A DNA stretch of 64,000 nt from a bacterium. GTDB lineage: Bacteria > Patescibacteriota > Dojkabacteria > SC72. Below the pieces are notes generated by a model that was not told the origin of the DNA, made no database searches, and saw only the letters and a program-made list of their open reading frames with translations. The stretch spans positions 91,374 through 155,373 of the forward strand of contig JALHDC010000002.1 in the NCBI GenBank assembly GCA_022840695.1, written 5' to 3'. This document shows positions 1-64,000 of this stretch, one piece after another. Position 1 is the first letter of the stretch. The number at the start of each line of letters is the position of its first letter. Made by a program: the position numbers and the translations under genes.

Positions 1-753
1 CATGAACAAACAGCAGTTGTAGGGTTATCAAACAAAATAGTTGGTAAATTTGCAAAAAAGATATTCATATCATTTCCTTCCTCTGAAAAGTATTTTTCAA
101 AAGACAAAGTTATTCATACTGGAAATCTACTTAGACAGGAAATCTTTAATAAAAGTGGATCTGGTCCAATAGTTGAATCTCTTAAGGAAATGATAGAAAT
201 ACAGGAAGAGTATCCCATTATATATATATCAGGAGGAAGTTTAGGATCTCATTGTATTAACACTACAGTAAAAGATGCACTCCAACCATTACTCCAAGAT
301 TATCAAATAGTCTTACAAACCGGTGATAATAAGACATTCAACGATTATGATTGTCTTAATAAAGAAAAAAGAAAATTAAGAGAAGATTTACAAAAAAGAC
401 TTCTTTTAGTTAAATATGTTCAAAACAACGAAATTGGATACCTATTAAACAATATAGACCTTTTTGTAGGAAGATCTGGTGCTAATACAGTATATGAAAT
501 GGGAATATTAAGAATACCTTCAATATTAATTCCAATACCTTGGGTTACTCATAATGAGCAAACTATGAATGCTCAAATTTTACAAAATGTTGGTTTAGCA
601 GAAATAATGAACGAAGGAGAATTGACTCCGGAACAATTAGTTATAAAGATAGGTAGTTTCTTGAAAAAAGAAAGGAATATAAATGACCAAATGTTAAAAG
701 ATATATTTAAGAAAGATGCTGATAGAAAAATTTTAGAATATTTACAACTTTAA
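1..753 (+). CDS. murG: UDP-N-acetylglucosamine--N-acetylmuramyl-(pentapeptide) pyrophosphoryl-undecaprenol N-acetylglucosamine transferase MurG, 5'-truncated by window edge
   Basis: Frame 1 is open from base 1. Glycosyltransferase C-terminal motifs GGSLGS and VGRSGANTVYE are present. Sits in a mur gene neighbourhood. Confidence 0.75.
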   Translation, partial: HEQTAVVGLSNKIVGKFAKKIFISFPSSEKYFSKDKVIHTGNLLRQEIFNKSGSGPIVESLKEMIEIQEEYPIIYISGGSLGSHCINTTVKDALQPLLQDYQIVLQTGDNKTFNDYDCLNKEKRKLREDLQKRLLLVKYVQNNEIGYLLNNIDLFVGRSGANTVYEMGILRIPSILIPIPWVTHNEQTMNAQILQNVGLAEIMNEGELTPEQLVIKIGSFLKKERNINDQMLKDIFKKDADRKILEYLQL

Positions 754-770
754 TTTATTAAAAACCAATT

Positions 771-2063
771 ATGTCAGACCTATTAGTTAGAGGTGGAAAT
801 CAACTTAGAGGAGAGGTAACACCAGCAGGAAACAAAAATTCAGCTCTTCCAATATTATGTGCAACTCTATTAACAAATGAAACTGTTACAATAAAGAACT
901 TTCCTGATTTAACTGATGTTACAAAATTAATAGAATTAATGATTTCAATGGGTTCAAAAATTAAATGGAACAAAGAGAAGAATATCCTCACTATAAATAA
1001 TTCAGATTTTAAAAATAACTTCGGAGATGAAGGATTTCCTCTAGGGATGAGAGGAGCAATTCTTTTGCTTGGTCCCCTTATTTCTAGAATGAAAAGTATA
1101 GAGGTTAAAGAAGAAATAGGTGGATGTTCTCTTGGAATCAGAGAATTAGATCCACATCTGGAAGTTTTTGAAGCATTAGGAGCCAAGATTAGTAATAATG
1201 GAACATTAAAAATAGATGTAAAAGATAAGTTGAAAGGAGGTTTCCTTTGGCAAGATTATATGAGTGTCACTACTACTGAAAATTTTGTAATGGCTGCAGT
1301 AAAAGCTAATGGTGTTTCAACAATGGTAAATGCTGCTTCTGAACCTCATGTTCAAGATCTATGTAATATTTTAATTTCAATGGGAGCTAAAATAGAGGGG
1401 ATTGGTTCTTCAAAACTAGTTGTGACAGGAGTAGAAGAGTTACACGGGACAGAATTTACAATAACATCTGATCATCATGAAATAACAACCTTGCTTGCAC
1501 TTGCTGCAATGACAAATGGAAATATAAAAGTAAATAATTCAATAAAAGAGCATTTTCCACTGATAAATAAAACTTTTTCAAAGTTTAATGTTAATATTAA
1601 ATATGAAGGAGATACTGCAATAGTAAAAGATGTTGAGAAACTTAAGATAAAAGAACCTTATACAAAAAATCTATTGCAGAAATTAGAGGCAGCACCATGG
1701 CCATATTTTCCAACAGATCTAATGCCCTTAATGATTGCATTGGCTGTCAAATCTGATGGTAGTATGATGTTTTGGAATAAATTATACGAAGGGGGCTTCT
1801 TTTGGATCCCAGAAATGATAAAATTTGGAGCACATATTGTAATGTGCGATCCACACAGAATAATAGTCTTTGGAAATAAACCTCTAAGGGCAGCCTCTGT
1901 AGATGCTCCTAACATTATTAGAGCAACAGTAGCACTACTAATGGTAGCTCTTACAATAGAAGGAGAATCAGTAATTAAGAATGCAGATACTATAAAAAGG
2001 GCACACCCTAATTTTATAGAAAATCTAAATAAGTTGGGTGCAAATTTAAAATGGATAAATTAG
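771..2063 (+). CDS. murA: UDP-N-acetylglucosamine 1-carboxyvinyltransferase MurA
   Basis: 430 aa. N-terminus LVRGGNQLRGEVTPAGNKNSALPILCA and active-site Cys loop GGCSLGIRELDPH match MurA. Confidence 0.9.
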   Translation: MSDLLVRGGNQLRGEVTPAGNKNSALPILCATLLTNETVTIKNFPDLTDVTKLIELMISMGSKIKWNKEKNILTINNSDFKNNFGDEGFPLGMRGAILLLGPLISRMKSIEVKEEIGGCSLGIRELDPHLEVFEALGAKISNNGTLKIDVKDKLKGGFLWQDYMSVTTTENFVMAAVKANGVSTMVNAASEPHVQDLCNILISMGAKIEGIGSSKLVVTGVEELHGTEFTITSDHHEITTLLALAAMTNGNIKVNNSIKEHFPLINKTFSKFNVNIKYEGDTAIVKDVEKLKIKEPYTKNLLQKLEAAPWPYFPTDLMPLMIALAVKSDGSMMFWNKLYEGGFFWIPEMIKFGAHIVMCDPHRIIVFGNKPLRAASVDAPNIIRATVALLMVALTIEGESVIKNADTIKRAHPNFIENLNKLGANLKWIN

Positions 2064-2863
2064 AAAAAGAAATAGAAAATATGAAGAATCCAACAGAAAC
2101 ATTTCAAACCCAATTTGATCCTAGATTACCTACTATGTTAAAAAGGACAACTTGTGGAATTGCTAGCCTATACTCTGGCCTTAAATATCTTGGTCATGAA
2201 GTAGGGGACTTTCCAGATTTCGCAATGAAATACATAGGTTCAAATAAGTTTAATGTACCAACATATACTGCAAATCTTTCTCATAATCAGAAAGATTTCA
2301 AAGTACCCATTCTTTATAATCCTCAAGATACTCCAGAAACTTTAGATTTAGCTTCTAATATAGCAACAAAGTTCAATAATGGTGGAATAACTAAAATAGA
2401 AAGAACACATACACCAGATGAAGAAATGAATTTAGCATTTACTATATCTAATGGTTTTGATCACAGAGGAGTCAATCCATTCTTAAAACAATTGAATTTA
2501 CCTCTAAGTGCGAAATTAGTTGAAACCAATGAATTACCACAAAGCCTTACAGAACAAGATAATTCGGTTATATTAGCATCAGTAGAGCATAAATACTTAG
2601 GATATCCTGCACATGCTCAAATACCAACAGAACATATTACGACTCATATTATTACCATATACAACATTTCTAAAATCGGAAATACCACAGTTGCGACATT
2701 TTCCGATCCAGCATTCCTTGATCCACAAGATGCAATACAGGTAAGATCTGTCGATTTTCTTAAAAATTGCCTAATCAAATCTACAATTATATCAGGCTTA
2801 CCTAACAATTCATCTACAGGCAACCAAGCTTTTTCAGAAAATCAGGAACTTGGTACAATTTAA
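2051..2863 (+). CDS. hypothetical protein, possible C39-like cysteine peptidase domain
   Basis: 270 aa ORF overlapping the murA stop by 13 nt. TTCGIASLYSGLKYLGH resembles the Cys region of Peptidase_C39_2-like domains. Weak. Confidence 0.45.
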   Translation: MDKLEKEIENMKNPTETFQTQFDPRLPTMLKRTTCGIASLYSGLKYLGHEVGDFPDFAMKYIGSNKFNVPTYTANLSHNQKDFKVPILYNPQDTPETLDLASNIATKFNNGGITKIERTHTPDEEMNLAFTISNGFDHRGVNPFLKQLNLPLSAKLVETNELPQSLTEQDNSVILASVEHKYLGYPAHAQIPTEHITTHIITIYNISKIGNTTVATFSDPAFLDPQDAIQVRSVDFLKNCLIKSTIISGLPNNSSTGNQAFSENQELGTI

Positions 2864-4256
2864 TACTGTTACTGGACTTAAGTAATATAGCAACCTTTCT
2901 ATTCTTTAATGTAGGTAGCTTATTATTCAACATTGCCGCTACTTCATCCGCAGATTCTAACTTTTCTCCAACACAAAATGATTCAAACATCTCTCCAACA
3001 TAATATATTTCATCAAAGCTATACTGCTTAACCAATTCTCCAATCTCCCTATGTTTCTGCTCTGATACTGAACCCAATTCTTTCATATCTCCTAAAACAA
3101 CAATTCTATGATACTCAGATGAAGGATATAGCTCATTAAAAGTTTTTAGTGACATCTCCATTGAAGTTGGATTTGCATTATATGCATCATTTACTATGCT
3201 TACATTTTCACCATACTGTAATCTTTCAAATCTTCCATTTACATTTTCAAAAAGTTCAACCATCTTTACACAATTATCCATACTAACTCCAAGAAGATTA
3301 GCAGCTATGATAGCAGCCATAGCATTATATACATATCCTTCTCCATAAACCTTAAGATTTACAGGCACTGTATTATCATAATATTTAAATACAAAGTGAG
3401 TACCAGATAAATCAACTTTAATATCTGATATTTGATAATTTGCATCAGTATGTCTACCAAAGGTAATTAATTGAGAATCTTTATTATACCCATCCTTTAT
3501 TCTTACCAATCTTTCATCATCAATATTTAATATTAATGGCTTTCCAGTTTTTTCCATATAATCAGCTAAATTCTTTTTTTCCTGATATATACTCTCTATA
3601 TCTCCAACTTTTTCAGCATGAACATGCCCAATATTTAACAATATTCCTATATCTGGATCTACAGAATTTACATGCCAAGAAATTTCTCCTTTTCTATCCA
3701 TACCACACTCTAAAACTATCGCATCTTCATCTTCGTACTGACTTAACAAAACAGCATTTCCCCAAACAGTATTTGTCTTTTCAGAATGTAAAACTTTTTT
3801 TTCACTCTTTAAAATATTTATTAACATACCTTTTGTTGTTGTTTTTCCAGTACTACCTGTTATTGCAACAACAGGGGCTGTAATAGGGGATAGGGCATAG
3901 TTTAAAACTTTCTCAAGTCCTTCCTCTATAGAATCAACCAATATTAAAGGTCTATTTAGTTCTCCAAGTTTATTAAATTTAGCATTCTCACAAAATGCCA
4001 TAGCTGCTCCATTTGCAATAGCATCCTCTATGAAATCATGTCCATCAAACTTCTCACCAACAATAGGGATATAAAAGTCTCCCTCCTTAATACTCCTACT
4101 ATCATGACTAAATCCTGTAAAAAAAGCATTTTCATCATAATTTCTAAACTCGAATTCTGGATATCTTTCCTTAATCTCTTTCAAATATATTTTCATCTTT
4201 TCTAGTACTAAATTTATTCCTCTCTCTAATATATTAGTTATTAAATATATTTTCAA
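2814..4256 (-). CDS. murF: Mur ligase, probably UDP-MurNAc-tripeptide--D-Ala-D-Ala ligase MurF (start ambiguous; a second MKIYL start lies 66 nt downstream)
   Basis: P-loop ITGSTGKTTTKGML. N-terminal DSRSIKEGDFYIPIVGEKFDGHDFIEDAIANGAA is MurF-like. MurE not excluded. Confidence 0.7.
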   Translation of the reverse strand: MKIYLITNILERGINLVLEKMKIYLKEIKERYPEFEFRNYDENAFFTGFSHDSRSIKEGDFYIPIVGEKFDGHDFIEDAIANGAAMAFCENAKFNKLGELNRPLILVDSIEEGLEKVLNYALSPITAPVVAITGSTGKTTTKGMLINILKSEKKVLHSEKTNTVWGNAVLLSQYEDEDAIVLECGMDRKGEISWHVNSVDPDIGILLNIGHVHAEKVGDIESIYQEKKNLADYMEKTGKPLILNIDDERLVRIKDGYNKDSQLITFGRHTDANYQISDIKVDLSGTHFVFKYYDNTVPVNLKVYGEGYVYNAMAAIIAANLLGVSMDNCVKMVELFENVNGRFERLQYGENVSIVNDAYNANPTSMEMSLKTFNELYPSSEYHRIVVLGDMKELGSVSEQKHREIGELVKQYSFDEIYYVGEMFESFCVGEKLESADEVAAMLNNKLPTLKNRKVAILLKSSNSIKLYQVPDFLKKLGCL

Positions 4257-4400
4257 TAATAATAGCTATCGGTTCTTGAATCTTTTTTGTACTCAATTTA
4301 GATCATTTCCTATTATTTCAACACAATATTGTATCCTAGAGAATTATATTTGAGCCTGTAGTGATTTTCACTTGACCTAAGTACACAGCAATGTTAAATT

Positions 4401-4435
4401 AGTGGCAAGAAGTGGTAAAAAGTGGTGAAAGGTGA
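4401..4435 (+). promoter_or_regulatory. MraZ-box-like operator: four GTGG/GTGA direct repeats with exact 10-bp phasing, 13 bp upstream of mraZ
   Basis: aGTGGcaaga aGTGGtaaaa aGTGGtgaaa gGTGAtat. Resembles the phased TGGGN repeats bound by MraZ in other bacteria. Confidence 0.5.
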
Positions 4436-4447
4436 TATATTAAAAAC

Positions 4448-4891
4448 ATGCTAATAGGGGAATACAAAAGCAAAATAGGAGAAAAGAAAAGAGTATCACT
4501 TCCAAAGAAATTTAGAGAGGAATTAGGTAATAATCTAATTCTTACAAGAGGATATGAAGATGCATTAATAATAGTAAATGAGAAATTGTGGAAAAAGATA
4601 GCGACAGAGGTGATAAATGGCTCTTTTATAAATAAAGATATCAGAGATACAAGTAGATTCTTAGTAGGAAGTGCAAAAGAAATCTCAACAGATGAACAAG
4701 GTAGATTTGTAATACCTGAGTCTCTTTTTGAACATGCAAATTTAGATAAAGAAATAGTATTTATTGGATTGGTAAATTGGGTAGAAGTTTGGGATAAAGA
4801 GAAATGGAATGAAAGAGTGGAGTATTTAAAGACTCACGGAGAAGAGATTGCACAAGAGATTAGTAAAATGAGTAGGAAAGAGAATGAATAA
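4448..4891 (+). CDS. mraZ: transcriptional regulator MraZ
   Basis: 147 aa. Duplicated SpoVT/AbrB-like halves. First gene of the dcw cluster, upstream of rsmH. Confidence 0.85.
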   Translation: MLIGEYKSKIGEKKRVSLPKKFREELGNNLILTRGYEDALIIVNEKLWKKIATEVINGSFINKDIRDTSRFLVGSAKEISTDEQGRFVIPESLFEHANLDKEIVFIGLVNWVEVWDKEKWNERVEYLKTHGEEIAQEISKMSRKENE

Positions 4892-5771
4892 AATACATAT
4901 TCCAGTATTGCTAAAAGAATCCATTGATTCACTTAATATACAAAAGGATGAATTTTACATTGATTGTACATTAGGAGATGGAGGACATAGTGTAGAAATA
5001 CTAAAAAACCTTTCAAAAGATGGCCTATTACTAAGTCTAGATCATGATCAATATGCAATTGATTTTGCCAAAGAATACTATCCTAAAGAAGTAACTCAGG
5101 GTAATTGGATGATTAAAAAGGCAAATTTTAAAGATATTAAGACTTGTGCAAAAGAGGTTGGAAGAAATCCAAAAGGTATACTCATAGATTTAGGATTGTC
5201 ATCAAGACAGTTAGAGGATTCTCACAACAGAGGATTTAGTTACCAAGAAGCAGACGAACCACTAGATATGAGAATGGATCAAGATTTGGGTGTAAGTGCC
5301 AAGGATTTACTAAATGTATTACCGGAGAAAGAGCTCGGAAACCTATTTCATACCTATGGAGAAGAGAAATATGCTTACAGAATAGCTAAGAATATTAAGA
5401 AAAACATATCTGATATCAATACAGTTGGAGATCTCACACGGCTTATCTACAAAGTAGTGCCGGCTGTTAACTCAAACAAGAACCCTTCTCGCAGGGTCTT
5501 TCAGGCCCTGCGAATCGTGGTAAACGATGAGTTAAACAACCTTTCAAAAGTCTTAGATGAGTCGTTTGAGATCTTACAAAAAGAAGGAAGAATATCAATA
5601 ATATCTTTCCATTCTTTAGAAGATCGAATAGTTAAAAACTATTTCTTTGAAAAACAGGGAAGCGGAGAAGGGGAATTGCTTTTTAAAAGTCATATTGCCC
5701 CAACCGACGACGAAAAAGAGCAGAATCCTAGATCCGCTTCCGCCAAGTTAAGAACATTAATTAAAAAATAG
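4884..5771 (+). CDS. rsmH: 16S rRNA (cytosine1402-N4)-methyltransferase RsmH (MraW)
   Basis: 295 aa with motifs DCTLGDGGHS and FHSLEDRIVK. Position after mraZ. Confidence 0.9.
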   Translation: MNKIHIPVLLKESIDSLNIQKDEFYIDCTLGDGGHSVEILKNLSKDGLLLSLDHDQYAIDFAKEYYPKEVTQGNWMIKKANFKDIKTCAKEVGRNPKGILIDLGLSSRQLEDSHNRGFSYQEADEPLDMRMDQDLGVSAKDLLNVLPEKELGNLFHTYGEEKYAYRIAKNIKKNISDINTVGDLTRLIYKVVPAVNSNKNPSRRVFQALRIVVNDELNNLSKVLDESFEILQKEGRISIISFHSLEDRIVKNYFFEKQGSGEGELLFKSHIAPTDDEKEQNPRSASAKLRTLIKK

Positions 5772-5778
5772 TACTAGA

Positions 5779-6084
5779 ATGACCAGATCAACAAAAAAAC
5801 AAAATACAACATTAACAATATTTCTATTCACATTGTTCATATTTACACTTTCACAGCTTTTCATAAACTCTATACTAAGTCCATTAGGTATAGAATTACA
5901 AAGTTTAAACAGGGAGAAAAACTATCTAGTTGAAGAAAACAGATCAATGGAGGAGCAAATAGCAAAAACTAATTCCATTACTGTCATTAAAAAGCTAGCA
6001 GATAAAGAATTAAATATATCCTCATCTTCTGAGAAAACAATCATTTACATAGAAGACAGAAGTATAATAGCCGAAAGACAGTAA
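5779..6084 (+). CDS. FtsL-like cell division protein (single TM plus coiled coil)
   Basis: 101 aa with one hydrophobic helix. Position between rsmH and ftsI. Stop overlaps the ftsI start (TAATG). Confidence 0.5.
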   Translation: MTRSTKKQNTTLTIFLFTLFIFTLSQLFINSILSPLGIELQSLNREKNYLVEENRSMEEQIAKTNSITVIKKLADKELNISSSSEKTIIYIEDRSIIAERQ

Positions 6085-7916
6085 TGCCTAGTCTTAACCA
6101 TTTCCATTCAAAAAGAAAAGGTTCTAAAGTTTCAAAAAGTAATAAATCTAATTATAACAATATACTACTTGTTGGTTATGGCATTACTTTACTAGCTGCT
6201 ATATTAATATTTCAGATTTTCAGATGGCAAGTTATATTCGCAGAAAAATTCAAGAATATGGCAGAAGGCCAATACAAGACTAGTCAGATTCAAGTTGCAC
6301 CTAGAGGTACTATAACAGCAGCAGATGGAACTGTACTAGCAGTAGATGAGCCGGTATGGAACATCTATGCTACACTTAGTACGAATGAGGAAGAAAGAGA
6401 AAGATTCTTTGAAAATAAAGATAAATTTGTTACAGAGGTAGCTTCAATCTTAAATGTTGAAAGGAGTGAGATAGAATCAAAAATAGATGATGATTTTGTT
6501 TATGCACCCTTAAAAAAGCAGGTGTCCACAGAAAAAAAGAAAGCATTAGAACAAGCAGAAATATTCGGAGAAGGAACAGCAGGATTTGGTCTATATTTTG
6601 AAAATGAAGAGAAAAGAGTATATCCAAATAATACACTGGCATCACATGTACTAGGATTTATTGGAAAAGATGAAAAGGGAGATTTAGTTGGTCAATACGG
6701 TATACAAGGATACTATTATGGAGATATTACTGGAAGAGAAGGATATTCGTATGAGGAAAAAGATTCTTCAGGAAATGTAATATTAACAGCAGAATATGAA
6801 CCAATACTTCCTAGAGAGGGAAAAGATTTCAAGTTAACCATAGTTCCTAATATACAAACAAAAGTAGAGGAAATACTTGAAGAGGGAGTGAAGAATAGTA
6901 GGGCAAAGAGCGGTTCTGCAATCATCATGGATCCCAAAACTGGAGCAATATTGGCAATGGCCAATTATCCAGCATATGATCCCAACGAGTATTGGAGAGC
7001 ATCAGAAGCATGGATTTTGAAAAATCGTGCAGTATCAGATGTATATGAATACGGATCTGTACAGAAACCAATAACCTTAGCTATAGCTCTGGAAAATGGT
7101 GTCATAAACAAAGATTATATTTGTAATGATAGCAAAGGGTATATGGATCTTTTTGAAGCTACTGGATATGCAGACTTAAAAGGGAAAAGAATATATACAT
7201 GGAATAGAAGAGCTGCAGGAATACTGGATATTGCTGGCATATTTAAAGAATCAAACAACCCATGTACTGCAGAAATAGCACTTAAAATGGATTTTAATGA
7301 ATTCTATTCTGCCCTTAAAGAGTTTGGGATAGGAGAGTTCATAGGTATAGGGTTACAGGAGGAGAGTAGTAGCTATATAAAAAGTAAAGAATTATGGACC
7401 AAATTAGACACAATAACTACCTCGTACGGACAGGGTGGTATATCAGCTACATCTTTACAGGTGCTTTCTGCATTAAGTACATTTGCTAATGATGGAGTAC
7501 GAATGAGGCCATACATAATTTCAGAGATTAAGGATGAGAAAGAAACTATAGAAATAAAACCTCAAATACTTTCAACACCTGTTTCTAAAGAAACTTCACA
7601 AATAATAAGAGATGCATTGGTAAAAGCAGTAAAGCATAATTCTTTAAGTGCAAATGCACTACCTTTAATGGAATATGAAATAGCTGCAAAAACAGGTACT
7701 GCTCAAATTTTAATGGAAGAAGTAGGAGGATATAGTGAAAAATTCTCTAACGATACGGTCGTAGGATTTGCTCCTGCTAATAATCCTAAAATGATAATGT
7801 TAGTTAAGCTACAGGAACCAAAGAATGCTGGCTTTGCAACATTGACCACTGTACCAATATGGAGAGATATATTCTTAGCAATAGCAGATGATATGGAAAT
7901 ACAGAAGCAAAATTGA
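6084..7916 (+). CDS. ftsI: penicillin-binding protein 2/FtsI-type transpeptidase
   Basis: 610 aa. N-terminal TM, SxxK (SVQKP) and KTG (KTGTAQ) motifs. dcw position. Confidence 0.85.
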   Translation: MPSLNHFHSKRKGSKVSKSNKSNYNNILLVGYGITLLAAILIFQIFRWQVIFAEKFKNMAEGQYKTSQIQVAPRGTITAADGTVLAVDEPVWNIYATLSTNEEERERFFENKDKFVTEVASILNVERSEIESKIDDDFVYAPLKKQVSTEKKKALEQAEIFGEGTAGFGLYFENEEKRVYPNNTLASHVLGFIGKDEKGDLVGQYGIQGYYYGDITGREGYSYEEKDSSGNVILTAEYEPILPREGKDFKLTIVPNIQTKVEEILEEGVKNSRAKSGSAIIMDPKTGAILAMANYPAYDPNEYWRASEAWILKNRAVSDVYEYGSVQKPITLAIALENGVINKDYICNDSKGYMDLFEATGYADLKGKRIYTWNRRAAGILDIAGIFKESNNPCTAEIALKMDFNEFYSALKEFGIGEFIGIGLQEESSSYIKSKELWTKLDTITTSYGQGGISATSLQVLSALSTFANDGVRMRPYIISEIKDEKETIEIKPQILSTPVSKETSQIIRDALVKAVKHNSLSANALPLMEYEIAAKTGTAQILMEEVGGYSEKFSNDTVVGFAPANNPKMIMLVKLQEPKNAGFATLTTVPIWRDIFLAIADDMEIQKQN

Positions 7917-7957
7917 GATAATGTTTATGTAATATATTAAATTTAGAAATTTAATCA

Positions 7958-8986
7958 ATGTCTGAAATACTGAAACAAAGTCTACAATACCTATTTCTAA
8001 CCATTATTGTTTCTTCTATATTTGCTCCAATAATGATCTCCATTCTTTACAAATTTAATCAAGTAAGTGGAATAAAAAGATCAAAGATAGGAGCAGGAGA
8101 AGGAGATAACACTTTGTTTATGAAGATAATGAAATCAGCAACTACAAATGGAACCCCTAACATGGGAGGAATTTTAATATGGATAGTTGTACCATTAATG
8201 GTATTACTATTAGTTCCATTAACACCAATTATTAAGGTATTTCTTTTTGGCTTTATTCTTTTTGGTTTTTGGGGATTCATAGATGTAGTAGTATTTACAA
8301 ATGGATTTAAACATAATGAAAAAATAAGAGCATTTCAGGAAACATTTGAATGGAGGATGGGGAAGTTAACATTTTCCATACTGTTAAATATTCTCGTTAT
8401 GTATTTCCTCTTTAGGACAAACCTATTCACCTCAATATCTATTCTAGATCTGCTATATATAAATATAACTCCGATACTTTTAATTTTTATGGGAGCTATT
8501 GGTCAATTTGCCATATATGCAGCAGAATTAACAGACGGAGCAGATGGTTTAATGATTGGCATATTTACAATCATTAATTTCGCAATGATTCTTCTTTTGA
8601 CAGTCCAACAACAGTATGAGTTTCTGCCAATACTCTGCATAATTCTAGGAGTACAAATAATAGATCTATACTTCAATATACCACCAGCCAGGTTCTGGAA
8701 TGGAGGTCCAGGAGCTATGCCACTGGGCTATACAATGTTTTTTGTTGCATTGGTAACAGATAATATCCCAGCATATCTTCTAATGTCTTCAATAACATGG
8801 TTAATAATGGCATCGAGTGCAATCCAAATAATAAGTATGAAATTTTTTAATAAAAGAGTCTTTAAAATTGCACCAATACATCACCATTTTCAAGCGAATG
8901 GATGGCCTCAATACAAAGTAACAATGAGATTTTGGCTGTTCACAGTACTTACAAGTATTATAGGAATATATATCGGTCTACTATAA
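7958..8986 (+). CDS. mraY: phospho-N-acetylmuramoyl-pentapeptide-transferase MraY
   Basis: 342 aa polytopic membrane protein with TPNMGG and APIHHHFQANGW motifs. Confidence 0.85.
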   Translation: MSEILKQSLQYLFLTIIVSSIFAPIMISILYKFNQVSGIKRSKIGAGEGDNTLFMKIMKSATTNGTPNMGGILIWIVVPLMVLLLVPLTPIIKVFLFGFILFGFWGFIDVVVFTNGFKHNEKIRAFQETFEWRMGKLTFSILLNILVMYFLFRTNLFTSISILDLLYINITPILLIFMGAIGQFAIYAAELTDGADGLMIGIFTIINFAMILLLTVQQQYEFLPILCIILGVQIIDLYFNIPPARFWNGGPGAMPLGYTMFFVALVTDNIPAYLLMSSITWLIMASSAIQIISMKFFNKRVFKIAPIHHHFQANGWPQYKVTMRFWLFTVLTSIIGIYIGLL

Positions 8987-9691
8987 CTCTTCACAAGAGA
9001 TATCAGGACCTTCGCATGTACAAAGTTCTTGCTTCTCAGAGTTTTTAAATACCTCTCCCTGAGCATACAATTTACCCTTAACAAAGCATGTATTTAAATC
9101 ATATATTTGACCACTCTCACCTTGATAAAGAACAATAAACTCTTCTACATCTCCAATATTAAAATTTGATATCTGAAAATCATTGCTTATTACACAAACC
9201 CTACTATACAAACTCTCATCTCTATTTGTAATTGTAGTAAATATCAAGCTGTCATCTTTCCTCTCATACATACCAACCTGTGCAGGTGCTAATCCATCTT
9301 CCCCACACAAAGCCTCTCTATGTAGAGTAAATTTTATACTGCTATCCCTTTGATCGATATCTTCCAATGATATCTTATTCAGATCAGGATCGTTCTTTTC
9401 TAGAAAATTAATAAATGAATATGAAAAAGATAGAGCAGATGATGAAAAAGATTCATATGTCATACCAGCCTGCTCACTCTCACACAATATTTCCCCACTT
9501 TTAGAACAGTAACAGTCATTCCTCCCTTGATAATTCACTATCTGTTCACCTTCCAAATATTCAATTCCATCATAATTGCACTCTCCTAAACCTAAACTCT
9601 TTCTGTTATTAACAAAAAACAGAACCACTGAGGCTATTAATAGACAGAATGTAATTAACAATAACCAATTCTTTTGTTTTACCTTACCCAT
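8981..9691 (-). CDS. hypothetical secreted/membrane-anchored Cys-rich protein
   Basis: 236 aa. N-terminal hydrophobic anchor and many Cys residues. No recognised domain. Confidence 0.5.
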   Translation of the reverse strand: MGKVKQKNWLLLITFCLLIASVVLFFVNNRKSLGLGECNYDGIEYLEGEQIVNYQGRNDCYCSKSGEILCESEQAGMTYESFSSSALSFSYSFINFLEKNDPDLNKISLEDIDQRDSSIKFTLHREALCGEDGLAPAQVGMYERKDDSLIFTTITNRDESLYSRVCVISNDFQISNFNIGDVEEFIVLYQGESGQIYDLNTCFVKGKLYAQGEVFKNSEKQELCTCEGPDISCEEL

Positions 9692-9731
9692 GACGACATA
9701 TATTTTACCACATTTATGCTAGAATCAATCT

Positions 9732-10613
9732 ATGCACGATTCACACATACATTTGGCACTTGAACCATTGAAATCAAATGTGGATACAATCATCGAAGAA
9801 TTTCTAAATTCAGGGGGGAAATATATATTATCCCAAGGTACAGATATCAAAGATTTTGAAGATACTTTAAAGATATCTGAGAAATATCCTAATATTGTAC
9901 ATGTAGCATTAGGACTTCATCCTACATTTTTTGAAGAGGAGAGTATTTGTAAAGGTGAATACAAAGATATAACAAGAAGGTCTTTAAAATATATAGAAGA
10001 ATTTGAAGATATTTTCAAAAAGAATATTTCTAAAATAACATCAGTAGGGGAAACAGGATTAGATTACTACCAACTATCATTAGAAAAAAATATACCTGAA
10101 GATGTAGTAGAGGAGATTATAGATATTCAAAAGAGATCATTCATACAACACTTAGAAATTGCTAAGAAAAATAATCTCCCCTTAAGTATACATGCAAGAG
10201 ATCAAAGAGATAAAAACAGTTGTGTCCTTGATACTATTCAATTGATAGCACAACAAGGCAAAGGACTTCTAAGAGGATCATTTCATAGTTATACAGGAGA
10301 TATTAAATTTGTTAATGATATTCTTGATTTAGGATTCCATATTGGCTTTAATGCAATAATCACATATAACAGTGGAGAGGATGTAAGAGAAATTTTAAAG
10401 GTAACACCATTGGAAAGAATACTTTTTGAAACGGATGGTCCTTTTCTTCCTCCACAATCAATACGAAAAAACAAAAAGATAAAGGAAAAATTTGCAAAAC
10501 CATCCCATGTAAGAGAAATTATGCAGGTAGCAGCCGAAGTAAAAGGAGTATCAATAGAAGATATGGAAAAGATATCAGATCAAAACTATCAGGATCTTTT
10601 TCTTAATTCTTAA
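9732..10613 (+). CDS. tatD: TatD-family metal-dependent hydrolase
   Basis: 293 aa. N-terminal HxH (DSHIHLA) and TIM-barrel TatD motifs. Confidence 0.8.
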   Translation: MHDSHIHLALEPLKSNVDTIIEEFLNSGGKYILSQGTDIKDFEDTLKISEKYPNIVHVALGLHPTFFEEESICKGEYKDITRRSLKYIEEFEDIFKKNISKITSVGETGLDYYQLSLEKNIPEDVVEEIIDIQKRSFIQHLEIAKKNNLPLSIHARDQRDKNSCVLDTIQLIAQQGKGLLRGSFHSYTGDIKFVNDILDLGFHIGFNAIITYNSGEDVREILKVTPLERILFETDGPFLPPQSIRKNKKIKEKFAKPSHVREIMQVAAEVKGVSIEDMEKISDQNYQDLFLNS

Positions 10614-11295
10614 CCGGATTAATTAAACAAACAAATTCTCCATGTGGACTTTCAGAAAATTTCTCATCATGCAGAATATTTAAGACCTCATTAACCTCCC
10701 CATGGATATTTCTTTCCCTAGATTTCGATATATCCTTAGCAAGAAATATATCTACATTCCCAAAGATCTTTAATATTAATTCTAATAATCTAAGTAATCT
10801 TTTAGGGGATTCATACATAACTAGAGTATTATGTAAATTCATATACTCTTTAAATATCTTTTCTCTTCTAGTATCACTCTTAGGAAGAAATCCAAGAAAA
10901 ACAAACCTATCTGTAGGCAACCCACTAATACTTATTGCAGAAGTTAATGCAGATGCTCCAGGAATAGCCAAAACTTCATGCATGTTTTCCCTCAAATATT
11001 TTACTAACTTAAATCCAGGATCAGATATCAATGGCGTACCTGAATCTGAGATTAAAGCTAGATCTAAACCCATATCTAATTTCTCTACAACCTTCTGAAG
11101 AATTTTTTCATGATTTTGATCACGATAGGATATTAATTGAGTAGAGATGTCATATCTATCTAACAATTTTTTACTCTCCCTCGTATCCTCAGCTAATATA
11201 AAGGCAACTTTTTTTAGTGTATCAACAGCTCTAAATGTAATATCTTCCAAATTACCGATAGGAGTAGCAACAATAAATAATGTTCCTTTTTTCAT
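10603..11295 (-). CDS. rsmI: 16S rRNA (cytidine1402-2'-O)-methyltransferase RsmI
   Basis: 230 aa tetrapyrrole-methylase fold. FIVATPIGNLEDIT is RsmI-like. Confidence 0.8.
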   Translation of the reverse strand: MKKGTLFIVATPIGNLEDITFRAVDTLKKVAFILAEDTRESKKLLDRYDISTQLISYRDQNHEKILQKVVEKLDMGLDLALISDSGTPLISDPGFKLVKYLRENMHEVLAIPGASALTSAISISGLPTDRFVFLGFLPKSDTRREKIFKEYMNLHNTLVMYESPKRLLRLLELILKIFGNVDIFLAKDISKSRERNIHGEVNEVLNILHDEKFSESPHGEFVCLINPVKN

Positions 11296-11297
11296 CT

Positions 11298-11975
11298 CTA
11301 TATATTTATTAAATTTAATTCTACTCCCTCAGCTAAATCTTCAGATTGAATAGCATCATCAAGAGTAAACTTCCCAATTCTGATTCTTTTTAATTCTACT
11401 GCTGTAGCTAAGTATTTACTTTCATTACCTAAATCATTAATCAAAGTCCTAATATATGTACCACTAGAGCATACTATTCTAAATGTAACATGTGGCCAAG
11501 CATACTCTTCTATGTTAAAAGATTTTACAAATATCTCTTTTGGAGCAAGATTTACCTTCTCGTTTTTTCTTGCATATTCATATGCCTTTTTACCATTTAT
11601 TTTCTTTGCTGAAAATTGTGGTGGAGTTTGGGATATCTTACCAACTAAATTCTCTCCAATTATTTTCTCAATTAATTCTTTTTCTAAAGGATTTTCCAAG
11701 TCTCCTTTTTCTATTATTTCTCCAGTTATATCTTGTGTATCTGTAGAATATCCGAATTCTGCTTTCACTAAATACTCTTTTTCCATTTGTAAAATATCAT
11801 TCATTCTTTTTGTGCATTTTCCAAGTAGCAGTATTAATAATCCACTTGCAAAAGGATCTAATGTTCCAGCATGACCAATCTTTTGTCCTTTTGGAAGTAT
11901 CTTTTTTAATCTTCTAATAACATCATATGATGTTATACCTACCTCCTTGTTAATTAATAAAATTCCATCTATCAT
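11298..11975 (-). CDS. truB: tRNA pseudouridine(55) synthase TruB
   Basis: 225 aa with catalytic motif GHAGTLDPFASGLL. Confidence 0.85.
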   Translation of the reverse strand: MIDGILLINKEVGITSYDVIRRLKKILPKGQKIGHAGTLDPFASGLLILLLGKCTKRMNDILQMEKEYLVKAEFGYSTDTQDITGEIIEKGDLENPLEKELIEKIIGENLVGKISQTPPQFSAKKINGKKAYEYARKNEKVNLAPKEIFVKSFNIEEYAWPHVTFRIVCSSGTYIRTLINDLGNESKYLATAVELKRIRIGKFTLDDAIQSEDLAEGVELNLINI

Positions 11976-12014
11976 CTAATAAATATCTAATATATTTGAC
12001 CCAATTATATCACT

Positions 12015-12548
12015 ATGTTAAATGGAATAACCTTAGGAATAGTTATGATATTTATACTTCTTCTAGGAGGATTTCTCTTAACACTATTAATCAATGCTTT
12101 TTTAATTCCGCTTTTCAGAACTCCAAAAGAGGTCCTTGATGAGATTATAGACATGATGGAACTGAGCAAGAAAGATCATTTGGTTGATTTAGGTAGTGGA
12201 GATGGAAGATTGCTTTTGAAAGTATATAGAAATAGTATGTGTAAATGTACAGGGTATGATATTTCACCAATTATGTTGATAATTGCACAAACAAAAATGT
12301 ATTTACAATTTCCTTTTAATAAAGATATTTTATTTAAACCAGAAGATATTTATAGTGTAGATCTTAAGGAGTTTACAAAGATATACTGCTATTTGGATCA
12401 AGGAAGTATGAGAATACTAAAAGATAAATTTGAGGAATTTGTGAAGAGAGGAGGACAGATATATTCATATAGATATAACATAGAGAATATGCCAAAGGAG
12501 GAAAAGGTTATACTTAAAAATGAGGTACCACTATATATTTATAAATAG
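12015..12548 (+). CDS. membrane-anchored class I SAM-dependent methyltransferase-like protein
   Basis: 177 aa. N-terminal TM then motif I VDLGSGDGRLL. Confidence 0.45.
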   Translation: MLNGITLGIVMIFILLLGGFLLTLLINAFLIPLFRTPKEVLDEIIDMMELSKKDHLVDLGSGDGRLLLKVYRNSMCKCTGYDISPIMLIIAQTKMYLQFPFNKDILFKPEDIYSVDLKEFTKIYCYLDQGSMRILKDKFEEFVKRGGQIYSYRYNIENMPKEEKVILKNEVPLYIYK

Positions 12549-12556
12549 AACAATTT

Positions 12557-12994
12557 CTACTGTTTTATTTTAGAAAATTCTTGAAATATAGATAATATTC
12601 TCAAAGAATTGGAAAAAACTATTTCCGAATTTTTTGTATAAGAAAAGATAACTCTTTGCGAATCATTTGTTATACATTCGTGAGTATAATTAATGTCCTT
12701 GGGGATTTTGGAACAAGATATATACTCTCTATACTCCCCTGCTTCCACACTTAAGAAAAAATGATTCTTAGATTTGTAACTTTTTAATTCAAGTCCTACC
12801 TCTCCACAATCTTCAGTTAGGAGACGATTCCCACATTGATTTTTTGTGCATGCTAAATCTACCCTGGAGATTAATGATTTTTGGATATCATCTATACATT
12901 GTTCTTTTAATAATCCCATCATAACTTCACAGCTGTCATATCCTGGAACAGGAATTTGAGGATTTAATTGTTCTTGATTTATCTCTAGGCCCAT
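12557..12994 (-). CDS. hypothetical Cys-rich protein
   Basis: 145 aa ORF, no recognised motif. Confidence 0.4.
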   Translation of the reverse strand: MGLEINQEQLNPQIPVPGYDSCEVMMGLLKEQCIDDIQKSLISRVDLACTKNQCGNRLLTEDCGEVGLELKSYKSKNHFFLSVEAGEYREYISCSKIPKDINYTHECITNDSQRVIFSYTKNSEIVFSNSLRILSIFQEFSKIKQ

Positions 12995-13011
12995 AATATT
13001 TATTGGGAGGA

Positions 13012-13431
13012 TTATATCACGATACTAATATCATCATCTAGATAGCCATTAACATCGTTTAAGATCCTATTAAAATTCTCAGCCACAATACCTGGATGTT
13101 CTCTAAAATTGTATTCCATTGCTTTAATACTTCCATCCGTTTTGCCAATGGTATAACCAATGAATTTCGCATTCCTGCTACTAAATATTTCTTCCTTTCT
13201 GTTTTCATTAGCATTAGTGATACAAATAGAACAGAAACTTGGAGAAATATCAGGAAGATACATATTTCCACCTAATGTATAAAGTATTTCCAATTCACTA
13301 TCCGATTTTTTCAAATACTTTTGAAGCTTTGAAGTGCTTTCTCTTAATGTAGAATCTAGCTTCCTTGCCTCTGTATTCTTTTCGTTACTCTTGTTTTTAA
13401 ACAATTCCATAAAATTCCTATCCATACACAT
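13012..13431 (-). CDS. hypothetical protein
   Basis: 139 aa ORF, no recognised motif. Confidence 0.4.
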   Translation of the reverse strand: MCMDRNFMELFKNKSNEKNTEARKLDSTLRESTSKLQKYLKKSDSELEILYTLGGNMYLPDISPSFCSICITNANENRKEEIFSSRNAKFIGYTIGKTDGSIKAMEYNFREHPGIVAENFNRILNDVNGYLDDDISIVI

Positions 13432-13470
13432 AATTATACCAACCGCATGGAAATAGCGATATAATAATAC

Positions 13471-14685
13471 ATGCCAATCTATGAACCATTAGCATCAAAA
13501 TATAGACCTAAAACATTAGAAGAATTTGTTGGACAAAAACACTTAGTAGGGGAGAATGGTCCAATTAGAAAATTTCTAGATAGTGGAAATATCCCATCTA
13601 TGATTTTCTGGGGACCTCCTGGAACTGGTAAAACAACTCTAGCATATATTATTTCTTTAAACCTGTATTACGATTTTCATAAGCTCCAAGCAGTAAACTC
13701 TGGAAAAGATCATCTTAGGAAAATCATAAAGATTGCCATATCGAATCAACAATATGGGAAAAAAACAATTCTCTTTTTAGATGAGATACACAGATGGAAT
13801 AAAGCACAACAGGATGCGCTTCTACCATATGTTGAAAAAGGTGTGATAATACTTATTGGTGCAACAACTGAGAATCCTTCATTTACTGTTAATACACCAT
13901 TGCTTTCAAGAGCAAAGGTCTTTGTATTTAAACAACAAACGGAAGAAGATATATATGATCTTCTAAAGAAAATTAGTAAAAAAGAGTTTCCAGATGTAGA
14001 AATCAAAAAGAAGGAACTTGAGACAATGGCCAACCTATCTAATGGAGATATCCGATCTGGATTAAACATATTAGAGATGGCAACAACACTTGCAACTGCT
14101 CAACAGAAGGGGAGAGAAAAAGCTAGGGTTACAGAAGAAATATTACAAAATACAATACAAAAGCCAATATATTATGACAAGAATGGAGAGGAACATTACA
14201 ACATAATATCTGCAATTCATAAATCAATGAGATCATCTAACCCGGATGCAGCTGCATATTGGGTAGGGCGAATGCTACAAGCAGGAGAAGATCCTTTGTA
14301 TGTAGCTAGAAGATTGCTTAGATTTGCTAGTGAAGATGTGGGGAATTCGAATCCAAATGCTTTAATACTAGCAAACAATGTATATGAAGCATGCCAAAAA
14401 ATTGGTATGCCAGAGTGTGAAGTTTTCCTAATTCAATTAGCAATATATCTTTCAAAAGCACCTAAGAACAACAGTGCATATATGGTTGAGAATATGGTGA
14501 AGGAAGATATTGAAAAGTATGGAAATCTGCCTGTCCCTATGAATATACGAAATGCAGAAACCAAGCTCATGAAAAATCTTGGATATGGAAAAGGTTATGA
14601 ATATGATCACGATCTACCAAATAAGAAATCAGATCAACAGTGTATGCCAGACAAACTAAAAAACAGAAAATATCTCAAAGAGTAA
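13471..14685 (+). CDS. rarA: replication-associated recombination protein A (RarA/MgsA AAA+ ATPase)
   Basis: 404 aa. Walker A FWGPPGTGKTTLA, Walker B LFLDEIHRWN, MgsA C-terminal region. Confidence 0.85.
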   Translation: MPIYEPLASKYRPKTLEEFVGQKHLVGENGPIRKFLDSGNIPSMIFWGPPGTGKTTLAYIISLNLYYDFHKLQAVNSGKDHLRKIIKIAISNQQYGKKTILFLDEIHRWNKAQQDALLPYVEKGVIILIGATTENPSFTVNTPLLSRAKVFVFKQQTEEDIYDLLKKISKKEFPDVEIKKKELETMANLSNGDIRSGLNILEMATTLATAQQKGREKARVTEEILQNTIQKPIYYDKNGEEHYNIISAIHKSMRSSNPDAAAYWVGRMLQAGEDPLYVARRLLRFASEDVGNSNPNALILANNVYEACQKIGMPECEVFLIQLAIYLSKAPKNNSAYMVENMVKEDIEKYGNLPVPMNIRNAETKLMKNLGYGKGYEYDHDLPNKKSDQQCMPDKLKNRKYLKE

Positions 14686-14740
14686 TCATATATAGAGTTC
14701 TAAGTGGAAAAATTAAAATAATATATATATAATAACGGAC

Positions 14741-15961
14741 ATGGAAATCAGAAAAGATCCAGAAATTATTGAAAGAATATTAGAGAAAGGAGTAGAGCAG
14801 GTACTTCCTTCGAAAGAAGCACTTAAAAGTCTCTTAGAATCTGGGAAAAGAATAAAGATATACCAAGGTTTTGATCCAACAGCAGATACATTACATATTG
14901 GACATACTGTTGGAATGAGAAAATTAGAAGACTTTAGAAAATTAGGTCATCATGTCATATTTCTTGTTGGAGATTTCACAGCTAGGATAGGTGATCCTTC
15001 TGACAAAACTTCTGCTAGACAGATGTTAACAAAAGAACAAGTTGAAGAAAACATGAAGCTGTACAAAGAGCAAGCTTCCAGAATAATAGATATTGATAAT
15101 AAAGAAAATCCTGTTGAAGTCCTCTACAATAGTGAATGGTTAGAAAAATTGAACTTTGGTGACATTATACAATTAGCATCAAAATTCACTGTTCAACAGA
15201 TGATTAAAAGAGATATGTTTAGGAAAAGATTAGAAATAAATAAACCAATATACATTAGTGAATTTATGTATCCAATTATGCAGGGATATGATTGTGTAAT
15301 GATGAATGTAGATGTAGAAGTAGGTGGAAATGATCAGCTTTTCAATATGTTAGCGGGAAGAGATTTAATTATGTCAGAACTTAATAAAGAAAAAATCGTG
15401 TTAGCAGGAAAACTTTTAGCAACCTCTGATGGTACAAAGATGGGGAAAAGTGAAGGCAATATGATTAAAATGAATGATACTCCCGAAGAAATTTTTGGGA
15501 AAGTAATGGCATTTACAGATTCAATGATAATTAGTGGATTTGAGATACTCACGAATTCAACAATGCAAGAAGTCGCTAATTACAAACAAAGACTAGAATC
15601 TGGAGAAAACCCCATGGCTTTGAAAAAAGAACTAGCTCACATGATTACTTCAGAAATTACAAGTGAAGAGGAGGCAGACAAAGCACAAGAGTACTTTGAA
15701 TCTGTATTCCAAAACAAAGAGCAAAATGTGGAAATACCAGAAAAGAGTATAGATAAAGAAGAAATACCTCTAAATGAACTACTCGTAAATATAGAGTTTG
15801 CTAGCAGTAAATCAGAGGCAAAAAGATTAGTAGATCAGGGAGCCGTAAAAATAAATGATCAAAAGGCTACCCAATTTAATCAAATTCTCAATATAAAAAA
15901 CTCTCAACCTCTAATGATTAGAGCAGGGAGAAAGTTATGCACTGTAACATATAGGTCATAA
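14741..15961 (+). CDS. tyrS: tyrosine--tRNA ligase
   Basis: 406 aa class I aaRS. HIGH (TLHIGHTVG) and KMSKS-like (KMGKSEGN) motifs, C-terminal S4-like domain. Confidence 0.85.
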   Translation: MEIRKDPEIIERILEKGVEQVLPSKEALKSLLESGKRIKIYQGFDPTADTLHIGHTVGMRKLEDFRKLGHHVIFLVGDFTARIGDPSDKTSARQMLTKEQVEENMKLYKEQASRIIDIDNKENPVEVLYNSEWLEKLNFGDIIQLASKFTVQQMIKRDMFRKRLEINKPIYISEFMYPIMQGYDCVMMNVDVEVGGNDQLFNMLAGRDLIMSELNKEKIVLAGKLLATSDGTKMGKSEGNMIKMNDTPEEIFGKVMAFTDSMIISGFEILTNSTMQEVANYKQRLESGENPMALKKELAHMITSEITSEEEADKAQEYFESVFQNKEQNVEIPEKSIDKEEIPLNELLVNIEFASSKSEAKRLVDQGAVKINDQKATQFNQILNIKNSQPLMIRAGRKLCTVTYRS

Positions 15962-15988
15962 CAGGGGGAAGGAAATAAAATATTTTAA

Positions 15989-16014
15989 CCCCCTGATATA
16001 TAAGGGGGATTTTT
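15989..16014 (+). terminator. intrinsic terminator after tyrS (CCCCC-10 nt loop-GGGGG then ATTTTT); an upstream GGGGG (15964-15968) could form an alternative pairing
   Basis: Hairpin and T-run seen directly. Confidence 0.5.
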
Positions 16015-16018
16015 AATT

Positions 16019-17473
16019 ATGGAAGAAACAAAAAAAATAAAACAAGACATATTAGAAAAAGTATCATCCATATTTAAGGATGATGTAAGTGCAGCTATAA
16101 AATATGCAGACAAAATACATTCTAATCAAAAAAGATATGATGGAGAACCACTAATAACTCATATACTAAGAACTGCGAGACTTGCAATAGAAAACAATTT
16201 TGATACAAATACAATAATTTCTGCAATACTCCATCAAGTTCCATTAAATACAGAGAATAAAAAATATATTACGAAAAACTTTGGCACAGAGGTAATACAA
16301 ATACTAGAAAAAATCGAAGATATTAGAAAGTGTACAGAAACAACAGAAACACCAGATGAAATAATTATTAAATATATATTAAGTAGTTCAAAGGATTTAA
16401 GACCCGTTATCATAAAAATATTAGATACTTTAGATGATATTAAAACAATAGAAAGTGTTCCTGAATGTGAGAAAAAAATATCATTACATAAAGCATTAAG
16501 TATATATTCTGTACTAGCTGAATATCTGAATTTAGACCATTTAAAAAAGGAAATCGAGGAAAATGCCTTTAGAGAATATCTACCAACAGAGTATGAAAGC
16601 ATTAGTAGAAAAATGGAAGAAGCAAATATAAATAAAGATTTGTTAAACAGATACAAAGATAAACTTGAGAATATTGTAAAACCTTTACATTTTAAAAAGA
16701 GAGTAGAAGGAAGAGTAAAAGGAAAATACAGTATATACAACAAATTAAAAAAATATGAAAAAGAATGGATAGATCCCAGAATCGATAGGGTTGATGACTT
16801 AATTGCTTTTAGAATAATAACCGATACCGAAGATTCATGCTTCTTGATCTTAGAAAAACTCATGGATAATGGGGAACCTGATTACGATCTTTTTGATGAC
16901 TATATTTCCAACCCAAAACCGAATGGATATCAGGCAATTCAGTTTCCAATTAAATTTACAGACATATCAAATTTAGAAATAGAGGTACAGATAATGACTG
17001 AAGATATGTACTACTACAATACATACGGTCCAGCTTCCCACATTGCATATAAAGCATCTAAATCTAGATATGCAAAGCCATCAAATGAATATGATTGGGT
17101 AGAGGAGATACATAAGCAAATGCAACAGAATAGAAAAGAAATACACAATAAAAAAGACTTACCAATTAAATGCAATATATTTGAAGATGAGGTATTCATA
17201 TTCACTCCAAAAGGTAAAATACTGGATCTAAACAAAGGAGATACTGTATTAGATTTTGCATTTAAATTACATACACAGATTGGAAACAGTGCAGTATCGG
17301 CAGAAGTAAATGGAAAGGCGGCGAAACTTTCATCTGTATTAGCGACAGGAGATGTTGTTGAGATTAAGACAGATAAAAGTAAAAAATATCAAAAGACAGA
17401 AGCATTAAGATATGTAAATTCTCTTACCTCCAAATTTAAAATAAGAAAGAATCTCTCAAAAAATGTTCCATAG
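16019..17473 (+). CDS. divergent RelA/SpoT homolog (HD-like, synthetase and TGS domains); HD dyad degenerate (LHQV)
   Basis: 484 aa. Synthetase motifs RVKGKYSIYNKL and DDLIAFRIITD. C-terminal TGS-like segment. Confidence 0.7.
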   Translation: MEETKKIKQDILEKVSSIFKDDVSAAIKYADKIHSNQKRYDGEPLITHILRTARLAIENNFDTNTIISAILHQVPLNTENKKYITKNFGTEVIQILEKIEDIRKCTETTETPDEIIIKYILSSSKDLRPVIIKILDTLDDIKTIESVPECEKKISLHKALSIYSVLAEYLNLDHLKKEIEENAFREYLPTEYESISRKMEEANINKDLLNRYKDKLENIVKPLHFKKRVEGRVKGKYSIYNKLKKYEKEWIDPRIDRVDDLIAFRIITDTEDSCFLILEKLMDNGEPDYDLFDDYISNPKPNGYQAIQFPIKFTDISNLEIEVQIMTEDMYYYNTYGPASHIAYKASKSRYAKPSNEYDWVEEIHKQMQQNRKEIHNKKDLPIKCNIFEDEVFIFTPKGKILDLNKGDTVLDFAFKLHTQIGNSAVSAEVNGKAAKLSSVLATGDVVEIKTDKSKKYQKTEALRYVNSLTSKFKIRKNLSKNVP

Positions 17474-17632
17474 GGTCTGACACTGGACTGTCCCTCTAAT
17501 ACCTTTACCTTGTACAATCTTTTTGCAAAAAAGAATGTTCTTTAGGATGTTGCAATAACAAAAATATGTACAAAAAGAGAACGATTTCCTCTTGTACAGA
17601 GGTTTTTACGGGGACAGAGGAGGGTCTGACCC
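17473..17632 (+). repeat. GC-rich inverted-repeat element, copy 1 (arms GGGTCTGAC-N6-CTGTCCC and GGGGACAGAGGAGGGTCTGACCC)
   Basis: Arms are complementary over CTGTCCC/GGGACAG and GGGTCTGAC/GTCTGACCC. A near-identical 22-mer recurs at 57526-57547. Confidence 0.6.
17588..17608 (+). terminator. hairpin CCTCT-TGTAC-AGAGG plus TTTTT, inside the GC-rich element downstream of rel
   Basis: Seen directly. Confidence 0.35.
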
Positions 17633-17666
17633 TTTCCAACTTAAGTAGAAAATAATAGAATAGTGT

Positions 17667-17777
17667 ATGAAGAAAAGTACAAAGAAAAAATTGAGTAATA
17701 TTATAAATATCGGGATAGCCCTTATACTACTTGGAAGTATAGTCATTCCAATAATACTAAGTCTCATTTCAATATAA
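17667..17777 (+). CDS. possible small hydrophobic peptide (36 aa, MKKSTKKKLSNIINIGIALILLGSIVIPIILSLISI)
   Basis: Unannotated sORF ending 3 nt before recG. Lys-rich N-terminus then one TM helix. Speculative. Confidence 0.25.
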   Translation: MKKSTKKKLSNIINIGIALILLGSIVIPIILSLISI

Positions 17778-17780
17778 TCT

Positions 17781-19781
17781 ATGATTCTTCACAAAGATTC
17801 AGAGATAACAGAAATAAAAGGAATAGGTATCAAGCAAGCTCAGAACTTCTACAAACTAAACATATTTACCGTAAAGGACCTTCTATTCCATATTCCATTT
17901 AGATATCAAGACACTTCTTCAGTATTCTCCATAGCAGAGGTAAAAGAGAAAGGAGAAGGGACAATTCTAGCAGAAATAGAGGATGTACAAATCACATACT
18001 TTAAGAAAAAGATCGTTACTGTAAAAGTAAAAGATGATACAGGAACTCTTAGACTTACATATTTCAATCAACCATATTTAAAAAAATCATTAGAAAAGGG
18101 ATCTATATATCTTTTTGATATAAAAATAACGAATAAAAGTGGAAGAAAGAATATATATAATTCTAAATTTGAAAAATTTAAGTACAATCCTGAAAATCAA
18201 ATTCATTTAGGAAAATGGATTGGAATATACCCGGAAAGCAGGGGCTTAACATCGAGAATGATTAGAGGAAAGATAAAATCTTTAGAGAAGGATATATCTA
18301 AAATAATAACTGAACCTTTAGGGGAATACTTAAAGAATACTGATCTCGAAACATTACCAAGCAGTATAGAAAAAATACATTTTCCAGAAAATCAAAAAGA
18401 TATAGATATTGCAAGAAAAAGACTCTCTTTTGATGAGATGTTAAAAATTGCTTTCCGAATAGAAAAAGCAGATATTAAAAGAAAATCGGAAAAAAGCAAA
18501 CCCATGAAGATAGAAAGCAATTATCTAAATAATTTCATAAAATCGCTTCCATACAAATTAACTAATGATCAAAACAAAGCAATCGAAGAGATATTAGAAG
18601 ATACTACAAAGAAAATTCCAATGAACAGACTATTAAATGGGGATGTGGGAAGTGGTAAAACAGTTGTATCAGCAATAGCCATATTGAACACAATAAAGAA
18701 TGGATATTCAAGTATATTAATAGCCCCTACCACAGTATTGGCTCAACAACACTACGATACATTTAAAGAAATCTTCAAGGATTTCAATATAGACATAGAG
18801 ATATGTATTTCGAATAAAAAAACAATTAAAAAAGCGGACAATAAATTAATAATAGGAACTCATGCCATATTGTATGAGAAAGAATTACCTAAAGATCTTA
18901 ATTTAGTAATAATAGATGAACAACATAGATTTGGTGTAGAGCAAAGAGAGTATTTCAAGAAGAAAAATAAGCTTACACCTCACTATCTAACCATGACTGC
19001 AACACCTATCCCAAGAAGTTTAACAGAGATATTCTTTGGGGGATTAGATGTATCGGAAATAAGAGAGAAACCTAAAAACAGGAAAGAGATAAAAACATTC
19101 TTTACACCTTTTAAGAAAAGGAATGATTGTTTTGATTGGATAAAAAAGAATATAAAGGAAAGTAATTTAGGGAATCAAGCATTTATAATCTATCCGTTGA
19201 TAGAGGAGTCTGAGAAGTTAAGTGCAAAGGCAGTAGTAACAGAATTTAGGTATTTAAAGGAAATATTTAAAGGATTAAGTGTTGAATTTTTACACGGGAG
19301 ATTAAAAGCAAGAGAGAAAGAAAAGCTTTTGGAAGATTTTAGAAATAAAAAAATCAACATCTTAATTTCCACTACAGTTATAGAAGTAGGGATAGATATT
19401 CCGGATGCAACCATTATGGTAATAGAAGATGCTGAGAGGTTTGGTCTTGCACAACTTCATCAGTTAAGAGGAAGAGTAGGAAGAAGTGATAAGGAATCAT
19501 TCTGTTTTGTGATACCTAGTTCTAATGTAGAAAGAAATTCTCCTGCAGAGCAAAGGTTAAGATATTTTGCTAATCATTCTTCAGGATTTGAGGTTGCAGA
19601 GTATGATCTTCAAAACAGGGGACCAGGTGAAGTATACGGTTTGAAACAATCAGGTGTTCCCCAATTTAAAGTAGCCTCAATACATGATCTTAAGCTATTA
19701 AAGAAAGCAAGAATTCTTGCAAAAAGAATCCTTAAAGAAGATAATAATCCTGAATATATTTTAGAAAATCTTTTTGAATGA
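17781..19781 (+). CDS. recG: ATP-dependent DNA helicase RecG
   Basis: 666 aa. Wedge domain then SF2 motifs DVGSGKTVV, DEQHRFG and QLRGRVGR. Confidence 0.9.
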   Translation: MILHKDSEITEIKGIGIKQAQNFYKLNIFTVKDLLFHIPFRYQDTSSVFSIAEVKEKGEGTILAEIEDVQITYFKKKIVTVKVKDDTGTLRLTYFNQPYLKKSLEKGSIYLFDIKITNKSGRKNIYNSKFEKFKYNPENQIHLGKWIGIYPESRGLTSRMIRGKIKSLEKDISKIITEPLGEYLKNTDLETLPSSIEKIHFPENQKDIDIARKRLSFDEMLKIAFRIEKADIKRKSEKSKPMKIESNYLNNFIKSLPYKLTNDQNKAIEEILEDTTKKIPMNRLLNGDVGSGKTVVSAIAILNTIKNGYSSILIAPTTVLAQQHYDTFKEIFKDFNIDIEICISNKKTIKKADNKLIIGTHAILYEKELPKDLNLVIIDEQHRFGVEQREYFKKKNKLTPHYLTMTATPIPRSLTEIFFGGLDVSEIREKPKNRKEIKTFFTPFKKRNDCFDWIKKNIKESNLGNQAFIIYPLIEESEKLSAKAVVTEFRYLKEIFKGLSVEFLHGRLKAREKEKLLEDFRNKKINILISTTVIEVGIDIPDATIMVIEDAERFGLAQLHQLRGRVGRSDKESFCFVIPSSNVERNSPAEQRLRYFANHSSGFEVAEYDLQNRGPGEVYGLKQSGVPQFKVASIHDLKLLKKARILAKRILKEDNNPEYILENLFE

Positions 19782-20236
19782 AAATACATGTAGTTCTAGA
19801 CAATATTAGATCTGTTTTCAATGTAGGCAGTATATTTAGATCTGCAGATGGAGCGGGGAGTGTAGAGAAGATATATCTTTGTGGAATAACAAGTGATATA
19901 GATAATCCTAAGTTAGAGAAAACTGCTCTTGGAGCAATAGATATGGTTAAATCGGAACATTATGATACAACTTTAGAGGCTTTAGATGAGTTGAAAGAGA
20001 GGAATATTCCAATATATTCTGTTGAGTTAACAGATGATGCTGAGAACTTTCAATCTATAGAGTATCCCAATGAATTGGCTTTAGTTTTTGGACATGAAAA
20101 GAATGGTATATCAGAGGATATTCTTAAATACACAGATAAAAGAATTATGATGCCAATGAGAGGATTAAAAGAATCTCTTAATGTAGCAAATTGTGCAACA
20201 GCCATACTGTATGAGATTACAAGAGAAAAGAGATAG
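19778..20236 (+). CDS. trmL: SpoU/TrmH-family tRNA (cytidine/uridine-2'-O)-methyltransferase, TrmL-like
   Basis: 152 aa SPOUT fold. Translationally coupled to recG. Confidence 0.7.
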   Translation: MKIHVVLDNIRSVFNVGSIFRSADGAGSVEKIYLCGITSDIDNPKLEKTALGAIDMVKSEHYDTTLEALDELKERNIPIYSVELTDDAENFQSIEYPNELALVFGHEKNGISEDILKYTDKRIMMPMRGLKESLNVANCATAILYEITREKR

Positions 20237-20258
20237 ATTTTGATACAATGTATTAGTT

Positions 20259-22745
20259 ATGAAAATTACTTCAAAGACGATAGCAATAATATCTTCCATA
20301 GTAGTGGCAGGAAGTGCTGGAGGAATGTACTACTTATCCAATCAAGATGAGCCCGAAGTATTAGCGTGGGTAGATACTAGCTGGACTTTTAGAAGATCCG
20401 TTGATGTTGCAAATAGCAGTGGAGATACATTAACAAATGAGGATGTATTAATAACTCTTGATACAGCGAGTCTGGTATCTGCTAACAAACTACAATCAGA
20501 TTGTGACGATCTAAGGCTTGTAGACACAGATGATGCTACATATCTATCATTTTGGTTAGAAAATGAATGCAATGTTTCAGAGACTAGAATATGGGTACAA
20601 GTTCCGAGCTTACCTGATGGTGGTAAAAGTATATATGTTTATTACGGTAATGATAGTGCAGTAAATACTGAAGAGAGTTGGAGTGGCAATTTTATTTCAT
20701 TAAATGATGATACCTGTCCAACCGGATGGAGCTATTACTCTACTTTAGATCAGAAATTTCCATTAATCTCTGCAACAGCAGGAACAACAGGAGGGGCAGA
20801 TTCACATACTCACGGGAATTATTCTAGAACTACTGGAGGAAGTGGAGGAAGTGGCATATATTGGAGGTCAGGAACAACTGCATACCTCTCTTCTACGCAT
20901 GCACATTCATACACTATAGTAACTAATAGCTCATCTGTTTTGCCCCCATATCTTGATATACCATTTTGTGCAAGCGAAAATTTTAATCCTAACACGGGAA
21001 TGATTACACTGTTTCTTAATACTGTTCCCACAGGATGGACAAGATTTTCTGCGCTTGATTCGAAATTTCCAAGATCAAATGAGACATATGGAGGAACTGG
21101 TGGAGCATCCACACACAAGCACACATTTAATTCAGGAACTACTGGATCTGCTGGACCTAGTCCGAAAGGAAGCGGAAGCTACTATCAAGCAGGAAAGAGT
21201 ACACATACGCACACATGGAGTGGAGGGGACCTTTCCACAAACAACAATATTCCACCATATAAAGCAGTCGTCTGGGGAGAATCCAATGATGCAACTCTTC
21301 TCGATGGTATCCTAATGCTTGCAACAGCTGTTCCACCACTCGGTTGGACGCAAAACAACTCTGTTGATGAATATTTCCCATATGGTTCTGCCTCCTACGG
21401 TACTACAGGTGGTGCATCCACACATACACATACAGTACCAAGCGGATCTACTAACACTGTTGGAGGGTCCGGATCAGTAGGTTCAGGAACCGGCTTGCTT
21501 TGTGGACCTTCACATTCTCATAACTTAGGAAGCTTCACTACTAACTCACAAAGTAACTACCCACCATACATTTCATTTAATTTAGTTGAAAGAAAAACTT
21601 CCGTCGCTATAACAGTACAAACAGAGGAAACAAGTAATACTACAACGAATCCTCCTTCCTCTTTGCTCACAGAAGGAGAAACTAACCCTACACTGGTTGT
21701 AGATACAACTCCTGAATTTTCTGCCGTTTTCAGTGACCCAGACGCCGAAGATACTGGCAACTTCTACAGAATACAGGTAAATACAAACCAAAGCTTCAAT
21801 GGAACTGAAATGTGGGATTCAACAAAAACCGCACTTGACCCTGTATTAACAAATGGAGCTAGATCTCCAGATATTTCATATGCAGGTACAACACTAGCAT
21901 GGGGCACAACATACTACTGGAGAATGAAGTTTTGGGACAACAATGAATTTGCATCAGAAAGTCCTTGGTCAGCTACTGCAAATTTTACGATGAATCATCA
22001 AGCAAATGCTCCTACATCTCTTCTTACAGAAGGATCTACAAATCCTTTAAAAACATCTCTAACTCCGTATTTCTCGGCAATCTTCGAAGATGGTGATGCA
22101 ACAGATACTGGAACTCACTACCAAATTTTAGTAAATACTGCATATGATTTTACAGGAACAACTATGTGGGATAGTACAAAAACTCAATTTGGATCACCCA
22201 TAACAAATGGATCAAGATCTTCAAATATTACATATGCAGGAACAACTTTAGAAGAAGGTACGGCATATTATTGGAAGATAAGATTCTGGGACGAGAATGA
22301 TTTAGAAAGTGTATATTCAGGAGTGGCAAATTTTTTGACTGAATCTGGCCCATCTGCACCATCCGGATTACTTTTTGATGGCAGACCAAACCCAACATAT
22401 CTGCTCTCTACAACTCCACCATTTTCAGCGATATATTCTGATATTAATGGAGATAGTGCATCTGCATACCAAATTAATGTAAACAGTAACAATCTATTTA
22501 CAGGAACAGTAATATGGGATTCAGGAAAGCAGTCTATAACTGTTGCAAATGGAGCAAGGTCATCAGATATAACATATGATGGAACAGAATTAATAAACAG
22601 TAAGAATATATATTACTGGAGAATTAGATTCTGGGACAGCGACGATATGGTCGGGGAATGGTCCTCTACATCATACTTCACAGATTCCACAGTACCTCAA
22701 TTTATAATGGAAGGACTCTCTCTTCAAGGAATAAAGATAGATTAG
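20259..22745 (+). CDS. large secreted/membrane-anchored repeat protein: DUF2341-like N-domain, 3 phage-tail-collar (MdpB)-like repeats, 3 FN3-like repeats
   Basis: 828 aa. N-terminal anchor. WVQVP...IYVYYGN is DUF2341-like. Three repeats carry PTGW...TGGASTHTHT...N.PPY. Three ~115-aa repeats carry WDS.K and YYW[RK][IM][RK]FWD. Confidence 0.75.
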   Translation: MKITSKTIAIISSIVVAGSAGGMYYLSNQDEPEVLAWVDTSWTFRRSVDVANSSGDTLTNEDVLITLDTASLVSANKLQSDCDDLRLVDTDDATYLSFWLENECNVSETRIWVQVPSLPDGGKSIYVYYGNDSAVNTEESWSGNFISLNDDTCPTGWSYYSTLDQKFPLISATAGTTGGADSHTHGNYSRTTGGSGGSGIYWRSGTTAYLSSTHAHSYTIVTNSSSVLPPYLDIPFCASENFNPNTGMITLFLNTVPTGWTRFSALDSKFPRSNETYGGTGGASTHKHTFNSGTTGSAGPSPKGSGSYYQAGKSTHTHTWSGGDLSTNNNIPPYKAVVWGESNDATLLDGILMLATAVPPLGWTQNNSVDEYFPYGSASYGTTGGASTHTHTVPSGSTNTVGGSGSVGSGTGLLCGPSHSHNLGSFTTNSQSNYPPYISFNLVERKTSVAITVQTEETSNTTTNPPSSLLTEGETNPTLVVDTTPEFSAVFSDPDAEDTGNFYRIQVNTNQSFNGTEMWDSTKTALDPVLTNGARSPDISYAGTTLAWGTTYYWRMKFWDNNEFASESPWSATANFTMNHQANAPTSLLTEGSTNPLKTSLTPYFSAIFEDGDATDTGTHYQILVNTAYDFTGTTMWDSTKTQFGSPITNGSRSSNITYAGTTLEEGTAYYWKIRFWDENDLESVYSGVANFLTESGPSAPSGLLFDGRPNPTYLLSTTPPFSAIYSDINGDSASAYQINVNSNNLFTGTVIWDSGKQSITVANGARSSDITYDGTELINSKNIYYWRIRFWDSDDMVGEWSSTSYFTDSTVPQFIMEGLSLQGIKID

Positions 22746-22761
22746 TGTATAATACATACCT

Positions 22762-23499
22762 ATGAGTTTAAAATTCGATTCATTTAAAAAATTAAGAAAA
22801 GAGAAAAAGAAGTGGAAAGTAGAGACTCCAGAGGAATTTGAGAAGATGGAGGACACTCTTTTGAAGGAGCGATTACTACACAAAGATCCAACTATAACTA
22901 CATTTGTTAGAATAACTGCCGGAAAAGCAAAAAACTTCAAACTTGAAATACCTAAAACTACTAGACCTCTAACAGATAGAATGAAAGTAAAAGTATTCGA
23001 TATCTTAAGAGAAGATATAGTAAAGAAAGATATCCTAGATCTATATGCTGGAGCTGGATCTTTCGGATTAGAAGCACTCTCTAGAGGTGCAAGACATGCT
23101 ACATTTGTTGAAGCATCTAAACATGCAGATTTAATCATAAAAAGAAATGTCTCTAAAACAGGGTTTCTTCTTGAATCTGAAGTGATCAGATCAAAGGTAG
23201 AAGATTATCTATACAAACAAATAAATAGTGAGGAAAAACCCGTTTTTGACATTATATTTCTAGATCCTCCATACAAACTTTTTAATACAAAGAAAACTTT
23301 TAAAATGGAATCTGTTATAAATATGGCTTCCCAACTACTTCCTGGTGTTCAAAATCCAAATGGAAAAAGATTCAAGGGAGCATTGATACTTAAGCATCCC
23401 AAGAGATATCCATTAGAAAACATTACATTAGACAACATTAAGTTACTTGATTCTGTAAGTTTTGGTATTAATACAATATCATTCTTCATTGCAAAATAA
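22762..23499 (+). CDS. rsmD: 16S rRNA (guanine966-N2)-methyltransferase RsmD-like (true start may lie at an internal Met, giving a Lys-rich N-extension)
   Basis: Motifs DLYAGAGSFGLEALSRGA and FLDPPY. Confidence 0.7.
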   Translation: MSLKFDSFKKLRKEKKKWKVETPEEFEKMEDTLLKERLLHKDPTITTFVRITAGKAKNFKLEIPKTTRPLTDRMKVKVFDILREDIVKKDILDLYAGAGSFGLEALSRGARHATFVEASKHADLIIKRNVSKTGFLLESEVIRSKVEDYLYKQINSEEKPVFDIIFLDPPYKLFNTKKTFKMESVINMASQLLPGVQNPNGKRFKGALILKHPKRYPLENITLDNIKLLDSVSFGINTISFFIAK

Positions 23500-23641
23500 G
23501 GAAAGAAAATATAAAATAGGAAAGATGTATAAACAATACGGTATAAACAAGATAAAAATCAGTAAAATTGTTTTCACAACACACACATTTTAATGATGTT
23601 GTTTTTTCTTTCACCAAAATAACTTTTTAAATTGATATATT

Positions 23642-25417
23642 ATGGATTCTGAAAAACTATTAAAACTTGAAGCTATGAGACACTCAGCTTCACATATTCT
23701 TGCCCAAGCTATTCTTAAGCTATACCCAGATACTAAATTAGGCATAGGACCAGCAATAGAGAATGGTTTCTACTATGATTTTGATTTTGCTGAACCTATA
23801 GAGGAAGAAGATCTCCCTGCTATCGAAAAAGAAATGAAGAAGATAATAAACCAGGAATTGGACTTCAATCAAATTATGATGACAAAAGAGGAAGCAGTTG
23901 AATATTTAAAGAAAACAGATCAGGTATATAAACTAGAGCTATTAGACGAATTAGAAGGTGATACTTTTAGTTTCTATGTAACAGGAGATAATGAATTTGC
24001 AGATCTTTGTAGAGGGCCTCATGTAGAAAATACTAAAGATATAGGAGCTATAAAATTAACGAAAACAGCAGGAGCATACTGGAGAGGAGATGAAACTAAA
24101 AAAATGCTTACAAGAATATATGGAACATCATTTGAAACAAAAGAGGAGTTAAATAAATATTTAAATGATCAGAAAGAATTAGAAAATAGAAATCATCGTA
24201 AATTAGGAAAGCAGTTAGATCTATTTGCAATAATACCAGAAATTGGACAGGGATTACCTGTATGGCTTCCAAGAGGATATACAATTAGAAGAATACTTGA
24301 GGAGTATATGTTAGATTTAGAAAGAAGCTATGGATATCAGCATATTTTGACTCCACATATTAATAAAGAAATACTATTCCAAACTTCAGGACATTTAGGA
24401 TTCTACAAAGAATCTATGTATGCACCAATACAGATAGAGGATGAGACATACTATCTTAAACCTATGAATTGTCCAGCTGGCTTTATGGTTTACAAATTAT
24501 CACCAAAGAGCTACAGAGACCTACCATACAAATTAGGAGAGTTTGGTACTGTATATAGATATGAGAAATCTGGAGAGTTACACGGACTACAAAGAGTACG
24601 AGGATTTACACAAAATGATGCCCATCTCTTCTGTACTGAGGAACAATTAAAAGGAATCATTAACGAAACATTAGACCTTCTCTTAATATTCTACAAAGAT
24701 GTAGGATTTGATAATTATAAATTTAGACTCTCAACATCAGATAGAGGGAAAAATCCTGAGAAGTATTCTGGAGACCCTGAAAAGTGGGGTATTGCAGAAA
24801 ACACCTTAAAGGAAGTTTTAGTAGAGAGAGGTTTAGAGTTTGAAGAGATGCCTGGAGATGCTGCATTCTACGGTCCTAAGATAGATGTACAGGCTGTTAA
24901 TGTATTTGGTAAGGAAGATTCCATCTCTACAATTCAATTAGATTTTAACATGCCAAAGAGATTTGAAATTAAATATATAGATGCTGATGGAAGTGAAAAA
25001 CAACCATTTGTAATACATAGGGCATTAATAGGATCATTTGAGAGATTTTTCTCTTTCCTCATAGAACACCATGGTGGAGATTTCCCATTATGGTTTACAC
25101 CTGAACAGGTTTACATAATTCCAATATCAGAGAAGCATAAGGAGTATGCGAAGAGTGTATTCGAGGAGCTAAAAGAAGCAAAAATCAGAGTACATTTGGA
25201 TGATAGGGATAAGAGCATGCAGTCAAGAATAAGAGATGCAGAAAAGATGAAGATTCCATATGTAGTTGTCGTAGGAGATAAAGAAATTGAGACAGAGACT
25301 ATATCTGTCAGAGCAAGGAGAAACAAAGAAGAAGGTCTTATGAAAATTCAGGAATTCATAGACAATCTAAAAGAAGAAATAAGAAATAAAGAATCTTTCA
25401 GGGATTCAAGTAAATAA
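23642..25417 (+). CDS. thrS: threonine--tRNA ligase (lacks N-terminal TGS domain)
   Basis: 591 aa class II aaRS. Editing-like and catalytic domains, C-terminal anticodon-binding domain. Confidence 0.85.
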   Translation: MDSEKLLKLEAMRHSASHILAQAILKLYPDTKLGIGPAIENGFYYDFDFAEPIEEEDLPAIEKEMKKIINQELDFNQIMMTKEEAVEYLKKTDQVYKLELLDELEGDTFSFYVTGDNEFADLCRGPHVENTKDIGAIKLTKTAGAYWRGDETKKMLTRIYGTSFETKEELNKYLNDQKELENRNHRKLGKQLDLFAIIPEIGQGLPVWLPRGYTIRRILEEYMLDLERSYGYQHILTPHINKEILFQTSGHLGFYKESMYAPIQIEDETYYLKPMNCPAGFMVYKLSPKSYRDLPYKLGEFGTVYRYEKSGELHGLQRVRGFTQNDAHLFCTEEQLKGIINETLDLLLIFYKDVGFDNYKFRLSTSDRGKNPEKYSGDPEKWGIAENTLKEVLVERGLEFEEMPGDAAFYGPKIDVQAVNVFGKEDSISTIQLDFNMPKRFEIKYIDADGSEKQPFVIHRALIGSFERFFSFLIEHHGGDFPLWFTPEQVYIIPISEKHKEYAKSVFEELKEAKIRVHLDDRDKSMQSRIRDAEKMKIPYVVVVGDKEIETETISVRARRNKEEGLMKIQEFIDNLKEEIRNKESFRDSSK

Positions 25418-25440
25418 ATTTAATACAAATTAAATAATAA

Positions 25441-25965
25441 ATGAGTTCTAATAATAAAGGTCCGCGAACTAATGAATATATTAGAGCACAAGAGGTTCAG
25501 TTGATTGATCATAAGGGAGAGAATTTGGGAATAGTTGATACAAATAAAGCCCTGCTATTGGCAAAAGAGGCAGAATTAGACTTAGTAGAGGTAGGACCTA
25601 ATGTCACTCCTCCAGTTTGCAAAATAATGGACTTTTCTAAATATCTATACATGTTAAATAAAAAAAGTAGAATAAATAAGAAAGGAAAAGCGAAGGAAAT
25701 AAAAGAGTTTCGGTTTTCCCCTGTGATAGAGCAGGGAGATATAGATCATAGAGTAAAAAGATCTAAAGAATATTTAGATAAAGGTCATCCTGTAAGAATA
25801 GTTATGCAGAAAAGAGGAAGGCAATCTATGGATCAAGCTAAAGCCGTTTTTGCTGAAATATTGACTAATTTTACCGATTATAGTAGTATCGAAGCCGAAC
25901 CTAAATATGAAGGTAATAGAATTTCAATAACCTTTAAATCAGATGGCAAGACAGAAGACAAATAA
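25441..25965 (+). CDS. infC: translation initiation factor IF-3
   Basis: 174 aa. NEYIRAQEVQLID N-terminus. thrS-infC-rpmI-rplT synteny. Confidence 0.85.
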   Translation: MSSNNKGPRTNEYIRAQEVQLIDHKGENLGIVDTNKALLLAKEAELDLVEVGPNVTPPVCKIMDFSKYLYMLNKKSRINKKGKAKEIKEFRFSPVIEQGDIDHRVKRSKEYLDKGHPVRIVMQKRGRQSMDQAKAVFAEILTNFTDYSSIEAEPKYEGNRISITFKSDGKTEDK

Positions 25966-26155
25966 AACTGCAAAGAAAAGAATACATGTATCTAATCCTA
26001 AGGGAAATAGGACCCCTAAACTTAGATATAAACAGAGTCACCAAGGTCATCTTAGAACTAATAAATCAAATAGATCCAAGAGAAGACAGAAAGATAATGC
26101 ATTACTAGATAAAAGTAATAAAAAACCATTAGTTAGAAAAGTAGTTAACCTGTAA
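25943..26155 (+). CDS. rpmI: 50S ribosomal protein L35
   Basis: 70 aa, highly basic. Synteny between infC and rplT. Confidence 0.75.
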   Translation: MARQKTNKTAKKRIHVSNPKGNRTPKLRYKQSHQGHLRTNKSNRSKRRQKDNALLDKSNKKPLVRKVVNL

Positions 26156-26167
26156 TAAGAATTCGAA

Positions 26168-26506
26168 ATGAGAGTAAAAGGTGGAACAGTAAGAAGAAGA
26201 AAACATAATAAGATACTTAAGAGTACCAAAGGTTATAGATTAACCAAGAGTAAGCTTTATAAAGTAGCACATGAGGCATATCTTCATGCAGGTCAATATT
26301 CTTACAATCACAGACAGAGAAGGGGTAGTGAAATTAGAAGAGTTTGGATAACTAAGATAAATGCTGCATGCAAGCAGAATAATACCCAGTACAAAGATTT
26401 AATAAACAAGTTAAAAACAAATAATATAGAGTTAAATAGAATGGTGTTGGCTGATTTAGCAGTAAATAATCCTGAAGTTTTCACCTTTATAGTAAAATCT
26501 CTTTAG
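26168..26506 (+). CDS. rplT: 50S ribosomal protein L20
   Basis: 112 aa. N-terminus MRVKGGTVRRRKHNKILK. Confidence 0.9.
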   Translation: MRVKGGTVRRRKHNKILKSTKGYRLTKSKLYKVAHEAYLHAGQYSYNHRQRRGSEIRRVWITKINAACKQNNTQYKDLINKLKTNNIELNRMVLADLAVNNPEVFTFIVKSL

Positions 26507-26530
26507 AGTCCTAATAAAGATATTTTTGAA

Positions 26531-26553
26531 AGGACTCATTGAGTCCTTTTTTG
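26531..26553 (+). terminator. intrinsic terminator after rplT (AGGACTC-ATT-GAGTCCT then TTTTTT)
   Basis: Perfect 7-bp stem plus T-run seen directly. Confidence 0.7.
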
Positions 26554-26601
26554 TTTAACTATTTATGTAGTATACTAGAAGAGTAATTAAAACAAGATAT
26601 T

Positions 26602-27639
26602 ATGGAATACAGTATTAAAGAAATAGAAGAGTTAGTTAAGACAATAGAAGAAGATAAAAAAGAACTGGATTATGAATCCTTTAGAAAAAAACATACTGGA
26701 AATAATGGAATCCTTACACAATACCTAAAAAAAATAATAGATATTCCAAATGATCAGAAGGCAGTATATGGTAAAGAAATAAATAGTGTTAAAGAGGATG
26801 TATTAAATATATTAGAAGAGAAAAAGAAATTAGAAAATACATACTATTCAAGTAAAAAGATTGATCCTACAGCTCCATTTGATATTAATTCAAACAAAGA
26901 TGAGCTTCAAAAATTTTTCACACTTGAAGGTAGTAAGCATCCTTTAACTAAGGAGGTTGAAATACTAGTAGATATATTCAGTAGCATGGGTTTTGATGTA
27001 TTAGAAAGTAGACAAATAGATGATGACTATCATATGTTCCAATCTTTGAACTTTCCAAAAGGACATCCTGCAAGAGATATGTATGACACATTTTGGACAG
27101 AGGATGGTTTAATACTACCTGCTCATACCTCAACTATGCAAAATAGGGCTTTGAAGAGCTTTGGACCTCCTCCAATAGCCGTTGTATTACCTGGAAGATG
27201 TTTTAGGAATGAAGCTACAGATGCAGGCCATGAACATACATTTCATCAAATAGAGGGAGTATATGTAGATAAAAATATTTCTTTAGGAAATATGATAGCT
27301 ACAATTAAAACATATCTAGAGAAATATCTTAATGCAGAATTAGAAGTTAGGATTCAACCGGCATATTTCCCATTTACCGAACCGGATTGTGAATTCGTCA
27401 TAAGTTGTCCTTTCTGCAATAAAGCTGGTTGCTCAACATGCGGTCATTCTGGATGGATAGAAATTATGGGTTGTGGAATGATACATCCTAATGTCCTGAA
27501 AGAAGCTGATATTGATCCTGATATATATACAGGTTTTGCTTGGGGATTTGGTGTAGATAGATTAACAATGATTAAATTAGGTATTAACGACATACGATAT
27601 CTAAGGAGCGGAAATCTTAATTTCTTAAGACAATTTTAA
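26602..27639 (+). CDS. pheS: phenylalanine--tRNA ligase alpha subunit
   Basis: 345 aa class II catalytic core. Confidence 0.9.
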   Translation: MEYSIKEIEELVKTIEEDKKELDYESFRKKHTGNNGILTQYLKKIIDIPNDQKAVYGKEINSVKEDVLNILEEKKKLENTYYSSKKIDPTAPFDINSNKDELQKFFTLEGSKHPLTKEVEILVDIFSSMGFDVLESRQIDDDYHMFQSLNFPKGHPARDMYDTFWTEDGLILPAHTSTMQNRALKSFGPPPIAVVLPGRCFRNEATDAGHEHTFHQIEGVYVDKNISLGNMIATIKTYLEKYLNAELEVRIQPAYFPFTEPDCEFVISCPFCNKAGCSTCGHSGWIEIMGCGMIHPNVLKEADIDPDIYTGFAWGFGVDRLTMIKLGINDIRYLRSGNLNFLRQF

Positions 27640-27640
27640 A

Positions 27641-30127
27641 ATGAGAGTATCAGTCAACCTGCTAAAACAATTTCTAGATATAGAGACGAATGAAAATGAG
27701 ATAGTTCAATTAATTAAGGAACATATAGGAGAGGTAGAGTATCATCATAATTTAGAAGATGATTACAAAGATATAGTAATAGCTGAAATTAAACAGAAAG
27801 AGGATCATCCTGATTCAGACAAATTAGGGATATATCAAATAGATTATGGAACGGGTGAAAATATTCAGGTAGTTGCAGGAGATAGGGCATTAGAAGTGGG
27901 TGATAAGGTAGCATATATAAAGGTAGGTGCTGTAGTACCATATTCCATATACTCTGAGCCTGAACCATTTGTAATAAAAAGCATAAAACTCAGAGGAGTT
28001 GAATCAAATGGAATGTTAGGATCTGCAAAAGAATTAAACATTGGGAATGATCATGAAAGAGTAATGGTATTACCTAATGATGCACCAGTAGGGACAGAGT
28101 TTGCCCAATATTATGAGCTTAATGATACTGTAATAGAGATAGAGAATAAGGCTTTAACAAATAGAGGAGATCTCTTTGGAGTTTTAGGTGTAGCAAGAGA
28201 ACTGAGTGCAATAATGGGAAAAGCTTTCATTACTCCAAATTGGTACACATCTCCATCGGTAGAAATAGGGCAAGAGGATAATTGTCTTAAGATAAAGATT
28301 GAAAACGATGCAGAATCTCTCTGTCCTAGATATACCGCCATAGCTTTAGACAATATTGAAATAAAAGAATCTCCTGTTTGGTTAAAATCTTCATTAATTA
28401 AATGTGGTATAAAACCAATAAATAATATTGTAGATATTACAAATTACATATCAATACTGATAGGGCAACCTTTACATGCATTTGATTATGACAAATTAGT
28501 ATCAAACGATCCAAACTACACTGATACTGCATATATAAATATTAGAATGGCTAAATATGGAGAAAAGATATTAGGGTTAGATGAGAAGATATATGAATTA
28601 AATGAAAATATCATGGTGATTGCAGATAGCAATCATCCAATAGCAATTGCAGGTATTATAGGGGGACATGATACGGAGGTAGATGATAGTACAAAGAGAA
28701 TAATTTTGGAATCGGCTAATTTTGACAAATCAAGTATAAGAAGAACAAGCATGCAACTTGGGATATTTACAGATGCAGCTACTCATTTTAAACATGCACT
28801 TGATACTCAACAGTGTATTCCAGCACTACTCAAAGCAGTTGAGTTGATCCAAAAGATATCAGATTCAAAGGTAGCATCAAACATTGTAGATATACAATAC
28901 CTAGAATATAAAGAGAAGGGGATTCAAATGTCGATTAATAATATGAATACCGTTTTAGGTACAAACATTTCCAAAGAAGAGGTTACAAATATTTTAAAAA
29001 ATTTGGAATATACTGTCACAGAACAAGAAGATTTACTAAATATCACGGTTCCAAGTTGGAGAAGAGATATAGATATCAAAGAGGATTTATACGAAGATAT
29101 AGGAAGGATATATGGTTTTCATAATGTAGATATTAAACTTCCACAGAAAGAAATTAAGCCTCCTAGAGAGAATAAACTTTTTTCAACCAAGAAAATTGTT
29201 AGAGAGGTCTTGAGTAATCATGGCGCAAATGAGATATTAACTTACAGCTTTACTGACCCTGAGTTGTTCAACATTAGTAATTTAGATGCAAATCTAGCAT
29301 ATAGATTAAAGAATCCACTTTCAAAAGAATTATCCACTATGAGAACATCTTTGCTTCTTTCTATACTTCCAAAGGTAAAAGAGAATCTAGAAAGGGGTAT
29401 AGATAAGTTTGCACTTTTCGAGATGAATATTGCACATATTAACAAATATGTCACAGAGGATAATCTTCCTGTTGAGAATTGGTATCTTTCATTACTACTT
29501 ACAGATAGAAAGAGTGATGGTAAAGGCTCCCCTTATTATGCTACAAAGATATACCTTGAAGAACTATTTAGAAAGCTTAATATATTAAATATTGAATACT
29601 CTTTAATAGCAGACCATCAAGAACAGGGTCTTCCAGAATATATCAGTAATGTTTTACCTATGTTTGATCCTAATACATCAGCCATTATTTCTGTTCAAGG
29701 AGAGATTCTTGGTGTAGTAGGAGAATTGAGATATGAAGTTAGAAATAATTTTAAATTGCCTGAATATACATCAGCTTTCGAATTAAATATTAACAAATTA
29801 ATAGAAATCCCAAGTAACTATAAGAAATATAGGGAACAACCAATATATCCTACATTTACTCAAGATCTATGTTTCGAAATGGATGATAATGTAAATTATG
29901 GTGACATAGAGAGTGTGATTTCTACAATAATCAATAAAGATGATTTATGGGGGAAGGTTGAATGTCTTGATATTTATAAATCTGATGATGAATTAGATAA
30001 GAAAAGAATTACTTATAGAATAGTTGTTAGTAACTATAAAAAAACATTAGCAGATAAGGATATAAAGGAGATAGTTTCTAAGATAGAAAAAAAGATAAAA
30101 GTCTCTTACTCTGCAGATATTATTTAA
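27641..30127 (+). CDS. pheT: phenylalanine--tRNA ligase beta subunit
   Basis: 828 aa. tRNA-binding, B3/B4, B5 and FDX-ACB-like regions. Immediately after pheS. Confidence 0.9.
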   Translation: MRVSVNLLKQFLDIETNENEIVQLIKEHIGEVEYHHNLEDDYKDIVIAEIKQKEDHPDSDKLGIYQIDYGTGENIQVVAGDRALEVGDKVAYIKVGAVVPYSIYSEPEPFVIKSIKLRGVESNGMLGSAKELNIGNDHERVMVLPNDAPVGTEFAQYYELNDTVIEIENKALTNRGDLFGVLGVARELSAIMGKAFITPNWYTSPSVEIGQEDNCLKIKIENDAESLCPRYTAIALDNIEIKESPVWLKSSLIKCGIKPINNIVDITNYISILIGQPLHAFDYDKLVSNDPNYTDTAYINIRMAKYGEKILGLDEKIYELNENIMVIADSNHPIAIAGIIGGHDTEVDDSTKRIILESANFDKSSIRRTSMQLGIFTDAATHFKHALDTQQCIPALLKAVELIQKISDSKVASNIVDIQYLEYKEKGIQMSINNMNTVLGTNISKEEVTNILKNLEYTVTEQEDLLNITVPSWRRDIDIKEDLYEDIGRIYGFHNVDIKLPQKEIKPPRENKLFSTKKIVREVLSNHGANEILTYSFTDPELFNISNLDANLAYRLKNPLSKELSTMRTSLLLSILPKVKENLERGIDKFALFEMNIAHINKYVTEDNLPVENWYLSLLLTDRKSDGKGSPYYATKIYLEELFRKLNILNIEYSLIADHQEQGLPEYISNVLPMFDPNTSAIISVQGEILGVVGELRYEVRNNFKLPEYTSAFELNINKLIEIPSNYKKYREQPIYPTFTQDLCFEMDDNVNYGDIESVISTIINKDDLWGKVECLDIYKSDDELDKKRITYRIVVSNYKKTLADKDIKEIVSKIEKKIKVSYSADII

Positions 30128-33100
30128 TAATTAACAGTTACACTGTTACCTGTTATAGTATTTCCTCCTGATATAGCTGAAACAGATATTTCATACTGTC
30201 CACTAGTTACTCCATCACTTGTCCAAGATTGACTCCAACCATTGGAACCGTTGTTATCCGTTAAAGTTTTTGTGTATGCTCCTCCAGTTTTTTGAGTTAT
30301 TGTAAATGTAACCTGTTCGACACTTCCTCCTGAAACACTTGCTAATAATGTTACTGTGGGAGAGAAGGATATGGTCACTCCATTCGCAGGAGCTGCTATA
30401 GATAGACTAATAGAAGATACAGGATCTACTACTTTAACAGTTACACTTTTACTATCAACCTTGCCATAGTTATCCTTTGCAGAAACAATTATTGTATGAT
30501 TACCAATACTTGTTCCAGCAGGAACAAAGTAATTTACTACAAACTTTCCATCGGCCTTCAGAGAAGCTCCTGAGATATCAGATCCATCAAATTTAACCTT
30601 AAATTCTGTAATACTTTCTAAATATCTAACTTCCCCAGATATTTCTAGATTCTTTCCTCTTGTTACAGTGGCACCAGAAGATGGAGATGTTAATTCAACT
30701 ATTGGTGCATTATCTGGTCCTAAAGGAAGAGGACAAGCACCAGATGCCGGTTCAGCAAAAAGATATCTTGAACCCTCTCCAGAAAGTAGGTATGTTTCGT
30801 AGGCAACTCTTTGTAATTCATTTTCTAATTTAGTTGTCATTAACAATTTGCTCTGTACTAAACTATATTTAGCTGCGGCATCAAGATTGGTTGGAACTAA
30901 ACCATTTGCAGTACAAACTTGAATACTCTTTCTTTCATCACTCTGAGGAGGTCTTCCAGAAATATACAAAGATGCTTCTTTGGCACACTCTGTTGTTTCT
31001 GAAGCAGAACCACCTGAATCTGTACAAACAGAAGTTGTCATAATACCTGCAGGTCTATTGTATGTACCTGATGGATAGTTCTCAATCACCCTTCTGAAGA
31101 ATGAATTAGCTAATGGTAGCGGTACTGTGGATGACCATCCTCCAGGCATATCTTCATTGTTATTATTCCCAGTCCATACACCAACTGCTAGATTTTCATT
31201 GTAAAGAAATGCCAATAAGTCTCTAGGGCCATCTGTCGTTCCTGTTTTGCCACATAATTTAGATTTGCCAATATAGTAATATTGATTACCATATCTATCA
31301 TTAAATCCTGCCAAATCACATATCATCCAGTTTATCAAATACATTTCCTTCTCATCAAAAACTCTCTTCCCAGTGTTCTCCTCTGCTTCAAAAAGAACTT
31401 CCCCTTTAGAATCTTCTACCTTAAGTATTGCAACTATATCATTTCTAACACCGCTATTAGCTAATGTAGCATATGCATTGGTGAACTCTACCAATTTCAT
31501 CTCTCCAGAACCAAGTCCTAAACTTAGTCCATAGCTTGCCTTATTGGTCATTCCAGTCACACCAGTTTTCTCTATAACTTGAAGGAAATTATCTATACCA
31601 GCAAGTTGTAAAGTATAAACAGAAGGAACATTTCTAGACAATACTAAAGCTTTTCTAGCAGTCATAAGACCTTGATACTGCTTATCCCAGTTAGTTGGTT
31701 TATAGTTTCCAAATTGTATTTGTGGAATATCTGGTGTCAGAAGCCATGGACCATATCCTTGACCTATTGCAGTTAAATATACAAAAGGCTTAATTGACGA
31801 ACCCATCTGTCTTTCACTTACTGCGATATTTACATTACCATCGACTCTAGGATCCTCTACATTAAAATAATCAACAGAACCGACCATTGCTAACACCTGT
31901 CCATTCTTTGGATTTATTACAACCATTGCACCATTATTCACATTATATCTTCTTGCTGCTTCAACTCCTTTAACTATCTCCTCCTCAGCAATCTGCTGTA
32001 ATGACATGTCCAAAGTGGTAGTAACCTTTAGTCCACCTCTCTCAACACGATCTATTCCAAATTCTTCTTCTAACAACTGCTTTACATAGAAAACAAAATG
32101 AGGAGCATCAATATCTATCTCTTTGGTAGCATAGACCAATTCCTCTTCCCTTGCTTGTTCAATCTCTTCCTCTGTAATCCCAGTTAGTTTCTTGTTTTTA
32201 AGCATTTGATCAAGAACATACTCCTTTCTAACCTCAGCTAAGTCTGGATTTGTTCCATATAAAGGAGAATATACTCCTGGACTTTGTATTAAGCCTGCGA
32301 TTAATGCACTTTCCGCAAGTGTCAAATCATGAATATCTTTAGCAAAGTATGCATTCGCTGCTGCTTGGAAACCATAATTTACACCTCCTAGAGGAACCTC
32401 ATTCATATACATCTGTAAAATCTCATCCTTTGTAAAAGTTTGCTCTACCTGCATAGTAATTAAGATTTCCTTGATCTTTCTAGCATAGGTCTGAGCATAT
32501 GCTTCTTCTCCCAAGACATCATATAAAATAGTTGTCTTAACCAATTGCTGAGTAATGGTACTTGCACCTCTAACAATACCTCCTGCTGTTAAATTCTGAG
32601 TAAAAGCTTTAGCTATACCTAAATAATCAATACCCTTGTGTTGATAGAATTCAATATCCTCTGCTGCTAAAACTGACCATTTAATATATTCAGGAATATC
32701 TTCTATTGATACAAATTTTCTATTCTTATCACCATATACTGTATACAGCAATTCTCCCTCTCTATCCAAAATCTGAGTACTTTGCTCAGAACTTCTCTCA
32801 ACTAATTGGTCAGGGGAAGGTAGCGAATTCTGAAGATTTTTTAAATATATACCCAAGCCTATTAGTAGAATACAACCAAAGAAAAATCCAATACCTACTA
32901 CAACATACAGTATTTTCTTTGTCTTAAGCTTTATCTCTTTTTTATCTTTTTTCTTTGATTTCCCCTTACCTAATACAGGATTCTTTTTAACATTTCTAGA
33001 ATTATATTTCTTGAAATTCTTATACTTTGCCAAATTCATAGGAGAAAAAGCTTTTGAAAAAGGACCTTTTTTAAAAACACTTTTTGAGGATTTCCCCCTT

Positions 33101-33132
33101 CTGGAATCGGTTAAACCTACACTATATTTCAT
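30124..33132 (-). CDS. class A penicillin-binding protein (glycosyltransferase + transpeptidase) with Lys-rich cytoplasmic tail and C-terminal Ig-like domains
   Basis: 1002 aa. Motifs EDIEFYQHKGID (GT51), SxxK and KTGT. C-terminal beta-rich repeats. Confidence 0.85.
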   Translation of the reverse strand: MKYSVGLTDSRRGKSSKSVFKKGPFSKAFSPMNLAKYKNFKKYNSRNVKKNPVLGKGKSKKKDKKEIKLKTKKILYVVVGIGFFFGCILLIGLGIYLKNLQNSLPSPDQLVERSSEQSTQILDREGELLYTVYGDKNRKFVSIEDIPEYIKWSVLAAEDIEFYQHKGIDYLGIAKAFTQNLTAGGIVRGASTITQQLVKTTILYDVLGEEAYAQTYARKIKEILITMQVEQTFTKDEILQMYMNEVPLGGVNYGFQAAANAYFAKDIHDLTLAESALIAGLIQSPGVYSPLYGTNPDLAEVRKEYVLDQMLKNKKLTGITEEEIEQAREEELVYATKEIDIDAPHFVFYVKQLLEEEFGIDRVERGGLKVTTTLDMSLQQIAEEEIVKGVEAARRYNVNNGAMVVINPKNGQVLAMVGSVDYFNVEDPRVDGNVNIAVSERQMGSSIKPFVYLTAIGQGYGPWLLTPDIPQIQFGNYKPTNWDKQYQGLMTARKALVLSRNVPSVYTLQLAGIDNFLQVIEKTGVTGMTNKASYGLSLGLGSGEMKLVEFTNAYATLANSGVRNDIVAILKVEDSKGEVLFEAEENTGKRVFDEKEMYLINWMICDLAGFNDRYGNQYYYIGKSKLCGKTGTTDGPRDLLAFLYNENLAVGVWTGNNNNEDMPGGWSSTVPLPLANSFFRRVIENYPSGTYNRPAGIMTTSVCTDSGGSASETTECAKEASLYISGRPPQSDERKSIQVCTANGLVPTNLDAAAKYSLVQSKLLMTTKLENELQRVAYETYLLSGEGSRYLFAEPASGACPLPLGPDNAPIVELTSPSSGATVTRGKNLEISGEVRYLESITEFKVKFDGSDISGASLKADGKFVVNYFVPAGTSIGNHTIIVSAKDNYGKVDSKSVTVKVVDPVSSISLSIAAPANGVTISFSPTVTLLASVSGGSVEQVTFTITQKTGGAYTKTLTDNNGSNGWSQSWTSDGVTSGQYEISVSAISGGNTITGNSVTVNY

Positions 33133-33166
33133 AACTTAAAATATATATTATTTGACTCTTTTATTC

Positions 33167-33193
33167 AACCTTTGAATACATACTCAAAGGTTA
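33167..33193 (+). promoter_or_regulatory. perfect 9-bp inverted repeat AACCTTTGA-N9-TCAAAGGTT between divergent PBP and regulator gene starts
   Basis: Seen directly. Sits between two divergent starts, so a terminator is unlikely. Confidence 0.4.
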
Positions 33194-33241
33194 AAAGATC
33201 TGTCAAGATTTTGTAAGAGAAATTCATTACGATATCAATAT

Positions 33242-33925
33242 ATGCAAAATTTAGGAAACAGAAATGTAGTATTGTTATCAAAAAATATTGATGTAAGAGA
33301 GAAGATTAGATTGATTATGAGAAAATTCCCAGAGTTTAATCTTCAAATTCTTAAATCAAAGGAATGTTTACTATCCATAATAGATCCGAAGTTAATAATA
33401 ATAGATTTGGAAAACCTTAAGGATCTGCCAGAGATCTTAGAAACACTCAAAATATTAAGAAAAAGTTATTCCTTTTATTCTTTATTTTTAGTATATGACA
33501 TAGAAAAGATTGATATACTAGAAATATTTAAATATGGGATAGATGATATTATTGAGAATCCTATAAAGATATCTTTAATAGATGCACTTTTTCACAGATA
33601 TTTTAGAAATTTTAAAGATACTGTTGATACAGTATTACATTATAGAGGTATAGATCTGTATTTAGAAGATTCCTATGCTATTTTCAGAGAGTGTAAAATA
33701 CCATTGAATAGGGTAGAGGGCAGGATTCTTTCAATATTAATGGAATCACACAAACCAATTTCCATTGATGGTATAAGATCAAAAGTAAGTTATAGTTTAA
33801 ACAAAGAGATATCCAATCAAAATATACGAATAAATATATACAGGATTAGACAGAAATTTATTAAATGCACAGGACTTAATATCATAGGGAATGAATACGA
33901 AAGGGGATATTATATATCCGTATAG
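33242..33925 (+). CDS. OmpR/PhoB-type winged-helix DNA-binding protein with degenerate (pseudo-)receiver domain
   Basis: 227 aa. C-terminus RILSILMESHKPISIDGI...IYRIRQKF...GYYI matches the trans_reg_C pattern. N-terminus lacks the acidic pocket of receivers. Confidence 0.55.
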   Translation: MQNLGNRNVVLLSKNIDVREKIRLIMRKFPEFNLQILKSKECLLSIIDPKLIIIDLENLKDLPEILETLKILRKSYSFYSLFLVYDIEKIDILEIFKYGIDDIIENPIKISLIDALFHRYFRNFKDTVDTVLHYRGIDLYLEDSYAIFRECKIPLNRVEGRILSILMESHKPISIDGIRSKVSYSLNKEISNQNIRINIYRIRQKFIKCTGLNIIGNEYERGYYISV

Positions 33926-33926
33926 A

Positions 33927-36557
33927 CTATATCTTTTTCTTCCATTCCATTATCTTATTTAATGCCTCAATAGGGGTTATATTATCTATATCCATCTTTT
34001 GAATCTCTCTTTCTATCTCTGATTCTTTAGCGGAAAATAGCGGATATTGATATCCATTCAAGCCATTCTTTGAGATATCCTTTTTAGGAGATACTATATC
34101 TGCATCTCTAAGACTATTTTTTCCAGAGAACATATTTTTTTGTTCAAAACTTTCTAATATCTCATTGGCTCTTTTTATAATTTTCTCTGGTAATCCTGCC
34201 ATCTTTGCAACATATATACCGTAACTTCTATCTGTTCCTCCTTCAACGATTTTTCTTAAAAATATCACAGTACCTTCTTCCAGATCTTCTTCTACCAATA
34301 CATTGTAATTCTTTACTTTCTCTGGATATTTCTCAGAAAGTTTTAATAACTCATGATAGTGGGTAGCGAAGAGTGTTCTAGCTTTTGTATCTTTAATTAA
34401 ATGCTCAGAAAGGGCCCATGCGATACTTACTCCATCATATGTACTTGTACCTCTTCCTACCTCATCTAAAACTATTAAGCTGTATTTTGTAGCATTATTT
34501 ATAATATTTGCAGCTTCATCCATTTCAACCATAAAGGTACTTCTTCCTCTGCTAAGATCATCAGAGGCACCAACTCTTGTAAATATTCTATCTACTAGTG
34601 ATATTTCTGCACTTTTAGCAGGAACAAAACAGCCTATCTGTGCCATTAACACTATAGTCGCTACCTGTCTAATGTATGTAGATTTTCCTGACATATTTGG
34701 TCCTGTTAAAATAGCCATACTGGAATCAGTTAGATTTAGCAATGTATCATTTGATATGAACTCCTCCTCTGAAACTTGTTCTACAATAGGGTGTCTACCA
34801 CTTTCTATATTAATAATTCCATCCTTCTCTCCCATTTCATATATAGTTGGTTTTGTATAGTTAGAATGACCTGCAAGAAATGCAAATCCACTTAATACAT
34901 CTATGTTGGCTATTGTAAAAGATACTTTCTGCAACATCTCTAAATGAGGAAAAAAAGAATCTCTAAAATCAGAAAACAGGTTATATTCAATCAAACAAAC
35001 CTTATCTTGAGCATTTAGTATAATATTTTCTCTCTCCTTTAATTCCTCTGTTATATACCTTTCTGAATTAACCAATGTTTGTTTTCTTATGTATCTTTCT
35101 GGAACTTTTTCCTGATGAGTTTTTGTTACTTCGATATAGTAGCCAAAGACTCTATTAAAACTTACTTTTAGGGAGGATATTCCTGTTTCCTCTCTCTCTT
35201 TAGATTGAAATTCTCTTATCCAAGATTTACTATCACCTGAAAGAGATCTTAATTCATCAACTTCTTTGTTAAATCCTTCCTTTATTATTGTACCTTCTGT
35301 TATGGATAGGGGTGGATCTTCTACCAGTGTAGTATCTATTTTTTCTATCAAATTTTTTATTAATTTAGTATCAACATCAGTATATTTTATATTCAATTCC
35401 TTTTTGATTATTTCTGATATTTCAAGAAATCCTTCCAAAGATCTTTGTAATGCTTTCATATCCCTAGCATTAACTCTACCCAAACCTATCTTCCCAACTA
35501 TTCTTTCAATATCATCAATGTCCTCCAAAATGCTTCTTACCTGTTCCAATGTATTGGAATTTTTTGTGAATTTATCAACCATTTGTAATCTCTCTTCTAT
35601 TTCCTTTACTTCAATTAAAGGATTGAGCAACCAGGAGTAGAGAAGTCTTTTTCCCATTCTTGTATTACTTTTGTCTAAGACAGAGAGTAGGGAATTCGAG
35701 ATGTCTGAGGTATATGCATTTGTAATTAATTCTAGATTTCTAATAGTCGAGCTGTCTAACACCATCCTTTTATTCATCTTTACTCTGTGTGGTTTGAGTA
35801 TATGCACTGGATCCATTAACTGAGTATCCTCTATATACTTAATTATCATTGCTACAGAAATTAGATCTATAGATTCTTTTTCAATATCAAGGGAATTTGT
35901 ACTTTTTATTTTGTAGAACTTTTTAATGATTTCCTCAGAATACTGCCTATTCTTTAAACCCTTTTCTACAAATTGAACAGGTATTTTACCGATATTTAAA
36001 TTTTCCTCACCTTCTATTAGCAATATTTCAACAGGATCGTAGGAAGATAGAATATAGGGAATTGAATTCTTGTTTAATTGTTCATTAAGAAGCAAAAACT
36101 TACCTGTAGATACATCACATAGAGAGGCGGTTATTTCTTTTTTTTCAATGTATATTGCACAAAGATATGAATCTTTCAATATACTAGCTTGATCTCCATC
36201 TAAAGTTCCAGGTGTTACAACTCTAGTCACACCTCTTTTCACTATACCTTTAGATACTTTAGGATCTTCTAACTGATCAACAACCACTACACACTGTCCT
36301 GCTTGTACTAATTTGGGCAAATATTGATCTATTGCCTTGTGTGGAAATCCTGCTAATGGTACTCCATTTTTTTTCTTATCTCTTTTTGTAAGGGTAATGT
36401 TTAATATTTTGGAAGTGATCTTTGCATCTTCTCCAAAAGTTTCAAAAAAATCTCCCATTCTAAAGAGAACTATTTTATCTGGATACTGCTTCTTAAAACC
36501 CAGATACTGTTTCATCATAGGTGTATCATTCATTGGGAAAAGTATATCACGAATCAA
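33927..36557 (-). CDS. mutS: DNA mismatch repair protein MutS
   Basis: 876 aa. Walker A GPNMSGKST. MutS domains I-V. Confidence 0.9.
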   Translation of the reverse strand: MIRDILFPMNDTPMMKQYLGFKKQYPDKIVLFRMGDFFETFGEDAKITSKILNITLTKRDKKKNGVPLAGFPHKAIDQYLPKLVQAGQCVVVVDQLEDPKVSKGIVKRGVTRVVTPGTLDGDQASILKDSYLCAIYIEKKEITASLCDVSTGKFLLLNEQLNKNSIPYILSSYDPVEILLIEGEENLNIGKIPVQFVEKGLKNRQYSEEIIKKFYKIKSTNSLDIEKESIDLISVAMIIKYIEDTQLMDPVHILKPHRVKMNKRMVLDSSTIRNLELITNAYTSDISNSLLSVLDKSNTRMGKRLLYSWLLNPLIEVKEIEERLQMVDKFTKNSNTLEQVRSILEDIDDIERIVGKIGLGRVNARDMKALQRSLEGFLEISEIIKKELNIKYTDVDTKLIKNLIEKIDTTLVEDPPLSITEGTIIKEGFNKEVDELRSLSGDSKSWIREFQSKEREETGISSLKVSFNRVFGYYIEVTKTHQEKVPERYIRKQTLVNSERYITEELKERENIILNAQDKVCLIEYNLFSDFRDSFFPHLEMLQKVSFTIANIDVLSGFAFLAGHSNYTKPTIYEMGEKDGIINIESGRHPIVEQVSEEEFISNDTLLNLTDSSMAILTGPNMSGKSTYIRQVATIVLMAQIGCFVPAKSAEISLVDRIFTRVGASDDLSRGRSTFMVEMDEAANIINNATKYSLIVLDEVGRGTSTYDGVSIAWALSEHLIKDTKARTLFATHYHELLKLSEKYPEKVKNYNVLVEEDLEEGTVIFLRKIVEGGTDRSYGIYVAKMAGLPEKIIKRANEILESFEQKNMFSGKNSLRDADIVSPKKDISKNGLNGYQYPLFSAKESEIEREIQKMDIDNITPIEALNKIMEWKKKI

Positions 36558-36574
36558 TATTGTGATACTACAGG

Positions 36575-39154
36575 TTACTTGCTAAGAATTATCTTACTTT
36601 CTTCCTCAGCTACAACCTTTCTTGCTTCTGCAATATCTTCAGAAAGCACAGAGATACCATACACACCAACCTGTACACAGTATCTTATTAATGGCTTACT
36701 ATTCTCAGCAACTACAATTACACTATCTGTTTTTCCTTTAACTACATCTAATACATTATCCAAAACTTTGAATACACTGTTTCGAGCTAAATCATATTTA
36801 ACATCAGTATCATCAACTTTAAATCCTTGCATCTGTTTTGCAATTCTTGGCATATTTAAAATTAATCCATCTATTTTTGTTTCTGCTATTTCATCAGCCA
36901 ATATTATCTCTGCAGGATTATCAAGTATTGCATATATTTTAAAGGTGGAAGTTCTTCTCAATTTTTCTCCCATTAACTGTTTCTTAAATTCTTTCATGAC
37001 TTCTCCACTCATCGGAGAGTGTAGAGCAACTGAAACATTTCTTTTTTTATAAATATTCCTTACCCTCTTAATTATTTTAATAATTCTTTTTAGCATTTCT
37101 AGATTATTTACATAGTGTGTACCACCATATACTTCATCAGAAAGATCTGAAGATTCATATGTTTTACCTTTTGTGAGAGATCTAAAATCTTTTACTTTCC
37201 CTGACCCTATTGAGAGTATTACTTCATCACCATGTACCAAATCAACATATTCTAAAATCTTCTCAGATATTTTCTTTGAGAAATCAACAAACTCCTTTTC
37301 TTCAACATATGCCATGAGATGCTTCCCATCCTCTAAAAGAATTTTATCCAAATCTAAATACACTAAACCATTGGAATTACCAATATATTCAAAAAGATCT
37401 TTTGGCTTTTTATCCATCATACTAAACACTCTTGTAGCACAAGGGGGTAGGGTGGAATCTTTAGGAGGAAGTACCTTTTCCTCTTCCTTGCTATCTGACT
37501 TTTGAATTTCTTCTTCTTGAAGAAGATCAACTCCAACAACATCACCTTTGCTATATGCATCCACAACAGGATGAACTTCAGGAGCAGAGTCAATTTTTTC
37601 TGCAAAATATACTGTACCTGAATTACCATCTAATTTTATCCAATCCCCAGATTTTAAAACCTCAGAAGCTGTATTAGTACCAACAACAGCAGGAATACCT
37701 AATTCTCTACTAAGTATTGCTGTATCACTCGTTATTCCCCCTGTATCCATAATTACACCCCCACAAGAGATTATCATGGATTCCATTTCTGAGGAGTATT
37801 TCTTAATCAAAAGAATATCCTGTTTTGTAAACTTGGTATCTACCGGAGAATCAACAACTGTAATTTTACCTGTTACAACTCCAAAACTAGCACCTATACC
37901 GGAAACAACAAAATCATCCTGTTTTACATCTTTCTGCTCATTTTCTGATTCTTTCTTTGCAGAAAGAATTAATTTTTCTAAATTCACATTTTTCTGATTA
38001 CTATTCTTTTGCATTAATCTTTGAGCATCTGAGACAGCCTGTGTAACTATCATGCTCTCACCTTTATACTTTTCTACGAAAGCAATAACTAATTCTCGAA
38101 TACTTCTTCTTGTAATATCATTAACATCTACAATAACTCTTTCTTGAACCATTGGCTCATACAAAGATTTGTTTTGGAGTATCCAAAATCGTCCACCAGA
38201 AAGAACCCATTCCAGATTCTGTATCTGTCTAGATTTATTCTCTACAATCAAAGCAATTTTTGATATCTCTTCCATATCCTTATCCGAAAGCTTCTGTCTA
38301 TGACTCCAATTTGCAGATATCTTTATTTTTTCAACATTGCTCTTACCTCTAGGTGAAGATTTCAATGTACGAACCTTCATCCATTCTTGAGGTGCAATAT
38401 GCTTCTCTACTACAGTTAAATCTTTTTTGTTAAGAAGGTATGAGTCAGGTGTAATCTCTCCAAGAGAAATTACATCTCCCAATCCAAAAACTGCTTCAAT
38501 ACTCAATTTACTACTATCCTGTGTTATTGGATCTGTGGTAAATACAACTCCCGATACTTCTGATTGAACCATTTTCTGTACAACAACAGCCAACTTTACA
38601 TCAGACAAATCTATGCCCATTTTGGAAGAGTATGCGACCACATCATCGGAAAACATTGATGCATATACTCTCTTTATTGCATTTTTCAAATCCTCATACT
38701 TTCTTACATTAAGCTCTGTAGAAAATATCCCACTGAAAGAAACCTGTTCATTTTCTGGAAATACAACAGATGATCTCACAGATACCCATGCATCTGTAAA
38801 GCCTGAGAGTCTAGTATAGGCACTTAAGATTTCTTCTTGTACCTCTTTACTAAATTCGCTTTTTAACAATACATTTTCAATCTCTTCTTTTTCTGGATTT
38901 CTACCTTTAGAAAGAAGTTTCTTTTGAGCTGATTCTAGAGAGGTATAGCATAGATCCACAAAGACATTACTTGATATAACAAAGAATTCAGGAACAGGTA
39001 CATCCATGTCTTTTAATTGAAAAAGACTTAATCCCTTCCTTCCAATTCTACTTTCATTTAAATCTTTTGCTGAATAGTCTTCAAAAAAGAAAACATTACT
39101 CTTTTTTGTAGGCATATTTTCCATCTTTAACTGGGCAGTAAAAATTAAGATCAA
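36575..39154 (-). CDS. PEP synthase / pyruvate-phosphate-dikinase-like protein (PPDK_N ATP-grasp + PEP-utilizers swivel domain with His replaced by Asp + divergent C-terminal domain)
   Basis: 859 aa. N-terminal GRKGLSLFQL. Swivel motif GIGASFGVVTGKITVV...GGITSDTAILSRELGIPAVVG. Canonical enzymes have TSHAAI at this site. Confidence 0.7.
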   Translation of the reverse strand: MILIFTAQLKMENMPTKKSNVFFFEDYSAKDLNESRIGRKGLSLFQLKDMDVPVPEFFVISSNVFVDLCYTSLESAQKKLLSKGRNPEKEEIENVLLKSEFSKEVQEEILSAYTRLSGFTDAWVSVRSSVVFPENEQVSFSGIFSTELNVRKYEDLKNAIKRVYASMFSDDVVAYSSKMGIDLSDVKLAVVVQKMVQSEVSGVVFTTDPITQDSSKLSIEAVFGLGDVISLGEITPDSYLLNKKDLTVVEKHIAPQEWMKVRTLKSSPRGKSNVEKIKISANWSHRQKLSDKDMEEISKIALIVENKSRQIQNLEWVLSGGRFWILQNKSLYEPMVQERVIVDVNDITRRSIRELVIAFVEKYKGESMIVTQAVSDAQRLMQKNSNQKNVNLEKLILSAKKESENEQKDVKQDDFVVSGIGASFGVVTGKITVVDSPVDTKFTKQDILLIKKYSSEMESMIISCGGVIMDTGGITSDTAILSRELGIPAVVGTNTASEVLKSGDWIKLDGNSGTVYFAEKIDSAPEVHPVVDAYSKGDVVGVDLLQEEEIQKSDSKEEEKVLPPKDSTLPPCATRVFSMMDKKPKDLFEYIGNSNGLVYLDLDKILLEDGKHLMAYVEEKEFVDFSKKISEKILEYVDLVHGDEVILSIGSGKVKDFRSLTKGKTYESSDLSDEVYGGTHYVNNLEMLKRIIKIIKRVRNIYKKRNVSVALHSPMSGEVMKEFKKQLMGEKLRRTSTFKIYAILDNPAEIILADEIAETKIDGLILNMPRIAKQMQGFKVDDTDVKYDLARNSVFKVLDNVLDVVKGKTDSVIVVAENSKPLIRYCVQVGVYGISVLSEDIAEARKVVAEEESKIILSK

Positions 39155-39160
39155 TATATA

Positions 39161-40339
39161 TTAAACAATACCTTTCGCCTCTAATTTTTGCAAGTCAATA
39201 TAGAATTCGTAGAGAATCTGGATAATAACCATGACAGGAACTGCTATAAATCCTCCAACAACTCCAAATAGTGTCAAAAATATTATTACTCCTAGCATTA
39301 CCATTATTGGTTTTAATCCAACAGCATTTCCCATAACCTTAGGTATTATGATGCTATTTTCAATCATTTGGTAAATCACAAATGATCCTAGTAAAATTAC
39401 TGCCTTTATTGGGCCAACTGTAATTAATGCTACTAAAGACATCAAAACACCTGCTAAAGAGGAACCCAAGTTTGGAATTATCCCTAAGAATGCTGTAAAC
39501 ATCGATAAAGGTAATGCAAATGGAACACCTAGAATAGTGAGTAGGATAGCAGAAAATACTGCTACTAAGGAACTCACCAAAGCCTGTCCCAAAACCCATC
39601 CTCCCAACTTTCTTTCTACATCCATAACTAATCTCCTAACTCTTTCCCTCTTCTCGTCGGATACAATTCTAATCAATAATATATCGAAGAATGAATCATG
39701 TTCTGAAACAAGATATATTGAAAAAACAATAGAAGTAACTAGAAATGCACCAGTACTAAAGAATCCAGAAAGGAATCCAGCAACATTCTTTACATTACTC
39801 ACAGTTGGAAAAGACTTAATGATATCAGTAGCATACTGATTGATCATATCTGTTTCTAAAGAGTATCCTGCGATAGAGATACTTTCTATAAATTTCAAAC
39901 CATCATCTATCCAATTAGGAACCTCTTTTACCAAACTGGTTAATTGGTTAAAGAAAGGAACCAGTATTAATACAAACACTACTTGAATGAGAATGAAAAG
40001 GATTACATAGGAGATTGCAATAGACCAACCCTTAGAAATACCACGACCCATTAACCATGCAACAACAGGTCGGATAGATGACATAACTGCAAATCCAAAG
40101 AAAAGGAAAAGTGATATTGCAAATAACTGATTAGCATAGAATACGAAAGAAAGTACAAGAAGAAGAAAAGCAATTAATCTAGGAGAAAAATCAATCATTA
40201 CAGTATCACCTCTTACAAAATCCTTTGATCTCATATAACTACCGTGTGTATCAGAAGATGTATTTGATCTTCTTGCAGTATAACTATCTTCTATTCTTGA
40301 ATTATTATCACTTACAGAAAAACTTTTTGCCATAATCAA
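39161..40339 (-). CDS. AI-2E family transporter (PerM/YhhT-like)
   Basis: 392 aa polytopic membrane protein with the conserved AI-2E C-terminal region. Confidence 0.7.
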   Translation of the reverse strand: MIMAKSFSVSDNNSRIEDSYTARRSNTSSDTHGSYMRSKDFVRGDTVMIDFSPRLIAFLLLVLSFVFYANQLFAISLFLFFGFAVMSSIRPVVAWLMGRGISKGWSIAISYVILFILIQVVFVLILVPFFNQLTSLVKEVPNWIDDGLKFIESISIAGYSLETDMINQYATDIIKSFPTVSNVKNVAGFLSGFFSTGAFLVTSIVFSIYLVSEHDSFFDILLIRIVSDEKRERVRRLVMDVERKLGGWVLGQALVSSLVAVFSAILLTILGVPFALPLSMFTAFLGIIPNLGSSLAGVLMSLVALITVGPIKAVILLGSFVIYQMIENSIIIPKVMGNAVGLKPIMVMLGVIIFLTLFGVVGGFIAVPVMVIIQILYEFYIDLQKLEAKGIV

Positions 40340-40398
40340 ATCTGTATAAAATTATGTCTAATTATATCAATTTCGAAATTACTTTAATATACATATTA

Positions 40399-40428
40399 AC
40401 AAAAAAGGGAGAGTTAATTAACTCTCCC
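40399..40428 (-). terminator. intrinsic terminator on the minus strand after gene 40472-41353 (GGGAGAGTTAATTAACTCTCCC plus T-run)
   Basis: 8-bp GC-rich stem followed by a T-run on the minus strand, seen directly. Confidence 0.65.
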
Positions 40429-40471
40429 TTCCATTACCTTTAGACAAACTATCTCTTTCCTTTGTACTTTA

Positions 40472-41353
40472 CTAGTACAAATCCAGAAATCCAAACACTG
40501 CCATAAGGTTATTCTCTCTAATCACCTTCATTGCAGCTTCTAATTCTCCTGCAGCAACAGGTAAAGATTCATCTGTAACAGCATTACCATTAACATCACT
40601 ATCTACAGAATATGTAATCTTGACCTTCTCCTCAACCTCAACAGAATTTCCAGCCTTATCTATAACCTCCATCTCAAATACATTTGGTCCTTCATCCAAA
40701 AGAATACCTGTGATTAAGAATTTACCCTCCTCATCACAAACTGCACTATACTTATCTACACCCCTCCTCACTACAACCTCAGCTTCTGGTTCAACATTAC
40801 CCGTCAATGTAAATGTCTCAGTTCCCACCTCTTCTGGATATTTAACCTCACCCAACACAGGATCCGTCCTATCAACCTCAACTATCCTCATATCAGATTG
40901 AGCAGATACATATCTCTTTGGGAAACCCTTAACTCCAGCCACAGACACAGCATATTTACCTTCTAACTCTGCTCTGTATGAATATTCAAAAGTTGTATCT
41001 TTCTCAACCTTCACTCTTGCAACCTCCTCATTATCTACAAATACAAAAACCTGATCATATCCATCAGCCAATCCTCTAACTAATATATTCTCTTCATTTG
41101 TTAAAACCTCAGTACCTGAAAGAGATGGGGATTCTAATGTATCATCCAACTCCGGATTCCTACTAAACTTAACAAATGAATATATTCCGTAAGAAATCAA
41201 AAGAATACCAAGAAATATAAATATACTTCCAACAATCCTAGAAACCCTTTCCTGATCCTCAGGACTCTTAATTTCAACCTTAGAAACCATACTCTCTTCT
41301 CTTCTTAATTCCTTACTAACTTTTTGGGTAGATTTAGATTTTTTCTTTGCCAC
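40472..41353 (-). CDS. membrane-anchored surface protein with Ig-like beta domains
   Basis: 293 aa. Lys-rich N-terminus, one TM, beta-rich acidic ectodomain. Confidence 0.5.
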   Translation of the reverse strand: MAKKKSKSTQKVSKELRREESMVSKVEIKSPEDQERVSRIVGSIFIFLGILLISYGIYSFVKFSRNPELDDTLESPSLSGTEVLTNEENILVRGLADGYDQVFVFVDNEEVARVKVEKDTTFEYSYRAELEGKYAVSVAGVKGFPKRYVSAQSDMRIVEVDRTDPVLGEVKYPEEVGTETFTLTGNVEPEAEVVVRRGVDKYSAVCDEEGKFLITGILLDEGPNVFEMEVIDKAGNSVEVEEKVKITYSVDSDVNGNAVTDESLPVAAGELEAAMKVIRENNLMAVFGFLDLY

Positions 41354-41453
41354 GCTAAACCTATATTAAAATTTATATACCTCTACTTTTAGAATAATAT
41401 AATTATTTAAATAATGCAACAGTATCAGAAAAATAGTAGAATAGAGAGAAGAT

Positions 41454-42140
41454 ATGAACAAAGCAAAAAAGATTACATTGACATTCTTAGTAATACTATT
41501 AATAGTATCCCCCATACTCTTTCTTTTAATATATCCCAACTATAACAACATCAACCTCATTCTAAAATCCTTTGATTTCTACACTCTTTCTAAAGAAACT
41601 TCCATATCAACATTAACCACACTCTCTCCACTAAGAGAAAAATTTGAAGAAAAAGTATTAGGATATACATCCATAGAAGAATCACTTCAGAATACGGAGA
41701 TAGTATTAGACAGAAAGATCTTGGAAGAACTTAACACCACCATACACATAGAGAATATAAATGTAGAAGGAAAAATATATCAGGGGATCTCCTCGCTAAC
41801 AATGGATACCGGATTCTGGCACTTTCCAATTTCAAAATTCCCAGGAGAAAAAGGCAATACTGTAATCATCGGTCACAGATTTATGAACCTCCCACCCTCA
41901 AAAGACACATTTTTTAACCTAGATAAGATAAGTATAGGAGAAAAGATAGAGATAAAACATCACGAAGGAACCTTTACATACATAGTTGTAGAAAAGAAAG
42001 AAGTTGAACCAAACGATGTTTCTGTAATCCAAGATACTGAAGACTACAGAGTAACATTGATAACTTGCACACCACTATGGACATCCGAAAAACGCTTAGT
42101 AGTAATTGCTAAACTAGACAAACTATACAAAAAAGTGTAG
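41454..42140 (+). CDS. sortase family transpeptidase
   Basis: 228 aa. N-terminal TM, His motif IIGHR, active-site TLITCTP. Confidence 0.75.
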   Translation: MNKAKKITLTFLVILLIVSPILFLLIYPNYNNINLILKSFDFYTLSKETSISTLTTLSPLREKFEEKVLGYTSIEESLQNTEIVLDRKILEELNTTIHIENINVEGKIYQGISSLTMDTGFWHFPISKFPGEKGNTVIIGHRFMNLPPSKDTFFNLDKISIGEKIEIKHHEGTFTYIVVEKKEVEPNDVSVIQDTEDYRVTLITCTPLWTSEKRLVVIAKLDKLYKKV

Positions 42141-42177
42141 ACTTTGACCGCTATTTAAATATTTAAAAACATTTTCC

Positions 42178-43206
42178 ATGACAGATTTCTACACAAGAAA
42201 AGATATAAGCAAAGATACTGTTCAATTTACAGTAACGGTTCCAAAAGAGGAATTCCAAAAGGAATATACAGCACTATTAAAAAAAGAGCTGGAAAATACA
42301 GACATAAAAGGATTTAGAAAAGGTAAAGTTCCTTCTGATTTTGTCGAACCACACATAGGAAATACATTAAAAATACAGGCATTTGAAAAACTAGTCCCTA
42401 TGTTAATTACCACAGCACTACAAAAAGAGAACCTAGAACCAATTGCACCACCTGAATATAAAGAATTTCCAGATTTCAAAAAAGAGAAAGATCTAACATT
42501 CAGTATGGATATAACCATCATGCCTGAATTTAAACTTGGAAACTTGAAAAAAATTAAAATTGAGAAAGAAGATGCAAAGGTAGAGAAAAAAGAAATAGAT
42601 GAAGCACTAGAAAACCTTAAAGAGAATCAGGAAACAAAAGAAAAGGAGATAAATGAGAAGTGGGCAAAGGAGATAATTAAACTTCTTAAATTAGAAAAAG
42701 AAGTAAAAGATCTTAAAGAACTTAGGAAATACATAGAAGATGCTATGCAGAAACAGAAAGAACATATGATCAAACACCAAAATGAAGACAAAGCCATACT
42801 TGAAGGAATAAAAATATCGAAGATTGAAATACCACAACCAGCTATCAAGTTTGAAGCAGAGGAAAGAGAAAGAGCTTTTGTAAACGATATGCAACAGAAA
42901 GGAATAAATATAGATGATTTTCTTAAAGCAAATAATATTACACTAGAAAAAATGAGAGAGCTCTGGTTAAAAGATGCAGAGCAGGCACTTCAAACAGATG
43001 TATTTCTAAAAATGTATATCAAAGATAAAGATATAAAGGTAACAGACGAAGATCTAAAAGAGAAAATAAATAACATAAGGAATGGAGCTCCAAAAGATAC
43101 AGATAAAGCTATATTTGAGAATGAACAATGGAAAGAGTATATAAGAAGAATCGAAGAAAAAGAGAAAGCTTTCCAATCATTTATAAAGGAAGTATTAGGT
43201 GAATAA
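42178..43206 (+). CDS. tig: trigger factor lacking the central FKBP PPIase domain
   Basis: 342 aa. Ribosome-binding signature GFRKGKVP, then C-terminal helical arm. No FKBP segment. Confidence 0.75.
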   Translation: MTDFYTRKDISKDTVQFTVTVPKEEFQKEYTALLKKELENTDIKGFRKGKVPSDFVEPHIGNTLKIQAFEKLVPMLITTALQKENLEPIAPPEYKEFPDFKKEKDLTFSMDITIMPEFKLGNLKKIKIEKEDAKVEKKEIDEALENLKENQETKEKEINEKWAKEIIKLLKLEKEVKDLKELRKYIEDAMQKQKEHMIKHQNEDKAILEGIKISKIEIPQPAIKFEAEERERAFVNDMQQKGINIDDFLKANNITLEKMRELWLKDAEQALQTDVFLKMYIKDKDIKVTDEDLKEKINNIRNGAPKDTDKAIFENEQWKEYIRRIEEKEKAFQSFIKEVLGE

Positions 43207-43225
43207 ATTGTAATATATAAATATT

Positions 43226-43807
43226 ATGAATTTAATACCAACAGTAATAGAAAAGGAAAGGGGAGGGGAGAGAGCATACGATATATACTCAAGACTACTC
43301 AAGGATAGGATCATATTTGTAAGTGGTACCATAGAAACAAATATGGCAAATACAATAATCGCCCAATTACTATTCCTCGAGAAAGAGAATCCTGATGAAG
43401 ATATTCAGATGTTCATAAATTCATACGGTGGACAAGTTACAGCAGGAATGGCGATACTAGATACAATGAATTACATCAAATGTGATATATCTACAACAGC
43501 AATAGGTATAGCAGCATCTATGGGTACAGTACTCTTAACAAATGGAACAAAAGGAAAGAGATTTGCACTACCAAATAGCAAAATACATATACATCAACCA
43601 CTAGGTGGAGTAGAGGGACAAGCAAGTGATATAGCTATAGAAGCAAAAGAGATTATTAAAACAAGAGAGGTACTTTACAAAATACTTTCAGAAAAAACGG
43701 GAAGAAGTATTAAACAGATAGAAAAGGATGCCGATAGGGATAAATATTTTACAGCTAAGGAAGCTAAGGAGTATGGGTTAATAGATAGAGTCATTAGGAA
43801 GAGATAA
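43226..43807 (+). CDS. clpP: ATP-dependent Clp protease proteolytic subunit ClpP
   Basis: 193 aa. Ser motif [10 protein letters not shown] and His motif HIHQPLGG. Confidence 0.9.
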
Positions 43808-43921
43808 ACCAATACGTTTGGATTGTACAAAAACTAGTAGTACGAAAATAACTATATAGAAAATATTAACGAAATTTAATATACTATAAACACTACCCCA
43901 ATAATTTAATACCTTTTAAAA

Positions 43922-44428
43922 ATGACAAAAAGATTTCTTGATGATCCTACAGGTATAGAAGATAACTCAAAACAGGAAGCATTAGATAAAATACGATTTA
44001 ATATAGAAAATATGCTAACGGGAGGAGATCAATTCACGGTCGTAGATGAGATTGTATACAACATAAACTTAAAAGATATAAATGAGTATATAAAATTTTT
44101 GAAAGCAGATAAGACCCTACCTACAAAGCTAACAAGAATTAGATCATATGATGTAGATAATCTAGATCTTTTTGAGCAATTATGTGACTATACATCTGTA
44201 AACAATTCTGAAACTCCAAGAATATGGAATCAAAAAGTATATTTCATTGAATCAGGGGATTTTGCATTAACATTCATACCGATAGCTTTGGAAGACAAAA
44301 AGAGTGTAAACATATATATGGAACCTCTAGAAGAATCACCTGATTTCATTACAGAACTTTGGGCAAAGCTTAACGAAGAGAAAAAATTAGAGGATATTGA
44401 TTTTGTAGATTACAAAGATTTACTATAA
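43922..44428 (+). CDS. hypothetical protein
   Basis: 168 aa acidic ORF, no recognised motif. Confidence 0.4.
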   Translation: MTKRFLDDPTGIEDNSKQEALDKIRFNIENMLTGGDQFTVVDEIVYNINLKDINEYIKFLKADKTLPTKLTRIRSYDVDNLDLFEQLCDYTSVNNSETPRIWNQKVYFIESGDFALTFIPIALEDKKSVNIYMEPLEESPDFITELWAKLNEEKKLEDIDFVDYKDLL

Positions 44429-44854
44429 GAAATTCACGAGATTGTTCTTAACAAAATCTTCTATCTTCCCCCTTACTTCTTCCATATCCTTAACATTACT
44501 TCCTGCTGTATATACAGTGATATCAAATAACTCTTCCTCATTACAATCTAACCAATACCCATTCTTAGCTAAATATATTAATAATGCAAATATACCCATT
44601 CTTTTATTGCCATCCTCAAATGGATGATTCTTTATACATAGGTAATATAACATTGAAGCCTTAGACACAAGAGTAGGGTATAGATCATTACCTGATATTT
44701 GTTGAAATGGTTGTGTTATTGAACTATCTAACTTACCACTATTCCTAACCTCATACTCAGAACTACTACCATCATTCTCTCTCATATACTCAGTAAATAA
44801 CTGAGCAATATATTCTAATTCTTCCTTACTTACTCTCTTATCCATACTATGCAT
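44423..44854 (-). CDS. doc: Doc (death-on-curing) Fic-family toxin
   Basis: 143 aa with Doc-type Fic motif HPFEDGNKRMG. Confidence 0.8.
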   Translation of the reverse strand: MHSMDKRVSKEELEYIAQLFTEYMRENDGSSSEYEVRNSGKLDSSITQPFQQISGNDLYPTLVSKASMLYYLCIKNHPFEDGNKRMGIFALLIYLAKNGYWLDCNEEELFDITVYTAGSNVKDMEEVRGKIEDFVKNNLVNFL

Positions 44855-44972
44855 TTTGTAATTTAATTATTGTTTTACTATATTTATCCATGGTTCTATT
44901 AAATACCTTTTTTAGGAATTCTTTTTGTTCATTTGTAAGTTGTTTGTTTTCCATATATCTATGATTATACAT
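44847..44972 (-). CDS. unannotated 41-aa ORF overlapping the doc start (ATGCATAG), candidate Phd-like antitoxin
   Basis: Hand translation gives MYNHRYMENKQLTNEQKEFLKKVFNRTMDKYSKTIIKLQNA. Upstream of and overlapping doc, as in phd-doc modules. Confidence 0.4.
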   Translation of the reverse strand: MYNHRYMENKQLTNEQKEFLKKVFNRTMDKYSKTIIKLQNA

Positions 44973-44975
44973 ATG

Positions 44976-45004
44976 TTGAAAAAGAATGTTAAAGAAAATA
45001 TAAT
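44976..45004 (+). promoter_or_regulatory. sigma70-like promoter for tRNA-Val (TTGAAA-17 bp-TATAAT)
   Basis: Near-consensus hexamers with 17-bp spacer, about 15 bp upstream of tRNA 5' end. Confidence 0.55.
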
Positions 45005-45018
45005 CCATAGTATGTAAT

Positions 45019-45092
45019 GGGCGATTAGCTCAGCTGGTTAGAGCGTCACATTGACATTGTGAAGGTCACAGGTTCGAGTCCCGTATCGCCCA
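45019..45092 (+). tRNA. tRNA-Val (anticodon GAC), CCA not encoded
   Basis: Cloverleaf folded by hand: acceptor GGGCGAT/ATCGCCC, D-arm GCTC/GAGC, anticodon stem TCACA/TGTGA with loop TTGACAT, T-loop TTCGAGT. One A:C mismatch in the T-stem. Confidence 0.8.
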
Positions 45093-45136
45093 TTTTTGTT
45101 TTTCATGATTATAGGCAGAGAAAGAGATATAGGTTG

Positions 45137-45174
45137 TTTAGTTTTTAAGTTCGAGTCCTTCAGGGCCCACCATT
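45137..45174 (+). repeat. tRNA-3'-end-like repeat copy 1 (TTTAGTTTTTAAGTTCGAGTCCTTCAGGGCCCACCATT): T-loop + acceptor 3' strand + CCA, no 5' half
   Basis: Shares GTTCGAGTCC with tRNA-Val T-arm. Ends in GCCCACCA. Homologous to copy at 45734-45774. Confidence 0.6.
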
Positions 45175-45208
45175 CCCATAAAGCATACAGATAAAGTATA
45201 ATTATCTT

Positions 45209-45727
45209 ATGGATAAATATTATCTAGGCAACTTACAAGAGCTAGAAGAATTCTGTAATTTATACTTCCCTCTCATAACTAATTATTCAAGGTCTATATT
45301 GGGAGTAGATTTATCAAATAATACTTTTGAAGGTGATCACTTAGGCATTCAGACATCATCTCATGAAGAGTATACCCATTACTACAATCTCCTATCTTCA
45401 TACATGTCACACAACTTTACAAACGATTTACATGGTAGAAAAGTGTCAATATTTTCCTTTAGAGATGAATTTGTTTCCAATGATATTTCTTTAAAAGGTG
45501 TAGAGATATTTGAGCCTAAACCTAATGTAGATAATGGGAAAATTAAACTAGGTATAGAGCACATATCAATAATAGCCAAAGAGTATGATAAAACTTTTGA
45601 GAATATCTCAAGGGCATTTATTAATAAATCTGCTGAGTATCCTGAGGGTAGATTTTTTAAAACAAAGTTTACAAATCTCGTTGAAATAGAATTTAGAGAT
45701 AGAAGTTTAATTAAGAAAGATACTTAG
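45209..45727 (+). CDS. hypothetical protein (possibly VOC/glyoxalase-like fold)
   Basis: 172 aa, flanked on both sides by the 45-bp repeat. Fold assignment weak. Confidence 0.45.
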   Translation: MDKYYLGNLQELEEFCNLYFPLITNYSRSILGVDLSNNTFEGDHLGIQTSSHEEYTHYYNLLSSYMSHNFTNDLHGRKVSIFSFRDEFVSNDISLKGVEIFEPKPNVDNGKIKLGIEHISIIAKEYDKTFENISRAFINKSAEYPEGRFFKTKFTNLVEIEFRDRSLIKKDT

Positions 45728-45733
45728 AGAAGC

Positions 45734-45774
45734 TTTAGTTTTAAGTTCAAAGCCATCCAACACCTCCCACCATT
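45734..45774 (+). repeat. repeat copy 2 (TTTAGTTTTAAGTTCAAAGCCATCCAACACCTCCCACCATT), degenerate homolog of 45137-45174
   Basis: Aligns with copy 1 over TTTAGTTTT(T)AAGTTC and CCCACCATT. Confidence 0.55.
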
Positions 45775-46222
45775 AGAAAACTTTTTCCATCTCTATGTGT
45801 AGAACTATACCATCCTCATTAGGTATTTCTTTTAGATCCTTATAACCTAAGTGTTTGTAAAAACCATGTGCTACTAAACTAGACCACAACCAAATTCTTT
45901 TATAACCATTATCTTTAATACATTTCTCAGCTACTTCTGCTAATTCCCTACCTAAGCCTTTGCCCATTTGTGAAGGTAGTACATAAAGAGATCTCATCTT
46001 GTCCTCCTTTGCTAATACACAACCCACTATCTCTCCATCGTCTTCTACTACAAAATAATCGTCATTTGTAATATATTTGGTGAGTTTCTCATTGGTATAG
46101 TTATTAAAGGTCTCTTGTATATCATCTTCAGGGTATAAATCTTTATGTGTAGCTAGAATAGATTCTCTTATAACCTTCTGGATTGAGTCTATGTCATCTA
46201 TTCTTGCCTTTCTGATAATCAT
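45773..46222 (-). CDS. GNAT family N-acetyltransferase
   Basis: 149 aa with acetyl-CoA motif A region QMGKGLGRELAE. Confidence 0.75.
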   Translation of the reverse strand: MIIRKARIDDIDSIQKVIRESILATHKDLYPEDDIQETFNNYTNEKLTKYITNDDYFVVEDDGEIVGCVLAKEDKMRSLYVLPSQMGKGLGRELAEVAEKCIKDNGYKRIWLWSSLVAHGFYKHLGYKDLKEIPNEDGIVLHIEMEKVF

Positions 46223-46257
46223 AATATTAACATTTTATTTTAATATAGGAATTATAT

Positions 46258-46268
46258 CACCCACCATT
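46258..46268 (+). repeat. CCCACCATT motif copy 3 (ATCACCCACCATTAC), 23 nt upstream of the ORF at 46292
   Basis: Same 9-mer as copies 1, 2 and 4. Preceded by GAATTATATCAC, the extended -10 TGATATAAT for the divergent GNAT gene. Confidence 0.5.
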
Positions 46269-46291
46269 ACTATTTCCTGATATACTTAACC

Positions 46292-46876
46292 ATGAACTAT
46301 ACATTAGTAGTTATCCCAACTGAAAGAGATTTAAAATTTCTTAACAATCTAAGAAATTATATATACCAAAATGACTTTAGATTTAAAAACAAACCACTAG
46401 ATTCAGACACTCACATAACCATTGCGAACATCGAAATGGATGAAGACAAGATAGCCGAATTAAAGGAAACCCTACAAGCCAATATACACAAATTAAAACC
46501 ATTCACAATCAAGAAAGAAGAATATATATTAACAAAAGAAGACAAGGAACCTAATTACAAATTCGATAATCCATATACTTGGATAGCATTAAAATTTCCA
46601 CAAAGAAAAGATATATACCAAGAGTTAGACAGAATAACTAAGGAACTAGGAATTAATAATAATGAAGAATATATTAATAATGTAAGAAGGATAGAAAGGG
46701 ATATAGAAGAAAAAGATTATATTGCAAATCATATTAATTTAAGTAATTACACTAGAAGAGATAGAGCAAATGATTGTTGGAATTATTTTAATGATAATTT
46801 ACCTAAAGAAATATTATTTAATAAGATTGGATTAAGAGATGAGAAGGGGAAGATTATTTTCATAATAAAAATATAG
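46292..46876 (+). CDS. hypothetical protein with a single 2H-phosphoesterase-like H-x-T-x motif
   Basis: 194 aa. DSDTHITIANIE present; second HxT/S motif not found. Confidence 0.4.
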   Translation: MNYTLVVIPTERDLKFLNNLRNYIYQNDFRFKNKPLDSDTHITIANIEMDEDKIAELKETLQANIHKLKPFTIKKEEYILTKEDKEPNYKFDNPYTWIALKFPQRKDIYQELDRITKELGINNNEEYINNVRRIERDIEEKDYIANHINLSNYTRRDRANDCWNYFNDNLPKEILFNKIGLRDEKGKIIFIIKI

Positions 46877-46924
46877 GAAGACTGTAATTCTATAAAAAAG
46901 TTCATGCACTTACTATCCCCATCC

Positions 46925-47767
46925 CTACACCCTAGTCCTATTTACCTTCTCCCTCCCTTTATGTTGTTCTATATGCTTAATATAATATCCCTCAACTCTC
47001 TTTCTATAATCCACACCATTACTCTTAAAATATTGGAATATATCTAAATAATACCCAGAAGGAATATCAGAGGGTACACAATAACCATTCCTTTTCAACT
47101 GATCCCTTATGTATCTCAATTGATTAAATGTAAAAAGCTTTTTAAATGTATCTAACACATTCCCATTCATCTGATTAAAAATATATGTAATAAAATCCCT
47201 ATATAATTTAAATTCTTCCTCAGCATTATTCTTCTTCATAATCCTAAGTAAAACAATATCTACATTGGGTACAGGATTAAAATCCTCCCTATTAAAACTT
47301 TCAACCATACTAAGATTATATACAGAGGAAACTATTGCACCTATTTGAGTATTCTTTGGTATACCCATATATCTTTCAGCAGATTCTTTTTGAACAAATA
47401 TATATGCTTCAATTAGTTTTGATTCTATATCTGTAATTTTGTTAATAATATCTGAAGTTAAGGAAAATGGTATATTTGCAAACACTTTGTATCCATTATT
47501 GGGTAAGTCAGAGGTAAGGAAGTCTTCATTTTTTAAAACAACGTTAGGATTATCTTTAAAAAGTTCTTCCAATATACCAAAATATCTTGAATCTAATTCG
47601 TATGCTATTACGTTATTACAATGTTTTACTAATTCTTTTGTTATTGCTCCTGTACCAGCCCCTATATCAATTACAGTATCGTTATTAGAGATATTAATAG
47701 AAGTTATTATTCTTTCTAAATTTTTTTTATTTTTATATAAGTTTTGGGAATATTTAATATCTACCAT
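46925..47767 (-). CDS. Erm/KsgA-family rRNA adenine N6-methyltransferase (Erm-like)
   Basis: 280 aa. SAM motif IDIGAGTGAITKEL and YKVFANIPFSLTSDIINKI, close to the Erm YKIFGNIPYNISTDII pattern. Confidence 0.7.
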   Translation of the reverse strand: MVDIKYSQNLYKNKKNLERIITSINISNNDTVIDIGAGTGAITKELVKHCNNVIAYELDSRYFGILEELFKDNPNVVLKNEDFLTSDLPNNGYKVFANIPFSLTSDIINKITDIESKLIEAYIFVQKESAERYMGIPKNTQIGAIVSSVYNLSMVESFNREDFNPVPNVDIVLLRIMKKNNAEEEFKLYRDFITYIFNQMNGNVLDTFKKLFTFNQLRYIRDQLKRNGYCVPSDIPSGYYLDIFQYFKSNGVDYRKRVEGYYIKHIEQHKGREKVNRTRV

Positions 47768-47825
47768 ATGAGAATTATATCACTAGAATTAATTAGACAG
47801 GACTCTTAGGTTCTATACTTTTTAA

Positions 47826-47839
47826 TATCGCCCACCATT
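47826..47839 (+). repeat. CCCACCATT motif copy 4 (ATATCGCCCACCATTT): matches tRNA-Val acceptor 3' end TATCGCCCA plus CCA
   Basis: 9/9 identity to the tRNA-Val 3' end at 45084-45092, followed by CCA. Sits 26 nt upstream of GNAT gene 47866. Confidence 0.55.
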
Positions 47840-47865
47840 TATATTCTCTGCTATAATAATACCCT

Positions 47866-48330
47866 ATGATCCCCAACCTTACCTACAAACTAAATGATAT
47901 CTCAAACATAGATAACCCTCTAATACTCTCTATTAAAATATTCAATCCCTCTAAAGAAAAAACTTTAAAATACCATAACAAAGAAGATTGGTTAAACAAG
48001 ATTAAAGATAAAGGGATATTAATATCAGTATATGATGATGATAAGTGTATAGCCTTTGCAATCTGTTACAAAACTAATAGTGATACATTACATATATGGA
48101 ATGTAGGTGTTCTAGATGAATATAGAGGACTAGGTATATGGAGAGAAACATATAACAGAATAATTGATTATGCTATTAAACAAGGTTTTAAGAAAATAAC
48201 ATTAAATACATATAAGGATAAATTCCCTAATATGTATGCATTTGTAAAGAAAGAAAGTTTTGATTTAATAAAAGAAGAATTTAACAAAGATGGGGAAATG
48301 AAGTCTTGTTTTGTTAAAAGGGTTAGATAG
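47866..48330 (+). CDS. GNAT family N-acetyltransferase
   Basis: 154 aa with motif VLDEYRGLGIWRE. Confidence 0.7.
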   Translation: MIPNLTYKLNDISNIDNPLILSIKIFNPSKEKTLKYHNKEDWLNKIKDKGILISVYDDDKCIAFAICYKTNSDTLHIWNVGVLDEYRGLGIWRETYNRIIDYAIKQGFKKITLNTYKDKFPNMYAFVKKESFDLIKEEFNKDGEMKSCFVKRVR

Positions 48331-48557
48331 GATACTCTGATATACCTAAATGATGATAAAAATATCACTCAGGATAATTGGTATCCAGTATAGGGATAAA
48401 AGAGATAAGGTTCTGGAAGAACTAAAGAAGATAGGGGAGTATTATTTAAAGAGGAATTTGAGTTTGTAATATTTAATATCTCTAGCCATTTTCTCAAAAA
48501 CATATAACTTCGAATTTTTTAAATTCCTTCCTCTCAAAACACCTGGGAAAAGTCTCT

Positions 48558-49097
48558 CTATTTATTAAAATATTTACTTAATATAAATTTCTTTCTCCAT
48601 TCTCTAGTAGGAATAGGATATGCCCCTAATTTATCTTCAGAAAGCTTATCATAAAAATCATTCCAAAAATTACAAGTTGGATATGCACATCCTTTTCCTG
48701 ACCTATTCCTTATTACACTATCCTGAGGTTTACCATTGTATGTATAGTTAATCATGTTTTTAGGATCCCTAGAAAAGGAATTTAAAGATGTAGTCACTGC
48801 CTTAAAAATACATTCATTACCATTCTCATCCTCAAAAGAATGGATTATAAATAAATTATCCTTCTTAGGATTGTATGTATTCTGTACTTCGGGAATAATG
48901 AAATTCTTCTTGTTAAGAACCTGTTCCCATAATCGAACATGTTCCGAATCACATGTAATAGAATTAATGTAACACTCTTTAGAGGCAGAGGATATAACAG
49001 GCCATCCAGCCTCTTCCCAATCAGATTCCGTAAGAGATTGAAGTAATGGTTCTATTTCAACAACTTCATTTTCTCTCACAGTATCCTGAAATTCCAT
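48558..49097 (-). CDS. hypothetical protein
   Basis: 179 aa, Cys- and Trp-containing, no recognised motif. Confidence 0.4.
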   Translation of the reverse strand: MEFQDTVRENEVVEIEPLLQSLTESDWEEAGWPVISSASKECYINSITCDSEHVRLWEQVLNKKNFIIPEVQNTYNPKKDNLFIIHSFEDENGNECIFKAVTTSLNSFSRDPKNMINYTYNGKPQDSVIRNRSGKGCAYPTCNFWNDFYDKLSEDKLGAYPIPTREWRKKFILSKYFNK

Positions 49098-49202
49098 AGA
49101 AAATTATACCATTAAATATATATATTTTAGTTAAATCTATTTCACTAGTATGTATTACAAACACCTGCTATATTCAGTTAATAATATATTAAATATATAC
49201 AT

Positions 49203-49898
49203 ATGACTGATCTACACAATATCCAAATGTTAATACTTAGAGAACTCCTCTTCACACCAAACTCCAGATTCTCTGATTTAAATATACAAGGATTAAGTAG
49301 TGATCATTTTTCATACCATATTAAAACATTAATAGAACAGGAATATGTACAAAAGGATAGTTCTAGATACTCATTAACTGTAAAGGGAAAGGAATTTGCA
49401 AACCGTATGGATACTGATGAAGCAAGTATTGAGAAGCAACCTAAAGTAGCAGTAATGATTGTAGCTACTAAGACAGAAGGAAAAAAGAAATATCTATTAA
49501 TACAAGAAAGAACTAAAGAACCATATTTTGGATATAGTGGATTTATAACAGGAAAGATTAGATATGGAGAGAAGGTTATAGAGACTGCAAAAAGAGAACT
49601 TAAAGAAGAGAGTGGGTTAGAGTGTGAGAATATACATATTAAAAGGTTAGTACATGATCATGTTGTATTAAAAGATACAGGAGAGTTAGTAGAGGATAAG
49701 ATGTTCTACATTGTACATATGATTAATCCAACAGGAGAGTTAATAAATACTCCAAATGGAAAGAATATATGGATAACGGAGAGTCAGTTTAAGAAACTTA
49801 AAAAGAAATATTACAATGAAGAAAATATGTATGAGATATCACAGATGAAAGGGGATATGGATCTAGTAGAGAGTACATATATTATTGAGGAGTTTTAG
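49203..49898 (+). CDS. winged-helix (HTH) - Nudix hydrolase fusion protein
   Basis: 231 aa. N-terminal wHTH-like segment. Nudix box GKIRYGEKVIETAKRELKEESGLE. Confidence 0.7.
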   Translation: MTDLHNIQMLILRELLFTPNSRFSDLNIQGLSSDHFSYHIKTLIEQEYVQKDSSRYSLTVKGKEFANRMDTDEASIEKQPKVAVMIVATKTEGKKKYLLIQERTKEPYFGYSGFITGKIRYGEKVIETAKRELKEESGLECENIHIKRLVHDHVVLKDTGELVEDKMFYIVHMINPTGELINTPNGKNIWITESQFKKLKKKYYNEENMYEISQMKGDMDLVESTYIIEEF

Positions 49899-50891
49899 TT
49901 AGTGAATTAATTTCTCAACTAACCCTTCTAAACCTTTTGAATAAAAATCTAACATACTTATCTCATTATCTAAAAAGCAATCAACCCTTGTACTATTGTT
50001 TACATAATGTTCTGTCGCTATCCATAAGGAATGAACTTTCTTTAAAAAGTAAACCTTGAAACCGTCCATTAATTCCTCCTTAGAAATATCATATACATTT
50101 CTATACGAATCTAGAAATACCTTAGCATTAGATCTGCACTCATCATCATATCCCAAATTTAAACATGTTAGATCCAAAGCCCTAACTAACTCATATGATC
50201 TAGGAGCTATAGTTGTATTATCCAAATCAAAAACATATTTGATTTCATCTACATCATTATCAAAGAAAACATTCTTCTCATGATAATCTCCATGTATTAG
50301 ATGATCATTCTTTATATTAAAGTCTTCAAATCTTAAATCATTTTCCTTAGCCATATTAATCTTCTTTTCTAGGTATATTGCAAATTTCATATCTATATCA
50401 CTCTTCTCCTTCATATTTTGAATCTGAAGCAATATCCTTTCTGCTTCCTTTACAAACTCCTCCATATCCCAGTATTTTTTACTTCTAAAAACAGTAGAGG
50501 GATAACCATCCTTACTCACTAGATGTATTCTTCCTAAGATATTTCCTAAAGAAGATATAGCTTGATTAGAAAGATTCTCTCTTCTTAACATACGACCATA
50601 TACAAAAGGATATAGAGTGTAGTATTTTTCTTTAAATGTAAATACCTTACTCCCATCTTTACACTCATATGGCATAACTATTGGAATATCTTTCTTAAAG
50701 AATATATCCTCAACCTTATGTATATTATCAATCCTTTCTATATCATCAAACCCATACTGCTTAAGAAAGTATTTCTTTCCATCATCTATTAATATACTAT
50801 TAACACTAATATATCCCTCTTTTACATCTTCCAACAATCTTAATTCACCCTTTAAATCATATATCTTCTTTAATTGTTGTATAACTTCCAT
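49899..50891 (-). CDS. APH/ChoK-family phosphotransferase (aminoglycoside/macrolide phosphotransferase-like kinase)
   Basis: 330 aa. Catalytic loop HGDYHEKNVFFD, Mg-binding VFDLDNT, beta3 Lys region YFLKQY. Confidence 0.7.
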   Translation of the reverse strand: MEVIQQLKKIYDLKGELRLLEDVKEGYISVNSILIDDGKKYFLKQYGFDDIERIDNIHKVEDIFFKKDIPIVMPYECKDGSKVFTFKEKYYTLYPFVYGRMLRRENLSNQAISSLGNILGRIHLVSKDGYPSTVFRSKKYWDMEEFVKEAERILLQIQNMKEKSDIDMKFAIYLEKKINMAKENDLRFEDFNIKNDHLIHGDYHEKNVFFDNDVDEIKYVFDLDNTTIAPRSYELVRALDLTCLNLGYDDECRSNAKVFLDSYRNVYDISKEELMDGFKVYFLKKVHSLWIATEHYVNNSTRVDCFLDNEISMLDFYSKGLEGLVEKLIH

Positions 50892-50913
50892 ATTTAGAAA
50901 TACTGTATTAAAT

Positions 50914-51195
50914 ATGTTATTCTATACAAATATTAAGATTAAGACCAGAGAACAGGGTATGCCTAGACCACAAAAATTCAAACCAGGAGTATATAAACAT
51001 TTTAAGGGTGAACTATTCCTTGCACTATTCTTAGCAAAACATAGTGAGACAGAAGAAGATATGGTTATATATGTAGGACTATATGACAAAACAAAAGGAC
51101 AGATATGGGCTAGACCTGTAGATATGTTTATGGGCTACAAAGAGTTTGAAGACGGTACTAAGGTAAAGAGATTTGAATTTATTAGGGAGAGATAA
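50914..51195 (+). CDS. DUF1653-like protein
   Basis: 93 aa. YKHFKGELF...VIYVGLYD...WARPVDMF pattern. Confidence 0.5.
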   Translation: MLFYTNIKIKTREQGMPRPQKFKPGVYKHFKGELFLALFLAKHSETEEDMVIYVGLYDKTKGQIWARPVDMFMGYKEFEDGTKVKRFEFIRER

Positions 51196-51461
51196 TGACA
51201 ACGAAGGAAAAATACAAAGCACTAAAGAACGGAAAATGGCAAAACAAATATTTCTGTAAATTAGCATTACTAGATCATTTAAGAGAATGCCTGGAAAAAG
51301 ATAATTATCTTAAAGCTACAGACACACCTAAAAGTGATTTGGGATATGAAAACTTGGAAAAAGAGCTCATGGATTTAAAAATCATTCTTGATTTGTATTT
51401 CAATGATTCGACTTTGCACGAAAAAAGATTAGACAAATTCATAGAAAATTTGGAAAAATAA
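51195..51461 (+). CDS. hypothetical protein
   Basis: 88 aa ORF whose start overlaps the preceding stop. Confidence 0.4.
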   Translation: MTTKEKYKALKNGKWQNKYFCKLALLDHLRECLEKDNYLKATDTPKSDLGYENLEKELMDLKIILDLYFNDSTLHEKRLDKFIENLEK

Positions 51462-51494
51462 AATCTCTCCGAACCTTCTTTTTACCCCCTTTTT

Positions 51495-53411
51495 GTGCTA
51501 AAATTACACCCTCTTATGCCAAATTCCCATATTGAGAAACAAAACTTAAGAAATCTTGCTATTATCGCGCATGTAGACCATGGCAAAACTACCCTTGTAG
51601 ATGCATTCATGAAGCAAACTCATATGTTTAGAGAAAATGAAGAAGAAATGAATCAAACTAGAATACTGGATGTAGGGGAATTAGAAAAGGAGAAAGGTAT
51701 AACCATAAATGCAAAGAACATATCCATTAAGTATAAGGATGTAAAAATAAATATCATAGATACACCAGGACATGCAGACTTTGGAGGAGAAGTAGAAAGA
51801 ACATTAAATATGGCAGATAGCTGTCTTCTTTTGGTGGATGCAAAAGAAGGTACAATGCCACAAACTAAATTTGTACTTAAAAAAGCATTAGAATTAGGAT
51901 TAAAACCAGTAGTACTGGTAAATAAGGTGGACAAGAAACTAGCTAATGTACAAAAAACAATATCTAAAATACAAGACCTCTTTCTTAATTTAGCAACTAA
52001 TGAAGAGCAATTAGATTTTAAAATATTCTACGGTATAGCTAGAGAAGGAAAAATATGGGAAACATTACCCCAAGGAGATTTAACCATACCAAATAGTACA
52101 ACAGGAGATCTCACACCAATACTAGATGAAATTGTAAACAATCTACCTAGTCCAAAAGGAGATGAGAACAAACCATTCCAAATGCAAATTACATCTGTTG
52201 AGTACAATGAGCACTTAGGAAGATATTTAATTGGAAAAATATCAAACGGGAAAATATCCGTAAATGATCCTGTAATACTTGTTTCAAATAAAGAAGATTT
52301 TGAAAAGAAACAGGGTAGAGTTAGAGAGATATTTGTGAAAGAGGGTATGAGTTGGGAAAAGGTTGAAAGTGCATCTACTGGTGAAATAATTGCATTAACA
52401 GGAATTGATTCTACAGATATTGGTGCGACACTTTGTAGCTTAGATAATCCTCAACCATTACCAGAAATTAAAATGACTCCACCATCTGTGAGAGTTAAAT
52501 TTTCTGCTAATACATCTCCTTTTGTAGGAAAAGAGGGGAAATTTGTAACTGCAAAACAGCTAGGACAAAGGTTAGAACAGGAGAAGAATTTAAATATTAG
52601 TTTGAATATAACTAATGTAGGAAGTAACAGCTATTTTGTAGCTGGTAGGGGAGAATTGCAATTGGCAATATTAGTAGAACAGCTAAGAAGAGAAGGGTAT
52701 GAATTTGAATTGAGTAAACCAGAGGTAATACTACAAGAGATAGATGGGGTAAAGTGTGAACCTATGGAAGAATTAAGTATTAATGCTCCAGAAATGTACT
52801 TTAGTACAATAACCCAAGAAGTTAATGAAAGGGGAGGAAAATTAATAGATATTGAGAATAATGAAGGAGAAAACACATATACATTTAATATACTAACTAG
52901 AAATCTAATAGGATTACATAGAGTATTAATGACAGCTACCAAAGGTACTGCCGTTATTAATAGCTATATTGTTGACTATGTACCACATCAAGAAGGTAAT
53001 GAGTTATTTAGAAAAGGAGCTATTATATCCACTGAGACAGGAACAGCATTAGCATATGCATTGATGACAGTACAAGAGAGAGGGAAATTATTCATAGAGG
53101 GTTCTACAGAGGTATATGAAGGAATGATTATTGGTATAAATAATCATGAGAATGATCTTGAGGTTAATCCATGTAAGGCAAGACATAAGACAAATGTAAG
53201 AATGTCTCATGCAGAAGTAACAGAGATAGCACTTAAAGCACCTATACAATTAACCATAGAGTATGCTCTTTCTTTTATAAATAATGATGAATTAATAGAG
53301 GTCACACCTAAGAACATAAGGTTAAGAAAGAAACTTTTAACTGATACACAGAGAACTTGGGCAAAAAGAAAGAACTTAACTGCATATGCAAAAGAGCATT
53401 TGGAAGGATAA
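51495..53411 (+). CDS. typA: translational GTPase TypA/BipA
   Basis: 638 aa. G1 AIIAHVDHGKTTLVD and EF-G-like domains. Confidence 0.9.
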   Translation: MLKLHPLMPNSHIEKQNLRNLAIIAHVDHGKTTLVDAFMKQTHMFRENEEEMNQTRILDVGELEKEKGITINAKNISIKYKDVKINIIDTPGHADFGGEVERTLNMADSCLLLVDAKEGTMPQTKFVLKKALELGLKPVVLVNKVDKKLANVQKTISKIQDLFLNLATNEEQLDFKIFYGIAREGKIWETLPQGDLTIPNSTTGDLTPILDEIVNNLPSPKGDENKPFQMQITSVEYNEHLGRYLIGKISNGKISVNDPVILVSNKEDFEKKQGRVREIFVKEGMSWEKVESASTGEIIALTGIDSTDIGATLCSLDNPQPLPEIKMTPPSVRVKFSANTSPFVGKEGKFVTAKQLGQRLEQEKNLNISLNITNVGSNSYFVAGRGELQLAILVEQLRREGYEFELSKPEVILQEIDGVKCEPMEELSINAPEMYFSTITQEVNERGGKLIDIENNEGENTYTFNILTRNLIGLHRVLMTATKGTAVINSYIVDYVPHQEGNELFRKGAIISTETGTALAYALMTVQERGKLFIEGSTEVYEGMIIGINNHENDLEVNPCKARHKTNVRMSHAEVTEIALKAPIQLTIEYALSFINNDELIEVTPKNIRLRKKLLTDTQRTWAKRKNLTAYAKEHLEG

Positions 53412-53413
53412 TA

Positions 53414-53710
53414 TTACTTCTTCCTTTTTACAAACCTTATTTCAAGATCTCTATCTAAAGCATTAGCTATTTGGACTAATTTAGAAATAGACACATTTCT
53501 ATTCCCTGTTTCAATCTTACTAATCGTGCTACGTGGTATACCTGATTTAATAGACAAAGTATCTTGAGAATATCCATACTTCTCTCTAAGCTCTTTCATT
53601 TCCCTTAGGGCTATTCTTTGATTTGCTACTCTTTCTATTTCCTTAACATCTTCAGATGTAAAGTTCTTTTTTATATATTCTTCTATTGTTATTAAATTTT
53701 TCTTTTTCAT
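53414..53710 (-). CDS. higA: HTH XRE-family antitoxin (HigA-like)
   Basis: 98 aa Cro/C1-type HTH. Immediately downstream of the HigB-like toxin. Confidence 0.75.
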   Translation of the reverse strand: MKKKNLITIEEYIKKNFTSEDVKEIERVANQRIALREMKELREKYGYSQDTLSIKSGIPRSTISKIETGNRNVSISKLVQIANALDRDLEIRFVKRKK

Positions 53711-53716
53711 ATTTTT

Positions 53717-54040
53717 CTATATTAATCTATTTTTTCTCTTTAATGCCTTTTCTATCTCTCTCAAAGGTGTTTTCTGTGTCTTCTTTCTAAATGCAGTAAG
53801 AATAACGATGTCTTGCCCTAAGTAAGAATACATACATCTATATATCCCGTCATCCTTTACCCTCATCTCGTATAAATCGTAGCCCACAATCTTTCTTCCT
53901 TCTGGATATTTCAACGTTCCATATTTTCTCAACTCTAGGATCAAAGATACAAATTCCTTTCTAACACTCTTCTCAAAAAGAGCTAGCTCTTTTTCTGCAC
54001 TGGATTCTATATATACTTCTTTTCTAAATAATTGTGTCAT
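53717..54040 (-). CDS. higB: RelE/ParE-superfamily toxin, Gp49/HigB-like
   Basis: 107 aa. C-terminus FRKKTQKTPLREIEKALKR matches the Gp49-like toxin signature. Confidence 0.75.
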   Translation of the reverse strand: MTQLFRKEVYIESSAEKELALFEKSVRKEFVSLILELRKYGTLKYPEGRKIVGYDLYEMRVKDDGIYRCMYSYLGQDIVILTAFRKKTQKTPLREIEKALKRKNRLI

Positions 54041-54128
54041 ATATGGAACCTTGTGTCAATTTATTTTCATATATTTTAGTAATAAGTTATTAAATCTAGA
54101 TTAAATTAATATCTGATATACTATTTAT

Positions 54129-54662
54129 ATGGAATATATATTCCTTCCTGGGAATAGTGCAAAAAACAGAGTGTGGATTGACTCATTAGCAAATCAATTT
54201 AACAAAGATTCAAAAGAAATTATTCATTATTCACATTGGGAAAGTGGAGAAGAGGATATAAACTTTGAGTTGGAGTTAAATAAACTAAGAGAGCTAAATA
54301 TCAAAGATTATTGTATAGCAGTATGTAAAAGTGCTGGATCCTATCTTTCATACATAGCTAATAAAGAAAATGTTTTAAATATCAGAAAATACATATTTAT
54401 TGGATTTCCATATAGTTGGCTTAAAATGAGAAGTATTGATCCAGTTGAAATGTTAAAGGAAATTGATCAAGAAATATTAATAATTCAAAAAAGGGAAGAT
54501 CCAGCAATAACTTTTGAGAAGTTGAAAATTATTATGGAGAAAAATGGTATTAATGCAAAAATGATTGAATATACAAGAGAAGGAGAACCTCTAAATAATC
54601 ATAGTTATGAAGATATAGAATATCTTAAGGAAATAATATATTCATTTGTTAGTATTTCCTAA
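54129..54662 (+). CDS. small alpha/beta-hydrolase-fold protein (RBBP9/YdeN-like serine hydrolase)
   Basis: 177 aa. Candidate nucleophile elbow CKSAGS. Size and layout fit the YdeN family. Confidence 0.45.
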   Translation: MEYIFLPGNSAKNRVWIDSLANQFNKDSKEIIHYSHWESGEEDINFELELNKLRELNIKDYCIAVCKSAGSYLSYIANKENVLNIRKYIFIGFPYSWLKMRSIDPVEMLKEIDQEILIIQKREDPAITFEKLKIIMEKNGINAKMIEYTREGEPLNNHSYEDIEYLKEIIYSFVSIS

Positions 54663-56455
54663 CCAACCTGTTTATTATACATCTGGGCATATAAACCATT
54701 CTGCTTAAGCAGAGTCGTGTGATCTCCATCCTCCGCTATCCTTCCATCATCAATTACTAATATCCTTCCAGCCTTCCTTACAGTTGCAAACCTATGAGAG
54801 ACAATTACTGTTGTTCTGTTTTGAGCATTCTTTCTAATATTTTCAAAAATCTTCTCTTCTGAAATACTATCAACTCCACTAGTAGGCTCATCTAATATCA
54901 ATAACTTAGCATTTCTAAAAAATGCTCTCGCTATTGCTAACTTCTGCCACTGACCACCAGAGAGCTGTATGCCATCCTTTACTTCCCGACTCAAAAAAGT
55001 ACTATACTTTTCAGGAAGCTCCATTATAGTATCATGAATATCCGCTTTTTTAGCAGCCTCTTTAATCTCACCATCCATATTTTTTGATACATCACCGATG
55101 TATATATTATCCTGTACAGTTATACTTAATTGATTAAATGACTGCGAAAGAATCCCTATCAATTTATAGTACGAATCAATATCTAGTTCCTTAATATTAG
55201 TTCCATCTACAAAAATATCTCCCTTTTGAGGGTCATATATACGAAGAAGAAGCTTAATCATAGTACTCTTTCCTGCTCCGTTCTTCCCAACTATTGCAAT
55301 ATCTTCATCCTTATCAACTTTAAAACTTACATCCTTTAATATCCATTTCTTAGTCTTTGGATACCTAAACCAAACATTTTTGAATTCAATGGATAATCCT
55401 GTTTTTATATTGTCTAACTTCTTTTCTCCACTCACTATACTGTTTTCCCAATTTAATACATTGTAAAAAGTTACGAAAAACTTCTTATTTCCCAGCACAG
55501 AAGATATCTTATACAAAATTTCTGACACATCCCCATTAAACCTTTGGTATGCAGCAATAATAAAAGTAAGCATACCAATAGTCATATTACCTTCAAAAAC
55601 CATCTGAATTGAAAATATTAAGACAAAGATATTCACAATATTGGATACGAAATTCGCAACAGTAGACCAAGAATATCGACTAATATAGTTCTTCCTAAAT
55701 TTTTCTATGAATCTTTCATTAATTTTTTTAGCCATATCTAGTAGGTATTTACCATACTTAAAAACATAAACCTCTTGTAATTTTTCAAAATTACTTTCCC
55801 AAAGGGTACTTCTATAACTTGAGTATTTTATTTTTTCCTCTCCTCTATCACTCCAAATTCCCCAAACTTTTCTACCAAATTTGGCAATTATTATTGCACT
55901 CGGGATCGTTGCTATTACAGCAAGCAAGGAGAGTAGGGGCATTTGAGCATAAATCGCAAGAAAAGATATTACAACAACAGGAAAGGTAGAAACTACTTCT
56001 AATGATTGAAAAAAGTTATTAATAACTGTATGTGAATTCCAATTTAAAATACCTTTTTCATTAACAAAATCTGGATCTTCATAAGCCTTTGGTTCGACTT
56101 GTATATATTTTTTTAGATATACATCATCATCTAAGTATGAGATCCATAAATCTATCATTGAATCTACATATTGGAATACATTATTAACTAAGGTCCAAAC
56201 CAGAGCTACCATCCCAAAGATTATAATTAAAGGAATCACATCTCTAAACTCTCCGTTATTATTTATGGAATATATACTACTATCTATGACTCTTCCCAGA
56301 AGATAACTTATTAACAACGGATAGAGTTTACTAATAGCTTGCAACACTAAATACCATCTAATTTGCCAAACAAACTTAGTATTCTTGTAATACTTCTCGT
56401 AGACGAAAAACAGCAATTTAATTATCCCTTCCTCTTTTAGTTTCTTCATAACCAC
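54659..56455 (-). CDS. ABC exporter, fused permease and ATP-binding domains
   Basis: 598 aa. Six TM helices, Walker A GKNGAGKST, signature LSGGQWQKLAIAR, Walker B LILDEPTSG. Confidence 0.85.
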   Translation of the reverse strand: MVMKKLKEEGIIKLLFFVYEKYYKNTKFVWQIRWYLVLQAISKLYPLLISYLLGRVIDSSIYSINNNGEFRDVIPLIIIFGMVALVWTLVNNVFQYVDSMIDLWISYLDDDVYLKKYIQVEPKAYEDPDFVNEKGILNWNSHTVINNFFQSLEVVSTFPVVVISFLAIYAQMPLLSLLAVIATIPSAIIIAKFGRKVWGIWSDRGEEKIKYSSYRSTLWESNFEKLQEVYVFKYGKYLLDMAKKINERFIEKFRKNYISRYSWSTVANFVSNIVNIFVLIFSIQMVFEGNMTIGMLTFIIAAYQRFNGDVSEILYKISSVLGNKKFFVTFYNVLNWENSIVSGEKKLDNIKTGLSIEFKNVWFRYPKTKKWILKDVSFKVDKDEDIAIVGKNGAGKSTMIKLLLRIYDPQKGDIFVDGTNIKELDIDSYYKLIGILSQSFNQLSITVQDNIYIGDVSKNMDGEIKEAAKKADIHDTIMELPEKYSTFLSREVKDGIQLSGGQWQKLAIARAFFRNAKLLILDEPTSGVDSISEEKIFENIRKNAQNRTTVIVSHRFATVRKAGRILVIDDGRIAEDGDHTTLLKQNGLYAQMYNKQVG

Positions 56456-56483
56456 CCATTATATATTCACATTGACAACTTTG

Positions 56484-57428
56484 CTACAACATTATTACTT
56501 TTTGTATCTCCTCAAAACTATCACATTTCATTAACTCTTTTCTCAATTCATTAGCACCATCAAAATTACATATATATGCTTTAATATATTTTTTTTGACT
56601 ATTAAATGGTTTTTTCCCTCTCCATACTTTTTCAAATATTTCAAAATGCTTAATCAATATATCTATTCTTTCTTCTTTCGATATCTCCTCCCTTCCACTA
56701 AACAACCAAGGATTATTCAAAATACCTCTGCCTACCATAAAACCATCCACTCCATATTTTTTTACATACTCTTTTCCTTGTTCCAAATTTTTTACATCAC
56801 CATTACCAATAATTAAAGTATCTGGAGATATCTCGTCCCTTAATGTCGCACACTCTGCAATCTTTTCCCAATTTGATGGAGTAGAGTAGCCATCTTTAGA
56901 AATTCTCCCATGAATTGTAATTAGGTCTAACTTTAGTTCAAGTAAGAACCTAATCCAACCATTTATATCAATATCATCATAACCCAACCTTGTTTTAACA
57001 CTCACAGGTATCCTTCCAGCTTCACCTCGGACAGTATCTAAAATCCTTTTAACCAATTCTCTATCTTTTATTAATGCGGAACCTCGGCCACCAGACAACA
57101 CATCTCTAACAGAACATCCAATATTTATATCAATACCTGCTGGTCTAAGTTTCTTTACATACCTGACTGTCTCTGCATAATATTCAGGAATATTCCCCCA
57201 AAGTTGGACGATAACTGGTCTCTCCTTCTTTGAAAGATGTAACCTATGTGAGACCTGCTCTCTACCTTTTGAACAAAACCCTTCTACACTTAAGAACTCT
57301 GTGAAAAATATATCCGGTCTACCTATATTACACAGAACCTGCCTAAAACTAGAATCCGTAATACCTTCCATTGGTGCTAAAGCAGTAATATATCCTTTTT
57401 TCTTTTTTAATCTTTTATAAGAATTCAT
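56484..57428 (-). CDS. dus: tRNA-dihydrouridine synthase
   Basis: 314 aa TIM barrel. LAPMEGITD, INIGCS and VKTRLGYDD motifs. Confidence 0.85.
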   Translation of the reverse strand: MNSYKRLKKKKGYITALAPMEGITDSSFRQVLCNIGRPDIFFTEFLSVEGFCSKGREQVSHRLHLSKKERPVIVQLWGNIPEYYAETVRYVKKLRPAGIDINIGCSVRDVLSGGRGSALIKDRELVKRILDTVRGEAGRIPVSVKTRLGYDDIDINGWIRFLLELKLDLITIHGRISKDGYSTPSNWEKIAECATLRDEISPDTLIIGNGDVKNLEQGKEYVKKYGVDGFMVGRGILNNPWLFSGREEISKEERIDILIKHFEIFEKVWRGKKPFNSQKKYIKAYICNFDGANELRKELMKCDSFEEIQKVIML

Positions 57429-57459
57429 GCCTAGATTCTACCATTTTCTCACCACTTCA

Positions 57460-57547
57460 GGGGTCAGGCTAGGGTCAGACCCCAAACCTTCCACTGGATT
57501 ATGGTACCAAAGTTTTGCAGAAAGAGGGACAGAGGAGGGTCAGACCC
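57460..57547 (+). repeat. GC-rich inverted-repeat element, copy 2 (GGGGTCAGGCT, GGGTCAGACCCC ... GGGACAGAGGAGGGTCAGACCC)
   Basis: 22-mer at 57526-57547 is 21/22 identical to 17611-17632. The near-palindrome GGGTCnGACCC occurs twice. Confidence 0.6.
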
Positions 57548-57600
57548 TTGCAGATATCTTCGTTTTGAAATAAACTTAAGTAACAATTTAACTGCCCAAA

Positions 57601-57999
57601 ATGAAAACAAAAAATACGCTCGTAGATAGTTCGGGCCAACAATTATTAAACCAAATCAAAATTGATTCATATCCTGCTATAGCCATATATACTTTTCAGG
57701 ATTTTTTGAGATGGTGGTATATAAAAATGCCGGTATGGCATCTTAGAAGGTTTGCTAGGCTAAGTGTTGTACTCGATGACCAATTCTCGATTTCATTATT
57801 GTTGAAAAACTTTTTCTTGCCTTGGCACAGAGATTTTTCAGTAATAGGTATTTTCTTTGGAATACTTATGAAATTACTCTATCTTCCAATAGGGATATCT
57901 ATCTATCTCCTTTGCATTATGTTTTACCTCTTTCTTTTCATTAGCTGGTTAATACTTCCGATTGGTTCATTAGTATTTGTTTTAATATCTTTAATTTGA
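57601..57999 (+). CDS. small polytopic membrane protein, translationally coupled to the downstream Clp-type ATPase
   Basis: 132 aa with 3 predicted TM helices. 4-nt overlap with the next gene. Confidence 0.5.
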   Translation: MKTKNTLVDSSGQQLLNQIKIDSYPAIAIYTFQDFLRWWYIKMPVWHLRRFARLSVVLDDQFSISLLLKNFFLPWHRDFSVIGIFFGILMKLLYLPIGISIYLLCIMFYLFLFISWLILPIGSLVFVLISLI

Positions 58000-60719
58000 T
58001 CATGGCAATAACTTTTAAGGGAACAAACAAAACATTAGTAGGATACCATAACAGAGATAATGGGAAATTTGGCATGGTCGAAAACAAATATCCGATATTT
58101 GAAAATGAAAATGAATCTATATTTACCTTAACAAGAGATCACTTTTTTAGCATAACTACACCTCAAATTGAAGCACTTTTAAGTAATTTTCTTAGGTATA
58201 AGAAGTTTAATGATACAAAAAGAATAGTTGCAAATATCCTCGTTATACCGGGTTTGGTCATTGCATTTGGATTTATGCTTAAATACTCAACATTGTTAGA
58301 TTCGTTTCCTGTAATAGTAGATCTACTTGGTTCTAAATTTATTAATTTTCTCTTTGGAATATCAATTCTGAGTGTAATAGCTCTCTGGCATGATTTCTAT
58401 GAAGAAAAAAGTCATCCAATTCAACTTCCCGAGATTAAAGCTATTCCTCAAAAAGATATAGATGAAATAAAAGGGAGTGGATTTAAATTTGGTAGATATG
58501 CTCATCTTGAAACAATTAATTTCCTTAATGATGAGACTTTAGAATTGCTTTGTACATTTAATCAAAACAATACATTTAAAACTTCTTGGCTTTTAAGAGA
58601 TCTTGTAGAATCAAATTTTGAAGTACAGCAGATTATAAGGAGAACAGGGGTGGATATCACAGTAGAACTACTTGATCAGGAGGAGATAAATGAGAGTAGT
58701 ATTCCAGAATTCCCTGTAACAGGATTACGAAGCTTCCTAACATACACATTAGAGGAGGCATTGCTAACAAATAGCAAAGAGATTCAACCTCAGCACCTGT
58801 TTTTAGCAATAACAAAAATATTTCCGAAGTTTGAGAAGTTTTTGTTAAAGAACGGATTAAATATTGATATCCTCAGAGAGATTTGTTCGTATAACAACGA
58901 AATGACATATAGAAGAAATCGAACTAAATATTTAGATCCAAACATATCGTACTATAGAAAAGGAGGAGTAGCTGGACAATGGATATATGGCTATACATTC
59001 ATCCTAAGTCATTTTAGTAAAGATTTGAACAAGGTGGTTTCTGAATCGAAGGATATCTTTGGTATTGGACATGATGATGAGATAGAGGCTTTAGCATCAA
59101 CTTTAGGTAAACTTAGTAATAAAAATGCATTACTTATAGGAGAACCTGGAGTAGGGAAATCCAGCCTAATCTTAGGACTTGCACAGAGAATCAATTCAGG
59201 AGATGTACCAGTACAACTTAAAGAAAAGAGGATTATACAGCTAGATCTTAATGGTTTAATAGCAGTATCAAAGAAGGAAAGAAATATTGAAGAACTCATC
59301 ATAAAAGCGATGAAAGAATTGGAGAATGCTGGTAATACAATACTATACATAGATGAGATGCAAGAGTTAATACCTAGAAAAGCAGAGGAATCTAATCACT
59401 CTGTAGCAGGTATGCTTTTGCCATATATATTAAATAGTAAATTTCCAATAGTTGGCACAACCAATTATTCCGATTATAAAAGATATTTCTATAGTAGTGA
59501 GTCATTAAGACAAAGCTTTACAAATATTGAAGTTAAGGAGGTTTCAGCGAAAGATACCCTTACTATACTTGAGAGTAAGATTCCTTCTTTGGAGAGAAAT
59601 TTTGAATGCTTTTTAACATTTCCTGCACTATTTGCATCTGTAGAAATGGCACAAAGATATATCAAAGAGAGGAAGTTACCGAGTAGTGCTGTAGAAACAT
59701 TAGAAGCTACATGTGCATGGGCTCAATCTAACAGTATACAGAAAATAACAACTGAACATGTTTCTAAATCCATATCTATACAAAAGAATATTAATGTAAC
59801 AGCTATAGATCAAGAGGAGAGTAATAGGTTGATTAAGTTGGAAGAGAATATTAAAGCTAGGGTGATAGGTCAGGAAGAAGCCATAGTTGCAGTTACAGAG
59901 GCTCTAAGAAGAGCCAGAACTGATATAAGGAATCCTGAGAAGCCAATTGGTGTATTCCTCTTTGTAGGGCCTACAGGAGTTGGTAAAACCCATTTGGCAA
60001 AGGTAGTAGGGGAGGAATTTTTTGGTATTGAAGAGAACATTGTGAGGATTGATATGTCAGAATATCAAGAGATTGAGAGTATACAGAAGTTTCTTGGCTC
60101 ATCAACTTCTAAAGATTTTGGTCAAACATCCATTACTTTGTTAGATAAAGTAAAGAGTAATCCTCATACTGTGGTTCTTTTTGATGAAATAGAGAAGGCA
60201 CATGCAAATATTTTAGACCTCTTCCTACAGCTATTTGATGAAGGAAGATTGACTAGTACATACGGAGAAACTATCGATTTTACAAATACAATAATAATAT
60301 GCACAAGTAATATTGGAAGTGCAATGTTGTTAGAATCATTAGGGAAGGATCATTCTTTGTGGGATGAAGCTAAGAACAGAGTTCTTCTTGAGGTTCGACA
60401 ATCTTTAAGACCAGAATTAATTAACAGGTTTGACCAAATAATTGTGTTTAACCCTCATGATCTAAAGAACTTAGCAAGTATAGCAACACTTCTCTTAGAA
60501 GATCTCGCTAAAAGGCTTAGTAGCAAGGATATTTTAATTAAATGGTCTGATCAGATACCCATGTTAATCGCAAACAAAGCTAATGAACCTGGATTAGGTG
60601 CTAGACCTTTAAGAAGATATATACAAGACAGAATAGAGGGACAATTGGCAAAAGGAATTATTGAACAAAGTATAAGTGCGGGAGAGGAAATAGAGATAAA
60701 AGAAAGTTGGATAGTATAA
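57996..60719 (+). CDS. membrane-anchored ClpA/ClpC-type AAA+ ATPase (two TM helices + Clp_N-like region + two AAA modules)
   Basis: 907 aa. TM segments IVANILVIPGLVIAFGFML and FINFLFGISILSVIALW. D1 Walker A GEPGVGKSS and Walker B ILYIDEMQ. D2 Walker A GPTGVGKTHLAK and Walker B VVLFDEIEKAH. Confidence 0.75.
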   Translation: MIMAITFKGTNKTLVGYHNRDNGKFGMVENKYPIFENENESIFTLTRDHFFSITTPQIEALLSNFLRYKKFNDTKRIVANILVIPGLVIAFGFMLKYSTLLDSFPVIVDLLGSKFINFLFGISILSVIALWHDFYEEKSHPIQLPEIKAIPQKDIDEIKGSGFKFGRYAHLETINFLNDETLELLCTFNQNNTFKTSWLLRDLVESNFEVQQIIRRTGVDITVELLDQEEINESSIPEFPVTGLRSFLTYTLEEALLTNSKEIQPQHLFLAITKIFPKFEKFLLKNGLNIDILREICSYNNEMTYRRNRTKYLDPNISYYRKGGVAGQWIYGYTFILSHFSKDLNKVVSESKDIFGIGHDDEIEALASTLGKLSNKNALLIGEPGVGKSSLILGLAQRINSGDVPVQLKEKRIIQLDLNGLIAVSKKERNIEELIIKAMKELENAGNTILYIDEMQELIPRKAEESNHSVAGMLLPYILNSKFPIVGTTNYSDYKRYFYSSESLRQSFTNIEVKEVSAKDTLTILESKIPSLERNFECFLTFPALFASVEMAQRYIKERKLPSSAVETLEATCAWAQSNSIQKITTEHVSKSISIQKNINVTAIDQEESNRLIKLEENIKARVIGQEEAIVAVTEALRRARTDIRNPEKPIGVFLFVGPTGVGKTHLAKVVGEEFFGIEENIVRIDMSEYQEIESIQKFLGSSTSKDFGQTSITLLDKVKSNPHTVVLFDEIEKAHANILDLFLQLFDEGRLTSTYGETIDFTNTIIICTSNIGSAMLLESLGKDHSLWDEAKNRVLLEVRQSLRPELINRFDQIIVFNPHDLKNLASIATLLLEDLAKRLSSKDILIKWSDQIPMLIANKANEPGLGARPLRRYIQDRIEGQLAKGIIEQSISAGEEIEIKESWIV

Positions 60720-60783
60720 TGATATTGAAATATCTGTATATATTACATATAATCACAGAGCTATAATATATAAATAACAAATC

Positions 60784-60948
60784 ATGGGAGCACTACCAAA
60801 AAGAAGAATATCAAAGGGAAGAAAGAACAGAAGAAGAGCACACAATGCCTTAGAGGTTAAGTCTGTATCTAAATGTCCAAAGTGTGGTAATGTAAAAAGA
60901 AGCCACTTTGAATGCGAATATTGTGGTAACTATAAAAAAAGTAAGTAA
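60784..60948 (+). CDS. rpmF: 50S ribosomal protein L32
   Basis: 54-aa ORF below the track cutoff. MGALPKRRISKGRKNRRRAH N-terminus and CxxC...CxxC zinc ribbon. Confidence 0.8.
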   Translation: MGALPKRRISKGRKNRRRAHNALEVKSVSKCPKCGNVKRSHFECEYCGNYKKSK

Positions 60949-60954
60949 AAGATT

Positions 60955-61398
60955 ATGAAAAGGTCTACAGACCCAAGACATCAAGCTAGGATACTTGCAT
61001 TACAAGAGCTATTTTCGAAATATTTCAATATTAAAAATATTCCTGTAGAGGAGATTTCTGTTAAAGAATTAGTAGAGATTAATGAGATGGGGGAGTACAA
61101 TGAAGATCTCTATGAGAAAATATTAACTGGAGTTACAGAGAATACAGAAGAAATAGACAAAGTGATATCACAGTATGCTCCTCAGTGGCCAATTACTCAA
61201 ATTAAATCTGTTGATCTACAAATATTAAGAATAGCTATTTTTGAAGGATTCATAGGGAAGATAACCCCACCAAAGGTAGCAATTGATGAAGCAATTGAGG
61301 TCGCAAAGGATTTTGGAGGAGAAATAAGTAGCAAATTTGTAAATGGTGTACTTGGAGCAATATATGAACAAACTAAAAAGGAGGAAGGAAATGAATAA
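60955..61398 (+). CDS. nusB: transcription antitermination factor NusB
   Basis: 147 aa. RHQARILALQELF N-terminus. Confidence 0.85.
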   Translation: MKRSTDPRHQARILALQELFSKYFNIKNIPVEEISVKELVEINEMGEYNEDLYEKILTGVTENTEEIDKVISQYAPQWPITQIKSVDLQILRIAIFEGFIGKITPPKVAIDEAIEVAKDFGGEISSKFVNGVLGAIYEQTKKEEGNE

Positions 61399-62080
61399 TG
61401 AAGAGTTAGAGAAAAAACTAGGAATATCTTTTTCAGATAAATCTTTGATTATAAAAGCCTTAACACACAGGTCATATCTTAATGAAAATAGGGATAAGGA
61501 TTTACAAAATAATGAAAGATTAGAATTTTTAGGTGATGCTGTATTGGAGTTAATAATTTCCTTTAAACTATTTGAGAAATACCCAGATAAACCGGAGGGG
61601 GAATTAACAGGTATTAGATCCGCATTGGTAAGGACAGAAAGCTTAGCCCAACAGTCACGAGATTTAGAAGTTGGCAAGCATCTTTTAATGTCCAGAGGAG
61701 AGGAAGATTCAGGAGGTAGAGATAAAGATTATCTTCTTGCAAATACATACGAAGCAATTTTAGGTGCAATATATTTAGATAGTGGATATGAATCATGTAG
61801 AACTTTTGTAGAGAATACTTTGCTTAAAAAAGTTGATGAGATTGTTGATAACGAGCTATTCATTGATCCTAAAACTAAGGTTCAGGAGTTAATTCAAGCA
61901 AAATATAAAGTGACTCCAACATATCAAATAGTAAAAGAGGAAGGACCAGATCATGAAAAATACTTTACTGTAGTATTAAAGGTAAATAAAAAGAAATTAA
62001 GTGAAGGATATGGTGCAAGCAAGCAAAAAGCAGAAGAGGATGCTGCACAAAAAGCTGTTAAATTATTAGAAGAGTCATAA
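61391..62080 (+). CDS. rnc: ribonuclease III (start placed at the ATG with upstream AAGGAGGAAGG; track ORF begins at 61343)
   Basis: Signature ERLEFLGDAVLEL, catalytic region, C-terminal dsRBD. Overlaps nusB stop. Confidence 0.85.
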   Translation: MNNEELEKKLGISFSDKSLIIKALTHRSYLNENRDKDLQNNERLEFLGDAVLELIISFKLFEKYPDKPEGELTGIRSALVRTESLAQQSRDLEVGKHLLMSRGEEDSGGRDKDYLLANTYEAILGAIYLDSGYESCRTFVENTLLKKVDEIVDNELFIDPKTKVQELIQAKYKVTPTYQIVKEEGPDHEKYFTVVLKVNKKKLSEGYGASKQKAEEDAAQKAVKLLEES

Positions 62081-62121
62081 AATCCTTGAATTAAGGTATT
62101 TGATTTGATAGAATTCAATCC

Positions 62122-62424
62122 ATGTTAAAAATAAGATTAAAAAGAACAGGAAGAAGAGGACAGCCACATTACAGAATTGTGGTTATGGAATCTAGCAAAC
62201 CTAGAGATGGGAGAACTATCGAAGAGTTAGGTTACTACAATCCTAGGAATAATCCTACAACATTTGATTTTGATAAAGAGAGAGTAGAGTATTGGTTGGC
62301 CAGTGGAGCTCAACCTTCAGATACTGTAGCTCAATATTTTGTTAAAGCAGGAATTCTAAAGAGTTTAAAAAGAGGTTCTACCAAGCCAAACACAGAGAAG
62401 AAGACAAAAGATAAGAAAGAGTAG
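62122..62424 (+). CDS. rpsP: 30S ribosomal protein S16
   Basis: 100 aa. MLKIRLKRTGRRGQPHYRIVV N-terminus. Confidence 0.9.
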   Translation: MLKIRLKRTGRRGQPHYRIVVMESSKPRDGRTIEELGYYNPRNNPTTFDFDKERVEYWLASGAQPSDTVAQYFVKAGILKSLKRGSTKPNTEKKTKDKKE

Positions 62425-62459
62425 TATAATATTTTTAATAAAATATATTTTAGGTAGAA

Positions 62460-62780
62460 ATGAAAGAGCTATTAGAACACATTGTTAAGTCAATTGTTAA
62501 TAATCCCGATGAAGTCACGATAGAGGAGAGGGAAAGTATAGATTTTCCTGGTCTTACTATATTGACTATTGATGTCGCAGAATCAGATAAGGGAGTCGTC
62601 ATAGGAAGAAAAGGAAGAACCATCAACTCAATAAGAGATTTAGTAACAATAAATGCTATTAGGAACGAGAGAAGAGTGAAGGTTTTGTTGAAAGATGATA
62701 ACTCACATAGAACAGAAGATGTTCCTTCTGAGAATGTCGAAGAGAATAATGAAAATATGTTAATAGACGAGGATCTTTAA
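62460..62780 (+). CDS. KH-domain RNA-binding protein (YlqC-like)
   Basis: 106 aa with GxxG motif IGRKGRTI. Conserved position after rpsP. Confidence 0.75.
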   Translation: MKELLEHIVKSIVNNPDEVTIEERESIDFPGLTILTIDVAESDKGVVIGRKGRTINSIRDLVTINAIRNERRVKVLLKDDNSHRTEDVPSENVEENNENMLIDEDL

Positions 62781-62782
62781 TC

Positions 62783-63511
62783 TCATCTTAATTTTTCTGC
62801 TTTCTGTCCAAATATATCCACTATGTCTTGGTATCTTGTGTAGTTTGTAAATGGAGCATATAAATCAGCTGTTATTGTACCTTCTGGGACATAATAACCT
62901 GTTACATTTAAGGTAACTCTCCATTCTTCTCCTGATTGTCTAAGAGAAACATTCTCAGAGGAGATAATGTAAGGGGAGGCAGAATAGAGGCTATCAAGAA
63001 AATCTAATATGTTTTCCAAAGTTCCATTGTATGCTAATGGTCCGCTCACACCTAAGTATGATTTTTTCTCCTTCTCATCTTCAACGGTTTTACTTACAGT
63101 AACTTGAATATCACCAGCAGATAGTGAACGAGATGTTAATCTTTTTTCATTAGCTAAGGTATCTATATAATACATAAAGCTAGATACTCTCAATGTCTTA
63201 GGAATAACTTCTTTGGCATTTAATAAATCTATTTGGAAAGTTCCTTCATCGATACTTTTTAATTGAGCTTCTAAATTTGTTAAAGCTTCTTCTTTCTCTT
63301 TAATTTCACGATATTCACCTCTAAAATTTATAGCTGATTTAACCATTGGAACAAATACAAATAGGGCTAACATTATCAATATTATTCCTGATGCCAAAGG
63401 TATAATAATATCGTTTATTCCCAGCCTAGAAGCCTTAATTTTTTCACTTATTGCTTCTATTTCTTTCTTTGTTCTGGTTTGTCCAGAATTTTTATCAATT
63501 ATATCTGCCAT
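62783..63511 (-). CDS. bitopic membrane protein, PilO-like (type IV pilus assembly) candidate
   Basis: 242 aa. Cytoplasmic N-terminus, one TM, coiled coil, C-terminal domain. Follows the PilN-like gene. Confidence 0.35.
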   Translation of the reverse strand: MADIIDKNSGQTRTKKEIEAISEKIKASRLGINDIIIPLASGIILIMLALFVFVPMVKSAINFRGEYREIKEKEEALTNLEAQLKSIDEGTFQIDLLNAKEVIPKTLRVSSFMYYIDTLANEKRLTSRSLSAGDIQVTVSKTVEDEKEKKSYLGVSGPLAYNGTLENILDFLDSLYSASPYIISSENVSLRQSGEEWRVTLNVTGYYVPEGTITADLYAPFTNYTRYQDIVDIFGQKAEKLR

Positions 63512-63990
63512 TAATTTGTAAACTGATCTAATTTCAATTCACCTACAAAAGAGTATCGTACACCATCTTCTCCTTTAGAGATAGATTTGAGATTAATATT
63601 TCCTATTTTAGAATCATTTGTCAAAAGATACCAAAGTTTTGCGACATCTTCTAAATCTGTAGATTCTCCACTGAAAGCAAATGCATTACTTCCAGAGAAA
63701 GAAAATTCACTTAATTTACTGCTACCACTTTTTACAGCAATACTTTGAACATAGTCTATAACTGATTTGGTAGAGAATTTTCCTTCTTCTATATCCTTAT
63801 ACAGCATAACCCTTTCTAATATCTCAGTATTATCTACTACAAGTTGACTATATGCAGATACTCTTTTTTCATGCTCATTTAATCTTTCTCTTTCTGCATT
63901 TAATTGAATTTTTGAAAGAATATTAAAACCAACAACTATGATAGAGACAGAGAAGAGAATGGACAAGCTTACCAATGCACTTTTGTTCAT
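63511..63990 (-). CDS. bitopic membrane protein, PilN-like candidate
   Basis: 159 aa. N-terminal TM, coiled coil, small C-terminal domain. Overlapping stop/start with the next gene. Confidence 0.35.
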   Translation of the reverse strand: MNKSALVSLSILFSVSIIVVGFNILSKIQLNAERERLNEHEKRVSAYSQLVVDNTEILERVMLYKDIEEGKFSTKSVIDYVQSIAVKSGSSKLSEFSFSGSNAFAFSGESTDLEDVAKLWYLLTNDSKIGNINLKSISKGEDGVRYSFVGELKLDQFTN

Positions 63991-64000
63991 TTTCTTCTTT

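What the first reader, a model, noticed from the sequence alone, without database searches (positions are those of the whole stretch)
20259..22745. 828-aa secreted multi-repeat protein: DUF2341 + 3 tail-collar-like + 3 FN3-like repeats, a candidate host-attachment protein
After an N-terminal anchor there is a DUF2341-like module (WVQVP...IYVYYGN). Three ~100-aa repeats each contain [CV]PTGW...F...(Y)GGTGGASTH[TK]HT...N.PPY, reminiscent of phage tail collar / MdpB receptor-binding domains (GW box, histidine-rich THTH, C-terminal N.PY). Three ~115-aa repeats carry WDS.K, TYAGT and YYW[RK][IM][RK]FWD, which resembles the FN3-like N-terminal domain of GH78 rhamnosidases. Gly, Ser and Thr are abundant and Cys is nearly absent. 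In a small-genome, possibly episymbiotic bacterium, a large surface protein built from phage receptor-binding modules is a strong candidate adhesin. The combination of modules is unusual.
Basis: partly seen in the sequence, partly recalled or inferred. Interest (0 to 1): 0.65.

Follow-up and report, generated by a model that had tools for sequence, protein, structure and literature searches.

The report
Surface protein with phage-fibre-tip triplet
This gene encodes a conserved cell-surface protein of the tiny uncultured Dojkabacteria; its most variable part is three fused copies of a domain that phages use, as a three-chain assembly, at the tips of their tail fibres to recognise hosts, which makes it a plausible but untested attachment protein.

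Summary
Pfam confirms DUF2341 and three Rha78A-N (FN3-like) domains. The three 103-aa HxH repeats hit no Pfam, NCBIfam or PDB sequence directly, PF07484 included. A repeat profile links them remotely to phage fibre-tip domains: hhalign 88-90% to the solved tail fibre 9nxk (shuffle maximum 1.5%) and 98% to collar-type sequences.

The module family is large (3,346 cluster representatives). It occurs as one copy at the C-terminus of fibre-like proteins or as arrays of 3 or 6, never 4 or 5. AlphaFold models the triplet as one rigid body, so a single-chain pseudo-trimer is likely but not proven.

The domain combination is not unusual in this lineage. It is a core, syntenic, single-copy Dojkabacteria (CPR) gene with over 100 orthologous clusters. 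It evolves faster than its neighbours, and the loops between the conserved histidines are hypervariable.

All 35 orthologs also end in a previously unnoted C-terminal tag.

An adhesin or receptor-binding role is plausible but untested. I rate it a new variant of a known kind, of moderate interest.

The parts
20259..22745 (+). Whole ORF, 828 aa plus stop codon. Core syntenic Dojkabacteria gene, named 'DUF2341 domain-containing protein' in NCBI orthologs.
20271..20339 (+). N-terminal hydrophobic helix (aa 5-27) preceded by Lys2 and Lys6. Probably an N-in/C-out signal anchor. Cleavage at AGS|A is not excluded.
   Evidence: AF2 helix 5-27. Equivalent helices occur in family members. The weak Pilin_N hit (E 0.0087) is below threshold.
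20367..20687 (+). DUF2341 beta-sandwich (aa 37-143) with the invariant pair Cys82/Cys104. It is among the most conserved parts of the protein (58% identity to orthologs).
20688..20996 (+). Fibre-tip-like repeat R1 (aa 144-246): CPTGW, GGADSHTH, STHAH, LPPY. Invariant pair Cys153/Cys237. Hypervariable loop at about aa 190-212.
20997..21305 (+). Fibre-tip-like repeat R2 (aa 247-349): VPTGW, GGASTHKH, STHTH, IPPY. Hypervariable loop at about aa 293-315.
21306..21614 (+). Fibre-tip-like repeat R3 (aa 350-452): PPLGW, GGASTHTH, PSHSH, YPPY. Hypervariable loop at about aa 396-418.
21615..21656 (+). Thr/Ser/Pro-rich linker (aa 453-466).
21657..21998 (+). FN3-like domain 1 (Ig_Rha78A_N, aa 467-580).
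21999..22349 (+). FN3-like domain 2 (Ig_Rha78A_N, aa 581-697). Matches PDB 6i60 rhamnosidase residues 30-137.
22350..22691 (+). FN3-like domain 3 (Ig_Rha78A_N, aa 698-811).
22692..22742 (+). C-terminal tail carrying the tag FIMEGLSLQGIKID-COOH (aa 815-828). Pattern: phi-[ED]-G-phi-x-phi-x-G-phi-x-phi-[DN] at the free C-terminus. Disordered in the monomer model.

Best explanation
The gene encodes a constitutive, extracytoplasmic, membrane-tethered surface protein that is a core component of Candidatus Dojkabacteria (CPR/Patescibacteria).

Order of parts:
1. An N-terminal transmembrane helix.
2. A conserved DUF2341 beta-sandwich.
3. Three tandem copies of a domain remotely homologous to the C-terminal receptor-binding tip of phage tail fibres and baseplate proteins (the collar / T4 gp10_C / gp12 / gp37-type HxH fold).
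4. A conserved stalk of three FN3-like domains.
5. A conserved C-terminal tag.

In phages the tip domain works as a homotrimer. Here three copies in one chain most likely fold into one compact pseudo-trimeric knob. The twelve conserved histidines (two HxH per repeat) would hold the scaffold together, possibly through metal sites like the His6 Fe/Zn sites of fibre tips. The three hypervariable Gly/Ser/Thr-rich loops would form the ligand-binding surface.

The most likely job is specific recognition of a surface polymer, such as a glycan or wall component, on a partner or host cell or on a substrate. That would make it an adhesin or receptor-binding protein that evolves the way a phage receptor-binding protein does.

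Shown here: the anatomy, remote homology, copy-number rule, synteny, conservation pattern and native codon usage.
Inferred: the pseudo-trimer geometry, metal binding, topology, ligand and adhesion role.
For: Anatomy and known domains.

Remote homology of the repeat to fibre tips:
- The repeat profile A1 retrieves proteins that independently pass Pfam Collar (P0057, 33.1 bits against a cutoff of 24) and Gp10_C (P0055, 81 bits).
- P0056 matches the solved tail fibre 9nxk at E 4e-9, plus T4 gp37 2xgf, C24 6ov6 and gp12 1ocy.
- hhalign of A1 against 9nxk gives 88-89.5% probability, end to end with the same motif order. Sixty shuffles give at most 1.5%.
- hhalign of A1 against collar-type alignment A3 gives 98.4%.
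- UniRef names family member P0019 'Phage tail collar domain-containing protein'.
- Phage context: two triple-module proteins lie directly after the tape measure gene and fall in PHROG tail, tail collar fiber and tail fiber families.

Triplet as the functional unit:
- Among the top 147 representatives there are 140 tandem arrays of 3 and 4 arrays of 6, with none of 4 or 5.
- Single copies lie at the extreme C-terminus of fibre-like proteins.
- The AF2 model of the triplet alone has pTM 0.68 although 29% of residues are disordered. That requires all three ordered cores to be placed as one body.
- The whole triplet superposes on phage phiAsp2 Pas28 and Pas29 at TMq 0.61 and 0.57.
- HxH motifs from three chains form His6 Fe/Zn sites in gp37, gp12, pyocin fibres and gpV (PMC6116203).

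Binding role:
- The triplet is the least conserved region (32-36% identity, against 53-60% for DUF2341 and the FN3 domains).
- The inter-HxH loops are at 17-24% identity, while all 12 His are kept in 30-35 of 35 orthologs.
- The protein diverges faster than its neighbours (44-51% against 58-74%).
- The orthologous slot accepts large insertions inside the triplet (P0151; Gly_rich_2 in P0227).
- The module is also fused to an RHS toxin core in P0016.

Core gene:
- The synteny TyrRS-RelA-RecG-SpoU-gene-RsmD-ThrRS-IF3-L35-L20-PheST is identical in five genomes.
- GC3 and codon choice are native.

Extracytoplasmic location:
- An N-terminal helix and two invariant Cys pairs.
Against: - No direct Pfam, PHROG, NCBIfam or PDB-sequence hit exists for the repeats. 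Homology rests on profile-profile and transitive evidence.
- Foldseek of the triplet against PDB chains found nothing significant. The only weak hit was 6ov6_B (probability 0.10).
- Model coordinates could not be inspected, so pseudo-threefold symmetry and His6 geometry were not seen.
- The prediction that HxH loss should be all-or-none across the three repeats was not borne out. The losses fit independent binomial loss. The test has low power, because no site is ever fully lost.
- Positional identity of R1, R2 and R3 fades to random between distant family members.
- With an N-terminal anchor, the putative binding knob is membrane-proximal and the conserved stalk is distal. That is the reverse of the usual fibrillar-adhesin grammar (PMC8286594).
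- There is no experimental or expression evidence, and the ligand is unknown.
Confidence: 0.55

Rival explanations
1. The protein is a structural envelope component and not an adhesin. It would be a membrane-anchored strut whose FN3 stalk and C-terminal tag plug into the wall or S-layer. The triplet would be a rigid metal-stabilised spacer, and its loops would simply be unconstrained.
For: - It is a single-copy core gene embedded in a translation and housekeeping cluster in five genomes.
- Short intergenic gaps of 22 and 16 bp suggest constitutive co-transcription.
- The tag is universally conserved at the far end from the TM helix.
- The variable module is membrane-proximal if the protein is anchored at its N-terminus.
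Against: - Divergence is faster than in the neighbours and is concentrated in the loops of a domain type that phages use for recognition.
- The triplet accepts insertions of phage-type binding domains.
- The same module heads RHS toxins and sits in phage tail-tip proteins.
Confidence: 0.2
2. The protein is a type IV pilus-associated protein (MshQ / MJ1470-like), for example a pilus tip or accessory adhesin assembled with pilins.
For: - DUF2341 is annotated as a predicted component of type IV pili-like systems in large patescibacterial proteins (PMC11809585).
- There is a weak Pilin_N match at aa 8-69 (E 0.0087, 17.3 bits against a cutoff of 25.2).
Against: - The Pilin_N hit is below threshold.
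- The N-terminus MKITSK|TIAII lacks a prepilin peptidase motif: there is no G/A at -1 and no Glu at +5 (sequence).
- No pilus genes are seen among the long ORFs of the 64-kb window or in the conserved neighbourhood.
Confidence: 0.1
3. The gene is a domesticated prophage remnant, a tailocin fibre, or a recently transferred phage receptor-binding gene.
For: - The module is common in viral contigs (66 loci) and in phage tail proteins.
- The gene's GC is 39.4%, against about 31% for its surroundings.
Against: - Housekeeping synteny is perfect across divergent genomes.
- No phage genes lie nearby.
- GC3 is 0.247, against 0.22-0.24 in the neighbours, and synonymous codon choice is the same. The excess GC is at codon position 2 and therefore compositional.
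- There is no PHROG hit.
- The C-terminal tag is absent from all 66 viral loci.
Confidence: 0.03
4. The protein is a carbohydrate-active enzyme related to GH78 alpha-L-rhamnosidases.
For: NCBIfam rhamnosidase models and PDB entries 6i60 and 3w5n match the C-terminal repeats.
Against: - Only the roughly 100-aa N-terminal Ig domain of those enzymes matches.
- Scores are 106 and 73 bits against equivalog cutoffs of 1800 and 1720.
- No catalytic (alpha/alpha)6 domain is found anywhere in the protein.
Confidence: 0.02

Closest known systems
Phage tail-fibre / baseplate C-terminal tip domains: Pfam Collar PF07484, T4 Gp10_C PF21939, T4 gp12 (1ocy), gp37 tip (2xgf), tail fibre 9nxk, Bizionia C24 (6ov6)
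   Same: The motif order is the same along a domain of about 100 aa: G-phi-I-x-phi-(F/W), then P-x-G-W, F-P-x-G, GG, HxH, HxH and N-phi-P-P-Y-phi-x-phi-x-F. hhalign gives 88-98% probability. HxH motifs are the hallmark of metal-stabilised trimeric tips (PMC6116203). In phages the domain sits in tail-tip proteins.
   Different: The module does not reach any Pfam or PHROG threshold. It lacks the C-D-G that follows GW in canonical collar domains. It is present as three covalently linked, diverged copies (36-40% identical) in a cellular, membrane-anchored protein, and not as one copy per chain of a homotrimeric virion fibre.
Triple-module phage tail proteins (Actinoplanes phage phiAsp2 Pas28/Pas29; PHROG 5795)
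   Same: They carry the same three-copy arrangement in one chain. The whole triplet superposes at TMq 0.61 and 0.57, with E about 1e-12.
   Different: They are virion tail proteins encoded next to the tape measure gene. They have no TM helix, DUF2341, FN3 stalk or C-terminal tag. Sequence identity is 19-23%.
Fibrillar adhesins (adhesive domain + stalk repeats + anchor; Monzon et al. 2021, PMC8286594)
   Same: It is a single-chain surface protein with tandem FN3/Ig-like stalk domains, a distinct non-stalk module and a membrane or cell anchor.
   Different: The putative adhesive module is not on the known adhesive-domain list. Relative to the N-terminal anchor, the domain order is inverted. It has only three stalk domains and no LPxTG or other known C-terminal anchor.
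DUF2341-containing large surface proteins of Patescibacteria / MshQ-type proteins (PMC11809585)
   Same: It has a DUF2341 module directly after an N-terminal helix, and it comes from a CPR lineage. An adhesion role has been speculated for these proteins.
   Different: Those reports concern giant proteins (>4000 aa) with FhaB domains. No triple fibre-tip module or C-terminal tag has been described for them.

Membership tests
Pfam DUF2341 (PF10102) | HMM score at or above the gathering threshold (23.4 bits) | tested here: met
   52.8 bits, E 5.8e-14, aa 81-138. The domain is conserved in orthologs.
Pfam Ig_Rha78A_N (PF25788) | HMM score at or above the gathering threshold (27.4 bits) | tested here: met
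   144.7 bits, E 1.3e-42, three stretches. PDB 6i60 residues 30-137 match at E 2.7e-6. The fold matches FN3 arrays and rhamnosidase N-domains.
GH78 alpha-L-rhamnosidase | Catalytic (alpha/alpha)6 domain; NCBIfam equivalog score at or above the cutoff | tested here: not met
   106 and 73.5 bits against cutoffs of 1800 and 1720. Only positions of about 15-133 of the models match. There is no catalytic-domain Pfam hit.
Pfam Collar, phage tail collar domain (PF07484) | HMM score at or above the gathering threshold (24 bits) | tested here: not met
   No hit at E<=10 for the whole protein. None of the 38 single repeat units hits at E<=1.
Collar / Gp10_C / fibre-tip superfamily (remote homology) | Significant profile-profile similarity over the whole domain, with shared motif order | tested here: met
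   hhalign gives 98.4% (E 1e-14) against collar-type alignment A3, which contains a bona fide Pfam Collar member. It gives 88-89.5% (E 2-3e-6) against solved fibre 9nxk, while 60 shuffles reach at most 1.5%. Transitive hits reach Gp10_C.
Collar / Gp10_C / fibre-tip superfamily | Threefold (trimeric or pseudo-trimeric) assembly | tested here: inconclusive
   Arrays occur in sizes 3 and 6 only. The rigid-body AF2 model has pTM 0.68 and matches phage triplets at TMq 0.61.
Collar / Gp10_C / fibre-tip superfamily | His6 metal site built from one HxH per subunit | tested here: inconclusive
   All 12 His are conserved. However, HxH loss across the repeats fits independent loss and is not all-or-none. 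Metal content cannot be tested in silico here.
Fibrillar adhesin (PMC8286594) | Known adhesive domain plus stalk domains plus an anchor, with the adhesive domain distal to the anchor | tested here: inconclusive
   A stalk is present (3 FN3-like domains) and an anchor helix is predicted. The binding module is not a listed adhesive domain, and it is proximal to the N-terminal helix.
Type IV pilin / class III signal peptide | Prepilin peptidase site (G/A at -1, hydrophobic +1 onward, Glu +5 in bacteria); Pilin_N score at or above 25.2 bits | tested here: not met
   Pilin_N scores 17.3 bits. The N-terminus MKITSKTIAIISS lacks the motif.
Sortase / exosortase-type C-terminal sorting signals (LPXTG, PEP-CTERM and similar) | Motif followed by a hydrophobic helix and a basic tail | tested here: not met
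   The protein ends ...EGLSLQGIKID with no helix after the motif. No NCBIfam sorting-domain hit was found.

The most novel reading that the evidence does not exclude
The triplet is a single-chain mimic of a trimeric phage receptor-binding tip, stabilised by two pseudo-symmetric His6 metal sites. It would be used by Dojkabacteria, and more widely by CPR and other cellular lineages, as their principal host-recognition device, evolving by loop hypervariation and domain insertion the way a phage RBP does. In this reading the invariant C-terminal peptide phi-[ED]-G-phi-x-phi-x-G-phi-x-phi-[DN]-COOH is a new, non-sortase cell-surface anchoring or assembly signal of these monoderm ultrasmall bacteria. 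That would make the architecture a classical distal-adhesin / stalk / anchor design.
Probability: 0.3. Interest if true: 0.75.

Novelty: new variant of a known kind. Interest (0 to 1): 0.55.

Why it matters
How CPR/Patescibacteria recognise and hold on to their hosts is largely unknown, and Dojkabacteria have no cultured member. This analysis identifies a single, core, syntenic and fast-evolving surface protein whose variable part is built from a phage receptor-binding fold. That gives a concrete candidate for host-specificity determination that can be expressed, localised and tested.

More generally, a fibre-tip-like domain family with about 3,300 clusters at 50% identity is not covered by Pfam. 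It obeys a strict rule of one terminal copy or multiples of three, which would be a clear case of oligomer-to-repeat conversion.

The universally conserved C-terminal tag may point to an undescribed surface-anchoring or assembly route.

Tried and rejected
- **Direct profile searches on the repeats.** Pfam, PHROGs and NCBIfam found nothing. A sequence profile against PDB chains also found nothing.
- **Foldseek of the triplet model against PDB chains.** No significant hit. This is expected if the fold is an intertwined pseudo-trimer, but it is uninformative.
- **tblastn of the triplet against GenBank phages.** No match, probably because of low-complexity masking.
- **Alignment-based scan of GTDB genomes.** The single-protein scan found only one Dojkabacteria fragment.
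- **All-or-none HxH loss test.** No support for shared metal sites. The losses fit independent loss, and the test has low power.
- **Positional orthology of R1, R2 and R3.** Strong among close and moderate relatives and random among the most distant. A single ancient triplication for the whole superfamily is therefore not claimed.
- **Horizontal transfer or prophage origin.** Rejected on synteny and codon usage.
- **Rhamnosidase enzyme.** Rejected.
- **Pilin.** Rejected.
- **Promoter/terminator scan.** Fewer promoter-like sites than in shuffles, and nothing informative.
- **DNA tandem repeats.** None relevant.
- **Literature searches linking tail-collar domains to CPR or to C24.** Returned nothing.
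Full report
**1. Observation.**
The ORF at 20259-22745 (+) encodes 828 aa exactly as described.
- Motif scanning shows PxGW at aa 154, 257 and 360, an exact 103-aa period.
- There are six HxH motifs, two per repeat, and three PPY motifs.
- WDS and YYW occur three times each in the C-terminal half.
- Composition is T 13.2%, S 12.9%, G 9.1% and C 0.6%.
- The three middle repeats are 36-40% identical to each other. Each scores E of about 1e-28 against the family profile.
- No DNA-level tandem repeat exists, so the repeats are old.

**2. Known domains.**
- Pfam gives DUF2341 (aa 81-138, 52.8 bits against a cutoff of 23.4) and three Ig_Rha78A_N domains (144.7 bits against 27.4).
- NCBIfam rhamnosidase equivalogs match only through their N-terminal Ig domain and fall far below cutoff.
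- PDB 6i60 residues 30-137 align to aa 583-694.
- The full-length AlphaFold model has mean pLDDT 84.1, with 500 residues at 90 or above. It shows a helix at aa 5-27, a beta-sandwich at aa 44-129, three repeat cores and three beta-sandwich domains.
- Its Foldseek hits are FN3 tandem arrays (contactins, fibronectin 10-12, titin) and GH78 N-domains.
- There is no catalytic domain, so the C-terminal half is a stalk and not an enzyme.

**3. The middle module.**
The direct searches all fail:
- PF07484 does not hit the protein at E<=10.
- No Pfam family related to collar domains hits any of 38 isolated repeat units at E<=1.
- PHROGs, NCBIfam and a profile search of PDB sequences are empty.

By its own criterion the module is therefore not a member of Pfam Collar. 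More sensitive tests do connect it to the phage fibre-tip superfamily:
- A 38-sequence single-repeat alignment (A1) retrieves P0057, which passes Pfam Collar (33.1 bits against 24). It also retrieves P0055, which passes Gp10_C (81 bits), and P0042, P0051 and P0056 with weaker hits to the same families.
- P0055 aligns to T4 gp10 (5hx2, 2fkk).
- P0056 aligns over its whole C-terminal domain to the solved tail fibre 9nxk (E 4e-9). It aligns more weakly to C24 (6ov6), the T4 gp37 tip (2xgf) and gp12 (1ocy).
- hhalign of A1 against the 9nxk tip gives 88-89.5% probability (E 2-3e-6), end to end with the same motif order. Sixty shuffles of the target reach at most 1.5% probability, with score 10.6 ± 1.9 against 37.9 for the real sequence.
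- A1 against a collar-type alignment gives 98.4%.
- UniRef already calls the single-copy member P0019 (Ca. Nealsonbacteria) a 'Phage tail collar domain-containing protein'.

**4. Size and grammar of the module family.**
An exhaustive HMM search finds 3,346 cluster representatives at E<=1e-3 and 399 at E<=1e-30.
- In the top 147 proteins, tandem arrays have 3 copies (140 arrays) or 6 copies (4 arrays). None has 4 or 5.
- The '2+1' cases are triplets with a domain inserted.
- In the first hit set, single copies always end the protein. They follow fibre-like N-terminal regions such as GGTG...AR.NLGLG.
- The module is common in viral contigs (66 loci).
- In a phiAsp2-like actinophage, two triple-module proteins follow the tape measure gene. 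They belong to PHROG tail, tail collar fiber and tail fiber families.
- One fragment, P0016, fuses the module to an RHS core.

**5. Pseudo-trimer inference.**
Fibre-tip domains of this superfamily are obligate homotrimers. One HxH from each chain builds a His6 Fe or Zn site, as in gp37, gp12, R-pyocin fibres and gpV (PMC6116203).

Three observations point to a single-chain pseudo-trimer:
- The rule of one terminal copy or multiples of three.
- The AF2 model of aa 140-455 alone has pTM 0.68 although 91 of its 316 residues are disordered loops. That requires all three cores to be placed as one rigid body.
- That whole body superposes on Pas28 and Pas29 at TMq 0.61 and 0.57.

Several caveats apply:
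- Coordinates could not be inspected.
- PDB chain-wise Foldseek found nothing.
- My test for shared metal sites, all-or-none loss of HxH across the repeats in 188 triplet proteins, gave the independent binomial pattern.
- Positional identity of R1, R2 and R3 is strong among moderate relatives but vanishes among the most distant.

**6. Genomic and evolutionary context.**
- The window is from MAG GCA_022839185.1. Orthologs are named 'DUF2341 domain-containing protein [Candidatus Dojkabacteria bacterium]', and the only GTDB hit is a Dojkabacteria MAG.
- At least 140 clusters match at E<=1e-10. About 35 are full-length orthologs of 806-871 aa at 41-53% identity.
- The order TyrRS-RelA-RecG-SpoU-gene-RsmD-ThrRS-IF3-L35-L20-PheST is identical in the window and in L003, L071, L072 and L073. 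These include 724-kb and 760-kb contigs.
- The gene diverges faster than its neighbours: 44-51% identity, against 58-74% for RecG, SpoU, RsmD and ThrRS in the same genome pairs.
- Its raised GC (39.4%) is entirely a codon-position-2 effect of composition. GC3 and synonymous codon choice are native.
- The window holds no paralog and no pilus or phage genes.

**7. Conservation map (34 orthologs).**

| Region | Identity to orthologs |
|---|---|
| DUF2341 | 0.58 |
| FN3 domains | 0.53-0.60 |
| Triplet repeats | 0.32-0.36 |
| Loops between the two HxH motifs | 0.17-0.24 |

- The 12 histidines are kept in 30-35 of 35 sequences. C82/C104 and C153/C237 are invariant.
- Longer orthologs in the same slot carry insertions inside the triplet, such as a roughly 430-aa insertion in P0151 and a Gly_rich_2 domain in P0227, or extra FN3 domains.
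- This is the signature of a conserved scaffold that presents variable recognition loops.

**8. C-terminal tag.**
- All 35 orthologs, and family members with other C-terminal domains, end in phi-[ED]-G-phi-x-phi-x-G-phi-x-phi-[DN]-COOH.
- In the window protein the tag is FIMEGLSLQGIKID, and it is disordered in the monomer model.
- No hydrophobic helix follows it, so it is not a sortase- or exosortase-type signal.
- In 827 kb of fetched DNA it occurs only on this gene's orthologs and never in viral loci.
- It may be an anchoring or assembly signal. If so, the protein would follow the classical fibrillar-adhesin grammar of distal binding module, stalk and anchor (PMC8286594). If the N-terminal helix is the only anchor, the binding knob is membrane-proximal. 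This topology question is unresolved.

**9. Verdict.**
- The DUF2341 and FN3-like assignments are correct.
- The tail-collar resemblance is real but remote, and it fails Pfam membership.
- The architecture is standard for Dojkabacteria and not unusual.
- The best explanation is a core, membrane-tethered surface protein that uses a triplicated phage-fibre-tip fold as its variable recognition module, with probable adhesin or receptor-binding function (confidence about 0.55).
- The main rival is a structural envelope strut (about 0.2).
- I rate it a new variant of a known kind, with interest 0.55.

Noticed in passing
window 22701-22742 (aa 815-828); also the ends of the orthologous genes in L003, L071, L072 and L073: An invariant tag at the extreme C-terminus, phi-[ED]-G-phi-x-phi-x-G-phi-x-phi-[DN]-COOH (FIMEGLSLQGIKID in the window). 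It is present in all 35 orthologs and in family members with other C-terminal domains, and it is absent from viral loci. No TM helix follows it. It may be a new surface-anchoring or assembly signal.
   Followed up: partly
L008 917-7647 (IMG/VR contig, Actinoplanes phage phiAsp2-like): Two adjacent giant tail proteins (1295 and 936 aa, equivalent to Pas28 and Pas29) lie directly after the tape measure gene. Each carries a three-copy array of the same module. So phages also use the single-chain triplet, not only one copy per chain.
   Followed up: partly
L004 2178-3302 (IMG/VR contig): A small (374 aa) viral protein that consists almost entirely of one triplet of the module. It hits PHROG 5795 'tail protein'.
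   Followed up: partly
P0016 (426 aa, JGI fragment): The module (at least two copies, N-terminally truncated) is fused upstream of an RHS repeat-associated core and a C-terminal toxin-like region. This suggests use as a targeting domain of polymorphic toxins.
   Followed up: no
P0005, P0006, P0008, P0010, P0089 (about 480-520 aa): A separate subfamily carries the triplet directly behind a TasA/SipW-type signal peptide (…ALFTDTETS…) and in front of a conserved C-terminal domain of about 100 aa. Its taxon is unknown.
   Followed up: no
L073 5001-8762 (P0151, 1253 aa); P0227, P0231, P0232 and others: Orthologs in the same syntenic slot carry an insertion of about 230-430 aa between repeats 2 and 3. 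In several it is a Pfam Gly_rich_2 (PF21722) domain. Others have 4-5 FN3-like domains instead of 3.
   Followed up: partly
L003 8001-10725: The ortholog in this ENA long-read contig is split into several ORFs (529 + 101 + 187 + 64 aa), and the downstream housekeeping genes are fragmented too. This looks like frameshift errors of the assembly and not real pseudogenes.
   Followed up: no
L071 5262-5819 (-): In one Dojkabacteria genome a NYN-domain gene on the opposite strand is inserted between the SpoU methylase gene and the surface-protein gene. It is the only break in otherwise perfect synteny.
   Followed up: no
window 20259-22745: Gene GC is 39.4%, against about 31% for its surroundings. 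The excess is entirely at codon position 2 (0.515 against about 0.30), and GC3 is native (0.247). The composition profile alone could be misread as a foreign island.
   Followed up: yes
window 20283-20465 (aa 8-69): There is a sub-threshold match to archaeal type IV pilin N-terminal domain PF07790 (E 0.0087, 17.3 bits against a cutoff of 25.2). A small-residue cluster AGSAGG in the middle of the N-terminal helix recurs in close orthologs and could be a signal peptidase site or a helix-packing motif.
   Followed up: partly
family members and P0029: One family member hits the Bacillus YmaF family (PF12788) at 4.8e-7, and P0029 hits it weakly at E 0.17. YmaF may be a further distant relative of the fibre-tip-like module.
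   Followed up: no

Follow-up and report, generated by a model that had tools for sequence, protein, structure and literature searches.

The gene and its surroundings

The gene studied here lies on the reverse strand of a 64,000-nucleotide stretch of Dojkabacteria DNA, referred to below as the window, and encodes a protein resembling phosphoenolpyruvate (PEP) synthase, PpsA. The following features are relevant to the analysis:

36575-39124, reverse strand: coding sequence of the PpsA-like protein, 849 aa from the ATG at 39124
38168-39052, reverse strand: ATP-grasp nucleotide-binding domain (PPDK_N), residues 35-329 (Pfam)
37925-38134, reverse strand: insertion of some 70 residues that follows the ATP-grasp domain and precedes the swivel, predicted to form a single long helix
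37616-37828, reverse strand: mobile swivel domain (PEP-utilizers), residues 443-513 (Pfam)
37679-37741, reverse strand: swivel-loop motif GGITSDTAILSRELGIPAVVG, canonical form GGxTSHAAIVSRELGIPxVVG
37724-37726, reverse strand: GAT codon of Asp477 at the phosphocarrier-His position (codon reading and alignment)
36575-37459, reverse strand: C-terminal PpsA-type barrel with replaced catalytic residues, residues ~566-859
33927-36557, reverse strand: mutS, immediately downstream after a 17-bp gap
39161-40339, reverse strand: AI-2E family transporter (PF01594, E = 2e-53), immediately upstream
40472-41353, reverse strand: Ig-like (Big_13) surface protein, upstream of the AI-2E transporter
41454-42140, forward strand: sortase gene, divergent from the Big_13 surface-protein gene

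The mechanical open reading frame runs from 36575 to 39154 on the reverse strand and opens at a TTG at 39154, giving 859 aa. The TTG is probably not the true start, since all orthologs, including P0001 (849 aa, 100% identical), begin at the ATG at 39124 (MENMPTKK). Residue numbers follow the 859-aa frame throughout; Asp477 in this numbering is residue 467 when counted from M11.

A reading made from the sequence only had described the gene as co-directional with an AI-2E transporter and a surface protein, and both were indeed found upstream on the same strand. The gap between the AI-2E gene and the ATG at 39124 is 36 bp, the transporter gene is directly upstream in 66 of 70 loci, and the two genes are probably co-transcribed. 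The linkage to mutS is as consistent, with mutS downstream in 59 of 60 loci and also at the distant locus L085. Both linkages may merely mirror the collinearity of small genomes, since the genes for TF, ClpP and PBP1 are also syntenic. PADLOC gave no match for the PpsA-like protein or its AI-2E neighbour, and a role as a defence-system component was rejected. The only RNA element that Rfam and ARAGORN found near the gene was a tRNA-Val, at 45 kb.

A three-domain protein in the PpsA order

The two N-terminal domains are recognised with ease, as the sequence-only reading had it: PPDK_N (PF01326) scores 209.7 bits against a gathering threshold of 27 (E = 9e-62) and PEP-utilizers (PF00391) 64.7 bits against 23.1 (E = 6e-18), and both match in 24 of 24 family members. 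The PEP-utilizers_C model (PF02896) stays below its gathering threshold in the window protein (16.2 against 22.8 bits) and reaches E ≤ 0.01 in only 3 of the 24 family members. The order of the domains, ATP-grasp, swivel and C-terminal barrel, is that of PpsA according to Pfam, the end-to-end alignment to NF005057 and Foldseek. NF005057, the NCBIfam PpsA model, spans residues 18-858 with 305.1 bits, under its cutoff of 598, and TIGR01418 scores 278.9 bits, under its cutoff of 739.75.

Among known systems the closest is PpsA (EC 2.7.9.2), in particular the archaeal multimeric enzymes, with which the window protein shares all three domains and their order. The structures compared were 8a8e (Pyrococcus furiosus), 9dae (Staphylothermus marinus) and 2ols (Neisseria). 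Archaeal PpsAs are the top sequence matches (E = 2e-59 and 1e-49), and 2ols is the top fold match (E = 2e-33). The window protein shares with PpsA the ATP-grasp phosphate and Mg ligands and the swivel scaffold GG-x-T-S-x-...-RE-x-x-IP-x-VVG. It differs from PpsA in having Asp for His, replaced PEP, pyruvate and Mg residues, an extra helix of about 70 aa and the motifs GRKG, (V/I)(F/Y)P and Q-x-K, and its scores are about half the NCBIfam cutoffs or less. Pyruvate phosphate dikinase (PPDK) has a like architecture with a swivelling domain and a like fold (E ~1e-26 for 1kbl, 5jvl and others) and is more distant than PpsA; where it has His455 and the Pi-site Arg337, the window protein has Asp and Lys. 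Enzyme I of the PTS has the swivel and the barrel in common with the window protein (E ~1e-6 in the sequence and 1e-14 in the fold comparison), but is without an ATP-grasp domain and works with His189 and PEP.

The related architecture of rifampin phosphotransferase (RPH), to which the sequence-only reading had pointed, is not the one found here. In RPH and PigC the swivel is at the C-terminus, whereas in the window protein it is central and followed by the PpsA-type barrel. The RPH model NF041857 gives 185.6 bits against a cutoff of 999, and the PigC/RedH prodigiosin-ligase model 227 against 1300.

The AlphaFold2 model was only moderate (pLDDT 72.9 and pTM 0.41, with values under 50 in a part of the ATP-grasp domain). 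Modelling served to recognise the barrel fold (see below) but was uninformative about the domain arrangement: the full-length TM-score is about 0.3 to every PPDK or PpsA conformer, and the swivel docking position cannot be read from it.

An aspartate at the phosphocarrier position

The coding strand reads ACG AGT GAT ACA, or T-S-D-T, and the GAT occupies 37724-37726 in forward-strand coordinates. The codon had been correctly read earlier, but was placed 2 nt off at 37722-37724. In HMMER alignments with the PpsA structures 8a8e and 9dae, RPH and Enzyme I, D477 falls on the histidine of the TSH motif, which bears out the proposed replacement of the phospho-His by Asp. All 117 full-length orthologs, at 56-100% identity, share the residue, so that an assembly artefact is excluded as its origin. 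Among 87 representatives of 50%-identity clusters, 44 carry Asp at the phosphocarrier position, and 38 of these 44 belong to one clade, which comprises 40 representatives and extends down to about 33% identity.

No conserved His was found elsewhere in the swivel domain in the alignment of family representatives. H528 was rejected as an alternative phosphocarrier: it sits in the linker after the swivel and is conserved in 93% of the core orthologs but in only 29% of the family. Other lineages without the His have S, F, Y, E or K at the position and a decayed swivel motif, whereas the motif of the Asp clade is near-canonical. R483 is present in 36 of the 44 Asp-type representatives against 7 of 16 non-gap sequences from the other His-less lineages, and E484 in 37 of 44 against 7 of 17. 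No earlier description of an Asp-for-His PpsA or PPDK homolog turned up in our literature search, the coverage of which was incomplete.

The ATP-grasp site is retained and modified

The residues that contact ATP and Mg are kept in the window protein as K40, R127, T146, E315 and Q327. The 44 Asp-type representatives show K40 in 40/40, R127 in 40/41, Thr or Ser at position 146 in 36 and 5, E315 in 41/43 and Q327 in 41/43. K40, R127, T146 and E315 correspond to Lys22, Arg117, Thr136 and Glu297 of RPH-Lm, to which mutagenesis has assigned roles in ATP contact (PMC4844700).

Around these contacts the site has family-specific residues: R39 (canonical Gly), V130 and P133 (Ala and Glu of SSATAED), I143-F144 (Gln-Gln), D227 (canonical Glu), N313 (canonical Asp) and K329 (canonical Arg). 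Three motif changes covary with the H-to-D replacement, namely GGKG to GRKG, AED to (V/I)(F/Y)P and Q-x-R to Q-x-K. Position 39 has changed from Gly to Arg in 31/40 Asp-type proteins, 133 from Glu to Pro in 31/40 and 329 from Arg to Lys in 35/43, while Gly, Glu and Arg stay in the His-type proteins. Of the acidic pair in SSATAED, the Glu has mostly given way to Pro, and for the Asp the window protein has Glu134. Position 313, an Asp in the canonical QDIEW, varies (D10, V7, N6, E6 and others), and given this variability the metal site may have changed. That the catalytic-type ATP-grasp residues and the Thr/Ser-Asp loop are almost completely kept fits retained chemistry at least as well as it fits the conformational device proposed below.

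The C-terminal barrel has kept its fold and lost its catalytic residues

The last ~330 residues had been described as lacking recognisable PEP/pyruvate motifs. At the level of residues this is correct; the domain itself is recognisable, with a predicted structure that matches the PpsA barrels of 9dae_A and 8a8e_A at TM 0.80-0.83 (Foldseek), and it is constrained like the other domains. In the barrel the canonical Arg and Glu have become D601 and D603, a further Arg has become S648, the Mg-binding Glu D745, the Asn-Asp pair P769-R770 and the catalytic Cys Ile813/Val815, and NDLTQ reads MPRIAKQ. The change of the first PEP-binding Arg to D601 is a charge reversal. In PPDK and Enzyme I the residues that serve PEP, pyruvate and Mg2+ are the LRxE Arg, the VxRxxD Arg, the Mg-binding Glu, the Asn-Asp of NDL and the proton-donor Cys. 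The H-to-D change is accompanied by their loss, and the PEP-site Asn-Asp and Cys are missing from all 44 Asp-type representatives; the second Arg of the canonical RGxxR remains as Arg or His.

On its catalytic face the barrel has polar residues, D601, D603, H712, D745, N746 and N767, that are conserved in the core Dojkabacteria but not in the deeper Asp clade, and a subfamily of 685-754 aa has a shortened barrel. The C-terminal helix is conserved.

Distribution and selection

The gene is present in all of the best-matching 80 species-level genomes at 34-80% identity; these include contigs of 0.56-0.76 Mb, one of which is a complete WS6 genome. All members of the Asp clade with a named taxon are labelled Dojkabacteria or WS6, as given by the source records, in which many titles read "uncultured Candidatus Saccharibacteria", apparently a generic submitter label. 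The dN/dS values are 0.041 for the ATP-grasp domain, 0.038 for the swivel and 0.049 for the barrel, and the fastest-evolving parts are the ~70-residue insertion and linker 2. The H-to-D change probably happened once, early, and then persisted while residues of the ATP site co-adapted. That a protein of about 850 aa with a dN/dS of ~0.05 is kept in all of these 80 best-matching, small genomes speaks for an important function.

What the protein is

Judged by its residues, the protein cannot form PEP by the PpsA reaction, since the phosphocarrier His is an Asp and the PEP, Mg2+ and pyruvate set of the barrel (Arg, Glu, Asn-Asp and Cys) is gone. Because the ATP and Mg contacts are retained and dN/dS is ~0.04-0.05 in all three domains, it is a functional, neofunctionalised descendant of a three-domain PpsA, fixed in the Asp clade, which probably uses ATP for a purpose other than PEP synthesis. 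Missing catalytic residues and purifying selection in all three domains, two marks of a pseudoenzyme, are found together, though the retained ATP site may still allow some activity. The sequence-only reading had offered a pseudoenzyme, an enzyme with acyl-phosphate or some other chemistry, or a kinase that acts on a different substrate, and what these have in common, that there is no working PEP synthase or PPDK here, stands firmly.

Our best guess, a tentative one, is that the protein is an ATP-binding conformational device in which the Asp docks in the nucleotide site. The ATP-grasp domain would still bind Mg-ATP and the invariant Ser-Asp swivel loop would still dock into its active site, with the Asp carboxylate taking the place of the (phospho)histidine. 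Such docking would fit the Arg beside the phosphate-binding Lys (GRKG), the replacement of the acidic Glu-Asp in the facing SSATAED loop and the change from Q-x-R to Q-x-K. The protein would then be a pseudo-dikinase with a nucleotide-dependent role in regulation or scaffolding, rather than a phosphotransferase of metabolism, and the remodelled barrel might be a platform for oligomerisation or for binding of partners, candidates for which are the products of the neighbouring genes, the AI-2E transporter and MutS. Acidic residues are known to mimic phospho-His in HPr H15D/E; Crh, the HPr paralogue without His15, is purely regulatory, and plant pseudo-response regulators have Glu at the phospho-Asp site. 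In Crh (with Gln15) and the pseudo-response regulators the phospho-site is replaced while the fold and the partner surfaces remain under selection, much as may be the case here. Their folds are unrelated and have neither a swivelling domain nor an ATP-grasp partner, so that the likeness is one of analogy and not of homology.

A possible but less likely explanation is an active enzyme with new chemistry, where the swivel Asp is phosphorylated and the aspartyl-phosphate is passed to an acceptor on the barrel or on a partner protein. Formation of an acyl-phosphate from a carboxylate and ATP is the ancestral ATP-grasp reaction, to which the domain would have reverted, and the ATP-grasp residues and the Ser-Asp loop are conserved as strictly as in active dikinases. 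R329K and G39R, which covary with the H-to-D change, are placed where the γ-phosphate or the incoming nucleophile would sit. The conservation of the polar barrel face in core Dojkabacteria also suits an acceptor, and Enzyme I, whose phosphate goes to another protein, illustrates how an acceptor could act in trans. Moreover, ATP-grasp and swivel modules have been re-targeted repeatedly to new acceptors after the PEP domain was lost or replaced, as shown by RPH, PigC/RedH, the hydroxyphenylethanone kinase HpeHI and VadK (Rv1127c) of M. tuberculosis. All of these repurposed relatives keep the His, however (His825 in RPH, His422 in VadK and, as far as we know, the catalytic His in PigC/RedH and HpeHI as well), and we know of no enzyme of the superfamily that uses an Asp. 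In addition, Asp falls far short of His in length, and a dikinase reaction by this route would involve an acyl-pyrophosphate, for which there is no precedent. With the polar residues of the barrel face varying in the deeper Asp clade, and the barrel itself reduced in the subfamily of 685-754 aa, no conserved acceptor site can be seen. That the Asp is a genuine phosphocarrier, delivering to a barrel acceptor or in trans to the AI-2E transporter or MutS, we regard as rather doubtful. In a variant of the active enzyme the Asp would be a general base or a metal ligand in trans for swivel-gated ATP hydrolysis, replacing Asp313, the loss of which coincides with the gain of Asp477.

It is improbable that the protein is a purely structural or scaffolding pseudoenzyme without nucleotide binding, with the Asp and the ATP-grasp residues serving the fold or an interdomain salt bridge. 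In its favour, two of the three catalytic stations have been lost, and archaeal PpsAs form 24-mers through the C-terminal domain (8a8e and 9dae, 24 chains), the helix of which is kept here. On the other hand, the retention of five phosphate and Mg ligands at 95-100% over more than 60% sequence divergence is hard to explain in the absence of a ligand, and the swivel loop degrades in the truly decayed His-less lineages but not in the Asp clade. A PEP synthase or PPDK-type enzyme working with other residues is very improbable, for although NF005057 aligns end to end, JGI names orthologs accordingly and the second Arg of RGxxR survives as Arg or His, the model scores are low (305 against 598 and 279 against 740 bits) and seven catalytic positions, the His, Asn-Asp, Cys, Mg-binding Glu and two Arg, are replaced. 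An error of sequencing or assembly can be dismissed, and so can a pseudogene in decay, in view of the same residue in 117 independent assemblies, the intact 849-aa frame and the dN/dS of ~0.05.

The Asp clade amounts to a natural experiment on the mechanism of swivelling domains. Should the Asp turn out to be phosphorylated, it would be new enzymology and the first Asp-based swivelling-domain phosphotransfer system.

The present result also bears on metabolic reconstruction. Orthologs are annotated as "pyruvate, water dikinase" (many, by JGI) or "PEP/pyruvate-binding domain protein", and reconstructions of CPR metabolism invoke PEP synthase for PEP/pyruvate interconversion where pyruvate kinase is missing (PMC7304191), with WS6 described as running from PGA to pyruvate (PMC5113843). 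As the protein would be unable to supply the PEP/pyruvate step in Dojkabacteria, either another enzyme does so or the step is absent.

The PpsA-like gene and its domains

The window is AT-rich, with a GC content of about 31-33%, and carries housekeeping genes along with the open reading frame analyzed here:

36575..39154, minus strand: PpsA-like ORF, 859 aa

The ATG at 39124 (MENMPTKK) is the start found in orthologs, including one that is 100% identical over 849 aa, and leaves a gap of 36 bp to the stop of the upstream gene. Both domains recognized in the sequence-only reading, the PPDK_N ATP-grasp domain and the PEP-utilizers swivel domain, were recovered with Pfam, at residues 35-329 (E 9e-62) and 443-513 (E 6e-18), respectively. 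The PEP-binding domain model (PF02896, PEP-utilizers_C) reached 16.2 bits against a cutoff of 22.8, and only 3 of 24 family members match it at E<=0.01. The NCBIfam PpsA model aligned end to end (18-858) with 305 bits against a cutoff of 598, and the RPH, PigC, RedH and PPDK models fell even further under their own cutoffs. In an AF2 model from a 76-sequence alignment (pLDDT 72.9, pTM 0.41), confidence was high in the barrel (about 85-90) and the swivel, and lower in both linkers and a portion of the ATP-grasp domain. With the whole chain, Foldseek returned PpsA 2ols (E 2e-33) and PPDKs.

Aspartate at the phosphocarrier position

The coding strand reads ACG AGT GAT ACA at the swivel motif, with the Asp477 codon at plus-strand positions 37724-37726; the GAT codon reported from the sequence alone is thus present, its estimated position of 37722-37724 being 2 nt off. 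D477 falls on the TSH histidine when the protein is aligned by HMMER with the PpsA structures 8a8e and 9dae, with RPH and with Enzyme I, in agreement with the H-to-D replacement proposed earlier. That proposal would have been undermined by another conserved histidine at the swivel position, and no alternative histidine is conserved in the swivel domain. Conserved histidines elsewhere are H612 in the barrel, also present in canonical PpsA, and H285 in the ATP-grasp domain, which is specific to the Asp family. H285 (motif WSHRQK, window about 38300-38302) is invariant in 76/76 orthologs and kept in 23/24 broad Asp family members, is a Glu in canonical PpsA (WVEKQ in the 8a8e alignment), and sits in a low-confidence part of the AF2 model.

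From a collection of 5.8 billion protein sequences we took the best 120 homologs, which are 56-100% identical, the named ones being Candidatus Dojkabacteria. All 117 full-length sequences among them carry (T/C)-(S/C)-D at the motif, so the orthologs do share the aspartate, and a sequencing or assembly artefact in one genome is ruled out; we give an artefact practically no credence. Searched exhaustively with HMMER, 1.84 billion cluster representatives show Asp to identities as low as about 30-45%, apart from a single Asn and a single Ala, and TSH/TCH is first met at about 30% identity or lower. The next tier of matches consists of PF02896-positive PpsAs, mostly archaeal, or RPH-like proteins, with His in 88/91. 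A short subfamily of 685-754 aa, labelled Dojkabacteria, has Asp in all 16 sequences with a readable motif. The best 80 loci among GTDB species genomes, at 34-80% identity, belong without exception to Dojkabacteria, WS6 or Patescibacteria with a generic label, taxon labels being the submitters' own, and include the first complete WS6 genome (LBWK01000001.1).

When 87 representatives of 600-1060 aa were aligned with MAFFT, the phosphocarrier position held Asp in 44, His in 23, and another residue or a gap in 20. In a crude neighbor-joining tree from the ATP-grasp and swivel columns, 38 Asp, one Asn and one Ala sequence form one clade apart from all His-type sequences, and five further Asp sequences are dispersed among His-type or decayed lineages. 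A single origin of the replacement in the Asp clade is likely, though not proven, since the tree carries no support values. Archaeal PpsAs (Pyrococcus, Staphylothermus, Methanothermococcus, Thermoplasmata, haloarchaea) make up most of the nearest His-type relatives, in sequence as well as in structure, a parallel to the RuBisCO/AMP pathway of archaeal type that has been reported in WS6 (PMC5113843). The clade's ancestor may have been of archaeal origin.

Loss of the PEP site and retention of the ATP site

In PPDK and Enzyme I the barrel positions compared here bind PEP, Mg2+ and pyruvate. In the PpsA-like protein LRxE has become D601-x-D603, the Arg of VxRxxD is S648, the Mg-binding Glu is D745, Asn-Asp is P769-R770, and the proton-donor Cys is Ile813 in one alignment and Val815 in another. 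Neither the Asn-Asp nor the Cys survives in any of the 44 Asp-type representatives. By its residues the protein cannot carry out the PpsA reaction, and a cryptic PEP synthase is extremely improbable. The earlier remark that the C-terminal PEP/pyruvate motifs are gone therefore holds for the residues, but the fold is still of the PpsA type, with PpsA C-terminal domains as the closest Foldseek matches of the barrel (9dae_A, TM 0.80; 8a8e_A, TM 0.83).

Mutagenesis of RPH-Lm has shown that Lys22, Arg117 and Thr136 position the ATP phosphates and that Glu297 is a Mg2+ ligand (PMC4844700). In the HMMER alignment these correspond to K40, R127, T146 and E315, which together with Q327 are kept in 95-100% of the 44 Asp-type representatives, showing at the level of sequence that the ATP/Mg ligand set is retained. 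Other positions of the domain, listed in the table, covary with the replacement; position 329 is the equivalent of PPDK Arg337.

Table. ATP-grasp positions in Asp-type and His-type sequences
Position; Asp-type; His-type
39; Arg 31/40; Gly 17/22
133 (SSATAED loop); mostly Pro, 31/40; Glu 19/23
143 (glycine-rich-loop Gln-Gln); mixed (Gln 12, Val 10, Ile 9, Leu 6); Gln
144 (glycine-rich-loop Gln-Gln); hydrophobic (Phe 17, Leu 14, Tyr 4); Gln
227; GLGD; GLGE
313 (Asp of QDIEW); unconserved; Asp 20/23
329; Lys 35/43; Arg 20/23

Constraint and possible function

Against a 94%-identical ortholog, dN/dS was 0.041 for the ATP-grasp domain, 0.038 for the swivel and 0.049 for the barrel, and 0.06-0.13 for the two linkers. 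Across 76 orthologs 84, 21 and 34 columns are invariant in the three domains, respectively. Strong constraint is clear for the Ser-Asp loop as well as for each of the three domains. The swivel-loop motif is near canonical in the Asp clade but has disappeared entirely from His-less lineages outside this clade (Ser, Phe, Tyr, Glu, Lys and others), a contrast that points to a function for the loop and its carboxylate.

A further group of PpsA-like proteins (P0151, P0152, P0160, P0162-P0164, P0173, P0181, P0217, P0235) combines a fully decayed swivel motif with Ser, Phe, Tyr, Glu, Lys, Arg or Ile in place of the His, and several of its members retain the barrel's RGxxR arginines. Loss of the catalytic His is thus a recurrent event in the superfamily and has led to differing outcomes. 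Giant relatives of 1100-2650 aa (P0166, P0175-P0177, P0184-P0189, P0191-P0195, P0199-P0216 and others) each combine one PPDK_N ATP-grasp with two to four complete T(C/S)HAAI swivels, all with His, and may be multi-carrier dikinase-like proteins.

The explanation we favor, at somewhat under even chances, is that the protein still binds Mg-ATP and acts as a nucleotide-dependent conformational or regulatory device. The swivel loop would still dock in the ATP-grasp site with the D477 carboxylate in place of (phospho)histidine, and the barrel would offer a surface for oligomerisation or partners. Accommodating a shorter, negative side chain there would be expected to bring changes such as those seen: Arg39 gained, the facing acidic loop replaced, and Arg changed to Lys329. 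Precedents are the phosphomimetic H15D/E forms of HPr, its His-less regulatory paralogue Crh, and pseudo-response regulators.

The main alternative, which we consider rather unlikely, is that chemistry has been retained. D477 could then carry an acyl-phosphate and pass it to an acceptor, either on the barrel or in trans, or it could gate ATP hydrolysis by serving as base or metal ligand. The first would be in keeping with the ancestral reaction of ATP-grasp enzymes, phosphorylation of a carboxylate; the second is hinted at by Asp313 having been lost and Asp477 gained. However, RPH and VadK keep the His, and no repurposed relative is known to us to lack it; the Asp clade as a whole shares no conserved acceptor site, and the dikinase route would require an acyl-pyrophosphate. 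A purely structural protein is improbable, and like a cryptic PEP synthase or an artefact it is less likely than either the regulatory device or retained chemistry.

The protein resembles PpsA in architecture and fold and departs from it in four respects: it falls short of the HMM cutoff and of that for PF02896, and it lacks both the His and the residues of the PEP site. As in the repurposed ATP-grasp and swivel kinases RPH, PigC, HpeHI and VadK, PEP chemistry has been abandoned, but these differ in domain order and possess the His. The literature searched, the coverage of which was incomplete, yielded no account of a superfamily member with Asp in place of His. The protein puts the swivelling-domain mechanism to a clean test in nature, and it could represent new enzymology. 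Its orthologs are annotated as pyruvate, water dikinase, and metabolic reconstructions of CPR bacteria invoke PEPS where pyruvate kinase is missing (PMC7304191; PMC5113843).

Gene neighbourhood

Along the minus strand the order is a Big_13 surface protein, an AI-2E transporter, the PpsA-like gene and mutS, bearing out the co-directionality with transporter and surface protein read earlier. A sortase gene is oriented divergently to these four, with PBP1 located farther downstream.

33927-36557, minus strand: mutS, immediately downstream of the PpsA-like gene (17-bp gap)
33242-33925, plus strand: 227-aa ORF between mutS and PBP1, weak OmpR-type winged-helix match (Trans_reg_C, E 0.005)
771-2063, plus strand: EPSP-synthase-fold enzyme, MurA or AroA (PF00275, E 5e-64)
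20259-22745, plus strand: 828-aa protein, DUF2341 and three Rha78A-like Ig domains, coinciding with a local GC rise

In Dojkabacteria the AI-2E gene is directly upstream in 66/70 loci (median gap about 40 bp), also where insertions separate the PpsA-like gene from mutS, and mutS is downstream in 59/60, within 200 bp in 43. Since trigger factor, ClpP and PBP1 are syntenic too, general collinearity suffices to explain the linkage. Among more distant Asp-type members the neighbourhood is mixed. The full arrangement recurs at one locus (L087), mutS is about 3.3 kb off at another, ClpB adjoins with a DNA-alkylation repair gene near at a third, and an OGG glycosylase adjoins at a fourth; in a very distant member mutS follows the gene after 14 bp, the upstream context is entirely different and no AI-2E gene is nearby. 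The linkage to mutS and repair genes may point to a tie with DNA repair, or may be no more than inherited gene order. None of the PADLOC defence models matches.

At locus L090 a 763-aa protein (P0269) with Asp (GGQTSDAAILSRELGIP), which may have been acquired independently, adjoins glycogen phosphorylase and glycogen synthase genes, recalling glucan, water dikinases. Its ATP-grasp domain is only partly canonical (GQQ kept, QDIEW as QVVEW, Q-x-R lost), and its PEP-utilizers_C domain is recognisable.

MurA and AroA both consume PEP, so the organism probably needs and handles PEP, though the window's only PpsA-like gene cannot make it. No receiver domain was detectable in the 227-aa ORF, and its syntenic counterpart at L087 has Response_reg and Trans_reg_C; it may be an atypical, degenerate response regulator. 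The 828-aa protein is probably surface-located or secreted, and its region, with a local GC of 0.395 against about 0.31-0.33, may have been horizontally acquired.

What the first reader, a model, noticed from the sequence alone, without database searches (positions are those of the whole stretch)
44423..51494. tRNA-Val-adjacent accessory island enriched in small-molecule-modifying enzymes plus a toxin module
The 7 kb between clpP and typA holds no housekeeping genes. It holds a Doc toxin, tRNA-Val, two GNAT acetyltransferases, an Erm-like rRNA adenine methyltransferase, an APH/ChoK-type kinase, an HTH-Nudix fusion, a DUF1653 protein and five hypothetical proteins. Gene orientation alternates, unlike the co-directional housekeeping blocks. 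The enzyme set resembles classical antibiotic-modification or target-protection functions. That is unexpected in a reduced, probably symbiotic genome and could reflect defence against metabolites from a host or neighbour, or a ribosome/RNA modification and repair set.
Basis: partly seen in the sequence, partly recalled or inferred. Interest (0 to 1): 0.6.

Follow-up and report, generated by a model that had tools for sequence, protein, structure and literature searches.

The report
Gene-cassette array anchored at tRNA-Val
The 7.7 kb between clpP and typA in this Dojkabacteria (candidate phyla radiation) genome is a real variable accessory region, and its left part is a row of single genes separated by short copies of the 3' end of the neighbouring tRNA-Val gene, which looks like the record of repeated site-specific insertions rather than a recently imported antibiotic-resistance island.

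Summary
The gene inventory is confirmed: Doc toxin, tRNA-Val(GAC), two GNATs, an Erm-type methyltransferase, an APH-fold kinase, wHTH-Nudix, DUF1653 and five unassigned ORFs, with ten consecutive strand switches. The window comes from a Candidatus Dojkabacteria MAG.

No relative has clpP next to typA. Every related species carries a different set of small enzymes at this place. GC3 and codon usage do not deviate, so recent foreign import is unlikely.

The methyltransferase is not KsgA. It scores higher on the Erm model than on the ksgA model, its nearest relatives do the same, and more than 120 clusters in Dojkabacteria-type contigs carry it.

The new result is a ~36-nt repeat, R. Its last 13 nt equal the 3' end of tRNA-Val plus CCA. 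R occurs 29 times in 334 kb of Dojkabacteria DNA, only in loci that carry the erm-like gene, always in one orientation, and that is the tRNA-Val's orientation wherever the tRNA is on the locus. It brackets the erm-like gene in most species. In one species the tRNA-Val 3' end itself sits exactly where R sits in the others.

Best reading: an array of single-gene units accreted at tRNA-Val, analogous to tandem tRNA/tmRNA islands. No recombinase is in the window. The antibiotic-resistance interpretation is only partly supported.

The parts
43922..44428 (+). 168-aa ORF of unknown function between clpP and Doc
   Evidence: ORF. Only a sub-threshold DUF7026 hit. A 33%-identical homologue lies at the far end of the L089 array.
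44423..44854 (-). Doc (Fic-fold) toxin
   Evidence: Pfam Fic 51.9 bits. TIGR01550 DOC_P1 56.2 bits against cutoff 38.65. Motif HPFEDGNKR read from the translation. Lies upstream of the tRNA, outside the R array.
44847..45008 (-). 53-aa ORF overlapping the Doc start by 8 nt; putative antitoxin (inferred from position only)
   Evidence: No Pfam, NCBIfam or PADLOC hit.
45018..45093 (+). tRNA-Val(GAC), CCA not encoded; anchor of the array
   Evidence: ARAGORN. Rfam tRNA 68.1 bits. Sequence.
45140..45172 (+). R#1: tRNA 3' fragment (T-loop GTTCGAGTCC, then 11 nt, then CCA), without the 5' half of a tRNA
   Evidence: (repeat D15). Same T-loop-to-end spacing as the real tRNA-Val.
45209..45727 (+). YecM/VOC-fold protein (172 aa), flanked by R#1 and R#2
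   Evidence: Pfam YecM 30.3 bits against cutoff 25.
45738..45774 (+). R#2: diverged R copy ending CCCACCATT
   Evidence: nhmmer 13.5 bits, E = 0.018. Direct repeat of R#1 (D15)..
45773..46222 (-). GNAT acetyltransferase (149 aa), generic
   Evidence: Acetyltransf_10, _7 and _1. All NCBIfam hits far below cutoff. 68% identity to the copy in species B.
46254..46267 (+). R#3: partial R (TATCACCCACCATT), one mismatch from the tRNA-Val 3' end plus CCA
   Evidence: D2; 5 bits, weak.
46292..46876 (+). 194-aa ORF; possible 2H/LigT-like phosphoesterase (weak)
   Evidence: LigT_PEase 20 bits against cutoff 23.3. AF2 model unusable, pLDDT 44.
46895..46924 (+). R': degenerate R copy (AAAAAAGTTCATGCACTTACTATCCCCATCC) abutting the erm stop codon
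   Evidence: Read by eye. Not significant by nhmmer. Its position matches R at the erm stop codon in L085, L091 and L092.
46925..47767 (-). Erm-type rRNA adenine N6-methyltransferase (280 aa), oriented opposite to R and bracketed by R' and R#4
   Evidence: RrnaAD 149 bits. Erm23S_rRNA_broad 198.2 bits (cutoff 212) against ksgA 141 bits (cutoff 171). Best PDB hits ErmC' 1e-27, ErmAM 7e-27, ErmE 3e-20, ahead of KsgA 9e-19. Relatives classified.
47805..47839 (+). R#4: full R copy; its last 12 nt (TATCGCCCACCA) equal the last 9 nt of tRNA-Val plus CCA
   Evidence: nhmmer 24.2 bits, E = 8e-6..
47866..48330 (+). GNAT acetyltransferase (154 aa), generic
   Evidence: Acetyltransf_1 49.9 bits. No NCBIfam assignment.
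48558..49097 (-). 179-aa ORF of unknown function, restricted to this lineage
   Evidence: No family. Four homologue clusters. Homologues in L006 and L089. AF2 pLDDT 37.
49203..49898 (+). Winged-HTH + Nudix fusion (231 aa); conserved flank gene
   Evidence: NUDIX 54.8 bits plus sub-threshold wHTH hits. 92% identity in species B and 69% in species C.
49899..50891 (-). APH-fold kinase (330 aa), substrate unknown
   Evidence: Pfam APH 66.5 bits. NCBIfam best hits YihE/SrkA-type and homoserine kinase II, far below cutoff. HGDYHEKN motif in the translation. 42 relatives, none above 43% identity apart from the 100%-identical cluster of the query itself.
50914..51195 (+). DUF1653 protein (93 aa)
   Evidence: 70.2 bits. 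Conserved next to typA in species B.
51195..51461 (+). 88-aa ORF of unknown function
   Evidence: No family.
51495..53411 (+). typA/bipA; right-hand core flank
   Evidence: 95% identity in species B.
53414..54040 (-). HTH_3 antitoxin-like plus Gp49 (HigB-like) pair just beyond typA
   Evidence: Conserved in species B.

Best explanation
The clpP-typA interval is the local form of a lineage-wide plastic region of Dojkabacteria genomes. It is attached to a tRNA-Val gene.

The part just downstream of the tRNA (about 45.1-47.9 kb) is a row of one-gene units: yecM-like, GNAT, LigT-like, erm-like, GNAT. They are separated by copies of R, a ~36-nt site that is a diverged copy of the last ~30 nt of tRNA-Val including CCA.

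The most likely origin is repeated site-specific integration of small circular units at the 3' end of tRNA-Val. Each event regenerates the tRNA and leaves a hybrid att site (R) behind. This is what happens when genomic islands accrete in tandem at tRNA or tmRNA genes. Recombination between R copies then shuffles, inverts and deletes units. That accounts for the different gene sets in each species and for the loss of any consistent gene orientation. The recombinase would act in trans, because none is encoded in the window. In this species several R copies are decaying and the gene order is fixed, so the array is probably a fossil here.

The cargo is native to the lineage's own gene pool, not foreign. 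It encodes small, independently transcribed enzymes. The erm-like gene is the most constant unit. It is an Erm-type (Erm(42)-like long form) adenine-N6 methyltransferase and most probably methylates 23S rRNA.

Shown: gene content, turnover between species, lack of compositional deviation, the R family with its distribution, orientation and identity to the tRNA end, and the Erm-over-KsgA classification.

Inferred: integration as the origin of R, a trans-acting recombinase, and every biochemical function.
For: Source and synteny:
- The window is contig JALHFM010000006.1 of the Dojkabacteria MAG GCA_022839185.1.
- Species B (typA 95% identical) keeps erm (66%), GNAT149 (68%), wHTH-Nudix (92%) and DUF1653 (71%). 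It lacks six of the window's genes and has others in their place.
- Species C (typA 86%) has wHTH-Nudix, NADAR, ASCH, APH (40%), UDG and the hyp179 homologue.
- Dojkabacteria with typA at 74-81% identity have none of these genes within the flanking DNA held (up to 10 kb).
- L089 has sortase-tig-clpP followed by tRNA-Val(GAC), then a different set of about 20 genes, and ends at dus/clpB.

Composition:
- No deviation in GC3 or codon usage.

The repeat R:
- CCCACCA occurs 6 times in 64 kb. Four are intergenic, on the + strand, followed by TT, and lie within 2.8 kb downstream of the tRNA.
- An nhmmer profile built from 19 copies finds 29 hits with E < 0.02 in 334 kb of Dojkabacteria DNA. Apart from one marginal partial hit at a contig end (L008, E = 0.01, + strand), all lie in loci that carry the erm-like gene. 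All are on one strand per locus. None is in housekeeping flanks or in the remaining 57 kb of the window.
- The strand of R is the strand of tRNA-Val in the window, L085, L089, L092 and L093.
- R ends in ATATCGCCCACCA. This is identical to the 3' end of the L093 tRNA-Val(TAC), which encodes CCA. R's 5' part matches the T-arm at 9 of 13 positions, with a 4-nt insertion.
- In L093 the tRNA-Val 3' end lies 5 nt from the erm stop codon. R lies in the same place, 2-5 nt from the stop, in L085, L091 and L092.
- The erm-like gene is bracketed by two R copies in L085, L091 and L092, and by R#4 plus the eye-read degenerate R' in the window. L089 and L093 have R only on the start side, where in L093 the tRNA-Val end takes the other place. 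L087 has none adjacent.
- The two sequence subtypes of R are swapped at orthologous positions between species.
- R is unstructured.

In neighbouring species the same region also holds a large serine recombinase, MmeI and HpaII restriction-modification systems, GmrSD, PIN and an FtsK-like gene.

Erm assignment.

Lineage-wide presence: more than 120 clusters at 57% identity or higher, all 260-292 aa (nearly all 276-285); every cluster that carries a taxon name is named Dojkabacteria or Patescibacteria.
Against: - No integrase or other recombinase is present in the 64-kb window. None lies next to tRNA-Val in L089, L085 or L093.
- 22 of 29 R copies precede a co-oriented gene, often 19-28 nt before its ATG with a -10 box in between. 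R could therefore be, or have become, a regulatory element.
- In the window only two copies are statistically significant. R#1, R#3 and R' rest on short matches or on inspection by eye.
- The right half of the interval (48.3-51.5 kb) has no recognisable R, yet it also varies between species.
- The gene order is identical in at least 9 assemblies of this species, so there is no sign of ongoing mobility.
- No free or phage-borne copy of R was found.
- The resident tRNA-Val(GAC) does not encode the CCA that R carries.
Confidence: 0.6

Rival explanations
1. The region is a functional antibiotic-resistance or self-protection island. Erm protects the ribosome from macrolide, lincosamide and streptogramin B drugs. 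The APH-fold kinase and the GNATs inactivate aminoglycoside-like or other drugs made by hosts or neighbours.
For: - The methyltransferase is Erm-type. It scores 198 bits on the Erm model against 141 on ksgA, and its nearest PDB relatives are ErmC', ErmAM and ErmE.
- Four of ten nearest outgroup representatives pass the NCBIfam Erm cutoff.
- The APH fold has an intact HGDxxxxN motif, and the only PDB hit is spectinomycin phosphotransferase.
- CPR genomes are reported to be rich in resistance-like genes (PMC8651080).
Against: - The kinase's best family hits are YihE/SrkA-type protein kinase and homoserine kinase II, at 64 and 43 bits against cutoffs of 194 and 256. The PDB hit is only E = 3e-4.
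- The GNATs match no resistance family above cutoff.
- Orthologous regions in relatives carry Nudix (up to four copies), HD, UDG, NADAR, ASCH, glyoxalase and peptidase genes rather than drug-modifying enzymes.
- The CPR methyltransferases that were tested gave no resistance phenotype in E. coli (bioRxiv 10.64898/2026.07.13.738296).
- The Erm model score is below the curated cutoff.
Confidence: 0.25
2. R is not a recombination scar. It is a transcriptional control element, such as an operator or upstream promoter module, shared by a regulon of small accessory genes. The wHTH-Nudix protein might bind it. Its resemblance to the tRNA-Val end is ancestral or incidental.
For: - 22 of 29 R copies are followed by a co-oriented gene.
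- In L089 and the window R ends 23-36 nt before the ATG, with a TGnTAnnnT -10 box in between.
- R is well conserved across species whose proteins have diverged to 60-80% identity.
Against: - R keeps one orientation regardless of the orientation of the next gene. It flanks the oppositely oriented erm gene on both sides, including at its stop codon.
- The distance from R to the next start codon ranges from 19 to 400 nt.
- The 13-nt identity with tRNA-Val plus CCA, and the positional replacement of R by the tRNA end in L093, would have no explanation.
- R is not palindromic and has no internal repeat, unlike most operator sites.
- Near-identical -10 boxes close to the ATG occur in front of housekeeping genes that have no R.
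Confidence: 0.2
3. This is an ordinary, vertically inherited stretch of fast-evolving non-essential genes. Differences between species come from random loss, local rearrangement and decay. The R copies are leftovers of old tandem duplications of the tRNA-Val gene.
For: - No compositional deviation.
- Arrangement fixed within the species.
- No mobility gene in the window.
- Several R copies in the window are decayed.
Against: - Decayed tRNA duplicates would not keep a 36-nt consensus that includes a conserved non-tRNA insertion across at least six species, at up to seven copies per locus.
- Different, unrelated genes lie between R copies in each species.
- Serine recombinase, restriction-modification and FtsK-like genes occupy the same region in relatives.
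Confidence: 0.12
4. The erm-like gene is a constitutive ribosome-biogenesis enzyme of Dojkabacteria. It is either the functional replacement of KsgA or a fixed 23S modification enzyme unrelated to antibiotics.
For: - It is present in more than 120 clusters at 57% identity or higher with near-constant length (260-292 aa), and it is the most constant unit of the region.
- rsmA (K02528) is detected in only 82% of CPR genomes (Supplementary Table 3 of PMC12641178, seen).
- No second RrnaAD gene is present in the window or in the Dojkabacteria loci held.
Against: - The Erm model beats the ksgA model by 57 bits.
- The alignment to ErmC' runs end to end without the insertion that B. subtilis KsgA shows before motif IV. 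The N-terminus reads SQN as in Erm proteins, where B. subtilis KsgA has GQN.
- The gene lies in the most plastic part of the genome, next to different neighbours in every species.
- Only about 0.3 Mb of Dojkabacteria DNA was available, so the absence of KsgA was not tested.
Confidence: 0.2

Closest known systems
Tandem genomic islands at tRNA/tmRNA genes, for example the ssrA-specific islands of Dehalococcoides (PMC3146451)
   Same: - Several units are inserted one after another at the 3' end of a small stable-RNA gene.
- Each unit is bounded by a direct repeat of that 3' end, all in one orientation.
- Cargo differs between strains or species.
   Different: - The units here are 0.5-1.5 kb and usually hold one gene. 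Typical islands are 10-30 kb and carry their own recombinase.
- No recombinase is linked to the units.
- The repeat is a diverged 36-nt copy with a 4-nt insertion, not an exact duplicate.
CIMEs (cis-mobilizable elements) and ICE/IME accretion at tRNA genes in streptococci (reviewed in PMC5704250)
   Same: DNA segments flanked by att sites that lack their own integration and transfer genes. They accumulate next to a tRNA gene and depend on a recombinase supplied in trans.
   Different: - CIMEs are derived from ICEs by deletion and lie next to an ICE. No ICE or conjugation module is seen here.
- The organisms are CPR bacteria with genomes under 1 Mb (largest contig seen 760 kb).
- The units are single genes.
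Integrons and CALINs (attC clusters without an integrase)
   Same: - A compact array of mostly single-gene units separated by a repeated site of uniform orientation.
- Cargo consists of small enzymes, acetyltransferases and toxins.
- Array content differs between close relatives.
   Different: - There is no intI.
- R does not form the attC hairpin.
- The units carry their own promoters.
- The anchor is a tRNA gene, not attI.
Erm(42) and other Erm 23S rRNA A2058 methyltransferases
   Same: - RrnaAD fold with Erm-like N-terminus and indel pattern.
- Full-length similarity to the Erm(42) model, including the C-terminal extension (model positions 15-297 of 303).
   Different: - 198 bits against the Erm_broad cutoff of 212, and 134 bits against the Erm(42) cutoff of 600.
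- About 33% or lower identity to characterised Erm proteins.
- It is chromosomal and lineage-wide.
- Target and phenotype are untested.
phd-doc type II toxin-antitoxin modules
   Same: A Doc toxin with an intact HxFx(D/N)(A/G)NKR motif, preceded by a small overlapping ORF on the same strand.
   Different: The upstream ORF matches no antitoxin family. The module lies on the 5' side of the tRNA, outside the R array.

Membership tests
Erm (23S rRNA adenine-N6 methyltransferase) | Score at or above the curated cutoff of NCBIfam NF000499 Erm23S_rRNA_broad (212 bits) | tested here: not met
   198.2 bits. Of ten relative representatives, four score 233-241 bits and six, including the Dojkabacteria representative P0167, score 158-207 bits.
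Erm (23S rRNA adenine-N6 methyltransferase) | Closer to Erm than to KsgA in sequence and indel architecture | tested here: met
   Erm model 198 bits against ksgA 141 bits. ErmC' 100 bits against the best KsgA at 71 bits. End-to-end alignment with ErmC', no KsgA insertion, SQN motif. All ten relatives score higher on Erm than on ksgA.
Erm (23S rRNA adenine-N6 methyltransferase) | Methylates A2058 of 23S rRNA and confers MLSB resistance | not testable with these tools
   Needs expression and primer extension or mass spectrometry. The CPR methyltransferases tested by others gave no phenotype in E. coli (bioRxiv 10.64898/2026.07.13.738296).
KsgA/RsmA (16S A1518/A1519 dimethyltransferase) | Score at or above the TIGR00755 cutoff (171 bits), and the only RrnaAD paralogue in the genome | tested here: not met
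   141 bits. Whether a separate KsgA exists elsewhere in the genome could not be tested, because only 64 kb of it was available. No second copy is in the window.
Doc toxin (type II TA) | TIGR01550 above cutoff, and the Fic motif HxFx(D/N)(A/G)NKR | tested here: met
   56.2 bits against 38.65. HPFEDGNKR is in the translation.
Doc toxin (type II TA) | Cognate Phd-type antitoxin encoded immediately upstream | tested here: inconclusive
   A 53-aa ORF overlaps the Doc start by 8 nt. It has no family hit.
Aminoglycoside or other antibiotic phosphotransferase (resistance APH) | Assignment to a resistance-type APH family, beyond the general kinase fold | tested here: not met
   Only Pfam APH at 66.5 bits. 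NCBIfam best hits are YihE/SrkA-type and homoserine kinase II, below cutoff. PDB hit APH(9) at E = 3e-4 only.
tRNA-integrated genomic island | Lies at the 3' side of a tRNA gene and is bounded by direct repeats of the tRNA 3' end | tested here: met
   tRNA-Val at 45018-45093, with R copies at 45140, 45738, 46254 and 47805 in the same orientation. The same pattern occurs in L085, L089, L092 and L093.
tRNA-integrated genomic island | Encodes an integrase or recombinase | tested here: not met
   None in the window. A large serine recombinase lies about 9 kb from the array in L091 only.
tRNA-integrated genomic island | Composition differs from the host genome | tested here: not met
   GC3 0.249 against 0.235, p = 0.15. 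Codon-choice likelihood is better than that of the flanks.
Integron / CALIN | attC sites that fold into an imperfect hairpin, intI, and promoterless cassettes | tested here: not met
   R folds no better than shuffled sequence (z = 0.2, -0.6 and 0.8). No intI. Each unit has a -10 box.

The most novel reading that the evidence does not exclude
Dojkabacteria have an integron-like gene-capture system of a new type. Single-gene units with their own promoters are inserted and exchanged at the 3' end of tRNA-Val genes through a 36-nt tRNA-derived site (R). A recombinase encoded elsewhere in the genome, or on a helper element, carries out the reaction. This would give bacteria with very small genomes a dedicated, swappable compartment for accessory enzymes, including an Erm-type methyltransferase.
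Probability: 0.3. Interest if true: 0.8.

Novelty: new variant of a known kind. Interest (0 to 1): 0.6.

Why it matters
CPR bacteria have very small genomes and are thought to exchange few genes, so how they keep any flexible gene content is an open question. A compact array of swappable one-gene units anchored to a tRNA would be a concrete mechanism for it. It would also explain why resistance-like genes such as erm are repeatedly reported in these genomes.

R gives a simple sequence handle for finding such arrays, for delimiting the units, and for looking for the recombinase.

For resistance surveys the message is one of caution. The erm-like gene is an old, lineage-wide resident, not a recently acquired clinical-type determinant. 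The kinase and the acetyltransferases cannot be called resistance genes on present evidence.

Tried and rejected
- **KsgA elsewhere in the genome.** Only the window and about 0.27 Mb of related loci were available. tblastn with the erm-like protein found no second paralogue in Dojkabacteria DNA. The supplements of PMC12641178 hold no per-genome rsmA table. Unresolved.
- **Structure prediction.** The 194-aa LigT-like ORF (single sequence) gave pLDDT 44. The 179-aa ORF (4-sequence alignment) gave pLDDT 37. Both are unusable, so no fold search was run.
- **Search for R in public collections.** The pattern AAGTTCCATGC-N13-CCCACCA was scanned against viral contigs and metagenome contigs. It returned 2 and 11 hits. 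All are single copies in contigs of 38-65% GC with nhmmer scores of 13 bits or less, so they are chance matches. There is no evidence for a phage-borne attP. The metagenome scan also failed to return the JGI contigs that are known to hold R, so this negative result is weak.
- **PADLOC.** Only Doc and, weakly, the Nudix/wHTH protein match candidate defence models. The region is not a recognised defence system.
- **Rfam.** Nothing except the tRNA.
- **Classical att repeat at the typA end.** No copy of the tRNA end lies near 51.4 kb.
- **Leaderless promoters as an island-specific trait.** Rejected, because the same -10-to-ATG spacing and lack of a Shine-Dalgarno sequence occur across the window.
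- **R as a dif/Xer site or an attC site.** Rejected on lack of dyad symmetry and lack of structure.
- **Strain-level rearrangement.** At least 9 assemblies of the species show the same gene order.

Full report
**Source and observation**

The window is part of contig JALHFM010000006.1 of GCA_022839185.1. Its relatives are labelled Candidatus Dojkabacteria, a class of the candidate phyla radiation.

- Doc toxin (TIGR01550 56 bits against cutoff 38.65, motif HPFEDGNKR), with a 53-aa ORF that overlaps its start
- tRNA-Val(GAC)
- a YecM/VOC-like protein
- two generic GNATs
- a weak LigT-like ORF
- an RrnaAD methyltransferase
- a lineage-restricted 179-aa ORF
- a wHTH-Nudix fusion
- an APH-fold kinase
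- DUF1653
- an 88-aa ORF

The flanks and the rest of the window are housekeeping genes. Gene orientation switches at 10 of 10 successive pairs, against 17 of 52 elsewhere in the window.

**Is it an island in the sense of foreign DNA?**

No. The mean GC of the twelve genes is slightly lower than that of the others (0.298 against 0.321). GC3 does not differ (0.249 against 0.235, p = 0.15). Synonymous codon choice fits the rest of the window at least as well as the housekeeping genes fit each other.

**Synteny**

No relative has clpP next to typA.
- The sister species (L005 = L087, typA 95% identical) keeps erm (66%), GNAT149 (68%), wHTH-Nudix (92%) and DUF1653 (71%). It replaces the remaining genes with three further Nudix genes, HD, DUF5680, a SAM-methyltransferase, UDG, DUF218, another APH, an MmeI-type restriction-modification enzyme and an HNH protein.
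- A species with typA at 86% identity has wHTH-Nudix, NADAR, ASCH, APH (40%), UDG and the 179-aa ORF's homologue.
- L089 has sortase-tig-clpP-tRNA-Val(GAC), followed by Nudix, peptidase S66, YecM, glyoxalase, HD, erm, an S41-like protein, a GNAT and others, and ends at dus/clpB.
- Other species place the erm-like gene next to PIN, HpaII restriction-modification, GmrSD and an FtsK-like gene (L085). Others place it next to MmeI and a large serine recombinase (L091, L092), or directly beside tRNA-Val(TAC) (L093).

The region is therefore a plastic zone shared by the lineage, with species-specific content.

**The methyltransferase**

It scores 198.2 bits on NCBIfam Erm23S_rRNA_broad (cutoff 212) and 141 bits on ksgA (cutoff 171).

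Its best solved relatives are ErmC' (1e-27), ErmAM and ErmE, ahead of any KsgA. The alignment with ErmC' runs from residue 3 to 248. It lacks the insertion that B. subtilis KsgA shows before motif IV. It shares the N-terminal (N/D)IK(Y/H)SQN motif of the Erm proteins.

An exhaustive HMMER search finds 235 representative clusters at E <= 1e-30. The nearest non-Dojkabacteria ones (33-40% identity) cover the full length, including the C-terminal tail. All ten representatives tested score higher on Erm than on ksgA. Four pass the Erm cutoff, and most align with Erm(42) over nearly its whole length.

More than 120 clusters at 57% identity or higher, of 260-292 aa (nearly all 276-285), exist. Every cluster that carries a taxon name is named Dojkabacteria or Patescibacteria.

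So the condition 'simply KsgA' is not met. This is an Erm-branch enzyme that is an old resident of the lineage. I could not test whether a separate KsgA exists elsewhere in the genome.

The literature already reports erm as the commonest resistance-like methyltransferase in CPR genomes, and reports no resistance phenotype for the candidates that were tested (PMC8651080; bioRxiv 10.64898/2026.07.13.738296).

**Kinase and acetyltransferases**

The kinase keeps the catalytic HGDxxxxN motif. It matches only YihE/SrkA-type and homoserine-kinase-II models, far below cutoff, and has one marginal PDB hit. It has 42 relatives, none above 43% identity apart from the 100%-identical cluster of the query itself. 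The GNATs are unclassifiable. None of these can be called a resistance gene.

**The repeat R**

A repeat search drew attention to a T-loop-like sequence 50 nt after the tRNA.

The heptamer CCCACCA occurs six times in the 64 kb. Four of these are intergenic, on the tRNA's strand, followed by TT, and lie within 2.8 kb downstream of tRNA-Val.

The same motif in relatives revealed a ~36-nt family. Its consensus is TTTTTAAGTTCCATGCC[TTTTAATATC or TGAAAGTGTA]GCCCACCATT.

A profile built from 19 copies finds 29 hits (E < 0.02) in 334 kb of Dojkabacteria DNA. Apart from one marginal partial hit at a contig end (L008, E = 0.01, + strand), all are in loci that carry the erm-like gene. All are on one strand per locus. 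None is in housekeeping flanks, in the other 57 kb of the window, or in the Dojkabacteria loci that lack these genes. That strand is the strand of tRNA-Val wherever the tRNA is on the locus.

The last 13 nt of R (ATATCGCCCACCA) equal the 3' end of the L093 tRNA-Val(TAC), which encodes CCA. They equal the last 9 nt of the window's tRNA-Val plus CCA. The 5' part of R resembles the T-arm at 9 of 13 positions, with a 4-nt insertion.

R lies at gene boundaries. The erm-like gene is always oriented against R. It is bracketed by two copies in L085, L091 and L092, and by R#4 plus the eye-read degenerate R' in the window; L089 and L093 have R only on the start side, and L087 has none adjacent. In L093 the tRNA-Val end itself lies 5 nt from the erm stop codon, exactly where R lies (2-5 nt) in L085, L091 and L092.

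R has no secondary structure. The two sequence subtypes of R are exchanged at orthologous positions between species.

In the window the copies are:
- R#1, 45140-45172: the most tRNA-like copy
- R#2, 45738-45774: E = 0.018
- R#3, 46254-46267: partial
- R', about 46895-46924: degenerate, identified by eye
- R#4, 47805-47839: E = 8e-6

These give the order tRNA-Val | R | yecM-like | R | GNAT | R | LigT-like | R' | erm | R | GNAT.

**Interpretation**

A short site with these four properties is the classical signature of site-specific integration into a tRNA gene, with tandem accretion:
- it copies the 3' end of a tRNA
- it is repeated in one orientation downstream of that tRNA
- it separates unrelated genes
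- it is replaced by the tRNA end itself in one species

Comparable cases are ssrA islands in Dehalococcoides (PMC3146451) and CIME/ICE accretion (PMC5704250). What is unusual here is the unit size (mostly one gene, 0.5-1.5 kb), the absence of a linked recombinase, and the host lineage.

This is not an integron. There is no intI, no attC hairpin, and each unit has its own -10 box.

The main rival is that R is a regulatory element. 22 of 29 copies precede a co-oriented gene, often at 19-28 nt. However, the orientation of R is independent of the neighbouring gene. The distance to the next start codon ranges up to 400 nt. The same promoter architecture occurs without R across the window.

**Limits**

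No recombinase is in the window. The right half of the interval has no R. Only two window copies are statistically significant. The arrangement is fixed in at least 9 assemblies of this species, although three contigs break inside the tRNA-Val. Scans for R in viral and metagenome collections gave only chance hits. Structure predictions for two unassigned ORFs failed.

**Verdict**

- The 'resistance island' interpretation is partly supported: the region is accessory, linked to the tRNA, and carries an Erm-type enzyme. There is no evidence of foreign origin or of a drug-modification set.
- The more interesting result is the tRNA-Val-derived repeat that partitions the region into one-gene units across the Dojkabacteria examined. 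I read this as a new variant of tandem tRNA-site accretion, with confidence about 0.6. There is about a 0.3 chance that it is an active, integron-like capture system.

Noticed in passing
window 45094-45208, mainly 45140-45172: The spacer after tRNA-Val holds a tRNA 3' fragment ending GGGCCCACCA. It has a canonical T-loop and an encoded CCA but no 5' half. Its acceptor sequence differs from the resident tRNA-Val, so it may derive from another tRNA or from an element-borne copy.
   Followed up: partly
window, upstream of many genes (e.g. 9732, 20259, 46292, 47767, 47866, 49097, 54129, 56484-57428, 62122): A -10 box, often in the extended form TGnTAnnnT, lies 5-9 nt before the start codon. Shine-Dalgarno sequences are almost absent (1 of 64 genes). 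This suggests that most mRNAs in this genome are leaderless.
   Followed up: partly
window 53414-54040: A second toxin-antitoxin-like pair (Gp49/HigB-like plus an HTH_3 antitoxin) lies directly after typA, only 2 nt from its stop codon. It is conserved in the sister species at 57% and 68% identity, while typA is 95% identical.
   Followed up: partly
window 20259-22745: An 828-aa protein (DUF2341 plus an Ig-like domain) has the highest GC in the window (0.39, with a local peak of 0.43 at 21-22 kb). It is probably a secreted or surface protein with compositionally distinct repeats.
   Followed up: no
L111, L114, L115 (assemblies of the same species); window about 45046-45067: Three independent assemblies end inside the tRNA-Val gene. 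This may reflect strain variation or repeat-induced graph breaks at the anchor of the array.
   Followed up: no
L087 14624-18138; L091 11903-15459; L092 11633-14416: A conserved block lies next to the R array in three species. It holds an MmeI-type restriction-modification enzyme, with an HNH protein and two unassigned ORFs in L087 and L091 (L092 keeps MmeI and the two unassigned ORFs but no HNH call). In L091 a large serine recombinase follows about 5 kb further on. This may be a mobile element that uses the same region.
   Followed up: no
window 49203-49898 and L005 8504-9196: The wHTH-Nudix fusion is 92% identical between two species whose neighbouring accessory genes are 57-71% identical. 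That is nearly as conserved as typA (95%), which suggests an important and possibly regulatory role.
   Followed up: no
window 48331-48557: This is the largest intergenic gap of the region (227 nt, between convergent genes). It contains AAGGTTCTGGAAGAAC, which might be a fully decayed R copy. It is not significant by nhmmer.
   Followed up: no
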